From the NCBI GenBank assembly GCA_964359755.1, contig CAYHUB010000002.1, positions 924 to 64,923 of the forward strand: a DNA stretch of 64,000 nucleotides. Direction: 5' to 3'. Of this stretch, positions 1-64,000 are shown one piece after another. The notes beneath the pieces were generated by a model. The model ran no database searches. It saw only the letters and a list, made by a program, of their open reading frames with translations, and was not told where the DNA came from. This stretch comes from an uncultured Candidatus Saccharibacteria bacterium. GTDB taxonomy: Bacteria; Patescibacteriota; Minisyncoccia; GWC2-36-17; WO2-46-25. Both the position numbers and the translations under genes were made by a program. The stretch's first letter is position 1; each line of letters opens with the position of its first letter.

Positions 1-890
1 TCGGAGAGACCCGCTTCCATCATCTCTTTATCGAGGTGTATCATGATGTCGTGGTTGCTCTTGTGCAGGGGGTGCAGATGAACGCCCTGATACAACGAAC
101 GCTCTTTTTCAAGAAGATTTTGCAAGAACTCCTCCGCATCATACTTTTTGAACGCGAGATGCTTGGGATTGAACTGCGTGTAATCAAGAACGTTTTGCGT
201 TACCCGTTCGAGCTTCATGATATCTTCAAATATCATCGAAGCTCTTTTCCTGCCTGTGCCGCTGAGCGAATCATCGTCTTTAAGATGTTGTGCGTGGCCT
301 CCGCTGCTCGTAAGCGCATTTCGTGTTACATGCGCGATTTGCGAATATCGCTGTCCGAGGATCGACACCAGTTTTTTTTGCACGGCATCATCTTTTTCTT
401 GTGCATTTCCGTGCGCATGCGCGATTGCGCCTGCGACGAAATCACTAACAATCCCCGCTGTTCGTGTGGTTTCAGCTGATATTTCGAGCGTTGATGTAAA
501 GTCAAAAACCATGATTCCCAGCGGCTTCTCTTCTTTCAAAAGAGGAGCGAAGACGATTGAGGTAATGCTGCGGTACGCCACATGTTCTTTCAGGTGCGGT
601 GTTCGCGGATCGCGCGCGGGATCGTGTACGTGCACCACGCAACGATCCTTATGCATAACATTTTTTAAGAAGTCGGCGTGCTTTCCGACGACCTCTTGTC
701 CGACGCTGTGGCCTTCTTTCGGGTATCCTGCGTGCAGGACCAACCGGTTGTTTTTCACGGGAAGCACAATGCAACAGCGCGAGCTTCCCACGACCTTCGC
801 TCCTTTTTCCACTGCGATGTGCAGTGCGTCTGGAAGCAGTTTTTTGAGCATTTCATCCACCATTTCCGCAAACGCAATCAACTTTTTCAT
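1..890 (-). CDS. GAF-domain sensor protein, N-terminal part (gene continues past window start)
   Basis: Reverse-strand ATG at 888-890 preceded by GGAGGGAG. By-eye translation MKKLIAFAEMVDEMLKKLLPDALHIAVEKGAKVVGSS... has a GAF-like core then a histidine-kinase-like region. The frame stays open to position 1, which explains why no complete minus ORF is in the track. The plus-strand ORFs here are Arg/Cys-rich antisense artefacts. Confidence 0.5.
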   Translation of the reverse strand, partial: MKKLIAFAEMVDEMLKKLLPDALHIAVEKGAKVVGSSRCCIVLPVKNNRLVLHAGYPKEGHSVGQEVVGKHADFLKNVMHKDRCVVHVHDPARDPRTPHLKEHVAYRSITSIVFAPLLKEEKPLGIMVFDFTSTLEISAETTRTAGIVSDFVAGAIAHAHGNAQEKDDAVQKKLVSILGQRYSQIAHVTRNALTSSGGHAQHLKDDDSLSGTGRKRASMIFEDIMKLERVTQNVLDYTQFNPKHLAFKKYDAEEFLQNLLEKERSLYQGVHLHPLHKSNHDIMIHLDKEMMEAGLS

Positions 891-975
891 GACTCCCTCC
901 TTTTTATATTCTATTGTTTAATGTGCGTCGTTTTTGAATAGACTTATTGTACGCTATTTTTTTGAATCGGTCAAC

Positions 976-1073
976 CCCGTTAGAAGTCTTACATTCATCG
1001 ATTCGTCGCTCTGATTATTGATGCGAAGATGGTAATAATTTTAAAAGTTTCACTTATAAGACTTCTAACGGGG
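976..1073. repeat. Intergenic segment bracketed by 12-bp inverted repeat CCCGTTAGAAGT / ACTTCTAACGGG
   Basis: cccgttagaagtc at 977-989 and agacttctaacggg at 1059-1072 flank about 70 bp of AT-rich DNA just upstream of ileS. The same IR arms recur at 8576-8699. Confidence 0.6.
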
Positions 1074-1123
1074 TCAAGCGTATTTTCTTGATAGTTTCTG
1101 CATTTTCGAGTACTATTTCCTGT

Positions 1124-4100
1124 ATGGAACAAGAAAAAGAAGGGCAAAAATCTCAGCTTGCGCGCATGGAAGAGGAGGTTCTTGCATGGTGGGAAGAAAA
1201 AAAAGTATTCAAGCAGGTTCTCGCAAAACGAAAGAAAGGAAAACTTTTCGTATTTTACGAAGGCCCGCCGACGGCAAACGGCATGCCGCATCCCGGGCAT
1301 GTGATGGGGCGGTGTTTTAAGGATCTTTTTTTGCGGTATAAATCGATGCAGGGGTATTTTGTTCCGCGGCACGCGGGGTGGGATACGCACGGTCTGCCGG
1401 TAGAGATCGAAATAGAAAAAAAGCTCGGTATCGCGAAAAAAGCGGACATCGAGAAATTCGGCATCGGGGAATTCAACCGGTTGTGCAAAGAATCGGTGTG
1501 GAACTATAAAGACGAATGGGAAAAGATGACCCATCGCATCGGGTTTTGGCTTGATATGGATCACCCGTACATCACCTATGACGCGAAGTACATGGAAACG
1601 TTGTGGTGGATCATTGCGCGCATATTTGAAAAAGGGCTGTTGGTGGAGGATTACAAGGTGATGCCGTATTGCGCGCGGTGTGGCACCGGCCTTTCGTCGC
1701 ATGAGCTCGCGCAAGGGTATAAGACGGTGAAAGACAAGTCGGTGTATGTGAAGTTTCCTTTGGTGCGTCATGCGCCCGAAGAGCGTGTGTACGAAAAAGC
1801 AAAACACAAAACAGTGTTTGACGAACATGACGACCCATCGGTGCGCGAATATTTTTTGGTATGGACGACGACGCCCTGGACGCTTCCCGCGAACGTCGCG
1901 CTTGCGGTTCACCCTGATATTACCTATGTAAAAGCAAAAAAAGAAAACGAAGTGCTTATCGTGGCGCGCGATCGTATGCAGGTGCTTGGTGAGGGATGGG
2001 AGATCATGAAGACGATGAAGGGAAAAGAGCTTCTCGGCGAGCGATACGAACAATTATTCACATTTCTTACGCCCGACAAAGACGCGTTTTTTATCGTTGC
2101 GGGTGATTTTGTTTCTGCGGCAGACGGATCGGGGATCGTGCATCTTGCGCCCGCATACGGAGAGGATGATATGGTGATGGCAAAAAAATATGATCTCCCG
2201 GTGTTGCATCCGGTACAGGAAAATGGGGAATTTGCCGCGCCAATCCCGTGGAGAGGGATGTTTGTAAAAAACACCGATGAAGCGATCGTAACTGATCTCA
2301 AAGAGAGAGGGCTTTTCTTTAAAGAGGAAACATACGAACACGAATATCCGTTTTGCTGGCGGTGCGACACGCCCATTTTGTATTATGCGCGGAAATCGTG
2401 GTTCATTACGATGTCCGGCTTGCGGGAGAAATTGATCGAAAATAATAAAAAGGTCAATTGGGTTCCTGCTCATACAAAGGAGGGGCGGTTCGGCGAATGG
2501 CTTGCGCAGGCAAAGGACTGGGCATTTTCCCGCGAGCGGTATTGGGGAACCCCCCTGCCGGTATGGCGGTGCGACGGGTGCGGGAAGATAGAAGCGGTGG
2601 GGAGCGTCGCCGAGCTTGGCGAACGCTCACAGTTGAAGAATCGGTATGTTGCGATGCGCCACGGGCAAGCACTGTTCAATGCAAAACGCGTCGCGGAAAC
2701 ATCGGGGAGAGCGGAAAATCATCTTACGAAAAAAGGAATTCAGGAAAGCAAAGCGTCGCTCGCGCGTTTTACCAAAAAGAATAAAGGAGTTGTCCCTGAT
2801 ATCATCATTACTTCGCCATTTCCGCGTACGCAGGAAACGGCGCACATTACGGCGGAATATTTCGGTATCGCGCCCGAGCGCATCATCACGGACGCGGCGA
2901 TCGCGGAGATTGAGATAGGTGTATTTGACGGCAGGCCGGTGAAAGAATATCACGCGTATTTTTCTTCGTACGAGGAAATGTTTGAAAAACGCCCGCCTGA
3001 GGGCAAGAGCCTGACTGATCTGCGTGTGCGCATGACCGCGTTTTTGAGGCGCATAGAAGAAAAATATGAAGGGAAAACCATTTTTATCATCAGTCATGAG
3101 TATGCGGTGTGGATGTTGGAAACGGCATTGCTCGGATATGACCTTGCAGAAACCGTCGTGGCAAAAAAGAAAAAAGGAGACGATTATATAGCGACCGGGG
3201 AGATCCGCGCATTGCCGAGCGCGCGCTTACCCCTTGATGAAAAAGGATTTTTAGATCTGCATAAACCGCATATTGATGCCATCACCTTTGCGTGCCGAGC
3301 ATGCGAGAAGGGGATAATGAGGCGCGTGCCCGAGGTGTGCGATGTGTGGTTTGATTCCGGCGCGATGCCGTTTGCGCAGGCGCACTTTCCGTTCGCGCAA
3401 GACAGCAAAAAAGCCGGCGCGCAAAAAAGCATCGCACAGCGCATGAAGCAGATCCCGTACCCCGCCGATTTTATCACCGAGGGCGTGGACCAGACGCGCG
3501 GGTGGTTTTATACGCTTCTTGCGGTTGCGACCGCGCTTGACACCGGAATCCCGTATCGCACCGTGGTGTCGCAGGGGCATATTTTGGACAAGCACGGGAA
3601 AAAAATGTCCAAGTCGAAAAAGAATTATACCGATCCGCTTGCAATCGCGGATGCATACGGTATTGATGCGCTCCGGTGGTATTTTTTCGTGGTGAACCCG
3701 GTGGGGGAGCCGAAGCGGTTTGATGAAAAGGACGTGCTTGATGCTCAGCGCAAATCGGTCATGATGCTTATCAATGTCGGTAATTTTCTTAAATCATATG
3801 CGTATGCCGGGCGATTGCCGGCAAAACTTCCGCCGGTGAAAAACTTGCTCGACCGGTGGATCATTTCCCGCATGAACCATACGATTGCCGCAGTGACGGA
3901 AGCCATGGACGCGTATGACGCGCAAACCGCGGGGCGCCATCTTGCGGCGCTTCTCGACGATGTTTCGAATTGGTATATCCGCCGCTCGCGGGAGCGATTC
4001 CAGCTCGCTGAAGACGCACGCGATCATAAGGCCGCAAGCGCGGTGCTTCGCATGGTGTTTGAGCAGACGCTGGTTCTTGCATCACCGTTCATTCCATTCA

Positions 4101-4693
4101 CAACAGAAAAGCTATGGCTGAATATGGGTAAAAAAACAAGCATTCATCTTGAAAAGTATCCGTCTTCGGATAAAAAACGAATTGATAAGAAGCTTGAGTA
4201 TGCTATGATGCATATACGAGAAGCGGCGAGTATGGCGCTTAAAGCGAGAGCGGATGCGCGCATAAAGGTGCGACAGCCGCTGGGAATGCTAACAATCAGC
4301 GGGAAAACGTTTGCAGTCGCAAAAAAGGAACTTCTTCGTCTTCTCAAAGACGAAGTGAACGTGAAAGAGGTTGTCGTGGACGGTGCGCTTGCCGAGGGTA
4401 TCCAACTTGATACGACTATTACACCCGCATTACAAGAAGAAGGAATGATGCGGGAGATCACGCGACACATCCAGCAGGCGCGCAAAGATGACGGACTTAC
4501 GAAACAAGACAGCGTTATTCTCCGTTGTGCCGTTGAGGGAAACGCACGACGCGCGTTTGAAACAGGGAGCGGGCGATTACTGCAGAGGGTTGTCGCGCGC
4601 AACATAGAGTATGTTATGCGGGAAGCCATGAAGAGTCCCCGTGAGATCGAAGGGGAAAATTATCATGTGTGGTTTGAAATACAAAAAATATGA
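1124..4693 (+). CDS. ileS: Isoleucyl-tRNA synthetase (type 2) with an inserted histidine-phosphatase-like domain
   Basis: Class I aaRS motifs are present: P-T-A-N-G-M-P-H-P-G-H (HIGH region), KMSKS, zinc knuckles WRCDGCG and CRACEKG. I placed the start at MEQEKEG (1124) by alignment to EEEVLAWW-type N-termini; the track ORF starts at 1088. TGA stop overlaps the recO start. Confidence 0.9.
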   Translation: MEQEKEGQKSQLARMEEEVLAWWEEKKVFKQVLAKRKKGKLFVFYEGPPTANGMPHPGHVMGRCFKDLFLRYKSMQGYFVPRHAGWDTHGLPVEIEIEKKLGIAKKADIEKFGIGEFNRLCKESVWNYKDEWEKMTHRIGFWLDMDHPYITYDAKYMETLWWIIARIFEKGLLVEDYKVMPYCARCGTGLSSHELAQGYKTVKDKSVYVKFPLVRHAPEERVYEKAKHKTVFDEHDDPSVREYFLVWTTTPWTLPANVALAVHPDITYVKAKKENEVLIVARDRMQVLGEGWEIMKTMKGKELLGERYEQLFTFLTPDKDAFFIVAGDFVSAADGSGIVHLAPAYGEDDMVMAKKYDLPVLHPVQENGEFAAPIPWRGMFVKNTDEAIVTDLKERGLFFKEETYEHEYPFCWRCDTPILYYARKSWFITMSGLREKLIENNKKVNWVPAHTKEGRFGEWLAQAKDWAFSRERYWGTPLPVWRCDGCGKIEAVGSVAELGERSQLKNRYVAMRHGQALFNAKRVAETSGRAENHLTKKGIQESKASLARFTKKNKGVVPDIIITSPFPRTQETAHITAEYFGIAPERIITDAAIAEIEIGVFDGRPVKEYHAYFSSYEEMFEKRPPEGKSLTDLRVRMTAFLRRIEEKYEGKTIFIISHEYAVWMLETALLGYDLAETVVAKKKKGDDYIATGEIRALPSARLPLDEKGFLDLHKPHIDAITFACRACEKGIMRRVPEVCDVWFDSGAMPFAQAHFPFAQDSKKAGAQKSIAQRMKQIPYPADFITEGVDQTRGWFYTLLAVATALDTGIPYRTVVSQGHILDKHGKKMSKSKKNYTDPLAIADAYGIDALRWYFFVVNPVGEPKRFDEKDVLDAQRKSVMMLINVGNFLKSYAYAGRLPAKLPPVKNLLDRWIISRMNHTIAAVTEAMDAYDAQTAGRHLAALLDDVSNWYIRRSRERFQLAEDARDHKAASAVLRMVFEQTLVLASPFIPFTTEKLWLNMGKKTSIHLEKYPSSDKKRIDKKLEYAMMHIREAASMALKARADARIKVRQPLGMLTISGKTFAVAKKELLRLLKDEVNVKEVVVDGALAEGIQLDTTITPALQEEGMMREITRHIQQARKDDGLTKQDSVILRCAVEGNARRAFETGSGRLLQRVVARNIEYVMREAMKSPREIEGENYHVWFEIQKI

Positions 4694-5271
4694 GTCAGCG
4701 GTCTACGATTGCCCTTGTGGTAAAAAGAAAAAACAAAGGAGAGCACGATCAGCTGCTTACGCTGTTTACGAAGCGATACGGAAAGATCGAGTTTATATGC
4801 CGCGGAATCCGGAAAAAAGAAGCAAAGCTTGCCGGGCACTTGGGGTTGTTGTGTCTTTCAGACGTGAGTTTCGTGCTGGGGAAACACACCAAGGTGCTTA
4901 CCTCCGCGTGCAATCGCGAACATTTTGCCGCGATCAAAAAAGATCTTTTGAAGCTGAAGGCGGCGCAGCGCATTATGAAGCTTCTTGACGCGTACACGAT
5001 CACGGAGGAAAAGGACGAAGCGATCTTTAACCTTGTCGTCGGCGCGCTTGATTATTTGAATCGGCGGGAGATGACAACGCTTGAGCTGAAATTCTTCCTC
5101 CGTTATTTTGAATTTAAATTTTTAAGCGTGCTAGGATATGAGCCGGAGGACAAGACGATCATGCGGGCGTTCGGCAATCAGCATATCGCGCTTTCTGAGG
5201 ATGACCTGGACACGATGGAAGAGGTCTTTGACCGTCATTTTAAAGATATTTACGGAGCAGTGAACATATAA
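4690..5271 (+). CDS. recO: DNA repair protein RecO
   Basis: 193 aa. The N-terminal OB region (VVKRKNKGEHDQLLTLFTKRYGKIEF) and the LGYEP motif are typical of RecO. 4-bp ATGA overlap with ileS. Confidence 0.7.
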   Translation: MSQRSTIALVVKRKNKGEHDQLLTLFTKRYGKIEFICRGIRKKEAKLAGHLGLLCLSDVSFVLGKHTKVLTSACNREHFAAIKKDLLKLKAAQRIMKLLDAYTITEEKDEAIFNLVVGALDYLNRREMTTLELKFFLRYFEFKFLSVLGYEPEDKTIMRAFGNQHIALSEDDLDTMEEVFDRHFKDIYGAVNI

Positions 5272-5274
5272 ACT

Positions 5275-7161
5275 ATGGACAGTCGTTTAGAAGAATTTGA
5301 AAAAAAACTATATACCCGGAAAGAGGATGAGACGGTGAAGCAGAAAGGGTATGAGGTATATAAAGAAGAAGACGCTACGCAGATGCAGGGCAGATGGGAA
5401 AAGAGCGAGCCGGCTTCTTTGTCTCTGGGAGCAAGAAAAATACGCGTTATGCCGATCCTTGCGGCGGCGTTTTTTGCGCTTATGATAAGCGGGGGGTATT
5501 ATCTTTTCACGCGCGAACAGCCGTTTGACGCACAAAGCGTGTACGGCGAGATATCCGGTCCGGAGCGCGTATCGTCGGGCGATGAAGTGTCGTATACGAT
5601 TACGTATCGGAACAATACAAATGTCGCGCTACGAGGGGGAAGCATGGTGTTTACATGGCCGGAAGACTCGGTGGCGCTTGATGAGGGCGACGCAGCGGCA
5701 AGGGAGGTAAGGGAGGAGATAGGCATGATCGTTCCGGGACAAGAAAAAAGTGCGACCTTTAAAAGAAGAATATATGGGATGAAGGATGAGCAAAAAGAGG
5801 TTTCTGCGGTGTTTCGGTATACGCCCGAGAATGTTGCGAAAGAGATCGAGGATAAAAAAACAAAGGCGCTCATGATCGTAGCAACGCCGCTCGCGCTTAT
5901 CATTCAAGCACCCGGGCAAGCGGTTTCCGATAAGGAGATCGAAATCGCCGTGGAGTATCAGAATCAGTCCGATGCGTCTTTTCCCGACATGGAGTTGCGT
6001 GCGGTATATCCGAAAGATTTTACCTTTGTGTCCGCCGATCCGGCTCCTTCATCAGAAAATAATGTGTGGAAGATCGGTGATATTGAAGGGAGAGAGAGCG
6101 GAACAATAAAAATAAAAGGAAGCTTCTTTGGCGCGCAGGGAGAGACGAAATCAGTGTATATGGAGCTTGGTGTTAAGGGGGATAATAACGCGTTCATGCA
6201 ATATGCCCGTGCAGACAGCACGGTGGCCATTGCGTCATCGGCACTATTCGTTTTTTTAACAGCCAATGATTCGCGTGATTATGCCGCAAATCCCGGGGGA
6301 TCCGTTCAATTCAAAGTACATTACAAAAACACCACGAATGTGCAGATCCCGAATGTCACGATATTGGCGAATATTGATAAGACATATATAGAGATAAAAA
6401 CGCTGTCCGTGCAGTGGGGAGTGATTGACGGAAGGACGAATTCGATCATCTGGAACCCAGTCAGCGTTCCGGAGCTTGCGGTGCTTGACCCGAAGGAAGA
6501 AGGAGTCGTGTCGTTTTCCGCAGCATTAAAAACCGGATTTTTACCGAAGAATTTTTCAGATAAAAACTTGACCGTTGTTGCGCGTACGCGCATTACTGCC
6601 GCAACATCGCCCGAGAGTTTGAGCGGTTTGCCGCTTGAAAGCAAAGACGAGGTCAGCGTGAAAATAAATACGCAATTCTCGTTCAATGAAAAAGCGTATT
6701 TCCAGGACGGACTTCTCCAGAACACCGGTCCATTTCCTCCAACGGTTGGCCAACGGACGACCGTTGGGATATCATGGCAGTTATCAAGTACTATCAACGA
6801 CGTTGATGAAGTTGAGGTGACTGCGGTAGTGCCGCCGAACGTCGAATGGACGGGAAATGTGTATCCTCAGGATGCAAGTATAACGTATGATCTCGACCGA
6901 GGGGTAATCCGATGGAAGCCGGCGAGGGTGTTTGCGGGCACCGGCATCCTTCTTTCTCCTTTGCGCGTTGATTTTCAGCTTGCGTTCACGCCCGCGGACG
7001 CGCATATAGGGCAGGTGATTAATTTAATATCCGGCGCAACGCTCAAAGCGGTGGACGCATTTACCGGAACGCAGATGGACCGGCAAGTGTCTCCGGTCAA
7101 TACGGATCTGTTAAATTCCATGAAAAGAGAACAAGGAAGAGTTATTGGAACGGGTTTTTAG
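5275..7161 (+). CDS. Membrane-anchored hypothetical protein with repeated beta-sandwich (DUF11/CARDB-like) domains
   Basis: 628 aa. One N-terminal TM segment (VMPILAAAFFALMISGGYYLF) followed by several roughly 110-aa repeats rich in T/S/N/V. No catalytic motif is visible. Confidence 0.4.
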   Translation: MDSRLEEFEKKLYTRKEDETVKQKGYEVYKEEDATQMQGRWEKSEPASLSLGARKIRVMPILAAAFFALMISGGYYLFTREQPFDAQSVYGEISGPERVSSGDEVSYTITYRNNTNVALRGGSMVFTWPEDSVALDEGDAAAREVREEIGMIVPGQEKSATFKRRIYGMKDEQKEVSAVFRYTPENVAKEIEDKKTKALMIVATPLALIIQAPGQAVSDKEIEIAVEYQNQSDASFPDMELRAVYPKDFTFVSADPAPSSENNVWKIGDIEGRESGTIKIKGSFFGAQGETKSVYMELGVKGDNNAFMQYARADSTVAIASSALFVFLTANDSRDYAANPGGSVQFKVHYKNTTNVQIPNVTILANIDKTYIEIKTLSVQWGVIDGRTNSIIWNPVSVPELAVLDPKEEGVVSFSAALKTGFLPKNFSDKNLTVVARTRITAATSPESLSGLPLESKDEVSVKINTQFSFNEKAYFQDGLLQNTGPFPPTVGQRTTVGISWQLSSTINDVDEVEVTAVVPPNVEWTGNVYPQDASITYDLDRGVIRWKPARVFAGTGILLSPLRVDFQLAFTPADAHIGQVINLISGATLKAVDAFTGTQMDRQVSPVNTDLLNSMKREQGRVIGTGF

Positions 7162-8584
7162 CAAGAAAATGGCGGTACAAAAAATGGAAGAGCAAATAAC
7201 ACTGGAAGATATTGTTTCGTTGTGCAAACGCAGAGGATTCGTATATCCGTCGTCTGACATCTATGGCGGGTTTGCCGGCGTGTATGATTACGGGCACTAC
7301 GGTATTTTATTGAAAAATAATATCCAGGCGGCGTGGTGGCGGCACATGGTGCAGCTGCGCGATGATGTGTACGGACTCGATAGCGCTATTTTTATGCACC
7401 CCACAACATGGGTGGCATCCGGGCATGTGGGGGGGTTCAATGATCCCCAGGTGGACTGCAGGAAGTGCAAGAATCGCATGCGCGCGGATCACCTCCTTGA
7501 AGCGTTTGGCATCAACGCCGACAAGGCGACGATTGAATACATCAATGCCGAGCTCGACCGACTGAGGGAAAAAAAGGAACTGAAATGCGCGACGTGCGGC
7601 TCTTCTGATCTGACACAGGCCCGGGTCTTTTCGCTCATGGTGAAATCAAATCTCGGTTCTCCCACCGAGGAGCTGACCGACGAGAACGCGGTATATTTGC
7701 GCCCCGAAACGTGCGGTGGCATTTATTTGGAATATAAAAACACCATTGATTCCCTGCATCCGAAACTGCCGTTCGGTATCGCGCAGGTTGGCAAAGCATT
7801 TCGCAACGAAATCGTCGCGCGCCAGTTTGTGTTCCGCACACGGGAGTTCGAACAAATGGAAATGCAATATTTTCTGCATCCGGATGATATGAAAAAAAGC
7901 TACGAGATGTGGAAGCAGGAACGATGGCAGTGGTATGTGGCATACGGGATCCCGAAAGAAAAGATACGGTGGTATCAGCACGAAAAGCTCGCGCACTATG
8001 CGTCGGAGGCGTACGACATCGAGTTTTCGTTCTCGTCGCTCGGAGGCTTTAAAGAAGTGGAGGGCATTCATGCGCGCGGCGACTGGGACTTGTCGCAGCA
8101 CGCGAAATATTCCGGCGTTGACCTGTCGTATACGGATGAAGCTACCAAACAAACATTCATCCCGCATATTATGGAAACATCCGTCGGGCTGGGGCGGCTG
8201 TTTTTGATGTTTCTTGATCATGCCTACACCCAGGAAGAGGTGAACGGGGAAACACGGACGGTACTGAAGCTCGATAAACGGCTGGCTCCCGTGAAAGTTG
8301 CGGTGTTCCCGCTGTTGCGCAACAAGCCGGAGCTCGTGCAAAAAGCCCGCGCCGTGTATGATATACTCAAAGGCGTTTTTATGTGCGAGTTCGATGACAA
8401 CGGCAACATCGGCAAACGATACCGGAGACAGGACGAGATCGGTACGCCGTGGTGCCTTACTATTGATTTTCAGACGCTTGAGGATGGCACGATCACGGTG
8501 CGCGACCGCGACACGCTCGCGCAGGAGCGCGTGGCAATCGCCAGCTGTGCCGCATACTTACAAGAAAAATATGAATCCCGTTAG
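7145..8584 (+). CDS. glyQS: Glycyl-tRNA synthetase (dimeric class II, GlyQS type)
   Basis: Motifs RRGFVYPSSDIYGG and WVASGHVGGFNDPQVDC are present, and the 479-aa size fits GlyQS. The track start is TTG at 7145 with AAGGAAGAG 6 nt upstream. Alternative ATG starts lie at 7169 and 7184. Confidence 0.85.
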   Translation: MERVFSKKMAVQKMEEQITLEDIVSLCKRRGFVYPSSDIYGGFAGVYDYGHYGILLKNNIQAAWWRHMVQLRDDVYGLDSAIFMHPTTWVASGHVGGFNDPQVDCRKCKNRMRADHLLEAFGINADKATIEYINAELDRLREKKELKCATCGSSDLTQARVFSLMVKSNLGSPTEELTDENAVYLRPETCGGIYLEYKNTIDSLHPKLPFGIAQVGKAFRNEIVARQFVFRTREFEQMEMQYFLHPDDMKKSYEMWKQERWQWYVAYGIPKEKIRWYQHEKLAHYASEAYDIEFSFSSLGGFKEVEGIHARGDWDLSQHAKYSGVDLSYTDEATKQTFIPHIMETSVGLGRLFLMFLDHAYTQEEVNGETRTVLKLDKRLAPVKVAVFPLLRNKPELVQKARAVYDILKGVFMCEFDDNGNIGKRYRRQDEIGTPWCLTIDFQTLEDGTITVRDRDTLAQERVAIASCAAYLQEKYESR

Positions 8585-8699
8585 AAGTCCTTGGCATAAA
8601 ATTTCTTAGAAATTTTATGTGAGACGGTAACAAGGGGAAATACGCGAAACATTATTTACTTTTATGACAATGATAATACTAAAATACGAACTTCTAACG
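8576..8699. repeat. Intergenic segment bracketed by 12-bp inverted repeat CCCGTTAGAAGT / ACTTCTAACGGG (second copy)
   Basis: cccgttagaagtcc at 8576-8589 contains the glyQS TAG stop. gaacttctaacggg at 8686-8699 abuts the ATG of the M16 peptidase. The interior holds a perfect 12-bp palindrome cataaaatttct/agaaattttatg. Confidence 0.6.
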
Positions 8700-8701
8700 G
8701 G

Positions 8702-9988
8702 ATGAACAGTAAGCTTACCTATCATAAAACAACACTGGCAAACGGCGTGCGGGTGATCACGGTGCCGATGAAAAACACCTCGGCCGTTACTTCGATCGTG
8801 TTCGTAAAAACAGGATCACGCCATGAATATCGGAAAGAGAACGGCATTTCGCATGTGCTTGAGCACATGCTTTTTCAAGGCACAAAAAAGCGCCCGGATA
8901 AGATCACGCTGAAAAGAGAACTTGATCGGATCGGCGCACAAAGTAATGCCTATACGTCGCAAGACCACACCGCATATTACGTGAAGGCGGATGCGAAGCA
9001 TCTTGATCTGAGCTTAGATATTCTTTCGGATATGTATTTACATCCGCTGTTTAAAAAAGAAGCGCTTGAAAAAGAACGGCGCGTGGTGGCGGAAGAGATC
9101 CATATGGTTAAAGACACGCCGCAAAGGCAGGTATGGGATAATTTTTATCAGTTGCTGTATCCTGATAATTCACTCGGGTGGTCCATCGCGGGACCAGCAA
9201 AAACCGTGCTGTCGCTCACAAACAAAGACCTTTTTTCATATCTTGCGCGAGGATATGTCGCAAAAAACACAGTCATTGTTGTTGCGGGAAACACGAATGA
9301 GCGGCAAGTAATTACAAAAGTAAAAAAATATTTCCGCGGTATGCAAAAAGGCAGGTTATCTGCGTATGCGCCGGTCAGCGATAAACAAAAGGAGGCGAGA
9401 GTCCACAGTGAATACAAAAAGATAGGTCAGGCGCATTTAGTCGTTGGTGTGCCCGGATATTCCGCACTTGATAAACGGCGGTACGCACTTGATGTGCTGT
9501 CGGCGATTTTGGGCGGGTATTCCAGTTCGCGGCTTGTGGTGTCCGTGCGGGACGACCTTGGACTTGCGTATTATGTCGGAGCGGACGTGAATTATCATGA
9601 AGATACGGGCTCATTTTCCGCATATGCGGGAATCAATTTGCGCAATATAGACCTTGGCATTACAGCGATCATGAAAGAATTTCAAAAGGCGGCAACGCGT
9701 CCTATTACAAAAAAAGAGATCGATGATGCAAAAAGCCACATTGAAGGAGCGTTCAGTTTGCGGCTTGAAGCATCGGATAGCGTTGCGGTTGGCGCGGGAT
9801 GGTCTGAGCTGATGACCGGGAGAATAGAAACGCCGGATGAATATGTGAAAAACATCAAGAAAGTAAGCGCTGAGGATCTGCAGGCGGTGGCAAAAGACAT
9901 TTTCAAAACCGAAAAACTTAATTTTGCGATCATCGGGCCGTTTCAAAAAAAAGATGCAAAGCGTTTTCAATCATTACTTCATATATAA
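8702..9988 (+). CDS. M16 family zinc peptidase (pitrilysin/insulinase-like)
   Basis: Inverted zinc-binding motif HVLEHMLFQGT (HxxEH) near the N-terminus. 428 aa. Confidence 0.8.
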   Translation: MNSKLTYHKTTLANGVRVITVPMKNTSAVTSIVFVKTGSRHEYRKENGISHVLEHMLFQGTKKRPDKITLKRELDRIGAQSNAYTSQDHTAYYVKADAKHLDLSLDILSDMYLHPLFKKEALEKERRVVAEEIHMVKDTPQRQVWDNFYQLLYPDNSLGWSIAGPAKTVLSLTNKDLFSYLARGYVAKNTVIVVAGNTNERQVITKVKKYFRGMQKGRLSAYAPVSDKQKEARVHSEYKKIGQAHLVVGVPGYSALDKRRYALDVLSAILGGYSSSRLVVSVRDDLGLAYYVGADVNYHEDTGSFSAYAGINLRNIDLGITAIMKEFQKAATRPITKKEIDDAKSHIEGAFSLRLEASDSVAVGAGWSELMTGRIETPDEYVKNIKKVSAEDLQAVAKDIFKTEKLNFAIIGPFQKKDAKRFQSLLHI

Positions 9989-9999
9989 AAAGAAAATAC

Positions 10000-11379
10000 A
10001 TGAATAACCAATATCCAAAACTTACGTTTTGCGGAGGCGCGGGCGGCGTAACGGGCGCATGTTATTTACTCGAAACAGAGCATACGAAAATACTCGTTGA
10101 TTGCGGCATGTTTCAGGGATCGCGTTTTGCCGAAATACTCAACAGCGATCCGTTTCCGTTTGATCCCAAAGAGATCGCTGCCGCGCTCATCACGCATGCG
10201 CATATCGATCACACCGGGCGTTTGCCCAAGTTGTGCAAGGACGGATTTCACGGGAATATTTTTGCAACGATGCCGACGCTTGATTTTGCGAAGGCGCTTT
10301 TGATCGATTCAGAACATGTGATCGCCATGGAAGCAAAACATGAGGGGCAAGAGCCGTTCTATACCGCAAAGGATGTCGAGCTCGTGTTTACGCTTACCAA
10401 GCCCGTTGAATACGGAATGATGGTGCGCGTCACCGAAGATGTGGCGTGTAAATTTTACGACGCAGGGCATATTTTAGGGTCCTCCATCATCGAGATCTTT
10501 GTTACGACGGGGGATAAAAAAATAAAGATCGTATTTACCGGAGATCTTGGTAATTCGCCCGGACCGCTGTTGCGGGACACGCATAAAGAAACCGATGCGG
10601 ATTATGTGGTGATCGAGTCGGCATACGGAGATAGATTGCACGAGCAGGAAGGAGAAAGAAAAGATTCTCTGGAAGATGTCATCGAGGAGACGATCGCCGC
10701 GGGTGGCGTGCTTATGATCCCGGCGTTTGCCACCGAGCGCACGCAAGAGTTGTTGTATGAATTCAATGATCTGGTGGAGAACGGCCGCATCCCTAAAGTT
10801 CCGGTATTCATTGATTCTCCTCTCGCGATCAGGATCACGGAAGTGTATAAACGCTATTCGTCGTTTTACGACGAGGAAGCCCTGCGTTTGCTGAAGTCGG
10901 GCGACGAGATATTCAGCTTTCCCGGATTGAAATTTACGCCGACGGTGGAAGATTCCAAACACATCAACAGCGTGCCCTCGCCCAAGATCATTCTTGCGGG
11001 CTCGGGCATGTCGCACGGCGGGAGGATCGTATATCACGAAAAATTATATTTACCCGACCCGAAAAGCACCCTGCTCATTATCGGGTATCAGATCAAAGGA
11101 TCGCTCGGACGGCGCCTGCTTGATGGGGAGAAAATGGTGAGGATCCACGGGAGCGATGTGACGGTCCGCGCAAAGATCAAGCAGATCTCGGGGTATTCGG
11201 CGCACGCCGACCAGCAAGGACTGTATCGGTGGGTGGAGCCGATGCGGCTGTCGATCAAGAAATTATTTGTCGTACAAGGAGAAGAGAGCGCGTCAGAGAT
11301 ATTTTCACAGATCATAAAAGACCGGCTCGCGATAGACGCGGTGGTGCCGAAGGTCGGCGACTCCTTTGTTTTGGAATAA
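10000..11379 (+). CDS. MBL-fold beta-CASP ribonuclease (RNase J / CPSF-like)
   Basis: HAHIDHTGRLP metallo-beta-lactamase motif, followed by beta-CASP-type motifs (D..G.S; H..D) later in the protein. 459 aa. Confidence 0.6.
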   Translation: MNNQYPKLTFCGGAGGVTGACYLLETEHTKILVDCGMFQGSRFAEILNSDPFPFDPKEIAAALITHAHIDHTGRLPKLCKDGFHGNIFATMPTLDFAKALLIDSEHVIAMEAKHEGQEPFYTAKDVELVFTLTKPVEYGMMVRVTEDVACKFYDAGHILGSSIIEIFVTTGDKKIKIVFTGDLGNSPGPLLRDTHKETDADYVVIESAYGDRLHEQEGERKDSLEDVIEETIAAGGVLMIPAFATERTQELLYEFNDLVENGRIPKVPVFIDSPLAIRITEVYKRYSSFYDEEALRLLKSGDEIFSFPGLKFTPTVEDSKHINSVPSPKIILAGSGMSHGGRIVYHEKLYLPDPKSTLLIIGYQIKGSLGRRLLDGEKMVRIHGSDVTVRAKIKQISGYSAHADQQGLYRWVEPMRLSIKKLFVVQGEESASEIFSQIIKDRLAIDAVVPKVGDSFVLE

Positions 11380-11423
11380 GGCAAGGCGCGTGGTATTATT
11401 GCATTAGTTTATAAGAATCATCT

Positions 11424-12008
11424 ATGGCTACATCACCGAAATATAAGATATGCGTGTCGGGCGCCGCGGAATCAACCCATTGCGGAGCAAGCGTACTTGC
11501 GCTTGCAGAAGAGATCGGGAGGGAGATCGTGCGGCAAGGCGCGGTGCTGGTGACTGGCGCGACATCGGGCGTGCCGTATTGGGCGGCAAAAGGAGCAAAG
11601 GCGGAGGGAGGGATATCGATCGGCGTATCGCCGGCGGCTTCCGAGCTCGCGCATGTGAAGGCATATAAATTGCCGATCGATTACTTCGACCTTATTATTT
11701 ATACGGGGTTTGATTATTCAGGAAGAAACCTGCTTTTGACGCGCGCGGCGGACGCGGTGATCACCATTTGCGGGCGCATGGGCACGTTAAATGAATTTAC
11801 GATCGCGTTTGAAGACCGCAAGCCGCAGGGGGTGCTTATCGGCACCGGAGGCACCGCGGATTATTTAAAGAGCATCATTGAAAAAATGCATCGCGGTCCC
11901 GGGAAAGTGGTATATCATAAGGATCCCAAGAGGCTTATCGCGGAAGTGATCAAGCTCATCAATAAGGACCAAAAAATGAAAACAGAGCCGTCAAAACGGA
12001 GAAGCTAA
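11424..12008 (+). CDS. LOG/TIGR00725-family Rossmann-fold nucleotide-binding protein
   Basis: ICGRMGTLNEFT resembles the LOG-family GGxGTxxE motif. 194 aa. Confidence 0.45.
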   Translation: MATSPKYKICVSGAAESTHCGASVLALAEEIGREIVRQGAVLVTGATSGVPYWAAKGAKAEGGISIGVSPAASELAHVKAYKLPIDYFDLIIYTGFDYSGRNLLLTRAADAVITICGRMGTLNEFTIAFEDRKPQGVLIGTGGTADYLKSIIEKMHRGPGKVVYHKDPKRLIAEVIKLINKDQKMKTEPSKRRS

Positions 12009-12029
12009 TAGTAAGTATTTAAAAGAACC

Positions 12030-12482
12030 ATGATCGATCCCCATCAAGTTTCCATGATTATCTCGCTTATTGTCGCAACGACGCTCGGGTTTGTTGTCGG
12101 CGTCGAGCGTGAGTTTGTGGGGAAAGAAGCGGGAATCAAAACATACGCGCTCGTTGCGCTTGGCGCCGCATTGTTCACGGTCATTTCATTCGATCCGAAC
12201 TTTCCTGATCCTTCCCGCATTATTTCTCAGATCGTTGTCGGTATCGGGTTTATCGGTGCCGGGATCATTATTTTTCATCAAAACAAGGTGCACGGACTCA
12301 CGACAGCCGCGGCGCTGTGGACGATGGCGGGGGTGGGGGTTGCAACCGGTATGCGATATTATACGCTTGCGGTTGCAAGTACGGGCATCATACTTTTTGT
12401 TCTTTTTGCGCTTCGGAAGCTTAAAATTGAAGAAAGGATTCATAAATTTGTCGGCATAGACGAAGAGGAGAGGGATCGGTAA
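12030..12482 (+). CDS. MgtC/SapB family membrane protein
   Basis: TTLGFVVGVEREFVGKEAGIKTYALVALGAALFT matches the MgtC signature. 150 aa with 4-5 TM segments. Confidence 0.75.
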   Translation: MIDPHQVSMIISLIVATTLGFVVGVEREFVGKEAGIKTYALVALGAALFTVISFDPNFPDPSRIISQIVVGIGFIGAGIIIFHQNKVHGLTTAAALWTMAGVGVATGMRYYTLAVASTGIILFVLFALRKLKIEERIHKFVGIDEEERDR

Positions 12483-12502
12483 TCCTAAGAGAGCGAAACC
12501 AT

Positions 12503-13654
12503 ATGAAAAGAATCATATTCGGGAATGAGCGATACGGCGTTGCAACGCTCGTGGGAACGATTGTTGGCGTGGGCATTTTCGGGCTGCCGTATGCGGCATC
12601 GCGTGCTGGGTTTTTTACCCAGCTTTTTTATTTAGGCGTATTTGCGGGAGTGTTCGTGCTGCTGCATCTCATGTTCGGTGAGATCATGCTGCGCACCGCG
12701 GAGCGCCATCGTCTTGCAGGGTATGTGGGAGTGTATTTCGGGGAAGCGGCAAAAAAATTCATTGAACTTATTACGATCGCAGGCACGCTCGGAGGCATGC
12801 TTGCGTATCTGCTGGTCGGAGGACTGTTTTTAAAAACATTGACGGGAGGCATCTTTGGCACCATTGAGCAGTATTATATTATTCTGTGGGCGCTTCTCAG
12901 CTTTGTTTTGTTTTCAGGGCTGAAGATGGTGGAGAGAACGGAGGCCATCATGTTGTTTTTTATGGTTGCGATTATTACGCTTTTATTTGCGGTAAGCATT
13001 CCGCTTGTTGATGCCGGCAACTTCTCCTTTTCTATTCCGGAAAATTTCTTTTTCCCGTACGGCGTAACGCTGTTTGCACTCTCAGGAACCGCGGCAATTC
13101 CTTTGGTGCGGGATGTGCTTAAGAACGAAGAGCATAGGATCAAAAAAACAATTATTCTGGGAACGCTGATACCCGCGCTTTTGTATGCTCTTTTTGTTTT
13201 TTCCGTGGTCGGCGTGACAGGAGCGGGAACTTCCGAGGATGCGCTTACAGGTCTGAATGGAGCATTAGGAAGATCTGCGGTGTTCGTTGGAGCGCTGTTT
13301 GGCTTGTTGGTCATCTCGACATCATACATTGTGTTCGGTCTTTATTTGAAAGATACGTTATGGTATGATTTTAACGTGCATCGTAAGACCGCGTTGTGGT
13401 TTATTCTTACGGCGCCGCTTGTGCTTGTGTTATTTCAGTCGGCGAGCTTTATTGCGCTTATCAGCTTTCTTGGCGCTATTTTTGGGGGTACGGAGGCGAT
13501 CTTTATTATTCTCGCATTTCAAAGAGCGCGAAAGCACGGCACTCGGACGCCGGAATATCAGCTGAAGGTCCCTTCCGTGATCTTATATGTTCTTATGGCG
13601 CTTTTTATGTTCGGTATCGTGTATACATTATTTGATGGAAAATTAAATTTATGA
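12503..13654 (+). CDS. Amino-acid permease-like polytopic membrane transporter
   Basis: 383 aa with about 11-12 hydrophobic helices. The N-terminus IVGVGIFGLPYAASRAGF is typical of the aromatic/hydroxy amino-acid permease family. Confidence 0.5.
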   Translation: MKRIIFGNERYGVATLVGTIVGVGIFGLPYAASRAGFFTQLFYLGVFAGVFVLLHLMFGEIMLRTAERHRLAGYVGVYFGEAAKKFIELITIAGTLGGMLAYLLVGGLFLKTLTGGIFGTIEQYYIILWALLSFVLFSGLKMVERTEAIMLFFMVAIITLLFAVSIPLVDAGNFSFSIPENFFFPYGVTLFALSGTAAIPLVRDVLKNEEHRIKKTIILGTLIPALLYALFVFSVVGVTGAGTSEDALTGLNGALGRSAVFVGALFGLLVISTSYIVFGLYLKDTLWYDFNVHRKTALWFILTAPLVLVLFQSASFIALISFLGAIFGGTEAIFIILAFQRARKHGTRTPEYQLKVPSVILYVLMALFMFGIVYTLFDGKLNL

Positions 13655-14481
13655 GCGAAGGAAAAAAAATAAAAGTCGTGTTGGTGGAAGACGAAGAAGT
13701 ATTGCTTGATGTTCTTGAAAGCAAGCTTAAAAAAGAGGGATATGAGGTGTTTAGCGCGAAGGACGGGCAAGCAGGACTCGATCTGATACGGGCGATACTG
13801 CCCGACCTCGTGCTGCTTGATATCATTATGCCGCGGATGGACGGGTTAGAAGTGCTGACAAACATGCATAATGACGCGGTTCTTTCGAGCATCCCCGTGA
13901 TCATTATTTCCAACTCAGGGCAGGCGGTGGAAATAGAAAAAGCGGCTGCGCTTGGCGCGAAAGATTATTTAGTGAAGGCGGAATTTGATCCGCAGGAGGT
14001 GCTTGATAAAATGAGCGCGTTGTTGAAAACAATGGGGAAAGAGACGGACGCCGCTATGGTAAGCGCAGCTCCGGAGAAAAAAGAAGCCGTAGCGGTGAAC
14101 CCCGCTGATTTTCGCGTACTTCTTGTTGAGGACGACAGCTTCTTACGCGATCTTATTTCACAAAAGATGAAAAAAGAAGGATTTGTCGTGATCGAAGCGG
14201 TTGACGGAGAGGAGAGTTTGAAAAAAGCGGCAACAGAAAACCCGCACATCATTCTTCTCGATCTCATTCTTCCAGGTGCGGACGGTTTTGATATACTCAA
14301 AAAATTAAAAGAAGATCCCTCTGTCAGCAAGGTGCCGGTCATTGTGCTCTCCAATTTAGGACAAAAAGAAGATGTCGAAAAAGGGATCCGCTTGGGGGCG
14401 ACCGACTATTTGGTGAAGGCGCATAACACGCCGGGGGAGATCATTGATAAGGTAAGGGAAATACTCGCAAAGAACTATTAG
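13651..14481 (+). CDS. Tandem receiver-domain (REC-REC) response regulator without output domain
   Basis: Two CheY-like modules: KVVLVEDEE...LLDIIMPRMDG and RVLLVEDDS...LLDLILPGADG, each with the conserved phospho-acceptor Asp and a Lys. Confidence 0.75.
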   Translation: MSEGKKIKVVLVEDEEVLLDVLESKLKKEGYEVFSAKDGQAGLDLIRAILPDLVLLDIIMPRMDGLEVLTNMHNDAVLSSIPVIIISNSGQAVEIEKAAALGAKDYLVKAEFDPQEVLDKMSALLKTMGKETDAAMVSAAPEKKEAVAVNPADFRVLLVEDDSFLRDLISQKMKKEGFVVIEAVDGEESLKKAATENPHIILLDLILPGADGFDILKKLKEDPSVSKVPVIVLSNLGQKEDVEKGIRLGATDYLVKAHNTPGEIIDKVREILAKNY

Positions 14482-14543
14482 CATGTAGGGGCGCATCCCG
14501 CACTCGTGGTGCCTCTCTGTTTTTTTACCCGTATAGCTACATA

Positions 14544-15584
14544 ATGAAATATATTCGCTATGGATCGGTATTTTTAGCGCTCGCATTCATATTTTTAGCG
14601 GGCGTTTTATGGTATGGCGGTACGTTTAGCAAGACGGTTTCGGTAAAAAACAGCACAACAACGACTCCCAGAGAAACTCAAGAAAATAAGGATAGCGATA
14701 AACGCCTTGCGCATAATCCGCTTACCGGCACGATGTGCGAAGAGGGCGACGCGCGTCCGTTTGCGGTGATGCTGGCGGCAGATAACGTTGCGCGCCCGCT
14801 CTACGGCATCGCGCAGGCGGATATCGTAGTGGAGATGCCGGCGCTTACCAGCGGCATTACCCGTTATATGGGAATATTCGCATGCGAGCATGCAGAGGAA
14901 ATCGGGTCCATACGATCCGCGCGGCACGACTTCCTTCCTTTCGCAAAAAGCTTCGATGCGATCTATGCGCATTGGGGCGGTTCATACCTTGCTCTTGATG
15001 CTCTGAAAACGAAAGAACTTGATACTATTGACGCATTGCCAAACCCGTACGACGCGTTTTATCGGAGAAACGACAGGCTTGCTCCGCATAACGGGTTTAC
15101 GTCGTTTGCCCGGCTGAAAGAAGCGGCGCAAAAACTCGGCTATCGCACGGAGGGAAAAGCCACGGGATATCCGCGCATCGGTGATGAGGCGGTTTTAAGC
15201 ACGAATCAAAACATTTCAATCGGATACCCGTTTCCGTATAACGTGGATTTTTCCTATGCGTACACGACAAATTCATATGTCCGGTCGCGCGGAGGAGAAA
15301 AAGAAATAGATGCGGCGACACAGACGCAGGTAGAAGTTAAAAACATTATCATTATGCGATCGGCATCGCGTCAAATCAGCCCTGATTATAACGACGTGGA
15401 TGTGGAAAATGGAGGAGACACGATAGTGTATCGCAACGGAGAAATGAAAAAAGGGACATGGAAAAAAGAAGGCGAGCGATATGTTTTCTCTGGCGAGAGC
15501 GGGCAGATGCTTGGGCTGGTAGCGGGGAAAACATGGATATCCATTGTACAGCCCGATCAGAAAGTGGAATTTACTCTCAAATAA
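14544..15584 (+). CDS. DUF3048-family (YerB-like) secreted/lipoprotein
   Basis: N-terminal hydrophobic anchor, then NPLTG...RPFAVM...ARP..GIAQADIVVEM...GITRYM, which matches the DUF3048 consensus as I recall it. Confidence 0.45.
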   Translation: MKYIRYGSVFLALAFIFLAGVLWYGGTFSKTVSVKNSTTTTPRETQENKDSDKRLAHNPLTGTMCEEGDARPFAVMLAADNVARPLYGIAQADIVVEMPALTSGITRYMGIFACEHAEEIGSIRSARHDFLPFAKSFDAIYAHWGGSYLALDALKTKELDTIDALPNPYDAFYRRNDRLAPHNGFTSFARLKEAAQKLGYRTEGKATGYPRIGDEAVLSTNQNISIGYPFPYNVDFSYAYTTNSYVRSRGGEKEIDAATQTQVEVKNIIIMRSASRQISPDYNDVDVENGGDTIVYRNGEMKKGTWKKEGERYVFSGESGQMLGLVAGKTWISIVQPDQKVEFTLK

Positions 15585-15587
15585 CGC

Positions 15588-16529
15588 ATGATCATCATTC
15601 TTCACGGTATTAATACTTTTTTAACGAAGCGAAAGCGCGATGAAATTATAGCGAGCTATCGCGCAAAGCATCCGCAGGGTTTAAGCTTTTTTGAATTCGA
15701 CGAGGAAAGCAAAACGCGGGATATACAAACGGCACTTGAAACCGCATCATTGTTTGAGGAAAAAAAATTGGTGGTGTGCAGAAATATGCTTTTGAGCGTT
15801 GCAGATGACGATGGGTTTTTTGCATGGATGGGAGAGAAGACAATAAAAGAAGATAGTACGACCGTGGTGGTGTTTTCCGAGGACCGCGTGCTTGCGGAAA
15901 CAAAAAACAAAAACATCGCATGGCTTTTGGAAAAACCGGCAGTGATGCAAAAGGCAGAAAGCATAAGCGCATCGCGCCTGCCCGCATGGATAGAACAGGA
16001 GGCGATGCGGCATCACGCGGTAATCGAGCATGACGCGGCGGCGCATCTTATTGATGTATGCGGCGATGACCTTTGGCGACTTTCGAACGAGATAGAAAAA
16101 TGCGCTTCATATGATAAAAAAATAACGAAAACGCACGCGCAGCTTCTGGTGCCCATGACTATGGAAGGCCGCATCTTTGATGCGCTCGGGGCGCTCGCGG
16201 AAGGAAATATAAAAAAAGCGGCAACGAACTTTTTTACGTTGTTGAAAGACGGGGAAGATTGGGCGAAGATGTTCGGCGCGGTAGCGTTTCATTTTCGCGG
16301 CATGGTTCGGGTACGGAGTTTGCTTGATCTGGGGTTTGAGAAAGAACAGATGCGCAAAGAGCTGGGCATGCATCCGTTCGCCGTGCAAAAAACCATGGGC
16401 TATGTCCGAGGCGTGAATAGAGATGCTCTTACGAAGACCTATCAGATGATCGCGCGCGCAGACGTGGCTCTCAAAACAGGGAAGATGACCGCCGAGGAAT
16501 TTTTTGAGCGTCTTTTATTGGGTGTATAG
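15588..16529 (+). CDS. holA: DNA polymerase III delta subunit
   Basis: 313 aa. N-terminus MIIILHGINTFL... and overall length fit HolA. Confidence 0.5.
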   Translation: MIIILHGINTFLTKRKRDEIIASYRAKHPQGLSFFEFDEESKTRDIQTALETASLFEEKKLVVCRNMLLSVADDDGFFAWMGEKTIKEDSTTVVVFSEDRVLAETKNKNIAWLLEKPAVMQKAESISASRLPAWIEQEAMRHHAVIEHDAAAHLIDVCGDDLWRLSNEIEKCASYDKKITKTHAQLLVPMTMEGRIFDALGALAEGNIKKAATNFFTLLKDGEDWAKMFGAVAFHFRGMVRVRSLLDLGFEKEQMRKELGMHPFAVQKTMGYVRGVNRDALTKTYQMIARADVALKTGKMTAEEFFERLLLGV

Positions 16530-16545
16530 CAAAAGATAGTGATAA

Positions 16546-16572
16546 AAAGAAAAAGATGGGACCAAAAGTTCC
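16546..16572. terminator. Bidirectional hairpin between holA and rpsT
   Basis: agatgggaccaaaagttccatct stem-loop flanked by A- and T-tracts, lying between the convergent genes. Confidence 0.5.
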
Positions 16573-16603
16573 ATCTTTTTCTTTATGGGTTTGCTGTGTA
16601 AAA

Positions 16604-16876
16604 TTACTTTTGAGAAGACGCTTTATGAAGCGCTATGGTAAGGCGCGATTTCTTTCGTGCACCGGTATTTTTTTTGATAACGTTGTTTTTTACCGCTTTG
16701 TCGATTGCCTGATAGAGGCGGGGGAGCAGCGCTTTTGCCTCATCGGACTTCTTTTTTTGCGCGAGCGAGCGGATCTCTTTTGCGACCACCCTCATCTTAT
16801 CGAGCGAACGGATGTTTGCGATTCTTTTTTTCTTGCTCTGGCGCAACGCTTTCTTTACTGATGATGTAATTGGCAT
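16604..16876 (-). CDS. rpsT: 30S ribosomal protein S20
   Basis: 90 aa, basic. MPITSSVKKALRQSKKKRIANIRS... is typical of S20. Confidence 0.85.
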   Translation of the reverse strand: MPITSSVKKALRQSKKKRIANIRSLDKMRVVAKEIRSLAQKKKSDEAKALLPRLYQAIDKAVKNNVIKKNTGARKKSRLTIALHKASSQK

Positions 16877-16974
16877 AGATATAATAAAAAATAATACTGC
16901 TATTTGAATGAGGATACTTTACTCCACCTGCGTTAAAAAAGCAACCCCCGCGCCCATGTATGCGAGGAGAAATA

Positions 16975-17005
16975 AAAAAGCCGGATACAATTTCTGTATC
17001 CGACT
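16975..17005 (-). terminator. Rho-independent terminator of the 17055-17846 gene
   Basis: On the minus strand, ccggatacagaaattgtatccgg hairpin followed by CTTTTTTATTT. Confidence 0.6.
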
Positions 17006-17054
17006 CGTAACCTTGGCAAAGGGGGATGTGTGTGAAACAAGTTAGATGCGCCGT

Positions 17055-17846
17055 TTAGGCGGCGTGAGCGTGAACCGGCTCCTGAGTGAGGCCAAACGGC
17101 GTCGTGATGACGGCAGTTTTAGCCCACTGCACAAAAGAAAGAATCCTGGTCTTACCGCTTTGGATCATTGTCTCAGCGGCCGTCTTGGTCAGAAGACTGT
17201 AAGCGCGGACGATCTTGTCCTCAGTAACGACATTCGTCACGTTGTTCTGGACTCTATCCATGAAAAGGACGTTTTTGGCGAACGAGCCGATTTCCGTGGT
17301 CTTGTCCCACTGGTTGGCGAAGATGTTCGCCAGCGTCGTTTTCTGCACGGTCTTTCCAAGAGAAAATGCCACTTCGTTTCTGCTTATCACTCTAAGGTTC
17401 GCTATCCCGCTTGGAACAGTGAGCCCAGGAGAGAAGTGCTTCTCTTTTCCCATGGTTTCGGTCAGCGCCGCATACCCGGAGAAAATCGCGCCGTTCATGT
17501 TTCCCGCGGTATCCGCGAGTTTGGTCAGAGCGGCGAGAATCTTTTCGTTCGGCATGGTTCCGAAGTAGGATACAAACAGCTTGCCGTTGGGCAACTTGTT
17601 GACATACCTAATGACGGTGTCTATTTTCAAGACATTTGCCTCAGGAAGGGAGCACATTGCCTGCGAGAGAATCGAAAGGTTTCTTACGGATACAACCTGT
17701 ACGGTGTCCGTATCCCTTTTTGCGATAATCATCGCCGCGGCGTTCTTGATGTCCTGCGGTCCCATGGCGGCAATCGCTGCCGGCGTCATCTGTGCCACTG
17801 TGTAATTGCCCGCCTTCTCAATCTTTTCACCGATGCTTTTGTGCAT
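17055..17846 (-). CDS. Hypothetical protein (263 aa, no recognisable domain)
   Basis: Strong SD AAGGAGAGAA 5 nt upstream of ATG, normal amino-acid composition, own terminator. The overlapping plus ORF 17046-17999 is Arg/Cys-rich and rejected. Confidence 0.6.
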   Translation of the reverse strand: MHKSIGEKIEKAGNYTVAQMTPAAIAAMGPQDIKNAAAMIIAKRDTDTVQVVSVRNLSILSQAMCSLPEANVLKIDTVIRYVNKLPNGKLFVSYFGTMPNEKILAALTKLADTAGNMNGAIFSGYAALTETMGKEKHFSPGLTVPSGIANLRVISRNEVAFSLGKTVQKTTLANIFANQWDKTTEIGSFAKNVLFMDRVQNNVTNVVTEDKIVRAYSLLTKTAAETMIQSGKTRILSFVQWAKTAVITTPFGLTQEPVHAHAA

Positions 17847-17954
17847 TGTTTCTCTCCTTTTTTAAGGTTATTGGTTTTCCCCTTTGCCAAGAGATTACCC
17901 TTTGTAAAGAACTCATGTTGTTTGAAACAACAAGATCACAGTATGTATGAATGT

Positions 17955-18000
17955 ATGAATCTTGTCAAGTTTCCCAAGACCGTGCTCTTTCTGATATAAT
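17955..18000 (+). promoter_or_regulatory. Candidate pyrG promoter with extended -10 (TGaTATAAT)
   Basis: ctgatataat at 17991-18000, about 28 nt upstream of the pyrG ATG. A TTGTCA-like -35 sits too far upstream, so this relies on the extended -10. Confidence 0.4.
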
Positions 18001-18027
18001 CCAAAGCGAGATTATTTACCTTTTGAC

Positions 18028-19635
18028 ATGCCAAAGTATATTTTTGTGACGGGGGGCGTATGTTCGGGACTGGGAAAGGGGATCGCGGGGGCGTCCATCG
18101 GGATGCTACTCAAGGCCGCGGGGTTTACCGTCGCGATGCAGAAGCTCGACCCGTATTTGAACGTGGATCCGGGCACGATGAACCCGTATCAGCACGGCGA
18201 GGTGTTCGTGACGCATGACGGCGCCGAAACCGACCTTGATATCGGGCATTACGAGCGATTCATTGACGAGGAATTTTCCGCGCTTTCAAGCGTGTCTACC
18301 GGGCAGGTGTACCAAAAAGTGCTTGATAAAGAGCGCGAAGGGCTGTATCTGGGCAAGACGATCCAGATCATTCCTCATATCACCAACACCATTAAAGAGC
18401 ACATCCGTACCTGCGCCGAAAAATCGGGCGCCGATATTTTTTTATGCGAGATCGGCGGCACCGTGGGAGATATCGAGGCGGAGCCGTATCTTGAAGCGAT
18501 CCGCCAGCTCCACCATGAAGAAAAGCATCATAATATCATGTTTGTGCATCTTGTGCTCTTGCCGTATTTAAAAAGCTCGGGCGAATTGAAAACAAAGCCC
18601 GCGCAGGCATCGGTACGCGAACTGCGCAAGATCGGTATTAACGCGGATGTTATTTTGTGCCGGTTTGACGACGATCATATTGACCGCGAACATCTGGAAA
18701 AAATCGCGCTGTTTTGCGATGTGCCGATGGAGGCGGTGATTCCCGCGCCGACCGTTGCGTCTATCTACGAAGTGCCATTGAATTTCGACAAAGCAAATAT
18801 CGTCAAGCTCATTACCGATCATTTTCGTATTGACCACCGCGTGCCCGAGCTTAAAGAGTGGGAAGAGTTCGTGCGAAAGATCGGGTCGCACCTTCCGGAA
18901 GTGCCGATCGCGCTGGTGGGGAAATATACAGGACTTAAAGATGCATATTACAGCGTTATTGAAGCGGTGAAAGCCGCGGGATATTTTAATAATGTAAAAA
19001 TACATATCGTGTGGATAGATGCCGAAAAGATCGAGAAGGACGGGGAAGAAGGAAAACAGGAGTGGGAGAATCTGAAAAAAGCGAAAGGTATTGTGGTGAT
19101 GGGAGGGTTCGGCAAGCGCGGCGTGGAAGGCAAAATCGCCGTGGCGCGCTATGCGCGGGAAAATAACATACCGTATCTCGGGTTGTGCCTCGGCATGCAA
19201 ATCGCGGCAATAGAATTTGCGCGCCATGTGCTTGGCCTCACCGACGCGAACTCAGCCGAATTCGACGACACGACGAAAAACCCCGTCATTTATCTGATGG
19301 AGTCGCAAAAAGATATCCATAAAAAAGGAGGCACGATGCGGTTGGGTGATTTTGCGTGCCGCGTCAAAAAAGATTCAAAGAGTTTTATCGCCTACGGAAC
19401 AGAAGATGTCGTGGAACGCCACCGGCATCGGTTTGAATTCAACAACATCTATAAAGAAACGTTTGAAAAAAACGGTATGATCATTGCGGGTATAAACCCC
19501 GAGACTGGGTTGTGCGAAATATTGGAAAACAAAAATCACCCGTGGTTTGTCGGCGTGCAGTCGCATCCCGAATTCACATCGCGCCCTCTCCGCCCGCATC
19601 CGCTGTTCCGCGACTTCATCAAAGCGGCGATATAG
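18028..19635 (+). CDS. pyrG: CTP synthase
   Basis: N-terminus KYIFVTGGVCSGLGKG and C-terminal GATase motifs GLCLGMQ and H..RHRFE. 535 aa. Confidence 0.95.
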   Translation: MPKYIFVTGGVCSGLGKGIAGASIGMLLKAAGFTVAMQKLDPYLNVDPGTMNPYQHGEVFVTHDGAETDLDIGHYERFIDEEFSALSSVSTGQVYQKVLDKEREGLYLGKTIQIIPHITNTIKEHIRTCAEKSGADIFLCEIGGTVGDIEAEPYLEAIRQLHHEEKHHNIMFVHLVLLPYLKSSGELKTKPAQASVRELRKIGINADVILCRFDDDHIDREHLEKIALFCDVPMEAVIPAPTVASIYEVPLNFDKANIVKLITDHFRIDHRVPELKEWEEFVRKIGSHLPEVPIALVGKYTGLKDAYYSVIEAVKAAGYFNNVKIHIVWIDAEKIEKDGEEGKQEWENLKKAKGIVVMGGFGKRGVEGKIAVARYARENNIPYLGLCLGMQIAAIEFARHVLGLTDANSAEFDDTTKNPVIYLMESQKDIHKKGGTMRLGDFACRVKKDSKSFIAYGTEDVVERHRHRFEFNNIYKETFEKNGMIIAGINPETGLCEILENKNHPWFVGVQSHPEFTSRPLRPHPLFRDFIKAAI

Positions 19636-19666
19636 TTGGGAGAGGCGCGTCTTGCTTGGTTGTGGG

Positions 19667-19780
19667 CAATCGCCCCCCACTCAATCATTTCTTTTATCTT
19701 AACGGAAGCGCAGCCCTTCATTAATTATCTTATAGATGGGCGTGAGTGGATTAAAGAAAGGATTGAGTGGGGGGCGATTG
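19667..19780 (+). repeat. Palindromic intergenic repeat element, copy A
   Basis: Perfect 20-bp outer IR caatcgccccccactcaatc / gattgagtggggggcgattg encloses the conserved core TTTATCTTAACGGAAGCGCAGCCCTTCA...GGGCGTGAGTGGATTAAAGAAAG. Confidence 0.8.
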
Positions 19781-19838
19781 CGTCTAAAGAGAACATAAGC
19801 TTATAATCAAAAACTTTTTAAATCTGCGCAACAAAAGG

Positions 19839-20402
19839 ATGGGCAAAAAAGAGGCGCTCGAAAAGCTGAAAAAAGAAATGGAGGAAGATTCCGGTCTGCC
19901 GCTGTATGGCAGCGCAAACTTGGTATTCGGGGAGGGGAGCGAGGACGCAGAGATACTTTTTATCGGCGAGGCGCCGGGGCGCCGAGAAGACGAACTGTGC
20001 CGGCCGTTTGTGGGGCAGTCGGGAAAATTGCTGGACAAAATGCTTGCTAAAATAAATATGCCGCGCGAGCGCGTGTATATCACGAATATCGTGAAGCGAC
20101 GCCCGCCCCAAAACCGCGACCCGTTTGCAGAAGAAATACAAGCGTACACGCCGTATCTTCAAAGGCAGATCGACATCATCAAACCGGTGATGATCGCGAC
20201 GCTTGGCAGATTTTCCATGAATTATTTTTTACCGGACGCGAAAATATCGCGTGATCACGGCACAGCGACGCGCATCAATGCATACGTCCTTGTGCCGCTG
20301 TATCACCCGGCGGCGGCGCTTCGCTCGGGGAAGATGTTCAAGGAACTTGAAAAGAACTTTTTAGAGCTTCCGAAACTACTCAAAGACGCAAAAACCGCTT
20401 AA
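19839..20402 (+). CDS. Uracil-DNA glycosylase, family 4
   Basis: GEAPGRREDELCRPFVGQSGKLLDKML motif. 187 aa. Confidence 0.8.
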   Translation: MGKKEALEKLKKEMEEDSGLPLYGSANLVFGEGSEDAEILFIGEAPGRREDELCRPFVGQSGKLLDKMLAKINMPRERVYITNIVKRRPPQNRDPFAEEIQAYTPYLQRQIDIIKPVMIATLGRFSMNYFLPDAKISRDHGTATRINAYVLVPLYHPAAALRSGKMFKELEKNFLELPKLLKDAKTA

Positions 20403-20421
20403 ATAAAAGGAAATAGTGGTA

Positions 20422-20450
20422 TTGACAACATGATAAATATGAAGTATAAT
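20422..20450 (+). promoter_or_regulatory. Consensus sigma70-type promoter TTGACA-N17-TATAAT
   Basis: ttgaca at 20422-20427 and tataat at 20445-20450 with an exact 17-nt spacer. AAAAGGAGG SD sits before the ATG at 20504. Confidence 0.7.
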
Positions 20451-20503
20451 TGTCTCGTAAATTTAGAAGCTGCTATTTAAAAAATACATAAAAGGAGGTT
20501 CGC

Positions 20504-20773
20504 ATGAATAAGAATTCTGGTTGGTTTAAGTTTTTCTTTAAAAATCTTTTTTTTCTGGTGGTGGGATTAGCGATGGGAGCGGCAATGACGAGTGCGCTTC
20601 TCTTCTTTTTCCCCCCTGATTTCTCAGAAAGAGAAATCAGGGGGGAGTGTAATAAGTGGCAAAACTGGGCGCAAGAAATACGAGCTGACATATTTTCTCC
20701 GTCAGCAGAAATGGTAAGACAATGCCGGAAGGTTGGCATAGAACTTACGGTAAAAAAAGGAGAAGAAGAGTAG
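20504..20773 (+). CDS. Small membrane protein (89 aa), hypothetical
   Basis: Consensus promoter plus strong SD, and one TM helix (LFFLVVGLAMGAAMTSALLFFF). A perfect 14-bp palindrome ccccctgatttctc/gagaaatcaggggg lies inside the CDS at 20612-20645. Confidence 0.55.
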   Translation: MNKNSGWFKFFFKNLFFLVVGLAMGAAMTSALLFFFPPDFSEREIRGECNKWQNWAQEIRADIFSPSAEMVRQCRKVGIELTVKKGEEE

Positions 20774-20789
20774 AAAAAATAGGTTTAAA

Positions 20790-20820
20790 AGAGGGGGCAT
20801 CAATGATGCCCCCTCTTTCC
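20790..20820. terminator. Bidirectional terminator between the small ORF and phoH2
   Basis: agagggggcatcaatgatgccccctct hairpin flanked by an A-tract upstream and TTCCTTTTTT downstream. Confidence 0.7.
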
Positions 20821-20824
20821 TTTT

Positions 20825-22264
20825 TTAGAGAATATTTGCTGCCAATTCGGCGAGCGCGGAGCGCTCGCTTCGCATCATCATGATGTGGCCGGAGCAAACG
20901 TATTGTTTGAACCGGTGAATAGCGATTGATAATCCATTATTATGAATGTTGAGATACGGACTATCGATCTGGTTTATATCGCCGGTCAAAACTATCTTTG
21001 TTCCCTCGCCGGCCCTCGTGATGATTGTTCGTATCTCGTGGCCGGTGAGATTTTGCGCCTCGTCAATTATGAAAAATTGATGAGGCAAACTTCTTCCTCT
21101 GATGTAGGTCAGCGGTTCAACATACAAAACCCCGTCATCGATGAACTTCTGCCACGGAGGTTTTGGTCTGCCGTTTGTTTCGGCGGACTTATGTCTGGTC
21201 GAGTCGCCTTCATTCACCTTCCTTTTTTGCTTCCTCTCCTTTCTGGTCGGCTCCGAGACATCCTCTTTTGGTCTCTCGGCGCATATTTTTTTCCAGCCAG
21301 AAAATAATATATCCAGATTGTCGAATATCGGCTGCATCCAGGGATTGAGCTTTTCATTGATATCTCCCGGAAGAAAGCCGATATCTTCGCCCATTGGTTT
21401 TATCGGACGGGCGACGGATATTCTTGAATACATTTTTCTTTGCTGTTGTTCAAATGCGGCGGCTAACGCGAGCAGCGTTTTGCCTGTTCCCGCTTTGCCG
21501 GTGAGTGTGACGAGCGTGATGTCCGGATCGAGCAGGAGCTCAAGAGCAAGTCTTTGCTCGGCGTTCTTTGGCTTGATGCTGAAGACCGCTTGAGATGGCA
21601 CGACATTGACGGGTAATCGTATCAAAACATCATCTTTGCAGATTGTCTCCACGCGATCATTTCTGTCGTTTTTAATGATCACGAACTCATTGGGCATTAT
21701 TTCAAGATCTTCGGGGAGGGGAGCTTTTCCCGATCTTTTGGCAATAGTGAAAATGCCATTTTTGTCCCTTATCTCTTGAAATCCTGCATAGAGACCGACT
21801 TTGTCATTTCGGTATTCTTCCGCCCGTATTCCGTAAGCCGACGCCTTGTTCAAAAGATTGATATCGTTAGTGACAAGGATAACGGGAAGATTTCCGCTTT
21901 GCGGCGTCTGTTGCCACTTCAAAGCGACAGCCAAAATGTGATGGTCCGGCTTGTCCGCGTGGTTTTTCAACGGCGACAAAGAATGAATATCGTCCTCGGT
22001 GTCTATGAAGAGCGTTCCGCCGCTTTCTAACGTGACACCGTTTTTGAAATCTCCGCCATTGCGGACTTTATTCAGATACCGGGAAACTTGGCGGCTGTTG
22101 GCGCCAAGCTCATCCAATCCCTTTTTGAAGTTGTCGAGCTCATCAAGGGCGGTAAACGGGATGACAAGATAGTTGTCTTTCAGATTCAACAATACTTCCG
22201 GATCATGCAGGAATATGTTCGTGTCGATGATATAGATCTTTTTCGGGACATTTTTTTCCGACAT
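20825..22264 (-). CDS. PIN-domain PhoH-like ATPase (PhoH2/YlaK-like)
   Basis: N-terminal PIN (IYIIDTNIFLHD...TALDELD), then Walker A LTGKAGTGKT and PhoH-type C-terminus. I placed the start at MSEKNV (22264), which has AAAGGAGGCGGCT upstream. The track ORF extends to 22417 with a Lys-rich leader. Confidence 0.75.
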   Translation of the reverse strand: MSEKNVPKKIYIIDTNIFLHDPEVLLNLKDNYLVIPFTALDELDNFKKGLDELGANSRQVSRYLNKVRNGGDFKNGVTLESGGTLFIDTEDDIHSLSPLKNHADKPDHHILAVALKWQQTPQSGNLPVILVTNDINLLNKASAYGIRAEEYRNDKVGLYAGFQEIRDKNGIFTIAKRSGKAPLPEDLEIMPNEFVIIKNDRNDRVETICKDDVLIRLPVNVVPSQAVFSIKPKNAEQRLALELLLDPDITLVTLTGKAGTGKTLLALAAAFEQQQRKMYSRISVARPIKPMGEDIGFLPGDINEKLNPWMQPIFDNLDILFSGWKKICAERPKEDVSEPTRKERKQKRKVNEGDSTRHKSAETNGRPKPPWQKFIDDGVLYVEPLTYIRGRSLPHQFFIIDEAQNLTGHEIRTIITRAGEGTKIVLTGDINQIDSPYLNIHNNGLSIAIHRFKQYVCSGHIMMMRSERSALAELAANIL

Positions 22265-22503
22265 AGCCGCCTCCTTTTTTTCCGGCTTGTCTTTTTTGAT
22301 GCGGAGAGTTTTTTGATGAAAAGGCCGACTCTCCACGTTTTTTTGCAACCTCTTCTTTTCCTCTCCCGCAGTCAGCATCATTCCGCGATTTCTTGACGTG
22401 CCTTGGTCTCTCAGCATTTTGTGCCTCCTTGTATATGAATTTTTTAAGGTCCTGAATATGAGTTTCTTATATCACTATTTACCGGCGATGACAATAGCGA
22501 AAA

Positions 22504-24483
22504 TTAAGCGAATTTTTTGAGTTTTTTAATGATGTTTTTAAGTCGTTCCGCGTTTTTGAAATCAAGCTCTTTTGCGGCGCGTTTCATTTCTTTTGTATAC
22601 TGCTCGACCAATTTCTGGATGTCTTTTGTTTCCGAAAAAACACCTATTTCTTCAAAGGAGAGATCGGTTTCATTTTTTTGCGCCGCGATGCGTTCTCGCA
22701 GCGGCTTTTCTATCTGACGCGGCGTGATGCCGTGTTTTTTATTATATTGCTCCTGTATCTCGCGTCGACGGTTTGTTTCTTCTATCGCTTCGTTCATTGA
22801 GCGCGTCATCGTGTCTGCGTACATGATCACTTCGCCTTCGAGATGGCGCGCGGCGCGACCCATCATTTGGATAAGCGTTGTTTTATTCCTTAAAAACCCT
22901 TCTTTGTCAGCGTTCATAATAACAACAAGCGACACTTCCGGAATATCAAGCCCTTCGCGAAGCAGGTTCACGCCCACGATGACATCGTACTCGCCGAGGC
23001 GCAGGGCATGGAGGGTGTCTGTGCGTTCAAGCGTTTTTACCTCCGAATGAAGGTAATGCGCTTTGACTCCTTTTTCTTTCAGGAATTCCGCGAGGTCTTC
23101 CGCCATGCGCTTGGTGAGCGTGGTGACAAATACGCGCTGTTTTTTTGCTACGCGTTTTTTTATTTCTTCTATCGCGTCCCGTACCTGATGTTCGGCGGGG
23201 CGCACGGTAATGACAGGATCCAACAGACCCGTGGGGCGCACGAACTGGTTTACGATATGTCCGTGTGATTTGTTGAGCTCATAGGGTGCGGGCGTTGCCG
23301 ACATGTAGATCGCTTGCGGTACGCGCTGTTCGAATTCCTCAACCCGCAGGGGCCGGTTGTCGCGTGCGGAAGGCAGGCGGAAGCCGTAATTGATAAGCGT
23401 ATCTTTGCGCGCCTTGTCGCCAAAATACATCCCGCGTATCTGGGGGATGGTCATGTGCGCCTCATCCACGAGGATAAGAAAGTTTTTCCCGTATGCGTGC
23501 GCGAAATAGTCGATAAGCGTGAAAGGAGGGGAGTCGGGCTCGCGGAATTCTATCTGGCGCGAATAGTTTTCGATGCCGTGGCAGTACCCCGCGCTGGTAA
23601 GCATTTCAAGGTCAAAGCGCGTGCGCTGTTCTATCCTCTGCGCTTCGATCAATTTTCCCTGAGCGGTAAATACCGCGATCTGCTCTGTTAATTCGTTTTC
23701 AATATTTGCGACGGCACGCGGTATTGTTTTTGTTTCCGCGAGCCAGAATTTTGCGGGAAATATCCGCAGGTGTTCAATGTCTTTCCACCGGGGCGTGAGC
23801 TCGTTTGCGGCAATGCGGATGCGTTCTACCTCGTTTTTCCCGAAGATGACCTGAATGATATCGTTGCCGGTCGAGGGGCGTATTTCAACAATTTCTCCTT
23901 TCGCGCGAAAGATCCCCGGAATCGTTTCTATGTCATTGCGCTGATATTGGAGCGCGACGAGGTGCAGGAGAAGCTCTTTGGGCTGTATGCGCTGCCCCTG
24001 CGACACACGCACACTCAGAGCTTCGTAGTTTGCGGGCGCGCCGATGTTGTAGATGCACGATACTGACGCGATAACGATAACATCGTCGCGCGAAAGGATA
24101 GATTGCGTCGCTTCGTGCCTCAGCCGGTCGAGCTCTTCGTTGATCTTTACGTCTTTATCAATGTAGGTATCGGTCTGCGGCATATACGCCTCCGGCTGGT
24201 AGTAGTCGTAGTAGCTTACGAAATAATGCACGGAATTTTCCGGGAAAAACCCTTTAAATTCTTGATAGAGCTGGTAGGCGAGCGTTTTGTTGTGCGAGAT
24301 GACGAGCGTCGGCTTGTGCGTGCGCGCAATGACGTGCGCGGCGGTAAATGTTTTGCCCGAACCGGTAACGCCCACAAGCGTTTGGTGCGTGGCGCCCGCC
24401 TCAACGCCGTCTGCAAGCGCGGCAATCGCGTCGGGCTGATCGCCGGCGGGAGTGAAATCCGAGTGGATCTTAAAAAGAAGCAT
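22504..24483 (-). CDS. uvrB: Excinuclease ABC subunit B
   Basis: FTPAGDQPDAIAAL and GVTGSGKTFT motifs, UvrB-type helicase motifs, and a C-terminal UvrC-interaction region. Start set at MLLFKIHSDF (24483) by homology; the track ORF begins 38 codons earlier. Confidence 0.9.
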   Translation of the reverse strand: MLLFKIHSDFTPAGDQPDAIAALADGVEAGATHQTLVGVTGSGKTFTAAHVIARTHKPTLVISHNKTLAYQLYQEFKGFFPENSVHYFVSYYDYYQPEAYMPQTDTYIDKDVKINEELDRLRHEATQSILSRDDVIVIASVSCIYNIGAPANYEALSVRVSQGQRIQPKELLLHLVALQYQRNDIETIPGIFRAKGEIVEIRPSTGNDIIQVIFGKNEVERIRIAANELTPRWKDIEHLRIFPAKFWLAETKTIPRAVANIENELTEQIAVFTAQGKLIEAQRIEQRTRFDLEMLTSAGYCHGIENYSRQIEFREPDSPPFTLIDYFAHAYGKNFLILVDEAHMTIPQIRGMYFGDKARKDTLINYGFRLPSARDNRPLRVEEFEQRVPQAIYMSATPAPYELNKSHGHIVNQFVRPTGLLDPVITVRPAEHQVRDAIEEIKKRVAKKQRVFVTTLTKRMAEDLAEFLKEKGVKAHYLHSEVKTLERTDTLHALRLGEYDVIVGVNLLREGLDIPEVSLVVIMNADKEGFLRNKTTLIQMMGRAARHLEGEVIMYADTMTRSMNEAIEETNRRREIQEQYNKKHGITPRQIEKPLRERIAAQKNETDLSFEEIGVFSETKDIQKLVEQYTKEMKRAAKELDFKNAERLKNIIKKLKKFA

Positions 24484-24576
24484 AGAATTGTAGAATATAG
24501 CATTATAGCTGTAATGAAAAGATAAGCTACCGCCGTAGTATTGTGATAAATGCACGCGAGTATTGGGCTTAAAAAA

Positions 24577-24602
24577 TAAAAGGATGCGTATTCGCATCCT
24601 TT
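24577..24602 (-). terminator. Terminator of the small 24618-24821 gene
   Basis: aaaaggatgcgtattcgcatcctttt hairpin. A T-tract follows in the minus sense. Confidence 0.55.
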
Positions 24603-24617
24603 TAAGTTTTTTGTAAT

Positions 24618-24821
24618 TTATAGCACCTCGTTTACGAAAAGAGCGACCTTTCCTTTCTTCCCGTAACTTCTTATTTCCGCTTTCCTTCCTTTTGCTTTTT
24701 CTATCCTATCCTTCTCTTTTTCCAGCCAGCGTTTCATACAAATCATGCCATATTCCGTATCGACCATTTCACACGGATCTGCCCATTCCGTGTGTTGAAC
24801 CCTCTTTGCTTTCTTCTTCAT
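24618..24821 (-). CDS. Small hypothetical protein (67 aa)
   Basis: SD GGGAGGG 6 nt upstream. Lys-rich. Sits in a local AT-rich stretch. Confidence 0.45.
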   Translation of the reverse strand: MKKKAKRVQHTEWADPCEMVDTEYGMICMKRWLEKEKDRIEKAKGRKAEIRSYGKKGKVALFVNEVL

Positions 24822-24994
24822 TTTTACCCTCCCTGTAAGTTGTTAAACAGCAATGTACCGGGATACTACTATAGTCTTTAAAAACGTCAATAAAATAAAC
24901 AAAATAGTATAATAATTTCGCTTACTTTAGCCAAAAGAAGAAGTATTTTTTCAAAAAGATTGACAATTTATAAAAAGATTGTTACGTTTTATCT

Positions 24995-25750
24995 ATGAAT
25001 CAAGATCAGGTTTTATTAAATCTTATAGAAGAGTCGGGGCTCTCGCAGAAAGAATCCAAGGTGTATTTGGCCTTATTGGAGCTTGGGCAGGGAACTATTA
25101 ATGAAATTTCAAAAATAACAGGATTAAAAAGACCCATTATTTATGTTATTTTAGAAGGCCTATTTAAAAGAGGATATGCCAATGAAGTGCCGCATTGTAA
25201 AATAAATACATACCAGGCTATCGACCCCGCCGTTATATCGCTCAAGCTTCAAGCGGTGGCAAAAAATTTCTTTGATATGGTTCCGGTCATGAAAACGTTA
25301 TCTCACAAAAGCAATGTCCGCCCCGTCATATCTTATTATGATACAAAAGAGGGGATACTCAACGCTTACAATGAGGTAAATAATTATAGCGACGCTTTTT
25401 TTATCACGAGTTTATCAAGAATAGAAAATTTCTTTCCAAAAATTCTTACCGATTGGAAAAAATATTACAAAAAAAATATTATTAAATTAACGAGCAGAAA
25501 TTTGATTTCAGGTACGACGGAAGACATTGCGATCATAAAGGAATTTATGGAAATAACCGACAAGGTGCAGGGGAGAATAGTGCCGGAACTGAAAGATTAT
25601 AATGTCGACTTTGCTCTGTACGGTAATAAATTAAGCATCGCTTCTTTTAACAAAAATCCATTTTTAATCATCATCACATCCGAAGAAGTAGTTAAAACGA
25701 TCATGCCTATCATTGAGTTGGCATGGAACATGGGGAAAAGGATACCATAA
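24995..25750 (+). CDS. TrmB-family HTH transcriptional regulator
   Basis: N-terminal wHTH LSQKESKVYLALLELGQGTINEISKITGLKRPIIYVIL is typical of TrmB. The gene is markedly AT-rich compared with its neighbours. Confidence 0.6.
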   Translation: MNQDQVLLNLIEESGLSQKESKVYLALLELGQGTINEISKITGLKRPIIYVILEGLFKRGYANEVPHCKINTYQAIDPAVISLKLQAVAKNFFDMVPVMKTLSHKSNVRPVISYYDTKEGILNAYNEVNNYSDAFFITSLSRIENFFPKILTDWKKYYKKNIIKLTSRNLISGTTEDIAIIKEFMEITDKVQGRIVPELKDYNVDFALYGNKLSIASFNKNPFLIIITSEEVVKTIMPIIELAWNMGKRIP

Positions 25751-25870
25751 AAAAGCGTTTGAGAAAGAAGTGAAAGTGAGATATGATGGAAGTCGTGAAG
25801 TGTGAAATATGAAAACTATTTTTAGCGCATCCCTTCTGTTTTACGTTTCAAGATTCATGTTTCAAGCCTT

Positions 25871-26446
25871 ATGATCTCTTATCTTGAGGGAACAGCGATC
25901 GCGAAGAACGAAAAGAACGCAATAATCCTTGTGAACGGCGTCGGCTACAAGGTGTTTTTTTCCGGTGGAGATTTAAATACCATAGCACTCACCGGGGACA
26001 CCGTCAAAGCGTTTACCCATCTGCAAGTAAGGGAGGATGCGCTTGAATTATACGGCTTTTTAGACCGGTCGGCGCTTGAGCTTTTCGAGCTGTTCATTAC
26101 GATTTCGGGCATCGGGCCGAAGGTGGCCCTTGCGATCATTTCTACGGAAAGTCCAAGCGTGCTTGCGGGGGCAATCGCGCGCGAAGACGTGAAGTTTCTT
26201 ACCAAGGTGTCGGGCGTGGGTCTCAAAAGCGCGCAAAAGATCGTGCTTGAACTGCATGAAAAAATAGCGAAAGTGAGTTTTGCGATGCATGACGCGGGCG
26301 CATCGGCGGACGCGGATGCAATCGATGCGCTTGTGGCGCTCGGGTGGAGCGCACGCGATGCGAGAGAAGCGCTCAAAAATATTCCCAAAGAAATTGACCG
26401 GACCGATTTGCGGATCAAAGAGGCGTTGAAAAAATTAGGGAAGTAA
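25871..26446 (+). CDS. ruvA: Holliday junction DNA helicase RuvA
   Basis: ISYLEGT...VNGVGYKVFFS OB fold, then LFELFITISGIGPKVALAI HhH motifs and a C-terminal RuvB-binding domain. 191 aa. Confidence 0.9.
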   Translation: MISYLEGTAIAKNEKNAIILVNGVGYKVFFSGGDLNTIALTGDTVKAFTHLQVREDALELYGFLDRSALELFELFITISGIGPKVALAIISTESPSVLAGAIAREDVKFLTKVSGVGLKSAQKIVLELHEKIAKVSFAMHDAGASADADAIDALVALGWSARDAREALKNIPKEIDRTDLRIKEALKKLGK

Positions 26447-26476
26447 ATAGCCGTGGATTACGAAATGATATTTTTG

Positions 26477-26592
26477 TACTCTATCCTCTCTCCCAATTCT
26501 TTCTTTTATCTTAACGGAAGCGCAGCCCTTCATTAGTTTTTATATAAGGGCGTGAGAGGATTAAAGAAAGAATTGGGAGAGAGGATAGAGTA
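26477..26592 (+). repeat. Palindromic intergenic repeat element, copy B
   Basis: 23-bp perfect outer IR tactctatcctctctcccaattc / gaattgggagagaggatagagta around the conserved core TTCTTTCTTTTATCTTAACGGAAGCGCAGCCCTTCA...GGGCGTGAGAGGATTAAAGAAAG. Confidence 0.8.
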
Positions 26593-26610
26593 TGACAAGC
26601 GGATTGCTAT

Positions 26611-27672
26611 ATGGAATTTCTTTTTAATCCCGCGATAGCGCGCGAAGAATGGAATGAATTTATTGTCCGCCACAGCGGCAGTTTTTTGCAGTCGTTTGAA
26701 TGGTCCGGCTTTCAGGAAAAAGCAGGCAATACGGTCGCGCGCATCGTGATAAAAAAAGATGGCGTCATAGTGTTGTGTGCGAACGCAATTTTTCATACGC
26801 TTCCGTTTCGTAAAGCGTATTGGTATGTGCCGTATGGTCCGGTGATCGCAGAAACTGTACAAGAAAAAGAAAAAATAATCCGCTTCTTTCATGAGAAGTT
26901 TTCCCTCAGCGCAGGGAAAGAAGTGATTTTTATAAAAATTGAGCCGGAGGAGATGGAGGCGGGAAACATGTTTGCAGATATTGGAACGCAGAGCGCGGCA
27001 TCGCAACCGCAGGAAACGGTGATCATTGATTGCACACTTTCCGAAGAAGAGATGCTTTCGCAGATGAAACCGAAAACGCGCTATAACATTAAAATCGCAG
27101 AGCGGCACGGAGTAAAGATCATAAGTCCCGACGATCAAACAAAGCTTGATCCGGAGATCTTTCTCTCCTTGCTTTCCGCTACGGCGGCGCGGCATCGGTT
27201 TCGTGCGCATGACGGGCAGTATTACCGGACGATGCTTGAAACGCTTGTACCGCACGAAAAAGCGGCGATGAACAACGCATGTTTCGCGCGATTGTTTTTC
27301 GCGCAGCATGAGGGGGCAGTGATCGCTTCCGCGCTCGTGGTATTTTTCGGACGCCGCGCGACGTATCTGCACGGCGCTTCGGACGCCGCGCAGAAAAACG
27401 TTATGGCGCCCTATGCGCTACATTTTGAGATCATGAAATACGCGAAACAGGCGGGATATGCGGAATATGACCTGTGGGGAGTGGCGACCGAGCGGTCATC
27501 CGATGAAATAAAGAGGAAATGGGGAGGATTTTCTCGGTTTAAGCTCGGGTTTGGCGGCAACGTGGTTGAACGCCCCGGCGCATACGATTTCACGCTTCGC
27601 CCGCTATGGTATATTATATATAGAGGTGTGAAAAAAGCGTCACCTATTCGTTCATGGTTAAAAAGATCGTAA
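26611..27672 (+). CDS. FemAB-family peptidoglycan aminoacyl transferase (FemX/MurM-like)
   Basis: 353 aa, double-GNAT FemAB architecture. The C-terminal region WGVATE...KWGGFSRFKLGFGG is characteristic of the family. Confidence 0.65.
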   Translation: MEFLFNPAIAREEWNEFIVRHSGSFLQSFEWSGFQEKAGNTVARIVIKKDGVIVLCANAIFHTLPFRKAYWYVPYGPVIAETVQEKEKIIRFFHEKFSLSAGKEVIFIKIEPEEMEAGNMFADIGTQSAASQPQETVIIDCTLSEEEMLSQMKPKTRYNIKIAERHGVKIISPDDQTKLDPEIFLSLLSATAARHRFRAHDGQYYRTMLETLVPHEKAAMNNACFARLFFAQHEGAVIASALVVFFGRRATYLHGASDAAQKNVMAPYALHFEIMKYAKQAGYAEYDLWGVATERSSDEIKRKWGGFSRFKLGFGGNVVERPGAYDFTLRPLWYIIYRGVKKASPIRSWLKRS

Positions 27673-28994
27673 AAAAACTTACTCCCGGATTTATACTTTC
27701 GGCGTATCATCTTTCACTCGCGTATTGCGCCGCGCTGCGGTATTGGTTTCCTTCCGCATCAATGGTGGTGATCGGGGTAACAGGTACGAAGGGGAAGTCG
27801 AGCGTAGTATTTATGCTTGCCAAAATCCTTGAAGAGGCCGGTATAAAAGTCGCCGTGTCTTCTTCGTTGATGTTTAAGATCAACGAGAACGAATGGCTGA
27901 ACCCGTACCACATGACCATGGCGGGGAGGTTTAAGCTTCAGCAGTTTTTATATCAGGCAAAGAACGCGCGATGTACGCATGTGATCATTGAAACGACATC
28001 GGAAGGCATCAAACAGCATCGCCATCGGTTCATTCATTTCGACGTCGCGGTGTTTACCAATCTCACGCCGGAGCATATCGAGGCGCATGGCGGGTTTGAA
28101 AATTATAAAAAGGCGAAAGGAAAGCTTTTTGAAGCGCTCGCGCATGCGAAGAAAAAAACAATCAATGGGAATAGGATTGAAAAAATAGCCGTGGTAAATA
28201 CGGATAATGAGCACGGGCATTATTTCTTACAGTTTCCTGCCGATACAACATACGGATTCAGCGCGCAAGGAACGTGCGTGATGCCGCCGAGCGCGAATCA
28301 TACGTGCGTGTCGGCATCAGCGGTGGACGCGGGGTCCGAAGGGGTGAGTTTTGATGTGGAAACTACGAAATTTCGCATGCATTTGCTCGGGCAATTCAAC
28401 GTGGAAAACGCGCTGTGCGCCGCAGTGACGGCAAAAAGCCTCGGAGTAGCGTTTTCCGTTGCCGCTTCAGCTCTTGCAAAAATAGAAGAGATCCCGGGAA
28501 GGATGAAATTCATACGGGAAGGACAGAGGTTTACCGCGATCATTGATTTCGCGCATACGCCCAGTTCGTTTGAAGGCGTGTTTGCGGTGATGAGGCAGTT
28601 GAAAGATCCGCACGGGAGGATTATTGCGGTGTTTGGTTCCGCGGGCGGGGGAAGGGATAAATGGAAACGGCCGGAGCTTGGAAAGATTGCCGCGCGCGCC
28701 GCAGACCATATTATTCTTACCGCGGACGACCCGTATGAAGAAGACGTAGAGGAGATTTGCGCGGAGATTCAAAAAGGCATTGACAGTGAAGCATTTAAAG
28801 GAAAAGTGGAGGTTATTTCCAATAGGCGGGAAGCGATCAGAACCGCGCTGGGAATGGCGCGATGGAATGATATTGTTTTATTCTTAGGGAAAGGCACCGA
28901 ACAGACGCTTATGATCGGTACCGAAAGCGTTTCATGGAACGAAGAAAGCATCGTAATAGAAGAAATACGCAATATGCTCTATGACCGGAAATGA
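27654..28994 (+). CDS. Mur ligase family protein, MurE-like (short N-terminal domain)
   Basis: P-loop GVTGTKGKSS, DFAHTPSSFEG, and C-terminal ADHIILTADDPYEED, which resembles the MurE DNPR region. Only about 35 aa precede the P-loop. Confidence 0.65.
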   Translation: MVKKIVKKLTPGFILSAYHLSLAYCAALRYWFPSASMVVIGVTGTKGKSSVVFMLAKILEEAGIKVAVSSSLMFKINENEWLNPYHMTMAGRFKLQQFLYQAKNARCTHVIIETTSEGIKQHRHRFIHFDVAVFTNLTPEHIEAHGGFENYKKAKGKLFEALAHAKKKTINGNRIEKIAVVNTDNEHGHYFLQFPADTTYGFSAQGTCVMPPSANHTCVSASAVDAGSEGVSFDVETTKFRMHLLGQFNVENALCAAVTAKSLGVAFSVAASALAKIEEIPGRMKFIREGQRFTAIIDFAHTPSSFEGVFAVMRQLKDPHGRIIAVFGSAGGGRDKWKRPELGKIAARAADHIILTADDPYEEDVEEICAEIQKGIDSEAFKGKVEVISNRREAIRTALGMARWNDIVLFLGKGTEQTLMIGTESVSWNEESIVIEEIRNMLYDRK

Positions 28995-29535
28995 CGCAAA
29001 AGCGATAAAAACATTTTTGTTGTTGCTGGTGGTTCTCGGAGCAGTGATGCTGACGTTTTTTTATACTGTCCGGAAGGAGATGGTTGAGATCAAGCAGGTA
29101 ACGATGCCGCCATCCGCACAAAAAATACAGGCGATCGCATGGGAACAACTTCGTAACGTGAAGGACGATGCGAAAATAGAAGTACGCATGAATAATGCCC
29201 GCGTTATCGCCGAGGTGATGCGAAGCGATGCAAAGCGACAGCAAGGACTTTCAGGAAGAGACGGGCTTCCCGAGAGCGAAGGAATGGTATTTATATTCGA
29301 TCACGAAGAGGCATATTCATTTTGGAACAAAGACATGAAATTCCCCATTGATGTGGTGTGGATGTCAGGCGGTACGGTGGCGGGCGTGTCATCGCTTCCC
29401 GTATATGACGGCACAACACCTGCCATTATCACCGCTCCGTCGCCCGTTGACGTAGTGCTTGAAGTTCCTTTGGGGTTTGCAAGTACGCATGCAATTATGG
29501 TAGAAAATAATGTAGAAATATATGAAACCCAATAA
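28981..29535 (+). CDS. DUF192-family membrane-anchored protein
   Basis: TM anchor, then [18 protein letters not shown]...[15 protein letters not shown], which matches DUF192 (COG1430) as I recall it. Confidence 0.55.
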
Positions 29536-30103
29536 TATCATTTCATTGCTTGTGCTGGTTGCGGTCGCCGGCTCGGGCATTTATTATTTTATGTACCGCA
29601 CCACGCCTCCTCCTATGGAAAAAACAGGAAACATCGTCGTTATCGAAACAGATAAGGGAATTATAAAAGCGGAGCTTCGCGCAGACGCGGCGCCAAAAAC
29701 CGTCGCGAATTTTACCGGGCTTGCCGGGAAAAAGTTTTACGACGGACTTGTGTTTCACCGCGTGGTACCCGGTTTCGTGATCCAAGGAGGCGACCCGAAA
29801 GGAGACGGTACGGGGGGGTCGGGCATGAATGTCCCACTTGAAATCAAGTGCCAAGACGGCACTATGAACGAAGGCAAAGAGGTGGCGTGTCCGGTTGCGC
29901 TTCCGCATAGCGACGGAGCACTTGCCATGGCGCGCTCAAATGATCCTAATTCGGCGAGCTCGCAGTTTTATATCACGCTCGGCGAACAGTCGTTTTTGAA
30001 CGGCAAATACGCGGTGTTCGGATATGTAACGGAAGGAAAAGATATTGCGCGCCTCATAGAGCAGGGGGGTATGATCAAGCGGATATATCTGGAAAATAAA
30101 TGA
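29522..30103 (+). CDS. Cyclophilin-type peptidyl-prolyl cis-trans isomerase, membrane-anchored
   Basis: [15 protein letters not shown] and [16 protein letters not shown] motifs, with an N-terminal TM helix. Confidence 0.85.
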
Positions 30104-30843
30104 ATAACAAGGTTGAAAAAACGCTTTCAGTGACCGCGAATAAAGCAGATCTGATCCTGTGGTTTTTGTCGGTGCCTCTTTTACCGATGATCTTTGCGGA
30201 GTTTTTTACAACGCTTTCATCAGACGTAGAACTGTATTTCACGTCGTATTACTTCATTTTGTGGGCGGTGTTCACTGTTGAGTTTTCATCACGTCTTATT
30301 CTTTCAAAGAATAAAATAGGGTATTTGAAAGAAAATTGGATCGATGTGCTGGTGGTGTTCACGCCTGCATTTCGGACGTTTAAAGTGTTCCGGTTTATGC
30401 GCTTTCCCATCATGTTTCTTTCTGAAAGGGTCCTGCGCGCGTTCGGTTCGCTCGGAATCAATTTTTTGTACTACGTTATTTTCGTGACGGTAGTGACGCT
30501 TGTCGGCGCGGACCTCGCTCTTTTCTTCGAGCAGCAATCTCCTGTCTCGGAGATCAAGACATTCGCTGATGCGACATGGTGGGCGATCACGTTTCTTACC
30601 ACCGCCGGCAACAATAGTTATGTGGCGACCACAGGCGCGCGCGTAGTAGGCGTTGCGCTTATGACGATCGGGTTTGCCGTGTTCAGCATCCTCATTGCGA
30701 CCATTGTGTCATTTTTCATGAAAGAACACGCGATGAAGACGGCGCCGAACGAAGATGGTTTGCTTGAAGGTATTAAAGACGAACTTGGCATTGATGAGAT
30801 TATGGAGCGGCTTGAGAGGATAGAAAAAAAGCTCAATGAATAA
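30100..30843 (+). CDS. Voltage-sensor-containing 6TM cation channel-like protein
   Basis: S4-like [12 protein letters not shown] with R/K at every third position, then a pore-helix region [26 protein letters not shown] that lacks a canonical GYG filter. 247 aa. Confidence 0.55.
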
Positions 30844-30845
30844 CA

Positions 30846-32009
30846 GTGCAAAAAGTTTTACTTATCCATTATCACGAGATGTCGTTAAAAGGGGCAAATC
30901 GCCCCTTTTTTGAACGGATACTGCACAACAACATAAAAAAAGCGCTTCCGAAAGACGCGTATACGACGTGTGAAATGTGCTACGGGAGAATCATGGTCCG
31001 GCTGACGGAGCGCGCGGATGAAGAAGAGGTGCGCTCATGCATCCGCACGGTGTGCGGTATTGCCAATTTCTCGTTTGCATCTCTGCTTGCGTACGATTTT
31101 TCACTGTTGTGCGAGGAGGTGCTTGGCGCGCTTGCCGCGCGTGAATTTACGACATTCCGCGTGACCGCGCGGAGGGCGGATAAGCAGTTTCCGCTCAACT
31201 CACAAGAGATCAATGAACAGCTCGGCGCGCTCATCGTAACAAGACTGGGCAAGCGCGTGAAGCTGGAAAGCCCCGATCTCAACTGCCGCATTGAGATCGT
31301 CGGGAAAAACATTTTTTTCTATGTCGAAAAAGAAAAAGGGTGCGGCGGCCTGCCGGTAGGGTCTTCCGGAAAAGTACTCTCGCTTCTTTCTTCCGGCTTT
31401 GATTCTCCGGTGGCATCATGGAAAATGATGCGAAGGGGGTGCGAGGTCATATTCCTTCATTTTCACAGCTATCCGCACACATTGCAGGCGTCTCAGGAAA
31501 ATGTGCGGGAGATTGTGAAGGTTCTTACAAAATTCCAGCATCGGTCAATCTTGCTCTCTGTTCCTTTTTTGGAAATTCAAAAAACGATCTGTGCGGCTGA
31601 TATTCCCGAAGGGTTGCGGGTGGTGTTGTATCGGCGGTTTATGATGCGCATCGCCGAGCGTATTGCGGGCCAGGAAGAATGCAAGGCGCTTGTGACCGGC
31701 GACTCGCTCGGGCAAGTGGCATCCCAGACGCTTGAAAATATCGTAGTGATTTCTGCCGCAACGACCATGCCGATTCTCCGCCCGCTTATCGGGGAGAATA
31801 AAGATGATATTATTACGACCGCAACCGCTATCGGTACCGCTACGATATCGGCGCAGCCGTACGAAGATTGCTGCAGTCTTTTTGTGCCGGAACACCCGGA
31901 AACGCGGGCAAACATACAGGAGGTGGAACGATGCGAAACGAAATTGGAAATCGAAAAGCTTATCGCTGACGCGGTCGCGGGTATGACGCGCGAAGAAATA
32001 ATTGTATAA
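30846..32009 (+). CDS. thiI: tRNA 4-thiouridine synthase ThiI (THUMP + PP-loop)
   Basis: PP-loop LLSSGFDSP and an N-terminal THUMP region. GTG start. Confidence 0.8.
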   Translation: MQKVLLIHYHEMSLKGANRPFFERILHNNIKKALPKDAYTTCEMCYGRIMVRLTERADEEEVRSCIRTVCGIANFSFASLLAYDFSLLCEEVLGALAAREFTTFRVTARRADKQFPLNSQEINEQLGALIVTRLGKRVKLESPDLNCRIEIVGKNIFFYVEKEKGCGGLPVGSSGKVLSLLSSGFDSPVASWKMMRRGCEVIFLHFHSYPHTLQASQENVREIVKVLTKFQHRSILLSVPFLEIQKTICAADIPEGLRVVLYRRFMMRIAERIAGQEECKALVTGDSLGQVASQTLENIVVISAATTMPILRPLIGENKDDIITTATAIGTATISAQPYEDCCSLFVPEHPETRANIQEVERCETKLEIEKLIADAVAGMTREEIIV

Positions 32010-32015
32010 TATTTA

Positions 32016-32137
32016 TATTCTGTTTTGGCATGCCCCCACCCTCTTTTCTTTTTTTAATCCACTCACGCCCTTTATTTGTATAATAGTTATTGAGGGGCTG
32101 CGCTTCCGTTAAGATAAAAAAAAGAAAAGAGGGTGGG
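32016..32137 (-). repeat. Palindromic intergenic repeat element, copy C (inverted orientation)
   Basis: The reverse complement carries the core TTTTATCTTAACGGAAGCGCAGCCCCTCA...GGGCGTGAGTGGATTAAAAAAAG. Outer IR tggcatgcccccaccctcttttc / gaaaagagggtgggggcatgcca. Confidence 0.8.
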
Positions 32138-32161
32138 GGCATGCCACCGTAAGGTAAAAGA

Positions 32162-33556
32162 ATGATACGCGAATTCAAAAACAAAAAAGTGGTGATCATG
32201 GGGCTCGGGAGCTACGCACAGGGGAGCGGTTTTGCCGCCGCCGCTTTTTTTGCCAAGGCGGGATCAAGGGTGCTTGTCACCGATATGAAGCCCGCTTCTT
32301 TTTTCGCATCTGCGATAACAAAGCTCAAGAAATATCCCCATGTGCGCATGGTGTTTGGAAAACACCGTGAGCAGGATTTTATACAAGCGGACCTTATTAT
32401 TAAAAATCCGGATGTGCCCAAGAGTTCTCCGTATCTTCGCGTCGCGAAAGAATACGGCGTGCCGGTGTGGGATGACTGGACCGTGTTTTTGGCGATAAGC
32501 GACGCTATGATCGTCGGGGTGACCGGCTCAAAAGGGAAAAGCACCACGGCGGTGCTTATCAATGAGATGGTACGCCGGCAGTACCGCTCGCATCTGTGCG
32601 GTAATATCGGCGTGTCGCCGCTTGCGATATGGCAAAAGATACACAATGACGATGTGGTGGTGGCGGAACTTTCAAGCTTTGGCCTGCACGGGTTTGAGAC
32701 GTCGCGCATCAGCCCTCATGTCGCGGTGATCACCAATCTGTTTCCCGAGCATCTCAATAAATATAAAAATATCGGGGAGTATTATAAGGATAAAGAAATA
32801 ATTTTCAGATATCAGAAGAGCGATGATTGGTGCATTGCCAATAGAGATAATGCGGAAACCAAAAAACGCGTCGCACAAGCGAAGTCAACCGTGCTGTGGT
32901 TTTCAAAAAAACCGTTTCGCGGTGATGGCGCGTACATAAAAGATACATCAATTTTCTTTTCGCAGGGAACTGAAAAAACGCGCATATGCGCGGTTTCGGA
33001 TATTCAGCTTCTCGGCGCGCATAATCTCGAAAATGTTCTGGCGGCCGTCTGCGTTGCGATGTGTATGGGCGTGCCACCGAATGCCATACAAAAAACAATC
33101 AAAGAATTTCGCGGGGTTCCGGGGCGCATGGAATTGGTGAGGACGGTGAGGGGAGTTGCGTATTACAATGACACGACGGCAACCATGCCCGAAGCGGCGA
33201 TCGCGGCGCTTGATGTGCTCGCGCACAAGAATGTGATACTGCTTGCGGGCGGCGCCGATAAGAAGCTCAATTACCGCGAGCTTGCGCGCGCGATCAAAAA
33301 GCGCGCACCAAAGCTTGTGCTGTTTAAGGGTGCCGCGACGGAAAAACTTATGCAGGAGCTTGAGAAAATAAAGTACCATAAAATACTCGGCATCGTTACC
33401 GGTATGAAAGACGCGCTCTCCATCGCGCGCGCCGAGGCAAAAAGAGGAGATGTGGTGCTGTTGTCGCCGGGAGCGGCGAGCTTCGGCATTTTTAAGAACG
33501 AATTTGACCGCGGCGATCAATTTTGCGCGCTGGTGAGGAAACTTCCCTCACACTAA
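32162..33556 (+). CDS. murD: UDP-N-acetylmuramoylalanine--D-glutamate ligase
   Basis: N-terminal Rossmann VVIMGLGSYAQG, P-loop GVTGSKGKSTT and MurD-type C-terminal domain. 464 aa. Confidence 0.85.
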   Translation: MIREFKNKKVVIMGLGSYAQGSGFAAAAFFAKAGSRVLVTDMKPASFFASAITKLKKYPHVRMVFGKHREQDFIQADLIIKNPDVPKSSPYLRVAKEYGVPVWDDWTVFLAISDAMIVGVTGSKGKSTTAVLINEMVRRQYRSHLCGNIGVSPLAIWQKIHNDDVVVAELSSFGLHGFETSRISPHVAVITNLFPEHLNKYKNIGEYYKDKEIIFRYQKSDDWCIANRDNAETKKRVAQAKSTVLWFSKKPFRGDGAYIKDTSIFFSQGTEKTRICAVSDIQLLGAHNLENVLAAVCVAMCMGVPPNAIQKTIKEFRGVPGRMELVRTVRGVAYYNDTTATMPEAAIAALDVLAHKNVILLAGGADKKLNYRELARAIKKRAPKLVLFKGAATEKLMQELEKIKYHKILGIVTGMKDALSIARAEAKRGDVVLLSPGAASFGIFKNEFDRGDQFCALVRKLPSH

Positions 33557-35151
33557 AGCGATTTCACCATATAGGTGTCTTTGAGCGTATAGCCGAGTTT
33601 ACCGTAGTAGCCGCGCACGCCAGCACCCGCGATCACTGCCATTTTTTTCATCCCGAACTCTTTTTTTGCGATGTTTTCCGCTTCCGCGAGCAGTTTTTTT
33701 CCGAGTCCTTTATGTTGTTTTCCCCGTGAATGATTTTTTTGCCTGAGCAGAGGTACCACTTCGCCATACGTATGTATCTCGCGTATGAGCGCGGCGCCTT
33801 CGAGCGCGCCGAAAAGCGGCCGCGTGTCTGAAGGAGAGATACGGAGACGGAGGAGCGCGATAAGCTTATCGTTTTTAACGTCTTCGTAAGACAGGAAAAT
33901 TTCCTTGCCGCCCGAAGCATCATAATCCGTTCGCTTTAATTTTACATCGCGCGCTTGTGCGACGGTGTCTTTGATCTCTCTGCACCTGATACAGCGGCAC
34001 GCTATTCCTTGTTCCGCCATTTTTTTGTGAATGACCTGGCGCAGATTTGAAGCGGTGCTTCCCGCTGCGATGCTCGGCGCGGGAATATCGCGGATCACCC
34101 GCACGATACGGCAGTATTCCGGCACATATTGTTTTGCTCTGGTGATAATAGAAATAAGCTGGCGGTCGGTGTACGGGCGGTATAAGCCTTTTTGCCACAT
34201 GCGGTACAGTTTTGTATTTTTAACAACCATGCATGGATAGATCTTGAGCATATCGGGTTGAAAACGCGGGTCGGTAAAAAGCTTTTTGAACATCGCGACA
34301 TCTTTCGCGGGAGTAGAGCCCGGGAGGTTGGGCATCATATGATAATTGATCTTAAACCCCGCATTTTTGAGCAAGGCGGTCGCGTGCGCAACCGCATCGA
34401 TATGATGGCCGCGCTGGGAAATATCAAGAACGTCGTCATACACGCTTTGCACGCCAAGCTCCACGCGCGTGCAACCATAGTGGCGCATGCGTTTTATTTC
34501 GTCTTCGTTCACCCAATCGGGCCGTGTTTCAAGCGTAAGCCCGACGAGCTTATGCGTAGCGTGTCTGCGGTTGTATTCCTGGAGTGACGCAAGCGATGAT
34601 TTTGTTTTTTTGCCCCCGGAATTTTTTTCGTTCAATGCTTCATACAGCCGCGCGATGAATTGTTCTTGGAAGCGGTGGGGGATGGACGACCACGTCCCGC
34701 CGATGACGATAATTTCGATCTTGTCGGTCGCGTGCCCCTGCGCTTTAAGCGCCGCAAGACGGCTGGCGACCTGCCGGTAGGGGTCGAACTCGTTGGCGAT
34801 CGCGCGCATGACCGCGGGCTCGTTGGACAGATAGCTTTTGGGCATGCCGCGCTCGGTTGGGCAAAAGACGCATGCGCCCGGGCACGCGCCGTTGGGTGTC
34901 ATGACGGTGATTGCGGCAATACCCGAAAGCGTCCGCACTTTTCTTTTTACGATGATGCGCGCGAGCGGGGGATTCGGTTTGATTTTTTTTGCGTCGAGGA
35001 GTTTTCCGTATGCGGCAAAAAGCGCAATGTTTGATGCGAGGCCTTCGGTGCCGCCCGCGGCGTGCGCGCGTCTGATCGCCTCGAATGAGGCCTCATCGAG
35101 ATTTTTTTTACGAGACGCCTCAACGATTATTTTTTCAGCTGTTGTTGGCAT
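33553..35151 (-). CDS. elp3: ELP3-family radical-SAM/GNAT tRNA wobble-uridine modification enzyme
   Basis: GIAAITVMTPNGACPGACVFCPTERG radical-SAM cluster motif of the ELP3 type, plus a C-terminal GNAT region (KHKGLGKKLLAEAENIAKKEFG). 532 aa. Confidence 0.8.
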   Translation of the reverse strand: MPTTAEKIIVEASRKKNLDEASFEAIRRAHAAGGTEGLASNIALFAAYGKLLDAKKIKPNPPLARIIVKRKVRTLSGIAAITVMTPNGACPGACVFCPTERGMPKSYLSNEPAVMRAIANEFDPYRQVASRLAALKAQGHATDKIEIIVIGGTWSSIPHRFQEQFIARLYEALNEKNSGGKKTKSSLASLQEYNRRHATHKLVGLTLETRPDWVNEDEIKRMRHYGCTRVELGVQSVYDDVLDISQRGHHIDAVAHATALLKNAGFKINYHMMPNLPGSTPAKDVAMFKKLFTDPRFQPDMLKIYPCMVVKNTKLYRMWQKGLYRPYTDRQLISIITRAKQYVPEYCRIVRVIRDIPAPSIAAGSTASNLRQVIHKKMAEQGIACRCIRCREIKDTVAQARDVKLKRTDYDASGGKEIFLSYEDVKNDKLIALLRLRISPSDTRPLFGALEGAALIREIHTYGEVVPLLRQKNHSRGKQHKGLGKKLLAEAENIAKKEFGMKKMAVIAGAGVRGYYGKLGYTLKDTYMVKSL

Positions 35152-35177
35152 TTTAGGATTGATGATACGATGAAAGC

Positions 35178-35900
35178 ATGCACAAGCAGTATGCCAACTA
35201 TCTCATAGAAAAGACAAGAGCGGACTATGACCGCATCGCGTCTGATTTTGACCGGACGCGCGGGTATGTATGGAAAGAGCTGGAGCGGTTTGGAGAATAT
35301 ACGCGGGAAGGACAGAGGGTACTCGACTTCGGATGCGGGAACGGCCGCCTTTTTGAACTGTTCAAAGGAAAGAATATCGCGTATACGGGCATTGATCAGT
35401 CGGGAGGGCTGATTGCACATGCGCGTACGCGGCATGCGAAGGATATCGCGCAAGGAACCGCGCAGTTTATTGAAGCATCGGGCGACACCCTTCCATTTCC
35501 GGACGCATCGTTTGACTGCGTGTTTTCGATTGCCGCGCTTCATCATATTCCTTCTGAAGAAAAGAGAAAAGAATTGCTTCGTGAGTTTGCGCGCGTGATG
35601 AAGCCGGAGGGGCGGCTCATAATCACCGTGTGGAATTTATGGCAGAAAGGGTATCGCGGACTGATCGTGCGCGCAACGCTTAAAAAAATCATCGGGCGGT
35701 CGCAGCTTGATTTTTTTGATGTATTCGTGCCTTGGAAAGACAGCACAGGAGATGTGCAGGCACAGCGATACTATCATTGTTTTTCCTTGTTTTCGCTAAA
35801 ACGGCTTGTACGCCGCGCGGGGTTCCTGCTTTATGAGAGCGGGTATTTTGCGGTGAAAAAGGACAGGGTCAATATTTACGTAATCGCCGCAAAAGAGTAG
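35178..35900 (+). CDS. Class I SAM-dependent methyltransferase (type 11; Trm9-like by context)
   Basis: VLDFGCGNGRLFELF motif I and MKPEGRLIITVWN motif. Divergently arranged with elp3. Confidence 0.65.
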   Translation: MHKQYANYLIEKTRADYDRIASDFDRTRGYVWKELERFGEYTREGQRVLDFGCGNGRLFELFKGKNIAYTGIDQSGGLIAHARTRHAKDIAQGTAQFIEASGDTLPFPDASFDCVFSIAALHHIPSEEKRKELLREFARVMKPEGRLIITVWNLWQKGYRGLIVRATLKKIIGRSQLDFFDVFVPWKDSTGDVQAQRYYHCFSLFSLKRLVRRAGFLLYESGYFAVKKDRVNIYVIAAKE

Positions 35901-35915
35901 GATACGAATAATAGT

Positions 35916-36950
35916 ATGACAGCGCCTTCAAGAAATTCTATTGATATCACGTTTGCGTCCATTATGAAGGTGGCGGCCGTTGTGCTTGGGCTGGCGCTCA
36001 TGTATTCCGTAAAAGAGATCCTCGCCTTAGTGTTTCTCGCGATCATTATCGCATCCACTGTTGACCGGTGGGCGAGCTTTTTTGAGCGATACCACATCCC
36101 CCGCATGGGAGGCGTGGCGCTGGTGTATGTTGGGTTTGTCGCGCTTCTTGTCGCAGTGCTGTATTTTATTGTCCCGCCAATCCTTACGGAGGTGAAGCAG
36201 TTGGTGCTCTTTCTTCCTGATTATTATGATGTTGCGGCAAAACAGATCTTTCGTACTACGCGCGGCATTTCGCCCGATTACGCGCGAAGCATGCAGGAAT
36301 TCGCTACGGGGCTTGAAGCGCGCATTACCGGTGTAACGTCGGGCGCATTGTCCGCCGCCGTGGATGTGTTTGGCGGGGTGGTGGCGTTTGGCATGGTGAT
36401 CGTGACCTCGTTTTATCTCGCGATGCAACGCCGAGGCGTTGAGCATTTTTTACGGCTCGTGACGCCCAAAGCGCAGGAGGAATATGTTCTTGACGTGTGG
36501 CGGCGCGTGGAAATAAAGCTGGGGAAATGGCTCGAAGGCCAGCTTCTGCTCGGATGTATCGTGGGAGTCACCGTGTTTGTCGGGCTTTCACTGATCGGCG
36601 TGCCGTATGCACTGCTGCTTGCGCTTGTTGCGGGGATCTTTGAGATCATTCCGATCGCAGGACCGCTGTTTTCCGCGCTCGTCGGCGTTTCTGTTGCGTT
36701 CCTTGTTTCGCCGGTACTCGCGTTTCTTACGCTTCTTTTTTACGGCGCCCTGCAGCAGATCGAGAATCATGTTCTGGTCCCGTTATTTTTAAAAAAGATC
36801 ACAGGGCTTAATCCGGTGGTGGTCATCGTCGCACTGCTTGTCGGCGCAAAGCTCGGCGGCATCATGGGCATGCTTATTGCGGTGCCGCTTGCAACGATAG
36901 GAGGCGAGCTATTGGATGATCTTGCGAAGAAAAAAGCGGGATCAGTATAA
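35916..36950 (+). CDS. AI-2E family (UPF0118/PerM-like) transporter
   Basis: 344 aa with 7-8 TM segments. Conserved central region GKWLEGQLLLGCIVGV...IPIAGPLFSALVGV. Confidence 0.7.
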   Translation: MTAPSRNSIDITFASIMKVAAVVLGLALMYSVKEILALVFLAIIIASTVDRWASFFERYHIPRMGGVALVYVGFVALLVAVLYFIVPPILTEVKQLVLFLPDYYDVAAKQIFRTTRGISPDYARSMQEFATGLEARITGVTSGALSAAVDVFGGVVAFGMVIVTSFYLAMQRRGVEHFLRLVTPKAQEEYVLDVWRRVEIKLGKWLEGQLLLGCIVGVTVFVGLSLIGVPYALLLALVAGIFEIIPIAGPLFSALVGVSVAFLVSPVLAFLTLLFYGALQQIENHVLVPLFLKKITGLNPVVVIVALLVGAKLGGIMGMLIAVPLATIGGELLDDLAKKKAGSV

Positions 36951-37391
36951 GAGCAGGAAAAGAGAAGCGGCAACGACAAAGATTTCGGTCATAGCGCCAA
37001 GCCATAACGGCGGGCGGGTTCCTATGGGCGTAATGAGTGCGTGCCAGAAGGCATGAAACTGCATGTGGCGGCGAAGATATTTCCCGCGTGAAAATAAATA
37101 GATCGCCAAAAGACCGTCGGGGACAATGCCGAAAAACGCACCCCACACAATAAGCGCTTGTTCTGCGGAGTCAAAACGCTGGAGCGTAAAAAAGATAATG
37201 AAAAGCCCCGCGGCGATATCGGCCGTGATCTTGTATGCGGTTGCTTTTTTTGATGTCATGATGGCATACTCCCAGTGGGGAAGCGCATCAAGGAGATAGT
37301 GGAGTGCGACAGCGCCAAGCGCAAGAAGAACCGGTTGATGGAGAGAGGTTGCCAGCGCGGCACCCGCGAGCATATGGGGAGCAAGGATCAT
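36942..37391 (-). CDS. Hypothetical membrane protein
   Basis: 149 aa with 4 predicted TM helices and no recognisable motif. Confidence 0.4.
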   Translation of the reverse strand: MILAPHMLAGAALATSLHQPVLLALGAVALHYLLDALPHWEYAIMTSKKATAYKITADIAAGLFIIFFTLQRFDSAEQALIVWGAFFGIVPDGLLAIYLFSRGKYLRRHMQFHAFWHALITPIGTRPPLWLGAMTEIFVVAASLFLLLY

Positions 37392-37406
37392 AATTCAGAA
37401 TACATC

Positions 37407-38087
37407 ATGTCACATTTATTTATCGTAGCGACGCCGATAGGGAATTTGGAAGATATTTCTTTCCGCGCTGTGCGGATATTGCAGGAGGCTGATCTGATCC
37501 TCTGCGAAGATACGCGCGTGACAAAAAAACTGCTTGATCGGTATGCCATCAAAAAACCGCTTCAATCATATCATCAACACAGTAAGCTGGCAAAGACAGA
37601 ATACATCGTAGATATGCTTGCCTCGGGGAAAAACATGGCATTGGTTTCCGATGCGGGAACGCCGGGAATATCCGACCCGGGAGGGTTGCTTGTTGAAGCA
37701 GTCGTTAAACGATTGGGAGACGAAGTAACGATCGTTCCGATTCCCGGGGCGAATGCCGCGCTCGCCGCGCTCTCCGTGTCAGGGTTTCCCACGGACCGGT
37801 TTATATTTTTAGGATTTCCGCCGCATAAAAAAGGAAGGAAAACATTTTTTGAAGAAGTAGCGGCTCTACGCGAAACCGCGGTGTTGTACGAATCAAAACA
37901 CAGAATAGAAAAGGCGCTTACCGCGCTCGCCGAGCATGCGAAGGAGAGGAACATCGTGGTTGCGCGAGAACTCACCAAACAATTTGAAACGCTCTATCGC
38001 GGCACCCCGGGGGAGTGTCTTGCCGCGCTGAAAGCCGACGACATGCGCGGCGAATTTGTCGTAGTAATTGCACCAGTAAAAGCATGA
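37407..38087 (+). CDS. rsmI: 16S rRNA (cytidine1402-2'-O)-methyltransferase RsmI
   Basis: LFIVATPIGNLEDISFRAVRILQEADLILCEDTR is typical of RsmI (tetrapyrrole-methylase fold). Start set at MSHLF (37407), which avoids overlap with the upstream antisense gene. Confidence 0.8.
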   Translation: MSHLFIVATPIGNLEDISFRAVRILQEADLILCEDTRVTKKLLDRYAIKKPLQSYHQHSKLAKTEYIVDMLASGKNMALVSDAGTPGISDPGGLLVEAVVKRLGDEVTIVPIPGANAALAALSVSGFPTDRFIFLGFPPHKKGRKTFFEEVAALRETAVLYESKHRIEKALTALAEHAKERNIVVARELTKQFETLYRGTPGECLAALKADDMRGEFVVVIAPVKA

Positions 38088-38932
38088 ACGCATTTTTTCC
38101 TCTTATTGCGGCGGTCATATCGGCGGGCTCGCTTACCTTCGATAAAATGATCCTATCGGTTCACAATGTCGATTATCGCGCCTATCTTCGTTTCGGCTAT
38201 CCGGTGTATTTTGGCGCGATGGTCGTATTGTTTTTGATCTTTTCCCCGCCGCTTCCCCCCGAGCTTTTTGCTGGAGAACTGCTTGCGCTGTTTTTGGCGT
38301 CTGCGGCGGTGATGCTTGTGTTGTCGATCACCTATTATCGCGCGCTTGACGATGACGGGCTGGGTGAGGTGCAAACACTCGACCTCCTGCATTATATCCC
38401 CGTGGTACTGGTATCGTTTTTTTTATTTTCCGATGAGCGCAATATGGTTGTGGTTGCCGCCGCGCTTGTTGCAACGGGTGCCGTTTTTTGGTCGCATTGG
38501 GAACATCATCGGGTTGTGATTGCAAAGCGCACGCTTGAGTTTGTAGTATGGGCGGCGGTTGCCGCGCCGATCGAGGCGGTAATCGCAAAAACACTATTGT
38601 TGTATTGGCATCCTGTGGCATTTGCAACCATACGCTCCGGCGTGATCGCAGTCGCGATCTTTCTGTTGTTTTCGAGGCATGCGGTGCGGCTGCCGGCGCA
38701 GGCAATGAGGGCTTCTTTTCTCCCTGCAGCGCTTTCCGCAGTTGCCATTACGCTGTATTTTTACAGTTTCCAGCAGTTTGGGATTGTTTACACGGTACTG
38801 CTTTTTTCTATTCAGCCGTTGTTGGTATATGTGTCCGCGGTGCTTTTCTTAAAAGAGCAATTCCACTGGAAAAAGGCGATCGCATTTGTGATCGTGCTTT
38901 GCGCGATCACTGCGGCGCAGATTCTTTCATAG
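38084..38932 (+). CDS. DMT/EamA-like membrane protein
   Basis: About 10 TM helices. Start MNAFFPLIA at 38084 overlaps the rsmI stop as ATGA. Confidence 0.5.
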   Translation: MNAFFPLIAAVISAGSLTFDKMILSVHNVDYRAYLRFGYPVYFGAMVVLFLIFSPPLPPELFAGELLALFLASAAVMLVLSITYYRALDDDGLGEVQTLDLLHYIPVVLVSFFLFSDERNMVVVAAALVATGAVFWSHWEHHRVVIAKRTLEFVVWAAVAAPIEAVIAKTLLLYWHPVAFATIRSGVIAVAIFLLFSRHAVRLPAQAMRASFLPAALSAVAITLYFYSFQQFGIVYTVLLFSIQPLLVYVSAVLFLKEQFHWKKAIAFVIVLCAITAAQILS

Positions 38933-38995
38933 CGCTTGGGAGGCGTCTCGCGCGGTTGTTGTGAATAAGAGAGATATGATACTGTAAGGAGTATT

Positions 38996-40501
38996 ATGGC
39001 AGAACAAAAAAAATTCTATGTGACCACGTCCATTGCGTATGTAAACGCTCCGCCGCATATCGGATATGCGATGGAGCTTGTGCAGGCGGATGTTCTTGCG
39101 CGATATCACCGTCTTTTGGGAGAAGACGTGTTCTTGCTTACCGGCACCGATGAGCACGGTAAAAAAGTAGCCGAAGCGGCGGCAAAAAACGCTATGGCGC
39201 CGCGCGCGTACGTCGATATGATAGCGGCTCGGTTTGATGCGCTCTGCTTTGCGCTCGGTGTTTCCGAATATCATTTTATCCGCACGAGCGACCAAACAAC
39301 ACACACGCCTGTTGTCCTTGATATGTGGCGAAAAATGGCGGACGCGGGCGATATCTATAAAGGAGAGTACGAAGGGCGCTACTGCGTCGGGTGCGAGGCG
39401 TTTTTGCGCGAAGCGGAAATAGATGATGAAAAACGCTGTCGTATCCATACAAAAGAAACGCAGGCGGTACGAGAAGAGAATTATTTTTTCAAATTTTCAA
39501 AATACGCGAAAAAGGTTGAACAGCTTATCCGCGACAATGTAATTCATATTGTTCCCGAGTTCCGCAAGAAAGAGGCGCTCAATCTTTTTTCCGAAGAAGG
39601 GGTGCGCGACTTCAGCGTGTCGCGGCCGAAAGAAAGCGTGGAGTGGGGGATCCCGGTGCCGGGTGACGAACGCCAGCTGATCTACGTATGGGTGGACGCG
39701 CTCTTAAATTATGTATCGGGCGCGGGCTACGGCACAGGTGATTTTAACAAACGATGGCCGCCTGACGCACAGGTGATCGGAAAAGATATTCTGCGCTTTC
39801 ACGCGATGATGTGGCCGGCGTTTTTGCTCGCATGCGGATTCTTGGAAAACAATCTGCCGAAGATGCTTGCGGTGCACGGGCATATTTCCATAGAAGGGCA
39901 GAAAATGTCCAAGTCGCTGGGGAATGTGGTTGACCCCGTGGAGCTAATCGCCAAATACGGAAAAGAGCCGGTGCGGTACTATGTATTGCGCGAGATGCCT
40001 TCGGATGATGACGGGGATTTTTCGTTCGCGCGGTTTGAAGAACGGTATACGGCGGATCTGCAAAACGGGCTCGGTAATTTGGTCTCGCGCGTGACGGCGC
40101 TTGCACTCACGCACCCCGAGGCCGTGAAAGGCATTAGGGTAAACGGAGTTACCGCGCACGCAAAGGAAACATACCAAAAATATGAAAACGCGATCAATGC
40201 GTTTCAGCTTCACCGCGCGCTTGAGCAAGTATGGACATTGGTTGAACAATCAAATAAAGCAGTGGAAGACGCAAAGCTGTGGGATCTTGCTGTAAGGGAC
40301 CCAAGAGAGGCGAATACAGTATTTACGGAGCTTGCACATAATTTTGCCGCTATCGCGTATATGCTCGCGCCGTTTCTTCCGGAGACCGCAGAAAAAATCG
40401 CTATTGCGATCGGCGCGGATATCACGGCGCTTGCCGGTAATACCGGTGTCGCAGTGTGCTTTCAAAAGCCGGCGATATCTCTTTTTCCGAAGCTACAATA
40501 A
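38996..40501 (+). CDS. metG: Methionyl-tRNA synthetase
   Basis: PHIGYAMELVQADVLAR HIGH-region variant, zinc knuckle CVGCEAF...CRIH, KMSKSLGN. 501 aa, with no C-terminal tRNA-binding extension. Confidence 0.9.
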   Translation: MAEQKKFYVTTSIAYVNAPPHIGYAMELVQADVLARYHRLLGEDVFLLTGTDEHGKKVAEAAAKNAMAPRAYVDMIAARFDALCFALGVSEYHFIRTSDQTTHTPVVLDMWRKMADAGDIYKGEYEGRYCVGCEAFLREAEIDDEKRCRIHTKETQAVREENYFFKFSKYAKKVEQLIRDNVIHIVPEFRKKEALNLFSEEGVRDFSVSRPKESVEWGIPVPGDERQLIYVWVDALLNYVSGAGYGTGDFNKRWPPDAQVIGKDILRFHAMMWPAFLLACGFLENNLPKMLAVHGHISIEGQKMSKSLGNVVDPVELIAKYGKEPVRYYVLREMPSDDDGDFSFARFEERYTADLQNGLGNLVSRVTALALTHPEAVKGIRVNGVTAHAKETYQKYENAINAFQLHRALEQVWTLVEQSNKAVEDAKLWDLAVRDPREANTVFTELAHNFAAIAYMLAPFLPETAEKIAIAIGADITALAGNTGVAVCFQKPAISLFPKLQ

Positions 40502-40503
40502 CA

Positions 40504-41274
40504 ATGCTTTTTGATTCGCATACGCATGTTAATTTCAAGGATTTTAATGACGACCGCGATGCGGTGATCAGGCGGTGCCTCGATGAAAACATCTGGATGA
40601 TCAACGTGGGGACGGACGCTCCATATTCCAAAAAAGCAGTCGAAATCGCGCACGCCTATCCCGAAGGCGTGTATGCGGCAGTCGGCGTGCACCCCAATGA
40701 TGGCGGGGAGGCAGGTGAGTTTCCGGCAATAGAAGAATTGGCGAAGGACAAAAAAGTAGTGGCGATAGGGGAAACAGGACTTGATTATTTTAGGATGGCG
40801 AATAACGAAGCGCGGGCAAAAGAAAAGCAAAAAGAGCTTTTTATCAAACACATTGAGCTGGCGCAAAAAATTAAGAAGCCGCTTATTATTCATTGCCGAG
40901 ACGCGCACGATGATCTATTGGCTTTGCTTCTCGCCACTCGCCACTCGCTACCCGCTTGTCCCGGCGTCATGCACTTTTTCACCGGGACGAAAGAAGACGC
41001 GGAGAACTATTTGGACCTCGGGTTTTACCTTTCGTTTTCAGGCGTGCTTACGTTCACGCATGATTACGACGAGCTTGTGCGGCGGGTTCCGCTCGAAAAG
41101 ATATTAGTGGAAACAGACGCGCCGTTCGTTGCTCCGGTGCCGCATCGCGGAAAAAGAAATGAGCCGTCATATATAAAATATGTGGCTCAACGGATCGCGG
41201 ATATCAAAGGATTGTCGTTTGAAGAAGTTGCAACGCGGACAACGCAGAACACCCGTGAGTTGTTTGGCGTGTAA
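40504..41274 (+). CDS. tatD: TatD family hydrolase
   Basis: MLFDSHTHVN start, GETGLDY, and HCRDAH motifs. Starts immediately after the metG stop. Confidence 0.8.
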   Translation: MLFDSHTHVNFKDFNDDRDAVIRRCLDENIWMINVGTDAPYSKKAVEIAHAYPEGVYAAVGVHPNDGGEAGEFPAIEELAKDKKVVAIGETGLDYFRMANNEARAKEKQKELFIKHIELAQKIKKPLIIHCRDAHDDLLALLLATRHSLPACPGVMHFFTGTKEDAENYLDLGFYLSFSGVLTFTHDYDELVRRVPLEKILVETDAPFVAPVPHRGKRNEPSYIKYVAQRIADIKGLSFEEVATRTTQNTRELFGV

Positions 41275-41286
41275 CGGCAATACCTG

Positions 41287-41709
41287 CTAATAGCAGGTGA
41301 TTTTATTCCACGGCATTTTACCTCCGGATGTATTAAAAAATGTTCCTGCAAGGGAGGTGAGGATCGTATCAATGATGATCCATGCGCCAAAGACGATCAG
41401 AAGACCAATAATGGTGTTTCTGATTATTTTTATCCCTTCCTGACGCGCGCCCGGCGACCCGCCCGAGGTGAGTATTTTGAATCCCGCGATCGCAAAGGCA
41501 AGGACTGCAAGCGAAGGAGCGATAATCGTGGTAAGCTCAGTGGCAATGGTCTCTCCAAGTGTGAAAAGATGACAGAGAGAGCACGGTTTCTTTTGCTCAG
41601 CTGTTGCATCAGCCCCGGTTCGTCCGCATGGAACAAGACCGGCGGCAAGCGCAACGAGCGGAACCGCTATCATAAAAAGCGCCCCTACAATAAGTAATTT
41701 TTTCCACAT
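41287..41709 (-). CDS. Secreted pilin-like protein with C-terminal two-helix hydrophobic domain (distant paralogue of the 56.6-59.6 kb array)
   Basis: Sec signal MWKKLLIVGALFMIAVPLVALA, a Cys-containing segment, then AIAGFKILTSGGSPGARQEGIKIIRNTIIGLLIVFGAWIII. This has the same AG...G...AR...IIG topology as the array proteins. Confidence 0.5.
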   Translation of the reverse strand: MWKKLLIVGALFMIAVPLVALAAGLVPCGRTGADATAEQKKPCSLCHLFTLGETIATELTTIIAPSLAVLAFAIAGFKILTSGGSPGARQEGIKIIRNTIIGLLIVFGAWIIIDTILTSLAGTFFNTSGGKMPWNKITCY

Positions 41710-41799
41710 AGATTCATTATATACCGCGCATGCCTAAAAGGGCAATTTTTCTGATTTCTACCATTGATTTCCTGCATAAAACCTGCTACCATAAGAGGC

Positions 41800-42459
41800 A
41801 TGCAAATCACATGGTACGGTCAAGCGTGTTTTAAGGTTTCAAGCGGCGATGCCACTATTATCATAAGCCCATTTGGGAAAGGAGTTGGGCTCAATCCGCC
41901 ACGAGGAAAGGCGGATGTTGTGTTGCTTTCAGGCGATGGCAATGACGGCGATATGACGACTCCCGAAGGCAGTGTTGTGATCTCGGGCGAAGGGGAATAC
42001 GAGGTGAAAGGTGTTCTGATTAACGGCTTTTCGTTTTTTCATGCTCATGAAGGAACAAAAGCGGTGCGAAAATCCACGATTTACACGATCGTTATGGAGG
42101 GCGTGACGCTGTGCCACCTTGATAACGCCACGCCTAAGCAGGTGGACGCTATTTTAGAGAAGATCGGCGAGATCGACGTGCTTATGGTGCCGGTGGGTGG
42201 CACGCATCGCATCGGGAAGGAAGAGATCCATATGCTTGATGCCGAAGCGGCGGCGTCGCTGGTGGGAAAGATAGAGCCGCGCATCGTGATCCCGATGCAT
42301 TATAAGGTTCCCGGACTCACGCTTGCATTGGGAAGCGTCGAGCCGTTTTTGAAGGCGATGGGCGTTTTGCATGGCGATGGACCCGTGGATAAAATAACCA
42401 TAAAGAAAAAGGACCTTCCACAGGAAGAAACAAAGGTTATAGCGCTTTCAGTGGCATAA
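41800..42459 (+). CDS. MBL-fold metal-dependent hydrolase (UPF0173-like)
   Basis: MQITWYGQACFKV start and HxHxDH-like elements. The track ORF starts at 41764. Confidence 0.55.
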   Translation: MQITWYGQACFKVSSGDATIIISPFGKGVGLNPPRGKADVVLLSGDGNDGDMTTPEGSVVISGEGEYEVKGVLINGFSFFHAHEGTKAVRKSTIYTIVMEGVTLCHLDNATPKQVDAILEKIGEIDVLMVPVGGTHRIGKEEIHMLDAEAAASLVGKIEPRIVIPMHYKVPGLTLALGSVEPFLKAMGVLHGDGPVDKITIKKKDLPQEETKVIALSVA

Positions 42460-42473
42460 CACTACTTTGCATT

Positions 42474-42737
42474 ATGATCCATTTTCTTCAGCAATTAAAG
42501 TATAAGCCGGAGCCGGTAAAGCGGAAGATATTTCTTTTTTCCATGATCGGCTTTTTCACGGTAGTCGTGTCGCTGTATGTATTTTCCATTCGCAATTCCG
42601 TTGCGCATTCGCTGAGCGAAAGCGCGGCGGACACCATCGGGTTGCCGGGCGAGTTTCATCTTCCCGGGCTTAAAGAAAGCGTGATGGCGAATGTAAAAGA
42701 TATTGTGGAGGGAATGAAGGGAGTGCAGGGTCAATAA
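42474..42737 (+). CDS. Small hypothetical membrane protein (87 aa)
   Basis: One TM helix (IFLFSMIGFFTVVVSLYVF). No homology recognised. Confidence 0.35.
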   Translation: MIHFLQQLKYKPEPVKRKIFLFSMIGFFTVVVSLYVFSIRNSVAHSLSESAADTIGLPGEFHLPGLKESVMANVKDIVEGMKGVQGQ

Positions 42738-42751
42738 TGTTTGAATGTATG

Positions 42752-42863
42752 ACCACCACCACGCTCCATTCTTTCTTTTATCTTAACGGAAGCGCAGCCC
42801 TTCAATACTATTTATAGAAAAGGGCGTGAGAGGATTAAAGAAAGAATGGAGCGTGGTGGTGGT
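42752..42863 (+). repeat. Palindromic intergenic repeat element, copy D
   Basis: Outer IR accaccaccacgctccattc / gaatggagcgtggtggtggt with a core identical to copy B. Confidence 0.8.
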
Positions 42864-42904
42864 AAAAATGCGGTGTGATTTCATAATGCAAGAAACAAGA
42901 ACTC

Positions 42905-45382
42905 ATGGCAGAAGAAGAACAAAAATTCTCTATAGGAAACGTTGAGCCGCGCGAGATCGTCGACGAAATGAAAGAGTCGTATCTTGATTATGCGATGTCC
43001 GTTATTGTCATGCGCGCCCTGCCCGATGTCCGGGACGGAAGCAAGCCGGTGCACCGGAGGATCTTGTACGCGATGTCCGAGCTCGGCCTTCGGCACAACG
43101 TGAAATTTTTAAAGTGCGCGCGCATCGTCGGCGATGTGCTCGGTAAATATCATCCGCACGGGGATATGGCGGTGTATGATGCGCTTGCGCGCATGGCGCA
43201 GGATTTTTCGCTGAGGTATCCGCTGGTGGACGGGCAGGGGAACTTCGGCTCGGTGGACGGCGATTCTCCCGCGGCAATGCGGTACACCGAAGCGCGCATG
43301 ACCGCGGTCGCGGAAGAAATGCTGTTTGATATCGAAAAAGAAACCGTTGATTTTGTCGACAACTATGACGGTACGCGCAAAGAGCCGAAGGTGCTTCCCG
43401 CGCGCGTGCCCCAACTGTTGCTCAACGGACAGACGGGTATTGCGGTGGGTATGGCGACAAACATCCCTCCTCATAATCTCGGCGAGCTGGTGGATGCCAC
43501 CATACACCTCATCGACCACCCGAAAGCGGATGTCACCGCGCTGCTTGAATTCGTAAAAGGACCGGACTTTCCGACAGGCGGCATCGTGTACAATCAGGAC
43601 GATATCGTGACGGTGTACAGCACCGGCAGGGGGCCTCTTACCGTGCGCGGGAAAGCGGAGATCGCGGAAACAAAAAGCGGGCACCATCAGATCATTATCA
43701 GCGAGATACCGTTTCAGGTGAACAAATCGTCGCTTATCGAGAAAATGGCCGACCTCGTTCGTGAAAAAACGATCGAAGGCATCAGAGATATCCGCGACGA
43801 ATCGGACAAAGACGGCCTGCGCATCGCCATTGATCTCAAAAACGACGCGTTCCCGCAAAAGATACTCAACAAGCTCTATAAGCTTACCGATCTTCAAAAG
43901 GCGTTCCACTGCAATATCCTCGCGCTCGTGGACGGCATTCAGCCGACCGTACTGTCGCTGAAGGCCGTACTTGAGTATTTTATCGCGCATCGCAGAGAGG
44001 TGGTGGAGCGCAGAACGCGCTATGACCTCGGAAAGGCAAAAGACCGCGCGCATATCCTCGAAGGGCTGAAAAAGGCGCTTGACCATATCGACCGGATCAT
44101 CGCGACCATTAAAAAGTCAGCATCAAAAGAAGACGCGCATGTGAGCCTGGTGCGCGTATTTGCGCTCACCGAAATTCAGGCAACCGCGATCTTGGAAATG
44201 AAATTGCAGACGCTCGCCGGGCTTGAGCGCAAAAAGATCGAAGACGAGCTCGAAGAAAAGAAAAAACTCATCGCATATCTGAGCGGCCTCTTGAAAGACC
44301 CCAAAAAGATCCTCGGCGTGGTGAAAAAAGAACTTGAAGAGATCAAAGAGAAATACGCGGACGTGAGGCGCACGAAGATCATAAAAGGAAAAGTGTCCGA
44401 GTTTAAAGAAGAAGATCTTATCCCCGATGAAGAGACCATGATCGCGCTATCGTACGGCGGATATATCAAGCGCGTGAATCCCGCGATGTACCGCACCCAG
44501 CGAAGAGGCGGAAAGGGGATCATCGGCATGGAAACAAAAGAGGAAGATGTCGTGGAGCATCTGCTCTCGACGAACGCGCACGCGAACATTTTATTCTTTA
44601 CGAACAGAGGAAAAGTTTTCCAGACGAAAGTATACGAAGTGCCCGAAGCATCGCGCGTATCAAAAGGAAAAGCGATCGCGAATATCCTCGATATCCAGCA
44701 GCAAGACACCGTGACCGCGCTGGTGCCGCTCAAAGAGATGTTGGGTAAAAAAGGGAAAGGCGACGCCGCAAGCGATATCCACTTAATCATGGCGACGAAA
44801 AATGGTATCATTAAGAAAGTGAAAGCGTCTGAATTTATCACCGTGCGGAGCACCGGCGTGCAGGCTATCACGCTTAAGGGAAGTGATATGCTCAAATGGG
44901 TGCGCATATCGCATGGCGGCGACGAGATCATTCTCCTTACCAAAAACGGCAAGGCGATCCGGTTTCATGAAAAGAACGTGCGCGCCATGGGAAGAACTGC
45001 CGGCGGCGTGCGCGCTATTACGCTCAAAGGAGGGGATGAAGTCGTGGGCGTCGACGTGATCCCTGCGGGGAGAGCAAGCGAATTTGAACTGCTTGTCATC
45101 TCGGAGAATGGGCTCGGGAAAAAGACAGCGCTTGACGAATATCGCGCGCAAGGCCGCGGAGGACAGGGGATCAAAACGTACAATGTCAGTGAAAAAACAG
45201 GAAAGCTCGTGGCATCATTGCTCATTTCACAAGAAGAGGAAGACCTTATCGCAATTTCCAAGAAAGGGCAAGTGATACGGACCCAGCTTGTGTCGATACC
45301 GGCGCTTGCGCGGGCAACGCAGGGAGTGCGGGTGATGCGGCTTGCGACAGGAGATCGGGTGGCATCCATCGTGTGTTTATAA
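42905..45382 (+). CDS. gyrA: DNA gyrase subunit A
   Basis: N-terminus [36 protein letters not shown], a QRDR-like region, and C-terminal beta-pinwheel repeats. 825 aa. Confidence 0.95.
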
Positions 45383-45411
45383 CGCAAAAGGCGGAGAGCG
45401 AAAAACGAAAT

Positions 45412-45963
45412 ATGTCTTCTGTAACCCATCACAGCGTAAAATTTCTCAATCCTTCGTTCGTGCTTGCGCAATCGGGCATCGGCGAAGGAATGCAGGTTGC
45501 CGATTTTGGCTGCGGCCAGGGAGATTTCGCGCTTGCCGCCGCAAAGCTTGTCGGACCGGAGGGAAAAGTATGCGCGATCGACATTCAGGATTCCGCGCTC
45601 AGCTCAACGAGATCAAAAGCGCGCATCGGGGGATTGCTGAACATCGTTCTTGTGAAAGGAAACGTGGAAGTTTCAGGAGCGAGCGGCTGCGCCGACGGGT
45701 CTCAAGATGCGGTCCTTCTGACCAATCTTTTATTTCAAACGGAGAAACGCGCCGAGGTTTTACATGAAGCAATGCGGGCGTTGAAGCCGGGCGGCATCGC
45801 GATATTCGTGGATTGGGAGAAAGAAGCGCCACTTGGACCCATGCGCAATTTACGCATGGAAAAAGAAGCAATAGAAAAACTTATTATACAGGAAGGATTC
45901 GTGTTTAAAAAAGAAATCGAAGCAGGCGCATTTCATTTTGGAATGTTGTTTACAAAGAAGTAG
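45412..45963 (+). CDS. Class I SAM-dependent methyltransferase
   Basis: VADFGCGQGDFA motif I and LKPGGIAIFVDW. The track ORF starts at 45373, overlapping the gyrA end. Confidence 0.6.
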   Translation: MSSVTHHSVKFLNPSFVLAQSGIGEGMQVADFGCGQGDFALAAAKLVGPEGKVCAIDIQDSALSSTRSKARIGGLLNIVLVKGNVEVSGASGCADGSQDAVLLTNLLFQTEKRAEVLHEAMRALKPGGIAIFVDWEKEAPLGPMRNLRMEKEAIEKLIIQEGFVFKKEIEAGAFHFGMLFTKK

Positions 45964-45978
45964 TAAGAAACGCTTTTC

Positions 45979-47277
45979 ATGAGTAAAGTAAAATACATTA
46001 TCGGCGGGGTACTTGCTCTTGTGGGGGTATTTTGGGTACTTGTGTGGGCGGGCGTGGTGCCGGGCCTGCGGATCATTGATAAAGCGACCATTAAAAAATC
46101 AAAGTTGGTCGTGTGGGGAACAGCGGACGATGCCTCCGTCTACAACGAACTCGCCAAATTATTCAAGGCGGAGAACCCGGGTATGGAGATAACATATCAT
46201 AAAAAGGCCGAAAGCACGTATGAACAAGATCTTTTGCGCGCGTTTGCCGGAGGCGAAGGGCCGGACATATTCGGCGTACATCATACGTGGCTGTATCGCT
46301 ACGGCGATCTTATTACCGCCGCGCCGAAAGAAATCTTTCCTGCGTCGGAATTTCGCGAGCAATTTGTAGATGTAGCGCAGAGGGATTTTCTTTTTGGAGA
46401 AAACTTATTCGGTGTTCCTCTGTATACTGATACGCTCGCGCTGTATTACAACATTGACCTGTTCAACAGCGCCGGCATCGTGTTTCCGCCGAAGGATTGG
46501 GAGGAATTCACGAAATATTCTCAGGCGCTCACAAAACGCAAGCAATCCGGCGATATTGCTGTTTCGGGAGCGGCGCTCGGCGGGGGAAAGAATGTGGTAT
46601 TTTCGAGCGACATCCTTACGGCGCTCATGCTGCAAAACGGGGCGCTTTTATCGGATGCCACCGGCCGCATTAATTTCAAAAGTCTCGGCGGAGGATTGAT
46701 CCCCATAGAAAAAGCGCTTAAGTTTTATACATCGTTTGCAAAACAGACAAGTCCGAATTACAGCTGGTCGGGTACTTCTTTGGAAAATTCAGAAACCATG
46801 TTTGCGCAAGGAAAAGCGGCGATGATACTGGGATATGCGAGCACAAAAGAAAGCATTATGAGAAAGTCTCCGCGTCTGCGGTTTGCGGTCGCCCCGTTTC
46901 CTCAGGTAAAAAATGCCACCATTAAAAAGAATTACGCCGATTATTGGGGATATGCGGTGTATAAAAATTCTCCCAGCAAAGACGCGGCATGGCAGTTTCT
47001 ACATTTTCTTGCCCAGCACAATATCAGCGCGTATTATGCCTCGGTCACCCAGCGGCCGGGAAGCCTGCGGAGCGTGATTGCCGCGCAACAGGAAGATCCG
47101 CAGATAAAAATGTTCGCCGAACAGGCGCTTTCCGCGGTATCATGGATCCAACTCGACGATCAAGTGATCAAACAGGTGTTTACCGATATGATCGATGCGC
47201 AGGTTACGGGGGATCAGCCGCTTCAGCAGGCTATTTTAAGCGCCGATACAAAGATCAACACGCTGATGAAAAAGTAA
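45979..47277 (+). CDS. Extracellular solute-binding protein (family-1 ABC-type SBP) without adjacent permease genes
   Basis: N-terminal TM/signal anchor. KLVVWGTADDASVYNELAKLFKAENPGMEITY is typical of sugar-type SBPs. It is followed directly by the surface-protein genes. Confidence 0.65.
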   Translation: MSKVKYIIGGVLALVGVFWVLVWAGVVPGLRIIDKATIKKSKLVVWGTADDASVYNELAKLFKAENPGMEITYHKKAESTYEQDLLRAFAGGEGPDIFGVHHTWLYRYGDLITAAPKEIFPASEFREQFVDVAQRDFLFGENLFGVPLYTDTLALYYNIDLFNSAGIVFPPKDWEEFTKYSQALTKRKQSGDIAVSGAALGGGKNVVFSSDILTALMLQNGALLSDATGRINFKSLGGGLIPIEKALKFYTSFAKQTSPNYSWSGTSLENSETMFAQGKAAMILGYASTKESIMRKSPRLRFAVAPFPQVKNATIKKNYADYWGYAVYKNSPSKDAAWQFLHFLAQHNISAYYASVTQRPGSLRSVIAAQQEDPQIKMFAEQALSAVSWIQLDDQVIKQVFTDMIDAQVTGDQPLQQAILSADTKINTLMKK

Positions 47278-47278
47278 T

Positions 47279-49969
47279 ATGGAAAAACTTTTTTCGTACC
47301 GTATATATTACTTCTTGTTCGCACTAGCCGGACTTTTTCTGTTTTGCGGAGCGCACTATGCGTACGCGTATATGGCGCCGATAGATTGTGCAGGACCGTA
47401 TCTTCTCGGGCAGAAGTACGATGCATCTCCGCCCCCAACCCCTAAAAACGGTCAATTTGCCTGTGCTATCGGGACGGCAACCGGTGATACGCCGGTACCC
47501 TCGATTCCCTCGGGAAACTTCTATCGCTGCGAGGAAACCATGGCGAACCAGTTGTATTGCCGACATTATATAAATCCGACCACTGATTATTATACCTGTA
47601 CGTATTATGGAACCGGAGCTCATGTCGGAAGCGATTTTTTTCAGAGAATAATATTTGACAATTGCACCTACTCGGTTATTCCACCGACTATTTCGTTTAC
47701 CGCCCCTTCTTCTATTAATTTAGGCCAGTCCGCAACGCTTTCATGGAATGTGACAAACGCGGCAACCTGCACCGCGACGGGAGGGTGGTCCGGTGCCAAA
47801 GCTCTTCCTTCCGGCTCAGAAACGGTAACACCCACCACCACGACGACCTATACGCTATCGTGCACGGGATCAACCACCTTAAGCCAATCGCGCACCGTCA
47901 CGGTCAACATCCCTGACACCACCCCTCCAACCAGCCCGACCAATCTCGCCGCGTTTGCGGTTGCTACGTCCCAGATAAACCTCACCTGGACTGCGTCCAC
48001 CGACACGGGCGGGTCGGGGCTTGCGGGGTATCGTATTGAACGGTGCATGGGAGTGGGGTGCGCGAGTTTTGCCGAAATCGCCACTTCTCCTATTGCAAGT
48101 TACAGTAACATCGGTCTTGCGCCATCCACGAGTTACAGCTATCGCGCGCGCGCGTATGACGGCGCAGGAAATACCAGCGGATATTCCAATATCGACTCCG
48201 ACACCACGCCCGCGCCGGCCGACACCACGCCCCCTTCCGCGCCATCGCTTAGCGGTGTCGTATTTTCTCCCACGCAGATCGATCTTTCTTGGACCGCATC
48301 CACCGACAACGTTGGCGTTACGGGGTATCGCGTGTATCGCAACACCACGCTCATATATACGGCAGGGAGCGCTACAACGATATATTCAGATATGGGCCTC
48401 ATACCTTCCACTTCGTATAGTTATTACGTGTCGGCGTATGATAGCGCGGGAAACGCCACGCAATCTAACACGGTAACTATCGCGACGCCCGCAATACCCG
48501 ACACCACGCCGCCGGTATTTATATTCAATTCTCCCGGCTCGACGCTTCTTGCGGGTACGACGTCTGCGACGCTCGGAGGGACTACGAATGAAAACGCAAC
48601 ATGCCGATATAATGAAAACACCGACACCACGTTTGACTTGATGACGCCATTTAGCACCACGGGAACGACAAGCCATACTAAACTAATCCCGCAACTACCC
48701 TTACAACTGACCGACGGCACCGTGTATTATTATTATGTAAAATGTCGCGATACGGCGCCTATTCCCAATACTAATCCAGTAGGTATTCCGTATATGTTTC
48801 AGGTTGATTCCCCATTGCCCGACACGACGCCTCCTATCATTTCAAACGGATCGCCCTCAGGCGTGCTTGCCGCAGGTACCACATCAGTAACGATGAGCGT
48901 GGTCACCGATGACGATGCGTATTGCCGATATAATCAAGACAGCGATACTACGTTTGACCTTATGACAAATAATTTCACCAGTTCCGATCTTAAAAACCAT
49001 ACGGTACCGCTTATAGGCCTTACCAACGGCTCATCGTATTTGTATTACGTGAGGTGCCAGAACACGCCGGGAGGGTATGCGAACACGAGCGGCTATCCTA
49101 TCTCGTTTGTCATTGCGTTTCCCGCAAACATGAATCCGATGGCATTGATCGTCATAACGCCATCGACATCGGGCACCGCGCCGTTTGCGATATCCGCCAA
49201 CGGAAGCGGAAGCTACGATTCAGACGGAAGTATTGCGCAATATACGTGGAGTTGGGGGGACGGCTCGCCAAACGCGACCGGCGTTGGGTCGTCGCATACC
49301 TACGCCACCGCGGGTACCTACGCACTTTCGCTTAAGGTGGTTGATAATCAAGGCGGCAGCAACACCGCCTACGAGACGATCGCGGTTTCTGCGGCGACCG
49401 TGCTTCCCCCTCCGAGTTCAGTGAATGTGTGCACCGCCGAATGTACGCATACCTCCGACTGCATAGCTCTTTACGGTTCCTCCTCTATCTGCGGTCCTTC
49501 GAAGTTTTGCACCGCGCAAGGGGGCGGCGAGGGCCCGTTCCGTTCTGATTTTTACCTCTCGCGCACCGACGGCTCCATGAGCCAGCAATCGCCCGCCACA
49601 TTCCCCGCGGGAACCGCTTCTGTTATCATGAGCATGAAAACAGACGTGAACGCGGAGTGCCAATATTCGACAGTCAGCAACACGCTCTATGATGCAAGCG
49701 CGATGAAAACATTTACAAGCACCGGCACACTCGATCATTCGGTCACGCTGACCGGCCTCGCAAGTATGACCGCGTCAGCGCACACATACTATGTCCGCTG
49801 CCGCGATCTTGAGAGCGGTATCGTGAATGACACCGATCAAGCCATATCGTTTATTACGGGTGCGCCGATTATTGTGTCGGGTCCGGACCCTTACATGTGC
49901 CTCATTAATGCTGATTTTGTCCGCGACAACATTCCGTATGTGTTTGATATTTGCATGCCGAAACCATGA
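47279..49969 (+). CDS. Large secreted surface protein with FN3, PKD and novel Cys-bracketed repeats (896 aa)
   Basis: Signal peptide; two FN3-like modules (INLTWTASTDTGGSGLAGYRIERC, IDLSWTASTDNVGVTGYRVYRN); three to four repeats of the CRY...TTFDLM...GTTSH...YYYV.C type; a PKD-like module (YTWSWGDGSP...GTYALSLKVVDNQGGSN). Confidence 0.7.
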   Translation: MEKLFSYRIYYFLFALAGLFLFCGAHYAYAYMAPIDCAGPYLLGQKYDASPPPTPKNGQFACAIGTATGDTPVPSIPSGNFYRCEETMANQLYCRHYINPTTDYYTCTYYGTGAHVGSDFFQRIIFDNCTYSVIPPTISFTAPSSINLGQSATLSWNVTNAATCTATGGWSGAKALPSGSETVTPTTTTTYTLSCTGSTTLSQSRTVTVNIPDTTPPTSPTNLAAFAVATSQINLTWTASTDTGGSGLAGYRIERCMGVGCASFAEIATSPIASYSNIGLAPSTSYSYRARAYDGAGNTSGYSNIDSDTTPAPADTTPPSAPSLSGVVFSPTQIDLSWTASTDNVGVTGYRVYRNTTLIYTAGSATTIYSDMGLIPSTSYSYYVSAYDSAGNATQSNTVTIATPAIPDTTPPVFIFNSPGSTLLAGTTSATLGGTTNENATCRYNENTDTTFDLMTPFSTTGTTSHTKLIPQLPLQLTDGTVYYYYVKCRDTAPIPNTNPVGIPYMFQVDSPLPDTTPPIISNGSPSGVLAAGTTSVTMSVVTDDDAYCRYNQDSDTTFDLMTNNFTSSDLKNHTVPLIGLTNGSSYLYYVRCQNTPGGYANTSGYPISFVIAFPANMNPMALIVITPSTSGTAPFAISANGSGSYDSDGSIAQYTWSWGDGSPNATGVGSSHTYATAGTYALSLKVVDNQGGSNTAYETIAVSAATVLPPPSSVNVCTAECTHTSDCIALYGSSSICGPSKFCTAQGGGEGPFRSDFYLSRTDGSMSQQSPATFPAGTASVIMSMKTDVNAECQYSTVSNTLYDASAMKTFTSTGTLDHSVTLTGLASMTASAHTYYVRCRDLESGIVNDTDQAISFITGAPIIVSGPDPYMCLINADFVRDNIPYVFDICMPKP

Positions 49970-52900
49970 AATTTGAAACCTGGAAAACAAAAATAAAAAA
50001 TAAAAAAATACGCATCGCGCTCGCGAGCATGTTTTTGGTCGCCGCAGGCGCGGCACTCGGCGCGATGCCGTTCTATGCGCACGCGAGCACGGTGTTTATT
50101 CCTTTTCCAATTGATGTTGCCAGTTCTAGTACTGCCGGCGTCACCGCATGGACGACATATGCAAATACAGGCGGAGCTATCCCTGCGAGCGCAACCGGCG
50201 TTATTTTGGAAGCTTACGGAAGGATGTGTTGTGTCGATGGTGCCGGTGGGGACGTAGACGGACGTATTAAAATTCGCAAAGATAGCACGTCTTCCGAGTA
50301 CGTGCTTTTACGCGGGAGAGCATCTTCCGGAGGCGACAATGTTGCATGGGTAAATCAAGGGGTGTTTCCTGTCAGTTCAACCGGCACATTTCAATACGCC
50401 GTAGAAAGTCCGGGACTTGACTCGGGATGGAGGATAAAGATAATAGGGTATACCACCGACATTGTATTTGTAGCTCCCGTTCTCATTGGTAGCGGTAGCG
50501 GCACCGATGCCATTTCATGGACAGCATACAACAACGATGGCGGGGTTATTCCTCCCAGCGCAACCGGCGTTATTTTGGAAGCTGAGGCAGCGATGTGTTG
50601 CACTGATGGGGGAGGGGACGTGGATGCGCACATCGTGATTCGCAAAGACGGTACGTCTCCCCAATACGTGCTTTTACGAGGAAGAGCATCTGGCGGAGGC
50701 GACGGTGCCGCTTGGGCAACTCAAGGAGTGTTTCCTGTCAGCTCAGGGGGGGAATTTCAATACGCCATAGAGGCTCCGGGATTTGATGGCTGGCTTGGAC
50801 TTGATGGCGTTACATGGAAGATAAAGATAGTGGGGTATACCACCGACCGCAGATTTATTGCCCCAACCGAAGTCGCCAGCTATACACCATCGTGGTATTC
50901 CATAAGCGGCTCCAATGAGGGTACCGCTCTTCCTGGCTGGACCACCTATACTGATCCAAATGATATCATCCCCTCTAATGCAACCGCTGTTATTTTGCAA
51001 GCGGAAGGAGGGATGGACGGACCAGATGGTGCTATTGATGTGGATGGATATATATTAATCCGTAAAAATAGCTCATCCATGAATCTCACGCTTTTACGCG
51101 GGATATCGTCTTCCGACGGCGACGATATCGCATGGGCAAATCAAGGAGTGTTTCCTCTTAGCCCAACAGGCACATTTGATTACATGGTATTTGCTCCGGG
51201 ATTTCACCACGGATGGAAGCTAAAAATAGTGGGGTATGTCGCCAGCGCGACTCTTCCGTCTATCTGCCCAAACTTCGGTCTTGAACGCACGACGACCTAC
51301 GACCTGCAAAATGAAGCGTACGCGACCGGATATGGCGTTGCCGTGGACAGCAGTAATAATACATACATCACCGGAGATCAATACGCGCCTGCGACGGCAA
51401 GCATGGATATGTATGTCATCAAATACGACCAAGCCGGCAATGTGGTATGGTCTGCCGTATATGATAATGCGGGGGGCAATGAATCGGGATATGGCATCGC
51501 GGTAACGCCAAACGGAAGCGCCGTATATGTGGTGGGAAGCCAGAACGAAAAAGCATTTATACGCAAGTATGATTCAGCCGGATCTTTGGTAACATCATTC
51601 GGTTCCGGCGGGACAGTGGTATATGAATATGGCGCCCAGACCGTCGCGCGCGCGGTCGCGCTTGATACCGCGGGGAATGTGTATGTAGCGGGACATCGGG
51701 GAAAAGCATCAGGGTCGGGCATTGACGCGGTATTGCTGTCATACAATTCTTCCGGATCGCTCCTTTCAGGGTTCCCGGTGATCTACAGCGCTACATATAA
51801 TTCATCCGCGCTCGGCGTTACGGTGTCGGGTTCTTCCGTGTATATGACGGGGTATGTTCAAGTGTCTTCCACAGATACCGATATGTTTGTGGGGAAATAT
51901 ACCACAAGCGGCGCGCTGTCGTGGTCTAAAACGTATCAGAATACAATATCAATCACTATTTTTGGCACAACGATTACCTTACCTGATGAGAATGAAACCG
52001 AAACAGGATATGGCGTGAGCGTGGATGGCAGCGGAAATGTGTTTGTAACGGGATACACCAGCGAAAATGGAGGGCATACCTTTTTGAGAAAATATGATTC
52101 ATCGGGAGCGCTTGCGTGGGGCGAGGTGCGCAACTCCGCCGGCGTTCCCAATGACATGGGGAGGGGGGTGGTAGTCGGAAATTCTGGGAGGATATTTGTA
52201 ACAGGGCGCCAGCAAACAAACAATGAGGACGCGTTTTTGGCGGAATATTATACGGATCAAACGACCCTTGTTACCTACCCTGATTTTTCAAAGGGACCGC
52301 TAAGTTTATGCGCAAACGGTAAAATCGCTTTTGTATATGAAAGAAATGGATCAAGGGCGCGCGTGTATCTTACGACTTTTCCCACAGGCAGTAGTGACAC
52401 TACTACTTGGGTGGGGTTTGGATGCACGGGCGGTGATCCCGGGCATTGGGCCGAAGCCGCCGGCAAAAGAATGTTCTATGATTTTGATTGGAATGATGTC
52501 CCTGCGGAAATAACCGAATTTACCGCGATAGTAGACACCAATGATTCAAATGTAGGCACCAAGGACTGGAAGGGATCGGCGACGTTTTTAAGAAGCGATG
52601 CGGACAAAACGGTTATGGGCGGTGAGTGTTACTGTAGCACTACGTGGGGTACTCCACTCTCTCCTCTCACCATGGATATTCACTGGCACAGCGTGCTTAA
52701 AGGGTTGACTCCCACTACCCTCCCTTATCAAGGCGATAAGGGAGGTATGACGGAGTATAACGAAATGGCGCATGGCATTGCGCAGACCAACTCAACCGTT
52801 TCGGGACACACTACTACTTCTAATGACGTATATGTCGTTGGGTATCAGGCATCTAATGGCGGTTCGGCATTTCTCAATAAATACAGTTGTAATGCGTTAT

Positions 52901-55900
52901 TAGGTCCGGGAGGTGGAGGCGGAGGCGGAGGCGATACCGTGATCGCTGCTTTCACCCCCACGCCGATCAGCGGGACGGACCCGCTCACGGTGAGCGTGGA
53001 CGCACGCGCTTCTTCAGGCACGATAACAAGCTATGAATGGGATTGGAGCTATGACGGCGTTACATTTGATATCGATGGTATGGGCATGCTTGCATCGAAC
53101 GAATATACCGCGCACGGAACATATACGATCGCGTTGAGAATAACCACGGTTGGAAACGTAACCGATATCGATGCGCAAACCATCACTGTTTCGCCAAACC
53201 AGGCACCTATCGCCGGCTTTAAAGTGTGCGATATGGATAACAGTAACTGCGTACCTCCGGCGCCCGAGCCATTTACCGGCGCGTCGCCTCTGCGCGTGAA
53301 TGTAGACGGCGGCGACGGGGCAAGCTACGATCCGGATGAATTACAAGGCGGCTATATCGCATCCTTCAGCTGGGACTGGGGCGACGGGACGGTTTCAGGG
53401 GTCGGCGAGAAAGCAACACACCTGTATTCCACTCCTAAGCCATATACCATCACGCTTACCGTGACGGATAATGGAGGCTTACCGAGCACCGCCGTAACAA
53501 AGAGTGTTTTAGTGACCGAACAATACGTATGCACGTCGGGATCGGGGTCTGGAGGAGTATGTGCGGGATCAACGCCGGTATGCGGTCCCACGGAAACAGA
53601 GGGCGTTACGGCGTGCTATGCGTGTCTTGAGGATACGAGTTGCGGGACAGGATACCAGTGCCTCGGTGCCGCGTGCAACGCAGGCGATATGTGTCTTCCT
53701 GATGCCGCCGGCAATCCTGTCGCGTGTCCTTTGGACGGGAAATGCCCCGAAGCAGTTACTTGTAACCCGCTTGTAAGCGCGACGTGCCCCGATGGTTCGA
53801 CATGCCCCGCAAGCGGAGTTTGCCCGGCGGTGAAAAACATTTGTGCGCTTTCGGGTTCCGGGGTTGATGCGCAATGCTATGTTGAGGAGCAGGGGAGCTG
53901 CGCAATCAATGCCGATTGCACCGAAAGCATTATGGGAGGCGTATGCGAGAGCGGTTCGTGCAGATACGCCCGCTGTTCATACGAAAATTCATTGGCGTGT
54001 ACCACCGCCGCCGATTGCGCGGACAGCGACGGCATTTGCAACGCCGGTGCATGCGTATATATATACGATTGCGCGTACGGCCCCGGCATGGAGGGAGGGG
54101 TAACGGGGTTATACGTCACCTCCACGCCCGACACGATGCCGACGATGCCGATGGGCGTTCAGTCGGACGGGCAGGCGTGCACTCAGCCGACGCCCGACGC
54201 GCCCAACAACTGCGAAGGCATCAACGGATGTCTGTATTACAATTATTATCCCACCACCGGAACACCGATTCCTAATTCAAGTAACAGCGTTGCCAACTGC
54301 GTGAATACGTTTGAAGGAGGCACCGGGTGCATATATTACCAATATTACAGTTCGCTTGCCGTCGCCACGACGCCGGCGACAAAAACCAATTGCTTGCCGC
54401 GCTACGCCGAGAAGTCAAAAAAATCGCCACAGGCGGGCATTCCCGAAGGGTGTTTTGTCGTTGACAAAGGCACCGCGGGAAAGGAATACAACTGTACTTC
54501 AATTGACGGATGTTATTACTATCTCGACGGAAGCGTTGATTGCACGTACACGAAAGCTACCGCGACAGCGTGCACGACAAACGCGCAGTGCGAAGCGGCA
54601 AGTACCGTGCCGCTTATGATCCCCGTGTGCGATACGGGCCTATGCGAATACAAAGGGAACGGGTGCTTTTATGAGCCGAATCCCGAGGGCGCTATTTCAT
54701 GCCCGGGCGCGACCAGACCTGCCACAGGCGGAGATGACTTTGTCCAGTGCACGCTGAACCCCGACGGATTACTTCCCGGGTTTTTGGATACAAGCGGCAA
54801 CGTGCTTAGTTCGTGCAACACGAACGCTGATTGTCCCGCGAATAATATCTGTCTGAACGGCACATGCTATCCGGCCTGTCAGGCAAATGTCGACTGCGCG
54901 ACCGGCGAGCAATGCACGACCACTTGTACTACCTCGATGGACTGCACCGCAGGGCTGATATGCGATGCAAACGTATGCGTACTGCCGCAGTGCGCGGGCG
55001 CAACGCCATCAGGAACGCTGTGGAATGTCACCATGGCGAATCTCGGCCTTACCACTTCCACGGATTCAAATTGCAGATATTCAATCGACAGTGCCACCGC
55101 GTATACCGCAATGATGCCGTTTGCGACCACGAACACGACAAGCCACAGCCAGCAGTTGACCGGTCTTATTGACGGTTCCTACGCATACTATGTGTTGTGC
55201 CAGGAACTATCATCAAGCGTGCTTGCCGGTATGTGCCAGATTGATTTTACGATCGATACGCTCATGTGTATCCCGGGCACGATATGCCCCAACGGCGCGG
55301 TGTGCCCCGCTAGCGGGGTGTGCCCGTCAACGGTCCCTGCGTGCGCGGGCGCGTCCCCCACAGGCAAACTTCCTTTCGGCACGACCTCGACAACGATTGG
55401 GCTTGCCACCGCGCAAGACGCGATATGCAGCTACTCTTTGATAGTGACCGATCCGTATGCAACGATGGCGCCGTTTACCACTACCGGTACGACAAGTCAT
55501 AGCACGAACGTAACAGGTCTGTTTACGGGTGCAAATACCTATTACGCAAAATGCCAAGATGCGGCTGACCCAACTAAAATCACCAATGCGTGTTCGATAG
55601 TATTCGGGGTGGGAGACGATTGCACCTCAAATTTGCAGTGTTTTGGCGGATTTCAGTGCGTGAACGGCACATGCCAGCCGCCGGTGTGCGGGAACGCGTT
55701 GCCGACCGGCGCGCTTACTCCGGGAACTCCGAGCACGACCATCAGCATGACGACCCCCGCGGATGCAACCTGCCGATATTCGATCAATAGCGCTGATCTG
55801 TACAGCGCGATGACTTCATTCACTACGACCGGCACCACAAATCATTCCTCCTTTGTGTCGGGGCTTGTAACGGGGGGAAACACGCATTATGTGCGGTGCC

Positions 55901-56580
55901 AGGATGCGGTGACCAGCGCGGAAAAATTCTGTTCGATTCCGTTCACGGTCGGCGTGTGCAATCAGCAATACAAATGCGAAACAGGGTGGATGTGTATTCC
56001 CAACATCGGGAACGGTATGTGCACTCCGCCGCCGCCGCCATGTGATCCGGGCACGCTGTGCCCCGATGGGCAGATGTGTCCCGTAAACGGAATGTGTCCG
56101 CCGCCGCCGCCATGCGTGCAGGGAGACCCTCTTTGTTCGAACAACTGGTGTCCGCAGGGATCCGTATACAACGCAATCACGGGAGAGTGCGATTACGGTA
56201 ATTACGATACTTTCTGTTCGTTGAATCCCACGCATCCGTTATGTGTTAGTGGGCCATCAGGGCCGAACAGCGCGATCTTATCCGGCATCACATCCTGCAA
56301 CACACTTGGGTATACCTTCACCGGCACGGCGATTACGCCGTCGGGCAATTGCGATCTTGTCGCTATCATCCTCGCCCTGCTTTCATGGATGGCGTGGATC
56401 ATCGCTTTGCTTGCGGTACTCTCGGGTCTGCGCGCGGCGTATCTCTATATCACCTCCATGGGCGACGAGCGCAAGCTTATTCTCGCGCGCCGGTATTTGA
56501 TCTATACTACGATCGGCGTAGGCGTGTCGGTACTGACCTTCAGCATCGTGGCGATAACAAGGGCAATACTCAACATCTAA
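49951..56580 (+). CDS. Giant multi-domain surface protein (2209 aa) with C-terminal pilin-like two-helix anchor
   Basis: Signal peptide; three about-130-aa N-terminal repeats; SBBP-like beta-propeller repeats (GYGVAVDSSNNTYITG...); a Gly9 linker; two PKD-like modules; Cys-rich EGF-like segments; four CRY/CSY-type repeats; a Pro/Cys-rich stalk. The C-terminus LLSWMAWIIALLAVLSGLRAAYLYITSMGDERKLILARRYLIYTTIGVGVSVLTFSIVAI is homologous to the downstream small proteins. Confidence 0.75.
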   Translation: MHAETMKFETWKTKIKNKKIRIALASMFLVAAGAALGAMPFYAHASTVFIPFPIDVASSSTAGVTAWTTYANTGGAIPASATGVILEAYGRMCCVDGAGGDVDGRIKIRKDSTSSEYVLLRGRASSGGDNVAWVNQGVFPVSSTGTFQYAVESPGLDSGWRIKIIGYTTDIVFVAPVLIGSGSGTDAISWTAYNNDGGVIPPSATGVILEAEAAMCCTDGGGDVDAHIVIRKDGTSPQYVLLRGRASGGGDGAAWATQGVFPVSSGGEFQYAIEAPGFDGWLGLDGVTWKIKIVGYTTDRRFIAPTEVASYTPSWYSISGSNEGTALPGWTTYTDPNDIIPSNATAVILQAEGGMDGPDGAIDVDGYILIRKNSSSMNLTLLRGISSSDGDDIAWANQGVFPLSPTGTFDYMVFAPGFHHGWKLKIVGYVASATLPSICPNFGLERTTTYDLQNEAYATGYGVAVDSSNNTYITGDQYAPATASMDMYVIKYDQAGNVVWSAVYDNAGGNESGYGIAVTPNGSAVYVVGSQNEKAFIRKYDSAGSLVTSFGSGGTVVYEYGAQTVARAVALDTAGNVYVAGHRGKASGSGIDAVLLSYNSSGSLLSGFPVIYSATYNSSALGVTVSGSSVYMTGYVQVSSTDTDMFVGKYTTSGALSWSKTYQNTISITIFGTTITLPDENETETGYGVSVDGSGNVFVTGYTSENGGHTFLRKYDSSGALAWGEVRNSAGVPNDMGRGVVVGNSGRIFVTGRQQTNNEDAFLAEYYTDQTTLVTYPDFSKGPLSLCANGKIAFVYERNGSRARVYLTTFPTGSSDTTTWVGFGCTGGDPGHWAEAAGKRMFYDFDWNDVPAEITEFTAIVDTNDSNVGTKDWKGSATFLRSDADKTVMGGECYCSTTWGTPLSPLTMDIHWHSVLKGLTPTTLPYQGDKGGMTEYNEMAHGIAQTNSTVSGHTTTSNDVYVVGYQASNGGSAFLNKYSCNALLGPGGGGGGGGDTVIAAFTPTPISGTDPLTVSVDARASSGTITSYEWDWSYDGVTFDIDGMGMLASNEYTAHGTYTIALRITTVGNVTDIDAQTITVSPNQAPIAGFKVCDMDNSNCVPPAPEPFTGASPLRVNVDGGDGASYDPDELQGGYIASFSWDWGDGTVSGVGEKATHLYSTPKPYTITLTVTDNGGLPSTAVTKSVLVTEQYVCTSGSGSGGVCAGSTPVCGPTETEGVTACYACLEDTSCGTGYQCLGAACNAGDMCLPDAAGNPVACPLDGKCPEAVTCNPLVSATCPDGSTCPASGVCPAVKNICALSGSGVDAQCYVEEQGSCAINADCTESIMGGVCESGSCRYARCSYENSLACTTAADCADSDGICNAGACVYIYDCAYGPGMEGGVTGLYVTSTPDTMPTMPMGVQSDGQACTQPTPDAPNNCEGINGCLYYNYYPTTGTPIPNSSNSVANCVNTFEGGTGCIYYQYYSSLAVATTPATKTNCLPRYAEKSKKSPQAGIPEGCFVVDKGTAGKEYNCTSIDGCYYYLDGSVDCTYTKATATACTTNAQCEAASTVPLMIPVCDTGLCEYKGNGCFYEPNPEGAISCPGATRPATGGDDFVQCTLNPDGLLPGFLDTSGNVLSSCNTNADCPANNICLNGTCYPACQANVDCATGEQCTTTCTTSMDCTAGLICDANVCVLPQCAGATPSGTLWNVTMANLGLTTSTDSNCRYSIDSATAYTAMMPFATTNTTSHSQQLTGLIDGSYAYYVLCQELSSSVLAGMCQIDFTIDTLMCIPGTICPNGAVCPASGVCPSTVPACAGASPTGKLPFGTTSTTIGLATAQDAICSYSLIVTDPYATMAPFTTTGTTSHSTNVTGLFTGANTYYAKCQDAADPTKITNACSIVFGVGDDCTSNLQCFGGFQCVNGTCQPPVCGNALPTGALTPGTPSTTISMTTPADATCRYSINSADLYSAMTSFTTTGTTNHSSFVSGLVTGGNTHYVRCQDAVTSAEKFCSIPFTVGVCNQQYKCETGWMCIPNIGNGMCTPPPPPCDPGTLCPDGQMCPVNGMCPPPPPCVQGDPLCSNNWCPQGSVYNAITGECDYGNYDTFCSLNPTHPLCVSGPSGPNSAILSGITSCNTLGYTFTGTAITPSGNCDLVAIILALLSWMAWIIALLAVLSGLRAAYLYITSMGDERKLILARRYLIYTTIGVGVSVLTFSIVAITRAILNI

Positions 56581-56583
56581 ACC

Positions 56584-56618
56584 TTGAAACGTGAAACGTG
56601 AAACGTGGAACATGAAAC
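56584..56618 (+). promoter_or_regulatory. Five tandem heptamers (TTGAAAC GTGAAAC GTGAAAC GTGGAAC ATGAAAC) at the start of the pilin-like array
   Basis: Read directly from the sequence. The array spans the 31-nt gap after the giant gene stop and reaches the first pilin-like gene's start codon. Confidence 0.4.
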
Positions 56619-57274
56619 ATAGAATTCAAAATTCAAGCGCTGTTTTTTTTGTATGTGCCACAGTCGCGCTGGCGTTTCTTTTTCCGTTGGCTACCGGGGT
56701 GTATGCGGAACCATTTACTCCGGGCCCAACCGGAACGCCTAGTCCCATATTCGAACCTCCCACCGGAGCCACATCGTTTTCCGCTATTGTGTGCAAAGTA
56801 ATCGAGTTTTTTTCCGCAACAATCCTTCCGCCGCTTGCGGTACTGATGATGCTGGTGGTAGGATTTTTGTTCATGATAGGCGGCCAGATGCCTCAGAAAG
56901 CGATTGCCGCGCGAAAAACGCTGTTATACGTTGTCGCGGGAGTGGTATTGCTGTTGCTTGCCCCGGGGATCCTTGGGGTGATTGTTGATATCACAGGAGC
57001 ATCATCTGCATCCTTTACCGCGTGCTCCACGTCAATAACGACCGCGAGCATCATAGCAACGATCGCAGGACTCGTTAATTGGTTCGCGTGGTTCGTTTCT
57101 ATCACCTCCGTCGCGATGGGCCTGTACGCCGGCGCGCTCTACCTCACCGCGCGTGGCGATTCAGCGCAGGTGCTCAAAGCGACAAAAGTGTTTTCCTTTA
57201 CCATTATCGGCATCGCGGTCGCGGTCGTTTCGTTCAGCATTATCGTGCTGACAAAAACGTTCTTCGGGATATAG
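56612..57274 (+). CDS. Secreted protein with two tandem pilin-like two-helix domains
   Basis: Signal peptide ...ATGVYA/EPF. First domain ILPPLAVLMMLVVGFLFMIGGQMPQKAIAARKTLLYVVAGVVLLLL. Second domain VNWFAWFVSITSVAMGLYAGALYLTARGDSAQVLKATKVFSFTIIGIAVAVVSFSII. ATG at 56612; the track uses GTG at 56591. Confidence 0.6.
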   Translation: MKHRIQNSSAVFFVCATVALAFLFPLATGVYAEPFTPGPTGTPSPIFEPPTGATSFSAIVCKVIEFFSATILPPLAVLMMLVVGFLFMIGGQMPQKAIAARKTLLYVVAGVVLLLLAPGILGVIVDITGASSASFTACSTSITTASIIATIAGLVNWFAWFVSITSVAMGLYAGALYLTARGDSAQVLKATKVFSFTIIGIAVAVVSFSIIVLTKTFFGI

Positions 57275-57310
57275 GATCTCCTAAGCATAAGACTACCGCG
57301 CATATTTCTG

Positions 57311-57415
57311 CGCCACCCTCGCCTATAATTCTTTCTTTTATCTTAACGGAAGCGCAGCCCTTCAATAATTATTATATACATAAAGGGCGTGAGAGGATTA
57401 AAGAAGGAGGTGGGG
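57311..57415 (+). repeat. Palindromic intergenic repeat element, copy E
   Basis: The core is identical to copy B. The outer IR cgccaccctcgcc / ggaggtggggggtg is imperfect. Confidence 0.75.
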
Positions 57416-57470
57416 GGTGATGGCTGATACTACTTGAGCGGGAAACCAATCTCGTAATTCAAAATAACAT

Positions 57471-57713
57471 ATGGAAACAAATCCAATCGTACTGATGTTT
57501 ATCAACCTTATTAACTGGTTTTCCTGGTTTGTTTCCATCACCTCCGTCGCGATGGGCCTGTACGCGGGCGCGCTGTATCTCACCGCGAAAGGGGATCCGG
57601 CAAAAGTAGCGAACGCATCGCGGGGCCTTTTGTATACGATTATCGGCGTTGTCGTTTCTATCGCCGCGTTCAGTATTAAGGCAATCGTGAAATCGCTCAT
57701 CGTTTTTGGGTGA
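57471..57713 (+). CDS. Truncated pilin-like paralogue lacking a signal peptide (possible pseudogene or recombination remnant)
   Basis: 80 aa: LINWFSWFVSITSVAMGLYAGALYLTAKGD.... Nucleotides 57521-57563 are identical to 57088-57130 of the upstream gene. Preceded by repeat copy E. Confidence 0.4.
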   Translation: METNPIVLMFINLINWFSWFVSITSVAMGLYAGALYLTAKGDPAKVANASRGLLYTIIGVVVSIAAFSIKAIVKSLIVFG

Positions 57714-57840
57714 TCTCTGCAGGAGGATGCAGATTGCACGAAGCTATTTCGTTTTCCTCTGTGGATAGACTTTTTATCGCTTTTTTAGTATAGTAAAGAG
57801 AGTAAAAAAGGTCGAAAAATAACTAATTTTATTTCGTTTT

Positions 57841-58218
57841 ATGAAAAAATATTTAGCATTCGTAATGGTAGTGGCATTTGCGTTTTCTTTCGCAAGCGTA
57901 GCATTTGCACAGGCTCCCGGTCAGGCGATCACCCCTACAGGGCTCACCGCTGACACGCTTGGCACCTCAGGATCGGTCACCGATACCACCTCTTTAGTTG
58001 GAAAGATCATGGGCTTGGTGAATTGGATAGCGTGGTTCGTCGGTTTGATGGCGGTATTGATGGGCTTGTACGCGGGCGTTTTGTTTATTACCGCGGCAGG
58101 CAATGCAGATTCGATCACCAAAGCGCGAAGCATTTTGCTTTACGCAATCGTTGGTATCGCAGTGGCGGTACTCGCATTCAGCTTGGTCGCGATCTCGAAA
58201 TCGGTTTTCTCTCTGTAA
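57841..58218 (+). CDS. Secreted pilin-like protein (125 aa), copy 1
   Basis: Signal peptide MKKYLAFVMVVAFAFSFASVAFA/QAP, a Thr/Ser-rich segment, then VNWIAWFVGLMAVLMGLYAGVLFITAAGNADSITKARSILLYAIVGIAVAVLAFSLVAI. Confidence 0.7.
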   Translation: MKKYLAFVMVVAFAFSFASVAFAQAPGQAITPTGLTADTLGTSGSVTDTTSLVGKIMGLVNWIAWFVGLMAVLMGLYAGVLFITAAGNADSITKARSILLYAIVGIAVAVLAFSLVAISKSVFSL

Positions 58219-58241
58219 TTCAATTTTATTCTCGAATACGC

Positions 58242-58275
58242 GCAAGCCCCCTCGTTGGAGGGGGCTTGCTGTTAT
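58242..58275 (+). terminator. Rho-independent terminator
   Basis: gcaagccccctc-gttg-gagggggcttgc hairpin followed by TGTTATTGT. Confidence 0.7.
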
Positions 58276-58365
58276 TGTGGATACCGTACGTATACTGTTT
58301 TCCATAAGTTTGATATAGTAAAGAGAGTAAAAAAGGTCGAAAAATAACTAATTTTATTTCGTTTT

Positions 58366-58743
58366 ATGAAAAAATATTTAGCATTCGTAATGGTAGTGGC
58401 ATTTGCGTTTTCTTTCGCAAGCGTAGCATTTGCACAGGCTCCCGGTCAGGCGATCACCCCTACAGGGCTCACCGCTGACACGCTTGGCACCTCAGGATCG
58501 GTCACCGATACCACCTCTTTAGTTGGAAAGATCATGGGCTTGGTGAATTGGATAGCGTGGTTCGTCGGTTTGATGGCGGTATTGATGGGCTTGTACGCGG
58601 GCGTTTTGTTTATTACCGCGGCAGGCAATGCAGATTCGATCACCAAAGCGCGAAGCATTTTGCTTTACGCAATCGTTGGTATCGCAGTGGCGGTACTCGC
58701 ATTCAGCTTGGTTGCGATCTCGAAATCGGTTTTCTCTCTGTAA
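58366..58743 (+). CDS. Secreted pilin-like protein (125 aa), copy 2 (identical protein)
   Basis: Protein sequence is identical to 57841-58218. Confidence 0.7.
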   Translation: MKKYLAFVMVVAFAFSFASVAFAQAPGQAITPTGLTADTLGTSGSVTDTTSLVGKIMGLVNWIAWFVGLMAVLMGLYAGVLFITAAGNADSITKARSILLYAIVGIAVAVLAFSLVAISKSVFSL

Positions 58744-58765
58744 TTCTTTTTACTCCGACATCTCG

Positions 58766-58803
58766 CTCCCGTCCTTGCTTCATGTAAGGGCGGGAGTTTG
58801 TTG
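58766..58803 (+). terminator. Rho-independent terminator
   Basis: ctcccgtcc...ggacgggag hairpin (one GU pair) followed by TTTGTTGTTG. Confidence 0.55.
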
Positions 58804-58856
58804 TTGGGGATAAAGAGATGTGCTTTTTTGCGATAGTTTTGATACACTGTACGTAT

Positions 58857-59249
58857 ATGAAAAATATCTGTGTGAAGATGGTTTTACTTATGGTGGTAGG
58901 CGTTGCTATCGCCATGCCGTTTGGCGTGTTGGCGCAGGATAATCCGATAGGCAAGATTAGTGATGTTGGTGCGGGAGTTGGAGAAGTTAATATTAGTACG
59001 GGTGCCGTGCTCAACGCAGACACACTTGTTACAATAATTACGACGCTGGTAAACTGGTTTGCATGGGTTATTGCGCTTGCATCGGTCGTTATGGGCCTAT
59101 ACGCCGGATTTCTTTTTATCACCGCCAGAGGAGAAGCATCGCAGATCTCAACGGCGCGCCAGACGCTTCTGTGGGCGGTCATCGGCATTGCGGTTGCGGT
59201 CATTTCGTTCAGCATTATCATATTAACCAAAACAATTTTTGATTTATAA
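58857..59249 (+). CDS. Secreted pilin-like protein (about 130 aa)
   Basis: Start chosen at MKNICVKMVLLMVVGVAIAMPFGVLA/QDN (signal peptide). C-terminus VNWFAWVIALASVVMGLYAGFLFITARGEASQISTARQTLLWAVIGIAVAVISFSIII. The track ORF starts at 58818. Confidence 0.65.
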   Translation: MKNICVKMVLLMVVGVAIAMPFGVLAQDNPIGKISDVGAGVGEVNISTGAVLNADTLVTIITTLVNWFAWVIALASVVMGLYAGFLFITARGEASQISTARQTLLWAVIGIAVAVISFSIIILTKTIFDL

Positions 59250-59254
59250 TTTCT

Positions 59255-59641
59255 ATGAAATATAAAACATACATCGTACTGTTATTCATGGTATTGATCG
59301 CGCCGGCCATTGTTTTTGCCGCCGCCCCCGATTCAACACTTGGGAAGATCACTGATAGTGCCACAACAGGCATAGCGACAGATTCAAACAGTGCAGATTA
59401 TGCAGATGTAAACACGATTACGGGCAAAATTACAGGCGTAGTAAACTGGTTTTCGTGGGGCATCGCGCTTGTATCGGTGGTCATGGGGTTGTATGCCGGA
59501 TTTCTTTTTATCACCGCCAGAGGAGAGCCCGCCCAGCTTAAAACCGCGCGCGCGACACTTTTGTGGGCGATAATCGGCGTTGCGGTGGCGGTGCTCGCGT
59601 TTAGCATCATTGCTATTACAAAATCTATTTTTACACTGTAA
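59255..59641 (+). CDS. Secreted pilin-like protein (128 aa)
   Basis: Signal peptide MKYKTYIVLLFMVLIAPAIVFA/AAP. C-terminus VNWFSWGIALVSVVMGLYAGFLFITARGEPAQLKTARATLLWAIIGVAVAVLAFSIIAI. Confidence 0.7.
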   Translation: MKYKTYIVLLFMVLIAPAIVFAAAPDSTLGKITDSATTGIATDSNSADYADVNTITGKITGVVNWFSWGIALVSVVMGLYAGFLFITARGEPAQLKTARATLLWAIIGVAVAVLAFSIIAITKSIFTL

Positions 59642-59663
59642 GCAGGTTATTTTTTAAAAAAAG

Positions 59664-59697
59664 AACCCCTCGTTTTGCACTTGCAAAACGAGGGGTT
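59664..59697. terminator. Bidirectional hairpin between pilin array and convergent minus-strand operon
   Basis: aacccctcgttttgca / tgcaaaacgaggggtt 16-bp stem. T-tract on the minus-sense side, A/T tract on the plus side. Confidence 0.65.
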
Positions 59698-59712
59698 TAG
59701 TTATCGCGGAGG

Positions 59713-60444
59713 TCAGTGGTTCTCGACCTCCATTGTTGGGGGCTCCGAACGGAACCGCGTTGCATGAAACGTTGCGGTGGATCCGTCCCATCCGATCTGT
59801 TCGTTCGCGGCGGGATCGGTGAGGAACGCCTGCATATAGTTATACTGCAGGTGCACCTCGGCTTTTTCGGTGAGCGGATTATTAAAGTAGATAATGCCCC
59901 CCGCCTCCCTGATGTAGTCGTGCGCCACGATGTTCCCACGCGCATCCTGAATGATAAAAACCATAACCCCGGGAGGCAGATCGGGAAAGGGGAGATCATG
60001 GCGGAACCTAGGGCGCGTCACTTTGCCCGGCTCGCCATAAATGGGGATACTCGCGCCATTAGCACCGTACGAACACCGATTCCTTGTGGGGAAATCGGGG
60101 CCGAAATCAATGTGCCTGATTTGGACGTTCTCGCCCGGCTCAAGCGAGGTGATATATGGATACATCACCTCGCAGGGGGTGACGATCTCCACATCTTTGC
60201 CTCCTGCCATTTCTCTGCGGCGAGTTTTTGTTTTAATCCCGGGCTTTTTAACAGTTGATCCTCTCGCGATCCATAAGTCGCCTTCTATGAATCCCTTCGG
60301 GGCGTGGGATTCGCGGTATACTCTGATTTCTCGCGATATCGCCTTGTCCGCGAATTTGAAGATCGCAAGCAGAATGAGAAGTGTAATTCCCCACCAGAAC
60401 ATTTTCGTGCCGACCTTAACAGCTTTGTCATCCGATATGTTCAT
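59713..60444 (-). CDS. Hypothetical membrane-anchored protein (243 aa)
   Basis: Single N-terminal TM (MFWWGITLLILLAIFKF), then a soluble domain without recognisable motifs. The ATGA overlap with the upstream gene implies an operon. Confidence 0.45.
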   Translation of the reverse strand: MNISDDKAVKVGTKMFWWGITLLILLAIFKFADKAISREIRVYRESHAPKGFIEGDLWIARGSTVKKPGIKTKTRRREMAGGKDVEIVTPCEVMYPYITSLEPGENVQIRHIDFGPDFPTRNRCSYGANGASIPIYGEPGKVTRPRFRHDLPFPDLPPGVMVFIIQDARGNIVAHDYIREAGGIIYFNNPLTEKAEVHLQYNYMQAFLTDPAANEQIGWDGSTATFHATRFRSEPPTMEVENH

Positions 60445-61499
60445 AGCTTTTTACCTCCTTTCTTTTTACCGCCGGTGACCGCTTTTCCTGCCATCACCAT
60501 TTGGCTAAGAGCAAGTAACGTTTCGGGCGGAACATTTTCAAGCCCCGTCAGGCTCACATCAATGCGCTGTGCCTCGGGCTTCTGGTAGTACTCCTGTACC
60601 ACCATGACGAGATCCCGCGCTTCTTTGTCGTTGAGGGAAGGATTTTTCTTCTTCACCTCTTCGATCATTGCCAACACAAGGTTGGTGTCGAGGCGCTCGA
60701 TCTCCCGCTCGATGTCGCGCTGACGGAATTCGCTTCTCACCTTCGCGGTCTCGGGGTTTGGCTCGAGCGCAAGCGTGCTGACGGTGAGCAGAACGCCGTA
60801 ATCCTCGAGAAATATCCGCTCAAGACCGCGCACATTGTTGTCTTGTTCCGGCAGATTTCTTTCTTCAGGGATCATTAACGTGATATCTGAAGTATCAATG
60901 TTGCGCGCCTCCATCTTTTTCTTAAACTCTTCTTGGTAGACGGTGGCAATCGCGATGATCCTTTGCTCCGCCGTTTTGTTTCCATTGTCGGGAACGCTAT
61001 ATTTAAGCCCTTTCCCGATGGCAAGCTGGATCGCGTCGTTCATTTTTTTGGAAAGCGCGCATTCGGCGGGTATGGTCGTGAGCAATTCATCAAGCATCTC
61101 CGCCATCCGCGCTTTTGCATCAGTTTCTATCTTTTCCTGTTGTTTGTCGTACAGCAAAAGATAGTTCGATGCACTGCTGATCCATGCCAGGCCGCGTTTG
61201 TTCATTTCTTCCGGCGGTAAAAGCTGAAAGCCGAACGTACCTTTGCATTGTATCTGGTCATCAAGTACGTTCATGGTAAACTCAAACGGAACCCTTTCTC
61301 GCGGTTTCAGCGAGTGAAGTATCAGCGAGCAGAACGGGGGAAGAATACGCAGTCCCTCCGTTAAGACTCTGTTAAGCCGCTTGCCTCCCAAAAAAACAGG
61401 GATGGCAAGCATGTTTGGCGGTACCAACCGCACAAACAGCCATACGAATGTTCCTGCGCCGATCAATATCAGCGCGAGTGTGAAGATTAGATTCTGCAT
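60441..61499 (-). CDS. SPFH/band-7 (flotillin-like) membrane protein, tentative
   Basis: N-terminal TM; IPVFLGGKRLNRVLTEGLRILPPF... matches the SPFH pattern loosely; long charged, helical C-terminal half. 352 aa. Confidence 0.4.
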   Translation of the reverse strand: MQNLIFTLALILIGAGTFVWLFVRLVPPNMLAIPVFLGGKRLNRVLTEGLRILPPFCSLILHSLKPRERVPFEFTMNVLDDQIQCKGTFGFQLLPPEEMNKRGLAWISSASNYLLLYDKQQEKIETDAKARMAEMLDELLTTIPAECALSKKMNDAIQLAIGKGLKYSVPDNGNKTAEQRIIAIATVYQEEFKKKMEARNIDTSDITLMIPEERNLPEQDNNVRGLERIFLEDYGVLLTVSTLALEPNPETAKVRSEFRQRDIEREIERLDTNLVLAMIEEVKKKNPSLNDKEARDLVMVVQEYYQKPEAQRIDVSLTGLENVPPETLLALSQMVMAGKAVTGGKKKGGKKL

Positions 61500-61663
61500 T
61501 TTTTCCTCCTCCTTTTTGGGTTATTGTATTGTCAAAGGTCTTGATTCCTTCGTATATGTGAAAAGGGCAGTATGCCTCTTTTGTGGCAACATTATACAAT
61601 TTCCTGACAGAAAAGTCAATGGCTGCATAAAGGGGCTTGCGTGCGCGGGCATAATCTGATAAA

Positions 61664-62887
61664 GTGAACCTTGCTTTAAGCATTATGCAGAATATCATTG
61701 TAGAACAAAATCAGGTGCAGAACCAACAGATCAAAGCCATCATGGAAGAGGCGCTGAAATCGGGCGCATCAAAACTGCCGAAAGTGGGCGATGTGATCAA
61801 TGGGACGGTGGCGAATAAGGGGAGTTTGACACTCTATGCCGATTTTGGCGTGCTGGGCACCGGTATCGTGTATGGGCGGGAATATCGCGAAGCATCGGAC
61901 ATCATCAAAAAGATGAATATCGGCGATGCGATCTCCGCGAAAGTGGTGGAGCTTGAAAATGACCGCGGGTTTATCGAGCTTTCATTGAAGGATGCCGGCT
62001 ATACGCTCGCGTGGGATGACCTTATTAAGAAAAAAGACACAGGCGAAGTCATCGAGGTGGAGATCAAAGAAGTGAATAAAGGCGGGTTGCTGGCGGAGAT
62101 CAATAATATTCCCGCGTTTATGCCGGTTTCACAGCTCGCGACCAAGCATTATCCGCGCGTGGACGGAGGCGATAAATCAAAAATTCTTACGGAGCTTCAG
62201 AAATTTGTCGGGCAGAAATTCAAAGTGAAGATCATCGACGTGAATCAGACGGATGAAAAGCTGATCGTGTCTGAAAAAGAAGCGCAGGATAACGATCTGA
62301 AAAAAATCCTTTCAATATATAAGGTGGGGGATGTCGTTACGGGAGAAGTTTCGGGCGTCGTGAATTTCGGCGTGTTCGTAAAATTCACTCCGAGCGCGCC
62401 ATCGGGCGAAGGGCCAAGCGAGCTTGAAGGGCTTGTGCATATTTCCGAGCTTGATTGGCAGCTTATCGAAAACCCCGCGGATACATTCAAAGTCGGCGAC
62501 AAAGTGAGCGCGCAGATCATTTCGCTTGATAGCGACAAGATCTCATTATCGATCAAGGCGCTGAAAGCCGATCCGTGGAAAGACGCGGAAGAGAAATTCA
62601 AGAAGGGGGACGCAATAAAAGGCACCGTGGTGAAAGTAAATCCTTTTGGCGCGTTTGTGCGCGTTGACGGCGACATTCAGGGCTTGTGCCATATCTCGGA
62701 ATTCGGCACGGATGAGCAGATGAAAAAAACGATCGCGGTGGGAGAGACATATGATTTTTATGTGCAGTCTGTTTCCGGCAAAGAACACCGCATGGGGCTT
62801 GGGTTCGGAAAGGCAAAAGCAAAAGTACAGGAAGCGGCCACCGCGCCGGAAGCAACCGAAGAAAAAAGCGCGGAAGAAAAAGTGTAG
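61664..62887 (+). CDS. rpsA: 30S ribosomal protein S1 (short form with multiple S1 domains)
   Basis: About six S1-like repeats (GDVINGTV..., GDAISAKV..., GEVIEVEI..., GDVVTGEV...GLVHISEL, GDKVSAQI..., GDAIKGTV...GLCHISEF). Alternative start at 61685. Confidence 0.85.
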   Translation: MNLALSIMQNIIVEQNQVQNQQIKAIMEEALKSGASKLPKVGDVINGTVANKGSLTLYADFGVLGTGIVYGREYREASDIIKKMNIGDAISAKVVELENDRGFIELSLKDAGYTLAWDDLIKKKDTGEVIEVEIKEVNKGGLLAEINNIPAFMPVSQLATKHYPRVDGGDKSKILTELQKFVGQKFKVKIIDVNQTDEKLIVSEKEAQDNDLKKILSIYKVGDVVTGEVSGVVNFGVFVKFTPSAPSGEGPSELEGLVHISELDWQLIENPADTFKVGDKVSAQIISLDSDKISLSIKALKADPWKDAEEKFKKGDAIKGTVVKVNPFGAFVRVDGDIQGLCHISEFGTDEQMKKTIAVGETYDFYVQSVSGKEHRMGLGFGKAKAKVQEAATAPEATEEKSAEEKV

Positions 62888-62909
62888 AAATAATCTTTGC
62901 ATCAGAGCA

Positions 62910-62952
62910 AAAATGCGTTTTTCCTGCGAGAGCTTGAAAACGCATTTTTATT
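62910..62952 (+). terminator. Rho-independent terminator after rpsA
   Basis: aaaatgcgtttt / aaaacgcatttt 12-bp stem with a 15-nt loop, followed by TTTTTATT. Confidence 0.7.
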
Positions 62953-62959
62953 ACAGTTC

Positions 62960-63120
62960 AGAGCCTATCCCAATAGGGTCTCCGTTACGAGCCACGATAG
63001 CTTCGAAGCGGAAAAATGAGAAACTCGCGAAGCTTTGTCGAGACAAGGCGACATGAGTTTCTCATTTTTCAGCCGAAGATCGCGTGGCGCAGTAGGAAAG
63101 TTCCTATTGGGATAGGCTCT
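62960..63120. repeat. Long nested palindrome (18-bp outer IR, 16-bp inner IR)
   Basis: agagcctatcccaatagg (62960-62977) pairs with cctattgggataggctct (63103-63120). The interior holds gaaaaatgagaaactc / gagtttctcatttttc (63011-63026 and 63055-63070). Confidence 0.75.
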
Positions 63121-63159
63121 TATGTTGTCTATTTAAGAAAATATGGGTAGAATACTACG

Positions 63160-64000
63160 ATGAAAATATTCACGAAAAACTTATTGTATGCGGTACTTTT
63201 CTTTGCGGTTATCTCCGCTCTTTTTTCTTTGGTGCGCACGCCGGCAGAAACGGCGGAAGAAGTCGCCCTTTCACGGCTTGCGACGCAGGTGAACGAGGGG
63301 ATAGTAAAAGAGATCATTGTTGAGGGAAGCAATCTTTCGGTGGTTTTGAATGACGACAAGAAGGAAACAACAAAAAAAGAAAGTGAAGCATCGCTCACCG
63401 AGTCGCTGAAAAATTACGGCGTGGATTCGGAAAAACTTCGCTCGGTGAATATCACTATGCAGGAGCCGTCAGGCGCGCTCTTTTGGCTTGGAGCGATCCT
63501 GCCGTTTCTCCTGCCGTTCATATTCCTCGGCGTGCTTATTTGGTTTATGTTCCGCCAGGCGCAAAAAGGATCTCTGCAGGCGTTCTCGTTCAGCAAGACA
63601 AAAGCGCGCATGGCGGGAAAAGGAGAGCGCGTTACCTTCGCCGATGTCGCAGGGTTGAAAGAAGCGAAGGAAGAATTGCATGAGATCATTGATTTTCTGA
63701 AGAACCCGAAAAAATTCATTGATATCGGCGCAAAAATTCCGCGCGGCGTTTTGCTTATGGGGCCTCCGGGCACCGGCAAAACATTGCTTGCGCGCGCGGT
63801 CGCTGGGGAGGCGGAAGTGCCATTCTTTCATATTTCAGGCTCCGAATTCGTTGAGATGTTCGTGGGTGTGGGCGCGTCGCGCGTGCGGGATACGTTCGCG
63901 ACCGCAAAGCAAACTGCGCCGTCCATTCTTTTTATCGACGAGCTTGATGCTATCGGGCGCCACCGCGGCGCGGGGCTTGGCGGCGGGCACGATGAGCGCG
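63160..64000 (+). CDS. ftsH: ATP-dependent zinc metalloprotease FtsH (N-terminal part, continues past window end)
   Basis: TM, periplasmic region, second TM, then AAA module [23 protein letters not shown]...[15 protein letters not shown]. Open to the window edge and not in the track. Confidence 0.9.

Follow-up and report, generated by a model that had tools for sequence, protein, structure and literature searches.

The locus described here is a chromosomal pilin island in the genome of a Candidatus Azambacteria member (Patescibacteria/CPR), an ultrasmall groundwater bacterium. Its VirB2-like (PF18895) pilin modules fall into six conserved classes (Table 1), and one module is fused to the C-terminus of a giant surface protein that is most likely an adhesin. 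The giant-pilin fusion is conserved in eight Azambacteria loci, namely that of the window (the whole 64-kb stretch of DNA that was analysed) and seven others.

Table 1. Features of the pilin island and of the distant pilin gene in the window
Feature	Coordinates	Strand	Evidence
Cys-containing pilin of a different class, 140 aa	41287..41709	-	PF18895 38.5 bits, TrbC 17.6 bits
Membrane-anchored solute-binding protein (SBP), 432 aa	45979..47277	+	PF01547 E=1e-33
Exported Ig-rich protein, 896 aa	47279..49969	+	Pfam: 2 fn3, PKD (PKD_4)
Giant surface protein, 2,204 aa	49966..56580	+	Pfam and NCBIfam matches; TM prediction
Triple tandem repeat, ~130 aa each, N-terminal (distal) end of giant	50089..51306	+	alignment, AF2
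VirB2-like pilin module, C-terminus of giant	56356..56577	+	local HMM E=4.8e-20, hhalign 99.7%
Di-pilin, 220 aa, signal peptide and two pilin modules	56612..57274	+	PF18895 in 2 stretches, PF04956 32.8 bits
Leaderless pilin module, 80 aa	57471..57713	+	PF18895 31.6 bits
125-aa pilin, copy A	57841..58218	+	PF18895 33.5 bits; terminator hairpin 58242-58269
125-aa pilin, copy B	58366..58743	+	protein identical to copy A; terminator hairpin 58765-58797
130-aa pilin with signal peptide	58857..59249	+	PF18895 30.8 bits
128-aa pilin with signal peptide	59255..59641	+	PF18895 26.9 bits

All ORFs from 45979 to 59641 were found on the plus strand, where a sequence-only reading of the window had placed them. 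The minimal or overlapping junctions that it described hold for the SBP, 896-aa, giant and di-pilin genes (1, -4 and 31 nt) and for the last pair (5 nt), but the remaining gaps measure 113-196 nt, and strong terminator-like hairpins lie 3' of both 125-aa genes. By their junctions the SBP, 896-aa and giant genes are translationally coupled, the stop codon of the 896-aa gene overlapping the start codon of the giant (ATGA). The giant protein is encoded identically on at least nine independent metagenome contigs, so the locus is not an assembly artefact. The flanking genes are conserved, with gyrA and a methyltransferase gene upstream and genes for S1, FtsH and a Band_7-like protein downstream.

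A two-helix domain of about 75 aa is present at the C-terminus of the giant protein, twice in the 220-aa protein and once in each of the five other small ORFs, with a divergent copy in the Cys-containing pilin. A local HMM trained on the five small paralogues only, and run on the full set of 885 six-frame ORFs in the window, matched the last 73 aa of the giant protein (E=4.8e-20), both halves of the 220-aa protein (E=7.7e-6 and 4.6e-38) and every other small ORF (E≤1e-38), with no further matches. When the tails of eight giant orthologues were aligned with 60 small pilins by hhalign, the probability was 99.7% (E=1.2e-26, 77 gap-free columns). These sequence comparisons confirm that the domain common to the giant tail and the small ORFs is real, far beyond chance. 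It is not common to all the genes, as had been proposed, since the SBP and the 896-aa protein lack it by the local HMM. The motif offered for it also had to be corrected: the spacing is W-x-[AS]-W-x(9)-G-L rather than x(10), and the literal pattern matches no ORF, whereas the corrected pattern with a few positions relaxed matches exactly seven. The first domain of the 220-aa protein and the Cys-containing pilin are homologous to the rest as claimed, but they are divergent and off-motif, and are linked through Pfam.

Scores with PF18895 (T4SS_pilin) run from 26.9 to 38.5 bits over the six small proteins and the distant copy, above the gathering score of 26.6, and 59 of 60 close homologues match it too; PF04956 (TrbC/VirB2) matches the 220-aa protein above its gathering score (32.8 versus 27.9), a cut-off reached by only one of the eight modules. 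The giant tail alone scores 19.4 bits with PF18895, under the Pfam cut-off; its link to the small pilins comes from the local HMM and hhalign (E~1e-20 to 1e-26). Sub-threshold matches (E=1e-6) were found to the Mycoplasma ICE pilin-like conjugal transfer family NF045849. Profile matches number 51,369 cluster representatives at E≤1e-3 and 3,435 at E≤1e-10, relatives in the family carry up to 16 tandem modules per protein, and W, G, T and A positions are invariant across 60 sequences. Neither VirB2 nor TraA was among the matches of a fold search with a modelled pilin, which were all generic helical hairpins (best E=1.5), and a PDB sequence search returned no pilin, its sole match being cytochrome bd subunit II (E=1.1). 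For PF18895 the name 'pilin' is itself deduced. The sequence-only reading had offered a pilus subunit, a membrane anchor or a new appendage without choosing; the profile matches support a T4SS pilin and place the domain in a named family, which that reading had missed.

The small pilins differ in layout. The local HMM resolves two domains in the di-pilin, at nt 56771-56974 and 57035-57271. The 80-aa pilin has neither a signal peptide nor an in-frame extension upstream, and is thus an exception to the Sec-signal topology claimed for all the small proteins; its orthologue in a related species (L013) is 83% identical. The 125-aa copies reflect a duplication of 447 nt that is 98.9% identical (57789-58235 versus 58314-58758). 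In copy A the signal peptide is followed by a disordered extension rich in Thr, Ser and Gly and then by the hairpin, and its gene has a promoter-like site and a terminator to itself. For copy B, two alleles and three haplotypes occur within the same aquifer population. The 125-aa pilin is a candidate major subunit. The start of the 130-aa pilin was picked by comparison with a homologue (P0058). The AF2 model of the 128-aa pilin consists of a signal helix (2-22), a disordered stretch (23-51), a helix (52-87), a loop (88-91) and a second helix (92-125), and a bidirectional terminator hairpin (59664-59697) lies 3' of its gene. The Cys-containing pilin, 8 kb upstream on the opposite strand, has the top PF18895 score of the window, and its orthologues are placed directly between the giant and the di-pilin in two related loci (L012 and L017).

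Upstream of the giant, the SBP has an N-terminal TM segment (aa 3-33), and no ABC permease or ATPase was found in the window. The 896-aa protein has modules in common with the giant (BLASTP segments 31-47% identical). The giant itself consists of an N-terminal signal or anchor, three beta-sandwich repeats, SBBP beta-propeller repeats, two PKD modules, Cys-rich modules (103 Cys), Ig-like modules and the terminal pilin-type hairpin, with TM segments at aa 15-37, 2127-2163 and 2177-2204. Its PKD, fn3 and SBBP modules, its cysteines and its N-terminal repeats all point to an adhesin. The repeat was modelled by AF2 as all-beta (pLDDT 77.5, pTM 0.73), and its best Foldseek matches are the tip of the Bdellovibrio bacteriovorus MAT fibre Bd2133 (8OND/8OK3, E=4e-5, TM 0.62-0.67; Caulton et al. 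2024, PMC10769870), a likeness that depends on a model built from four sequences at pLDDT 77. In both cases the fold would occupy the distal end of a long surface protein, and the bacterium that makes it lives on other bacteria; on this model the triple repeat is a candidate ligand-binding tip. Sequence identity is only 14-16%, however, and the tip of Bd2133 is C-terminal, on a beta-helix fibre formed by a homotrimer, whereas the giant has three tandem N-terminal copies in a single chain; that these form a pseudo-trimer is something we can only infer.

Orthologues of the giant in the seven other loci are 1317-1882 aa long. Their hairpins are 85-96% identical (64% in the most distant) versus 38-78% for the ectodomains (36-44% in the most distant), 54-91% for the free pilins and 48-81% for the SBP across loci, so that the giant hairpin is the most conserved segment of the locus. 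No locus that reaches beyond the giant departs from the order giant, di-pilin, mono-pilins, apart from the Cys-type pilin that intervenes before the di-pilin in L012 and L017: the order was seen in the window, in four of five GTDB Azambacteria species genomes and in one of two metagenome loci, the other two contigs stopping at or just after the giant. A neighbour-joining tree resolves six orthologous pilin classes, the giant-linked class being monophyletic. Such constant adjacency of fixed pilin classes to the giant suggests co-assembly.

Patescibacteria are known to carry arrays of 2-11 VirB2-like pilin genes (PMC12102498; also PMC10633639 and PMC12857230), a precedent overlooked in the sequence-only reading, and the array here is therefore of a known kind. 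Like the published arrays, including that of Southlakia epibionticum (Quinonero-Coronel et al. 2025, PMC12102498; Wang et al. 2023, PMC10633639), it consists of small PF18895 hairpin proteins with signal peptides, encoded as tandem divergent paralogues on a CPR chromosome and possibly remote from virB4. Unlike those arrays, it has one module fused to a 2,204-aa adhesin-like protein and another protein with two modules, two members that are 100% identical (published within-array maximum 54%, PMC12102498), and paralogues that form six classes conserved between species rather than showing apparent free antigenic variation. The papers on Patescibacteria pilin arrays (PMC12102498, PMC10633639) do not mention a fusion or an adhesin, and neither the fusion nor its hairpin as the best-conserved part of the locus appeared in the literature searched; the fusion, called unusual beforehand, is the sole part of the observation without a prior description. 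Genes for a T4SS ATPase or channel were absent from the window, as already reported, and from the 10 kb around each related locus. Elsewhere the family is statistically linked to virB4: pilin genes are its neighbours in 1,135 of 1,948 assemblies, and about 40% of the pilin-positive assemblies have all their pilin genes away from it (PMC12102498). Azambacteria RBG_16_47_10, listed as VirB4-positive (Table S1 of PMC12102498), carries the same locus (L016), and the Southlakia array is essential (PMC10633639).

With VirB2 of Agrobacterium, TrbC of RP4 and TraA of F (PF04956), the modules share a leader peptide and two hydrophobic helices joined by a short basic loop. They differ from these canonical pilins in their monoderm host, in the lack of VirB5, VirB1, cyclase and acetylase genes nearby, and in their long disordered N-terminal extensions. 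We know of no fusion to large ectodomains in the conjugative pilin family.

The explanation that we favour, with about even confidence, is that the giant is a Sec-exported adhesin coupled through its pilin module to a pilin assembly or T4SS, as FimH is to its pilus. Signal peptides would direct export of the pilin proteins, and each hairpin would insert with both ends outside and the short basic loop in the cytoplasm, judging by hydropathy and the known topology of the family; this topology is favoured because it is the only arrangement that places tandem modules and N-terminal ectodomains all outside. From what is known of the family, the small pilins would form a pool extracted and polymerised by a VirB4-type T4SS encoded elsewhere in the genome, the duplicated and separately terminated 125-aa gene likely supplying the major subunit. 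The giant might join this assembly as an initiating (tip) or occasional subunit, or be docked at its base, and its PKD, beta-propeller and Ig modules might hold the distal triple beta-sandwich tip tens of nanometres out for binding to a host cell. What the analysis establishes is homology, architecture, conservation and synteny; export topology, polymerisation, T4SS dependence and adhesion are deduced. The lack of T4SS genes nearby, the sub-cut-off giant tail, the non-specific fold search and the PDB search without a pilin all weigh against this explanation, as do the steric load on a pilus subunit, the proteins with many tandem modules and the lack of any observed pilus, which are taken up with the alternative below.

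A tentative alternative of some weight is that the hairpin only anchors or docks the giant, keeping it in the cytoplasmic membrane without ever entering a polymer. Descent from a pilin might then serve to hold the adhesin beside the membrane pilin pool or the T4SS base, like PrgB, or giant hairpins and small paralogues might form a membrane-embedded oligomeric platform. The topology of the giant, an N-terminal signal and a C-terminal two-TM hairpin, is that of an anchored protein, and a 2,100-aa N-terminal load on a pilus subunit would meet steric obstacles in a helical VirB2 lattice unless such subunits were sparse or confined to the tip. A classical pilus is also a poor match for proteins in which as many as 16 modules follow in tandem, a hint that the module may act within the membrane; relatives that have 5-16 modules in a row, or an ectodomain at one end or the other, resemble membrane arrays more than pilus subunits. 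A pilus has never been observed for the PF18895-type family nor, to our knowledge, has a T4SS pilus been visualised in any Patescibacterium. A simple anchor, however, is not expected to be the best-conserved part of its protein, and the TM anchor of the SBP, taken as a control, is no better conserved than the remainder of that protein. The giant hairpin also retains the full-length, gap-free pattern of the family, including the basic residue of the loop, and the constant neighbouring pilin classes suggest co-assembly instead. Together, the conservation of the hairpin relative to the ectodomain, the free pilins and the SBP anchor argues, at the sequence level, that the giant tail is more than an anchor, although specific protein-protein contact within the membrane would predict equally high conservation.

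An appendage independent of T4SS, with modules polymerised or displayed by non-VirB4 machinery and the co-transcribed SBP and 896-aa protein as possible partners, seems unlikely. The locus never lies beside T4SS genes in the loci examined, translational coupling joins the SBP, 896-aa and giant genes, and wherever a related locus reaches far enough upstream, the SBP gene lies immediately upstream, ahead of the pilin genes, even in the lineage in which a hepta-pilin replaces the giant (L020). The flanking genes are likewise conserved, however, so that the SBP linkage may be plain synteny; moreover, the locus has no gene for an ATPase or another energy source, and the family is tied to virB4 elsewhere. 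That the small ORFs encode generic hydrophobic membrane proteins, with Pfam matches arising from the composition of two TM helices, is very improbable and already disfavoured: the non-specific fold search, the sole PDB match and weak matches to two helices of cytochrome bd subunit II in 48 of 60 homologues would fit, but the latter are all sub-cut-off (≤24 bits versus 35.6) while the PF18895 matches pass, one protein aligns over its full length with the TrbC/VirB2 model above the cut-off, composition alone would not give the invariant W, G, T and A positions, and the number of profile matches also counts against this reading.

If the giant is indeed coupled to a pilin assembly, it would be to this system what FimH, with its lectin and pilin domains, is to type 1 pili. 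FimH-type tip adhesins and PilB of Streptococcus sanguinis combine an N-terminal receptor-binding module with a pilin module that plugs into a filament of paralogues, by Ig-like donor-strand exchange or the N-terminal helix of type IV pilins. The giant appears to follow the same order of adhesin then pilin, with its gene adjoining structural pilin genes; its fold and assembly chemistry are unrelated and its ectodomain is about ten times larger, making this a functional analogy and not family membership. The role proposed for the giant, contact with a target cell, is that of PrgB in Gram-positive T4SSs and of VirB5 at the tip of Gram-negative ones, but PrgB is sortase-anchored to the wall, VirB5 is small and helical, neither has a pilin module, and no similarity of the giant to either was detected with Pfam and NCBIfam. 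A published survey of Patescibacteria found no PrgB-like adhesin (PMC12102498). The giant could replace VirB5 or PrgB, the adhesins of other T4SSs, and may be the adhesin that the secretion systems of Patescibacteria were thought to lack.

The nine open reading frames (ORFs) that the sequence-only reading had placed in a co-directional run are all present on the plus strand within positions 45979-59641. They encode a membrane-anchored solute-binding protein (PF01547), an 896-residue fn3/PKD protein, the giant surface protein, a 220-residue protein with two pilin modules (di-pilin), and proteins of 80, 125, 125, 130 and 128 residues. The giant had been described as 2,209 residues long, which holds for translation from an upstream TTG, but public gene calls take the ATG and give 2,204 residues. 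Exactly this ATG-initiated protein is encoded by at least nine independent contigs, and the giant is therefore not an assembly chimera; the majority of the retrieved contigs that carry it come from the 0.1 and 0.2 µm filter fractions of Hainich groundwater well H52.

Coordinates of the pilin locus and of other features of the window
Feature	Position	Strand	Length (aa)
IleRS-like synthetase	1088-4693		1,201
DUF11-repeat protein	5275-7161		628
ORF without family match	17046-17999		317
Distant copy (Cys-type pilin)	41287-41709	-	140
Solute-binding protein	45979-47277	+	
fn3/PKD protein	47279-49969	+	896
Giant, from ATG	49966-56580	+	2,204
Giant, pilin-type tail	56356-56577	+	
Heptamer repeat (GAAACGT)x3	56586-56606		
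Di-pilin	56612-57274	+	220
Shine-Dalgarno-like site and mini-ORF	57400-57470		
Leaderless pilin	57471-57713	+	80
125-aa pilin, first copy	57841-58218	+	125
125-aa pilin, second copy	58366-58743	+	125
130-aa pilin	58857-59249	+	130
128-aa pilin	59255-59641	+	128
Two convergent genes	59713-61499	-	243 and 352

A domain common to the C-terminus of the giant and the small paralogues, as first proposed from the sequence, was confirmed by two profile comparisons. A hidden Markov model (HMM) built from five small paralogues only was run over the 885 ORFs in the six-frame translation of the window; it matched each small ORF (E<=1e-38), both halves of the 220-residue protein (E=7.7e-6 and 4.6e-38) and the last 73 residues of the giant (E=4.8e-20), with no further matches. 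When a profile of eight orthologous giant tails was aligned by hhalign with 60 small proteins, 77 gap-free columns were obtained at 99.7% probability (E=1.2e-26). The motif originally drawn up stood in spirit but not in its spacing; corrected to W-x-[AS]-W-x(9)-G-L, with a few positions relaxed, it matches exactly seven ORFs. The domain had been ascribed to every protein of the row, and the solute-binding and 896-residue proteins lack it. The small paralogues had likewise all been taken as secreted, which does not hold for the 80-residue protein, as it has no signal peptide; a leaderless orthologue of this protein is kept at 83%, and on this ground its reading as a pseudogene was rejected.

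The defining behaviour of canonical VirB2/TrbC pilins is VirB4-dependent polymerisation, together with phospholipid, to form a pilus outside the cell. The relationship to such pilins suggested earlier was supported by Pfam for seven proteins with PF18895 (T4SS_pilin) and for one with PF04956 (TrbC/VirB2). The gathering score of PF18895 (26.6 bits) is exceeded by the six small proteins and the distant copy (26.9-38.5 bits), and the family matches 59 of 60 close homologues. The di-pilin is the sole protein above the PF04956 gathering score of 27.9 bits, with 32.8 bits over positions 4-96 of the 98 in the profile; for the distant copy the score is 17.6 bits, and the remaining proteins give no match. 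The C-terminal module of the giant, searched alone, reaches 19.4 bits with PF18895 (E=1e-3), below the cut-off, and its membership is therefore transitive, via a homology to family members that we regard as firm from profile comparison. With NCBIfam, sub-threshold matches with E as low as 1e-6 were obtained to a "pilin-like conjugal transfer protein" family of Mycoplasma ICE. The pilin-module family is very large: of the cluster representatives recovered by an exhaustive profile search, 51,369 have E<=1e-3 and 3,435 have E<=1e-10. A tblastn search of 72,556 plasmids found no match for the di-pilin and one weak match (E=0.01) for the Cys-type pilin; the matched gene, on a megaplasmid of Miltoncostaea, is annotated as "pilin", and none of its neighbours has an annotation recognisable as T4SS.

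Hydropathy and an AF2 model show a signal peptide, absent from the 80-residue protein, followed by a two-helix hairpin of ~70 residues with a short polar loop. The model of the 128-residue protein (pLDDT 76) has a signal helix, ~30 disordered residues, and helices at 52-87 and 92-125 joined by a loop at 88-91. Foldseek of this pilin model against the PDB returned generic helical hairpins only (best E=1.5) and none of the solved pilins TraA, VirB2 and CedA1, a bare hairpin being poorly discriminating, and the structure search thus speaks neither for nor against membership of the pilin family. A sequence search of the PDB with the domain profile found no pilin and one spurious cytochrome bd match (E=1.1). 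Sub-threshold matches to cytochrome bd oxidase subunit II (PF02322, positions ~135-209) occur over the same two helices in 48 of 60 small pilins (alignment A3). Kinship with that subunit was rejected, as the matches are below the cut-off and limited to two transmembrane helices; the similarity is probably compositional, though oddly reproducible.

The junctions between the genes for the solute-binding protein, the 896-residue protein, the giant and the di-pilin are 1, -4 (ATGA) and 31 nt, and those further downstream are, in order, 196, 127, 147, 113 and 5 nt, with strong terminator-like hairpins 3' of each 125-aa gene and of the last gene. These lengths and hairpins indicate a tightly coupled operon followed by small genes with their own terminators, so that the tight junctions claimed at first apply to the first four genes and to the last pair but not to the whole row, which is not a single operon. 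The perfect heptamer repeat occupies most of the 31-nt gap between the giant stop and the di-pilin start; phase variation through it was rejected, the copy number being 3 in nine of nine independent assemblies. Ahead of the 80-residue pilin, a strong Shine-Dalgarno-like GGAGGTG precedes a five-codon mini-ORF (MADTT*) ~35 nt upstream, which may be left over from an N-terminal part since lost, or may serve as a short leader ORF. The two 125-residue proteins are identical, and the 447-nt duplication (98.9% identity) that encodes them takes in ~50 nt of upstream sequence.

The window is otherwise housekeeping chromosome (IleRS, RecO, ProRS, CTP synthase, UvrB, RuvA, Mur ligases, MetRS, GyrA). A search of its genes upheld the earlier statement that no T4SS ATPase (VirB4-type included) or channel gene is present in these 64 kb. 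The solute-binding protein is an orphan MalE-like protein with a transmembrane anchor, translationally coupled to the 896-residue protein and with no partner ABC permease or ATPase in the window; it is kept directly upstream of the pilin island even in a giant-less lineage. Downstream of the island, the two convergent genes encode proteins with N-terminal transmembrane segments and no Pfam match, and a Band_7/SPFH protein occupies the equivalent position in L020, a homologous locus; these neighbours of the island may be membrane scaffolds, or their position may simply reflect conserved synteny. Elsewhere in the window, the catalytic domain of the IleRS-like class I synthetase is split by an inserted histidine phosphatase (PF00300, aa 523-688, E=3e-26), the DUF11-repeat protein is another likely surface protein, and the 317-residue ORF has no Pfam or NCBIfam match.

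Orthologues of the giant were found in seven related loci (L011-L017), of which two (L011 and L012) derive from metagenomes and five (L013-L017; four Candidatus Azambacteria and one "Patescibacteria group bacterium") were found by an alignment-based scan of GTDB species genomes, an alignment query being needed because the same scan with a single giant sequence gave no match. Word-indexed searches with the last 199 residues of the giant and with its N-terminal repeat returned four fragments and two proteins, respectively. The shared gene order, judged only where the contig is long enough (L011 stops at the giant, L014 and L015 within the next gene), is GyrA, methyltransferase, solute-binding protein, usually an fn3/PKD protein (~900 residues; 1,376 in L012), giant, di-pilin and mono-pilins. 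The giants range from 1,317 to 2,204 residues and each ends in a pilin module. Complete or near-complete Azambacteria genomes with the locus are JACRAK01, MEYI01, JANLHQ01, JALTWS01 and JBBTYM01. A Cys-type pilin lies between giant and di-pilin in two loci (L012 and L017) and is orthologous to the distant copy of the window, which is thereby placed in the same system. No T4SS genes were found near any of the related loci; among the relatives that carry the locus, RBG_16_47_10 (L016) appears as VirB4-positive in Table S1 of PMC12102498.

A neighbour-joining tree of 44 pilin modules resolves six orthologous classes: the giant-linked modules (monophyletic, with short branches), the 125-aa type, di-pilin module 2 together with the leaderless 80-aa type, the 128/130-aa type, di-pilin module 1, and the Cys type. 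As far as the tree indicates, this fixed set looks less like free antigenic variation than like major and minor subunits with separate tasks. The 125-residue pilin has two alleles within one aquifer population; the 14 residues that distinguish them all lie in aa 49-96, which covers helix 1 and the loop, and the sequence on either side is identical. The tandem pair is found in three haplotypes: the window, L007 and L009 carry (1,1), L006 and L008 carry (2,2), and L005 carries (2,1), in ~14.7 kb that otherwise hardly differs. For L016 and L017, too, each copy has the other as its nearest relative. This pattern suggests gene conversion between the tandem 125-aa copies.

Many family members have 2 to 16 pilin modules per chain (for example the homologous proteins P0059, from L019, P0043, P0005, from L020, P0008, P0037, P0107 and P0140), and in some of them an ectodomain is added, either a Cys-rich one at the C-terminus or one at the N-terminus. 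PF04956 matches the 16-module protein, the gene of which has archaeal-looking surroundings (ribosomal protein L39e, Cas4). In L020, the GyrA-methyltransferase-solute-binding protein synteny is that of the window, with a 7-module protein replacing the giant.

The giant has an N-terminal signal/anchor, two C-terminal transmembrane helices and 103 cysteines between, with SBBP/delta-60 beta-propeller repeats, two PKD domains, and Ig-like modules in common with its 896-residue neighbour. Its first ~400 residues are three tandem repeats (positions 50089-51306) with almost no homologues. The AF2 model of one repeat, from an alignment of only four sequences, is an eight-stranded beta-sandwich (pLDDT 77.5, pTM 0.73), and its only significant structural match is the fibre tip domain of Bdellovibrio Bd2133 (E=4e-5, TM 0.62-0.67). 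Bd2133 belongs to the "mosaic adhesive trimeric" (MAT) fibre family, through which the predator recognises prey, and its tip is trimeric (PMC10769870). That the three tandem repeats might form a single-chain pseudo-trimer is an attractive idea, and only an inference. The giant shares the tip-domain fold only: MAT fibres have a trimeric beta-helix shaft and a C-terminal adhesive tip, whereas the tip-like domain of the giant is N-terminal and triplicated, and neither a beta-helix nor an S74 domain was found by Pfam or NCBIfam. PrgB-type T4SS adhesins, with PrgB adhesin and polymer-adhesin domains and an LPXTG wall anchor, also differ; the giant ends in a hairpin with no LPXTG, and those domains are absent from it and from the 896-residue protein (Pfam, NCBIfam). 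The Pam pilus of CPR, built of Ig-like pilins by donor-strand exchange (bioRxiv 10.64898/2026.03.03.709456), is unrelated in architecture to this locus and was rejected, the sole match to NCBIfam NF058578 (PamR) being a weak Ig-domain match in the PKD region of the 896-residue protein (16.7 bits; threshold 300 bits).

The hairpin of the giant is the most constrained element of the locus. Relative to the window, identity over the last 78 residues is 85-96% (7 loci, with the most distant, L017, apart at 64%), compared with 38-78% in two ectodomain blocks of ~500 residues before the hairpin (L017, 36-44%), 51-91% in the di-pilin modules (three loci; L017, 39-54%) and 53-81% over the whole solute-binding protein (five loci; L017, 48%). 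As a control, the N-terminal transmembrane anchor of the solute-binding protein is no better kept than the remainder of that protein (45 versus 54% in L012, 46 versus 62% in L016, 37 versus 49% in L017). Such constraint argues for specific protein contacts of the giant hairpin, which could be made either in a filament or in the membrane, over simple membrane retention. Seven of the eight giants have an Arg within the first hydrophobic helix (GLRAA), where free pilins have Tyr (GLYAG), and all eight have a Cys pair just before the hairpin (C-x18-C in seven, C-x21-C in L017); judged from the alignments, both appear to be signatures specific to the giant-linked class.

Both ends of the hairpin would lie outside the cell and the basic loop in the cytoplasm, this being the only topology that would fit all architectures, since it must accommodate a signal, extension and hairpin, two or more tandem hairpins, and a 2,100-residue ectodomain before a hairpin. 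VirB2 and TraA share that membrane topology, and in the F and T pilus structures their termini are on the outer pilus surface. With termini facing outward, a filament could display N-terminal extensions of either kind, the short disordered ones and the giant one, on its exterior. The main rival, and a strong one, keeps the giant in the membrane, with its pilin module as the dock to the pool of pilins or to the base of a T4SS; chains with as many as 16 tandem pilin modules, and ectodomains at either end of multi-module proteins, speak for it. In the filament model that we propose, the small pilins would supply the structural pool, the duplicated and separately terminated 125-aa gene would likely encode the major subunit, and the giant would join the small pilins as an adhesin through its own pilin module, by the same logic as FimH, an adhesin joined to structural subunits through a pilin module. 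Taken to its full extent, as a tentative proposal that we consider rather improbable, the VirB2-like hairpin of CPR and some archaea would serve generally to incorporate large ectodomains into filaments assembled by a T4SS, the giant would be a true subunit (at the tip or sparse) and the missing adhesin of the monoderm Patescibacterial T4SS, with the Bd2133-like pseudo-trimer recognising the host, and the di- and poly-pilins (2-16 modules) would be pre-linked protomers.

Patescibacteria, possibly a major fraction of all bacterial diversity, live attached to other cells. VirB2-like pilins have been reported in 1,948 Patescibacteria assemblies, near virB4 in 1,135, with 441 arrays of 2-11 pilin genes each, within-array identity of at most 54% and no PrgB-like adhesin in the dataset (Quinonero-Coronel et al., PMC12102498), and the pilin array of Southlakia epibionticum is essential (Wang et al., PMC10633639). 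In a 2025 review, a pilus-bearing T4SS of Gram-positive type was called an "intriguing possibility" (PMC12857230). The Patescibacterial T4SS is essential in the sole species tested, its VirB2-like pilins are unusual among monoderm systems, and neither a pilus nor an adhesin has been identified for it (PMC10633639; PMC12857230; PMC12102498). With such arrays already published, the pilin array itself is a known Patescibacterial feature; a literature search found no mention of Azambacteria pilins, of pilins with several modules or of a pilin module joined to a large ectodomain, and the new part would be the conserved fusion of a putative giant adhesin to a pilin with a hyper-conserved hairpin. 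Tandem modules and ectodomain fusions make PF18895 far richer in architecture than the label "small pilin" conveys, and this richness constrains models of how, or whether, its members polymerise. As a natural tag for antibodies or mass spectrometry, the giant could reveal whether the membrane is ever left by pilin modules, and it may offer a first means of asking if these "pilins" build a filament. The giant-pilin fusion is a testable candidate for the missing adhesin, which would couple host recognition to the secretion apparatus.
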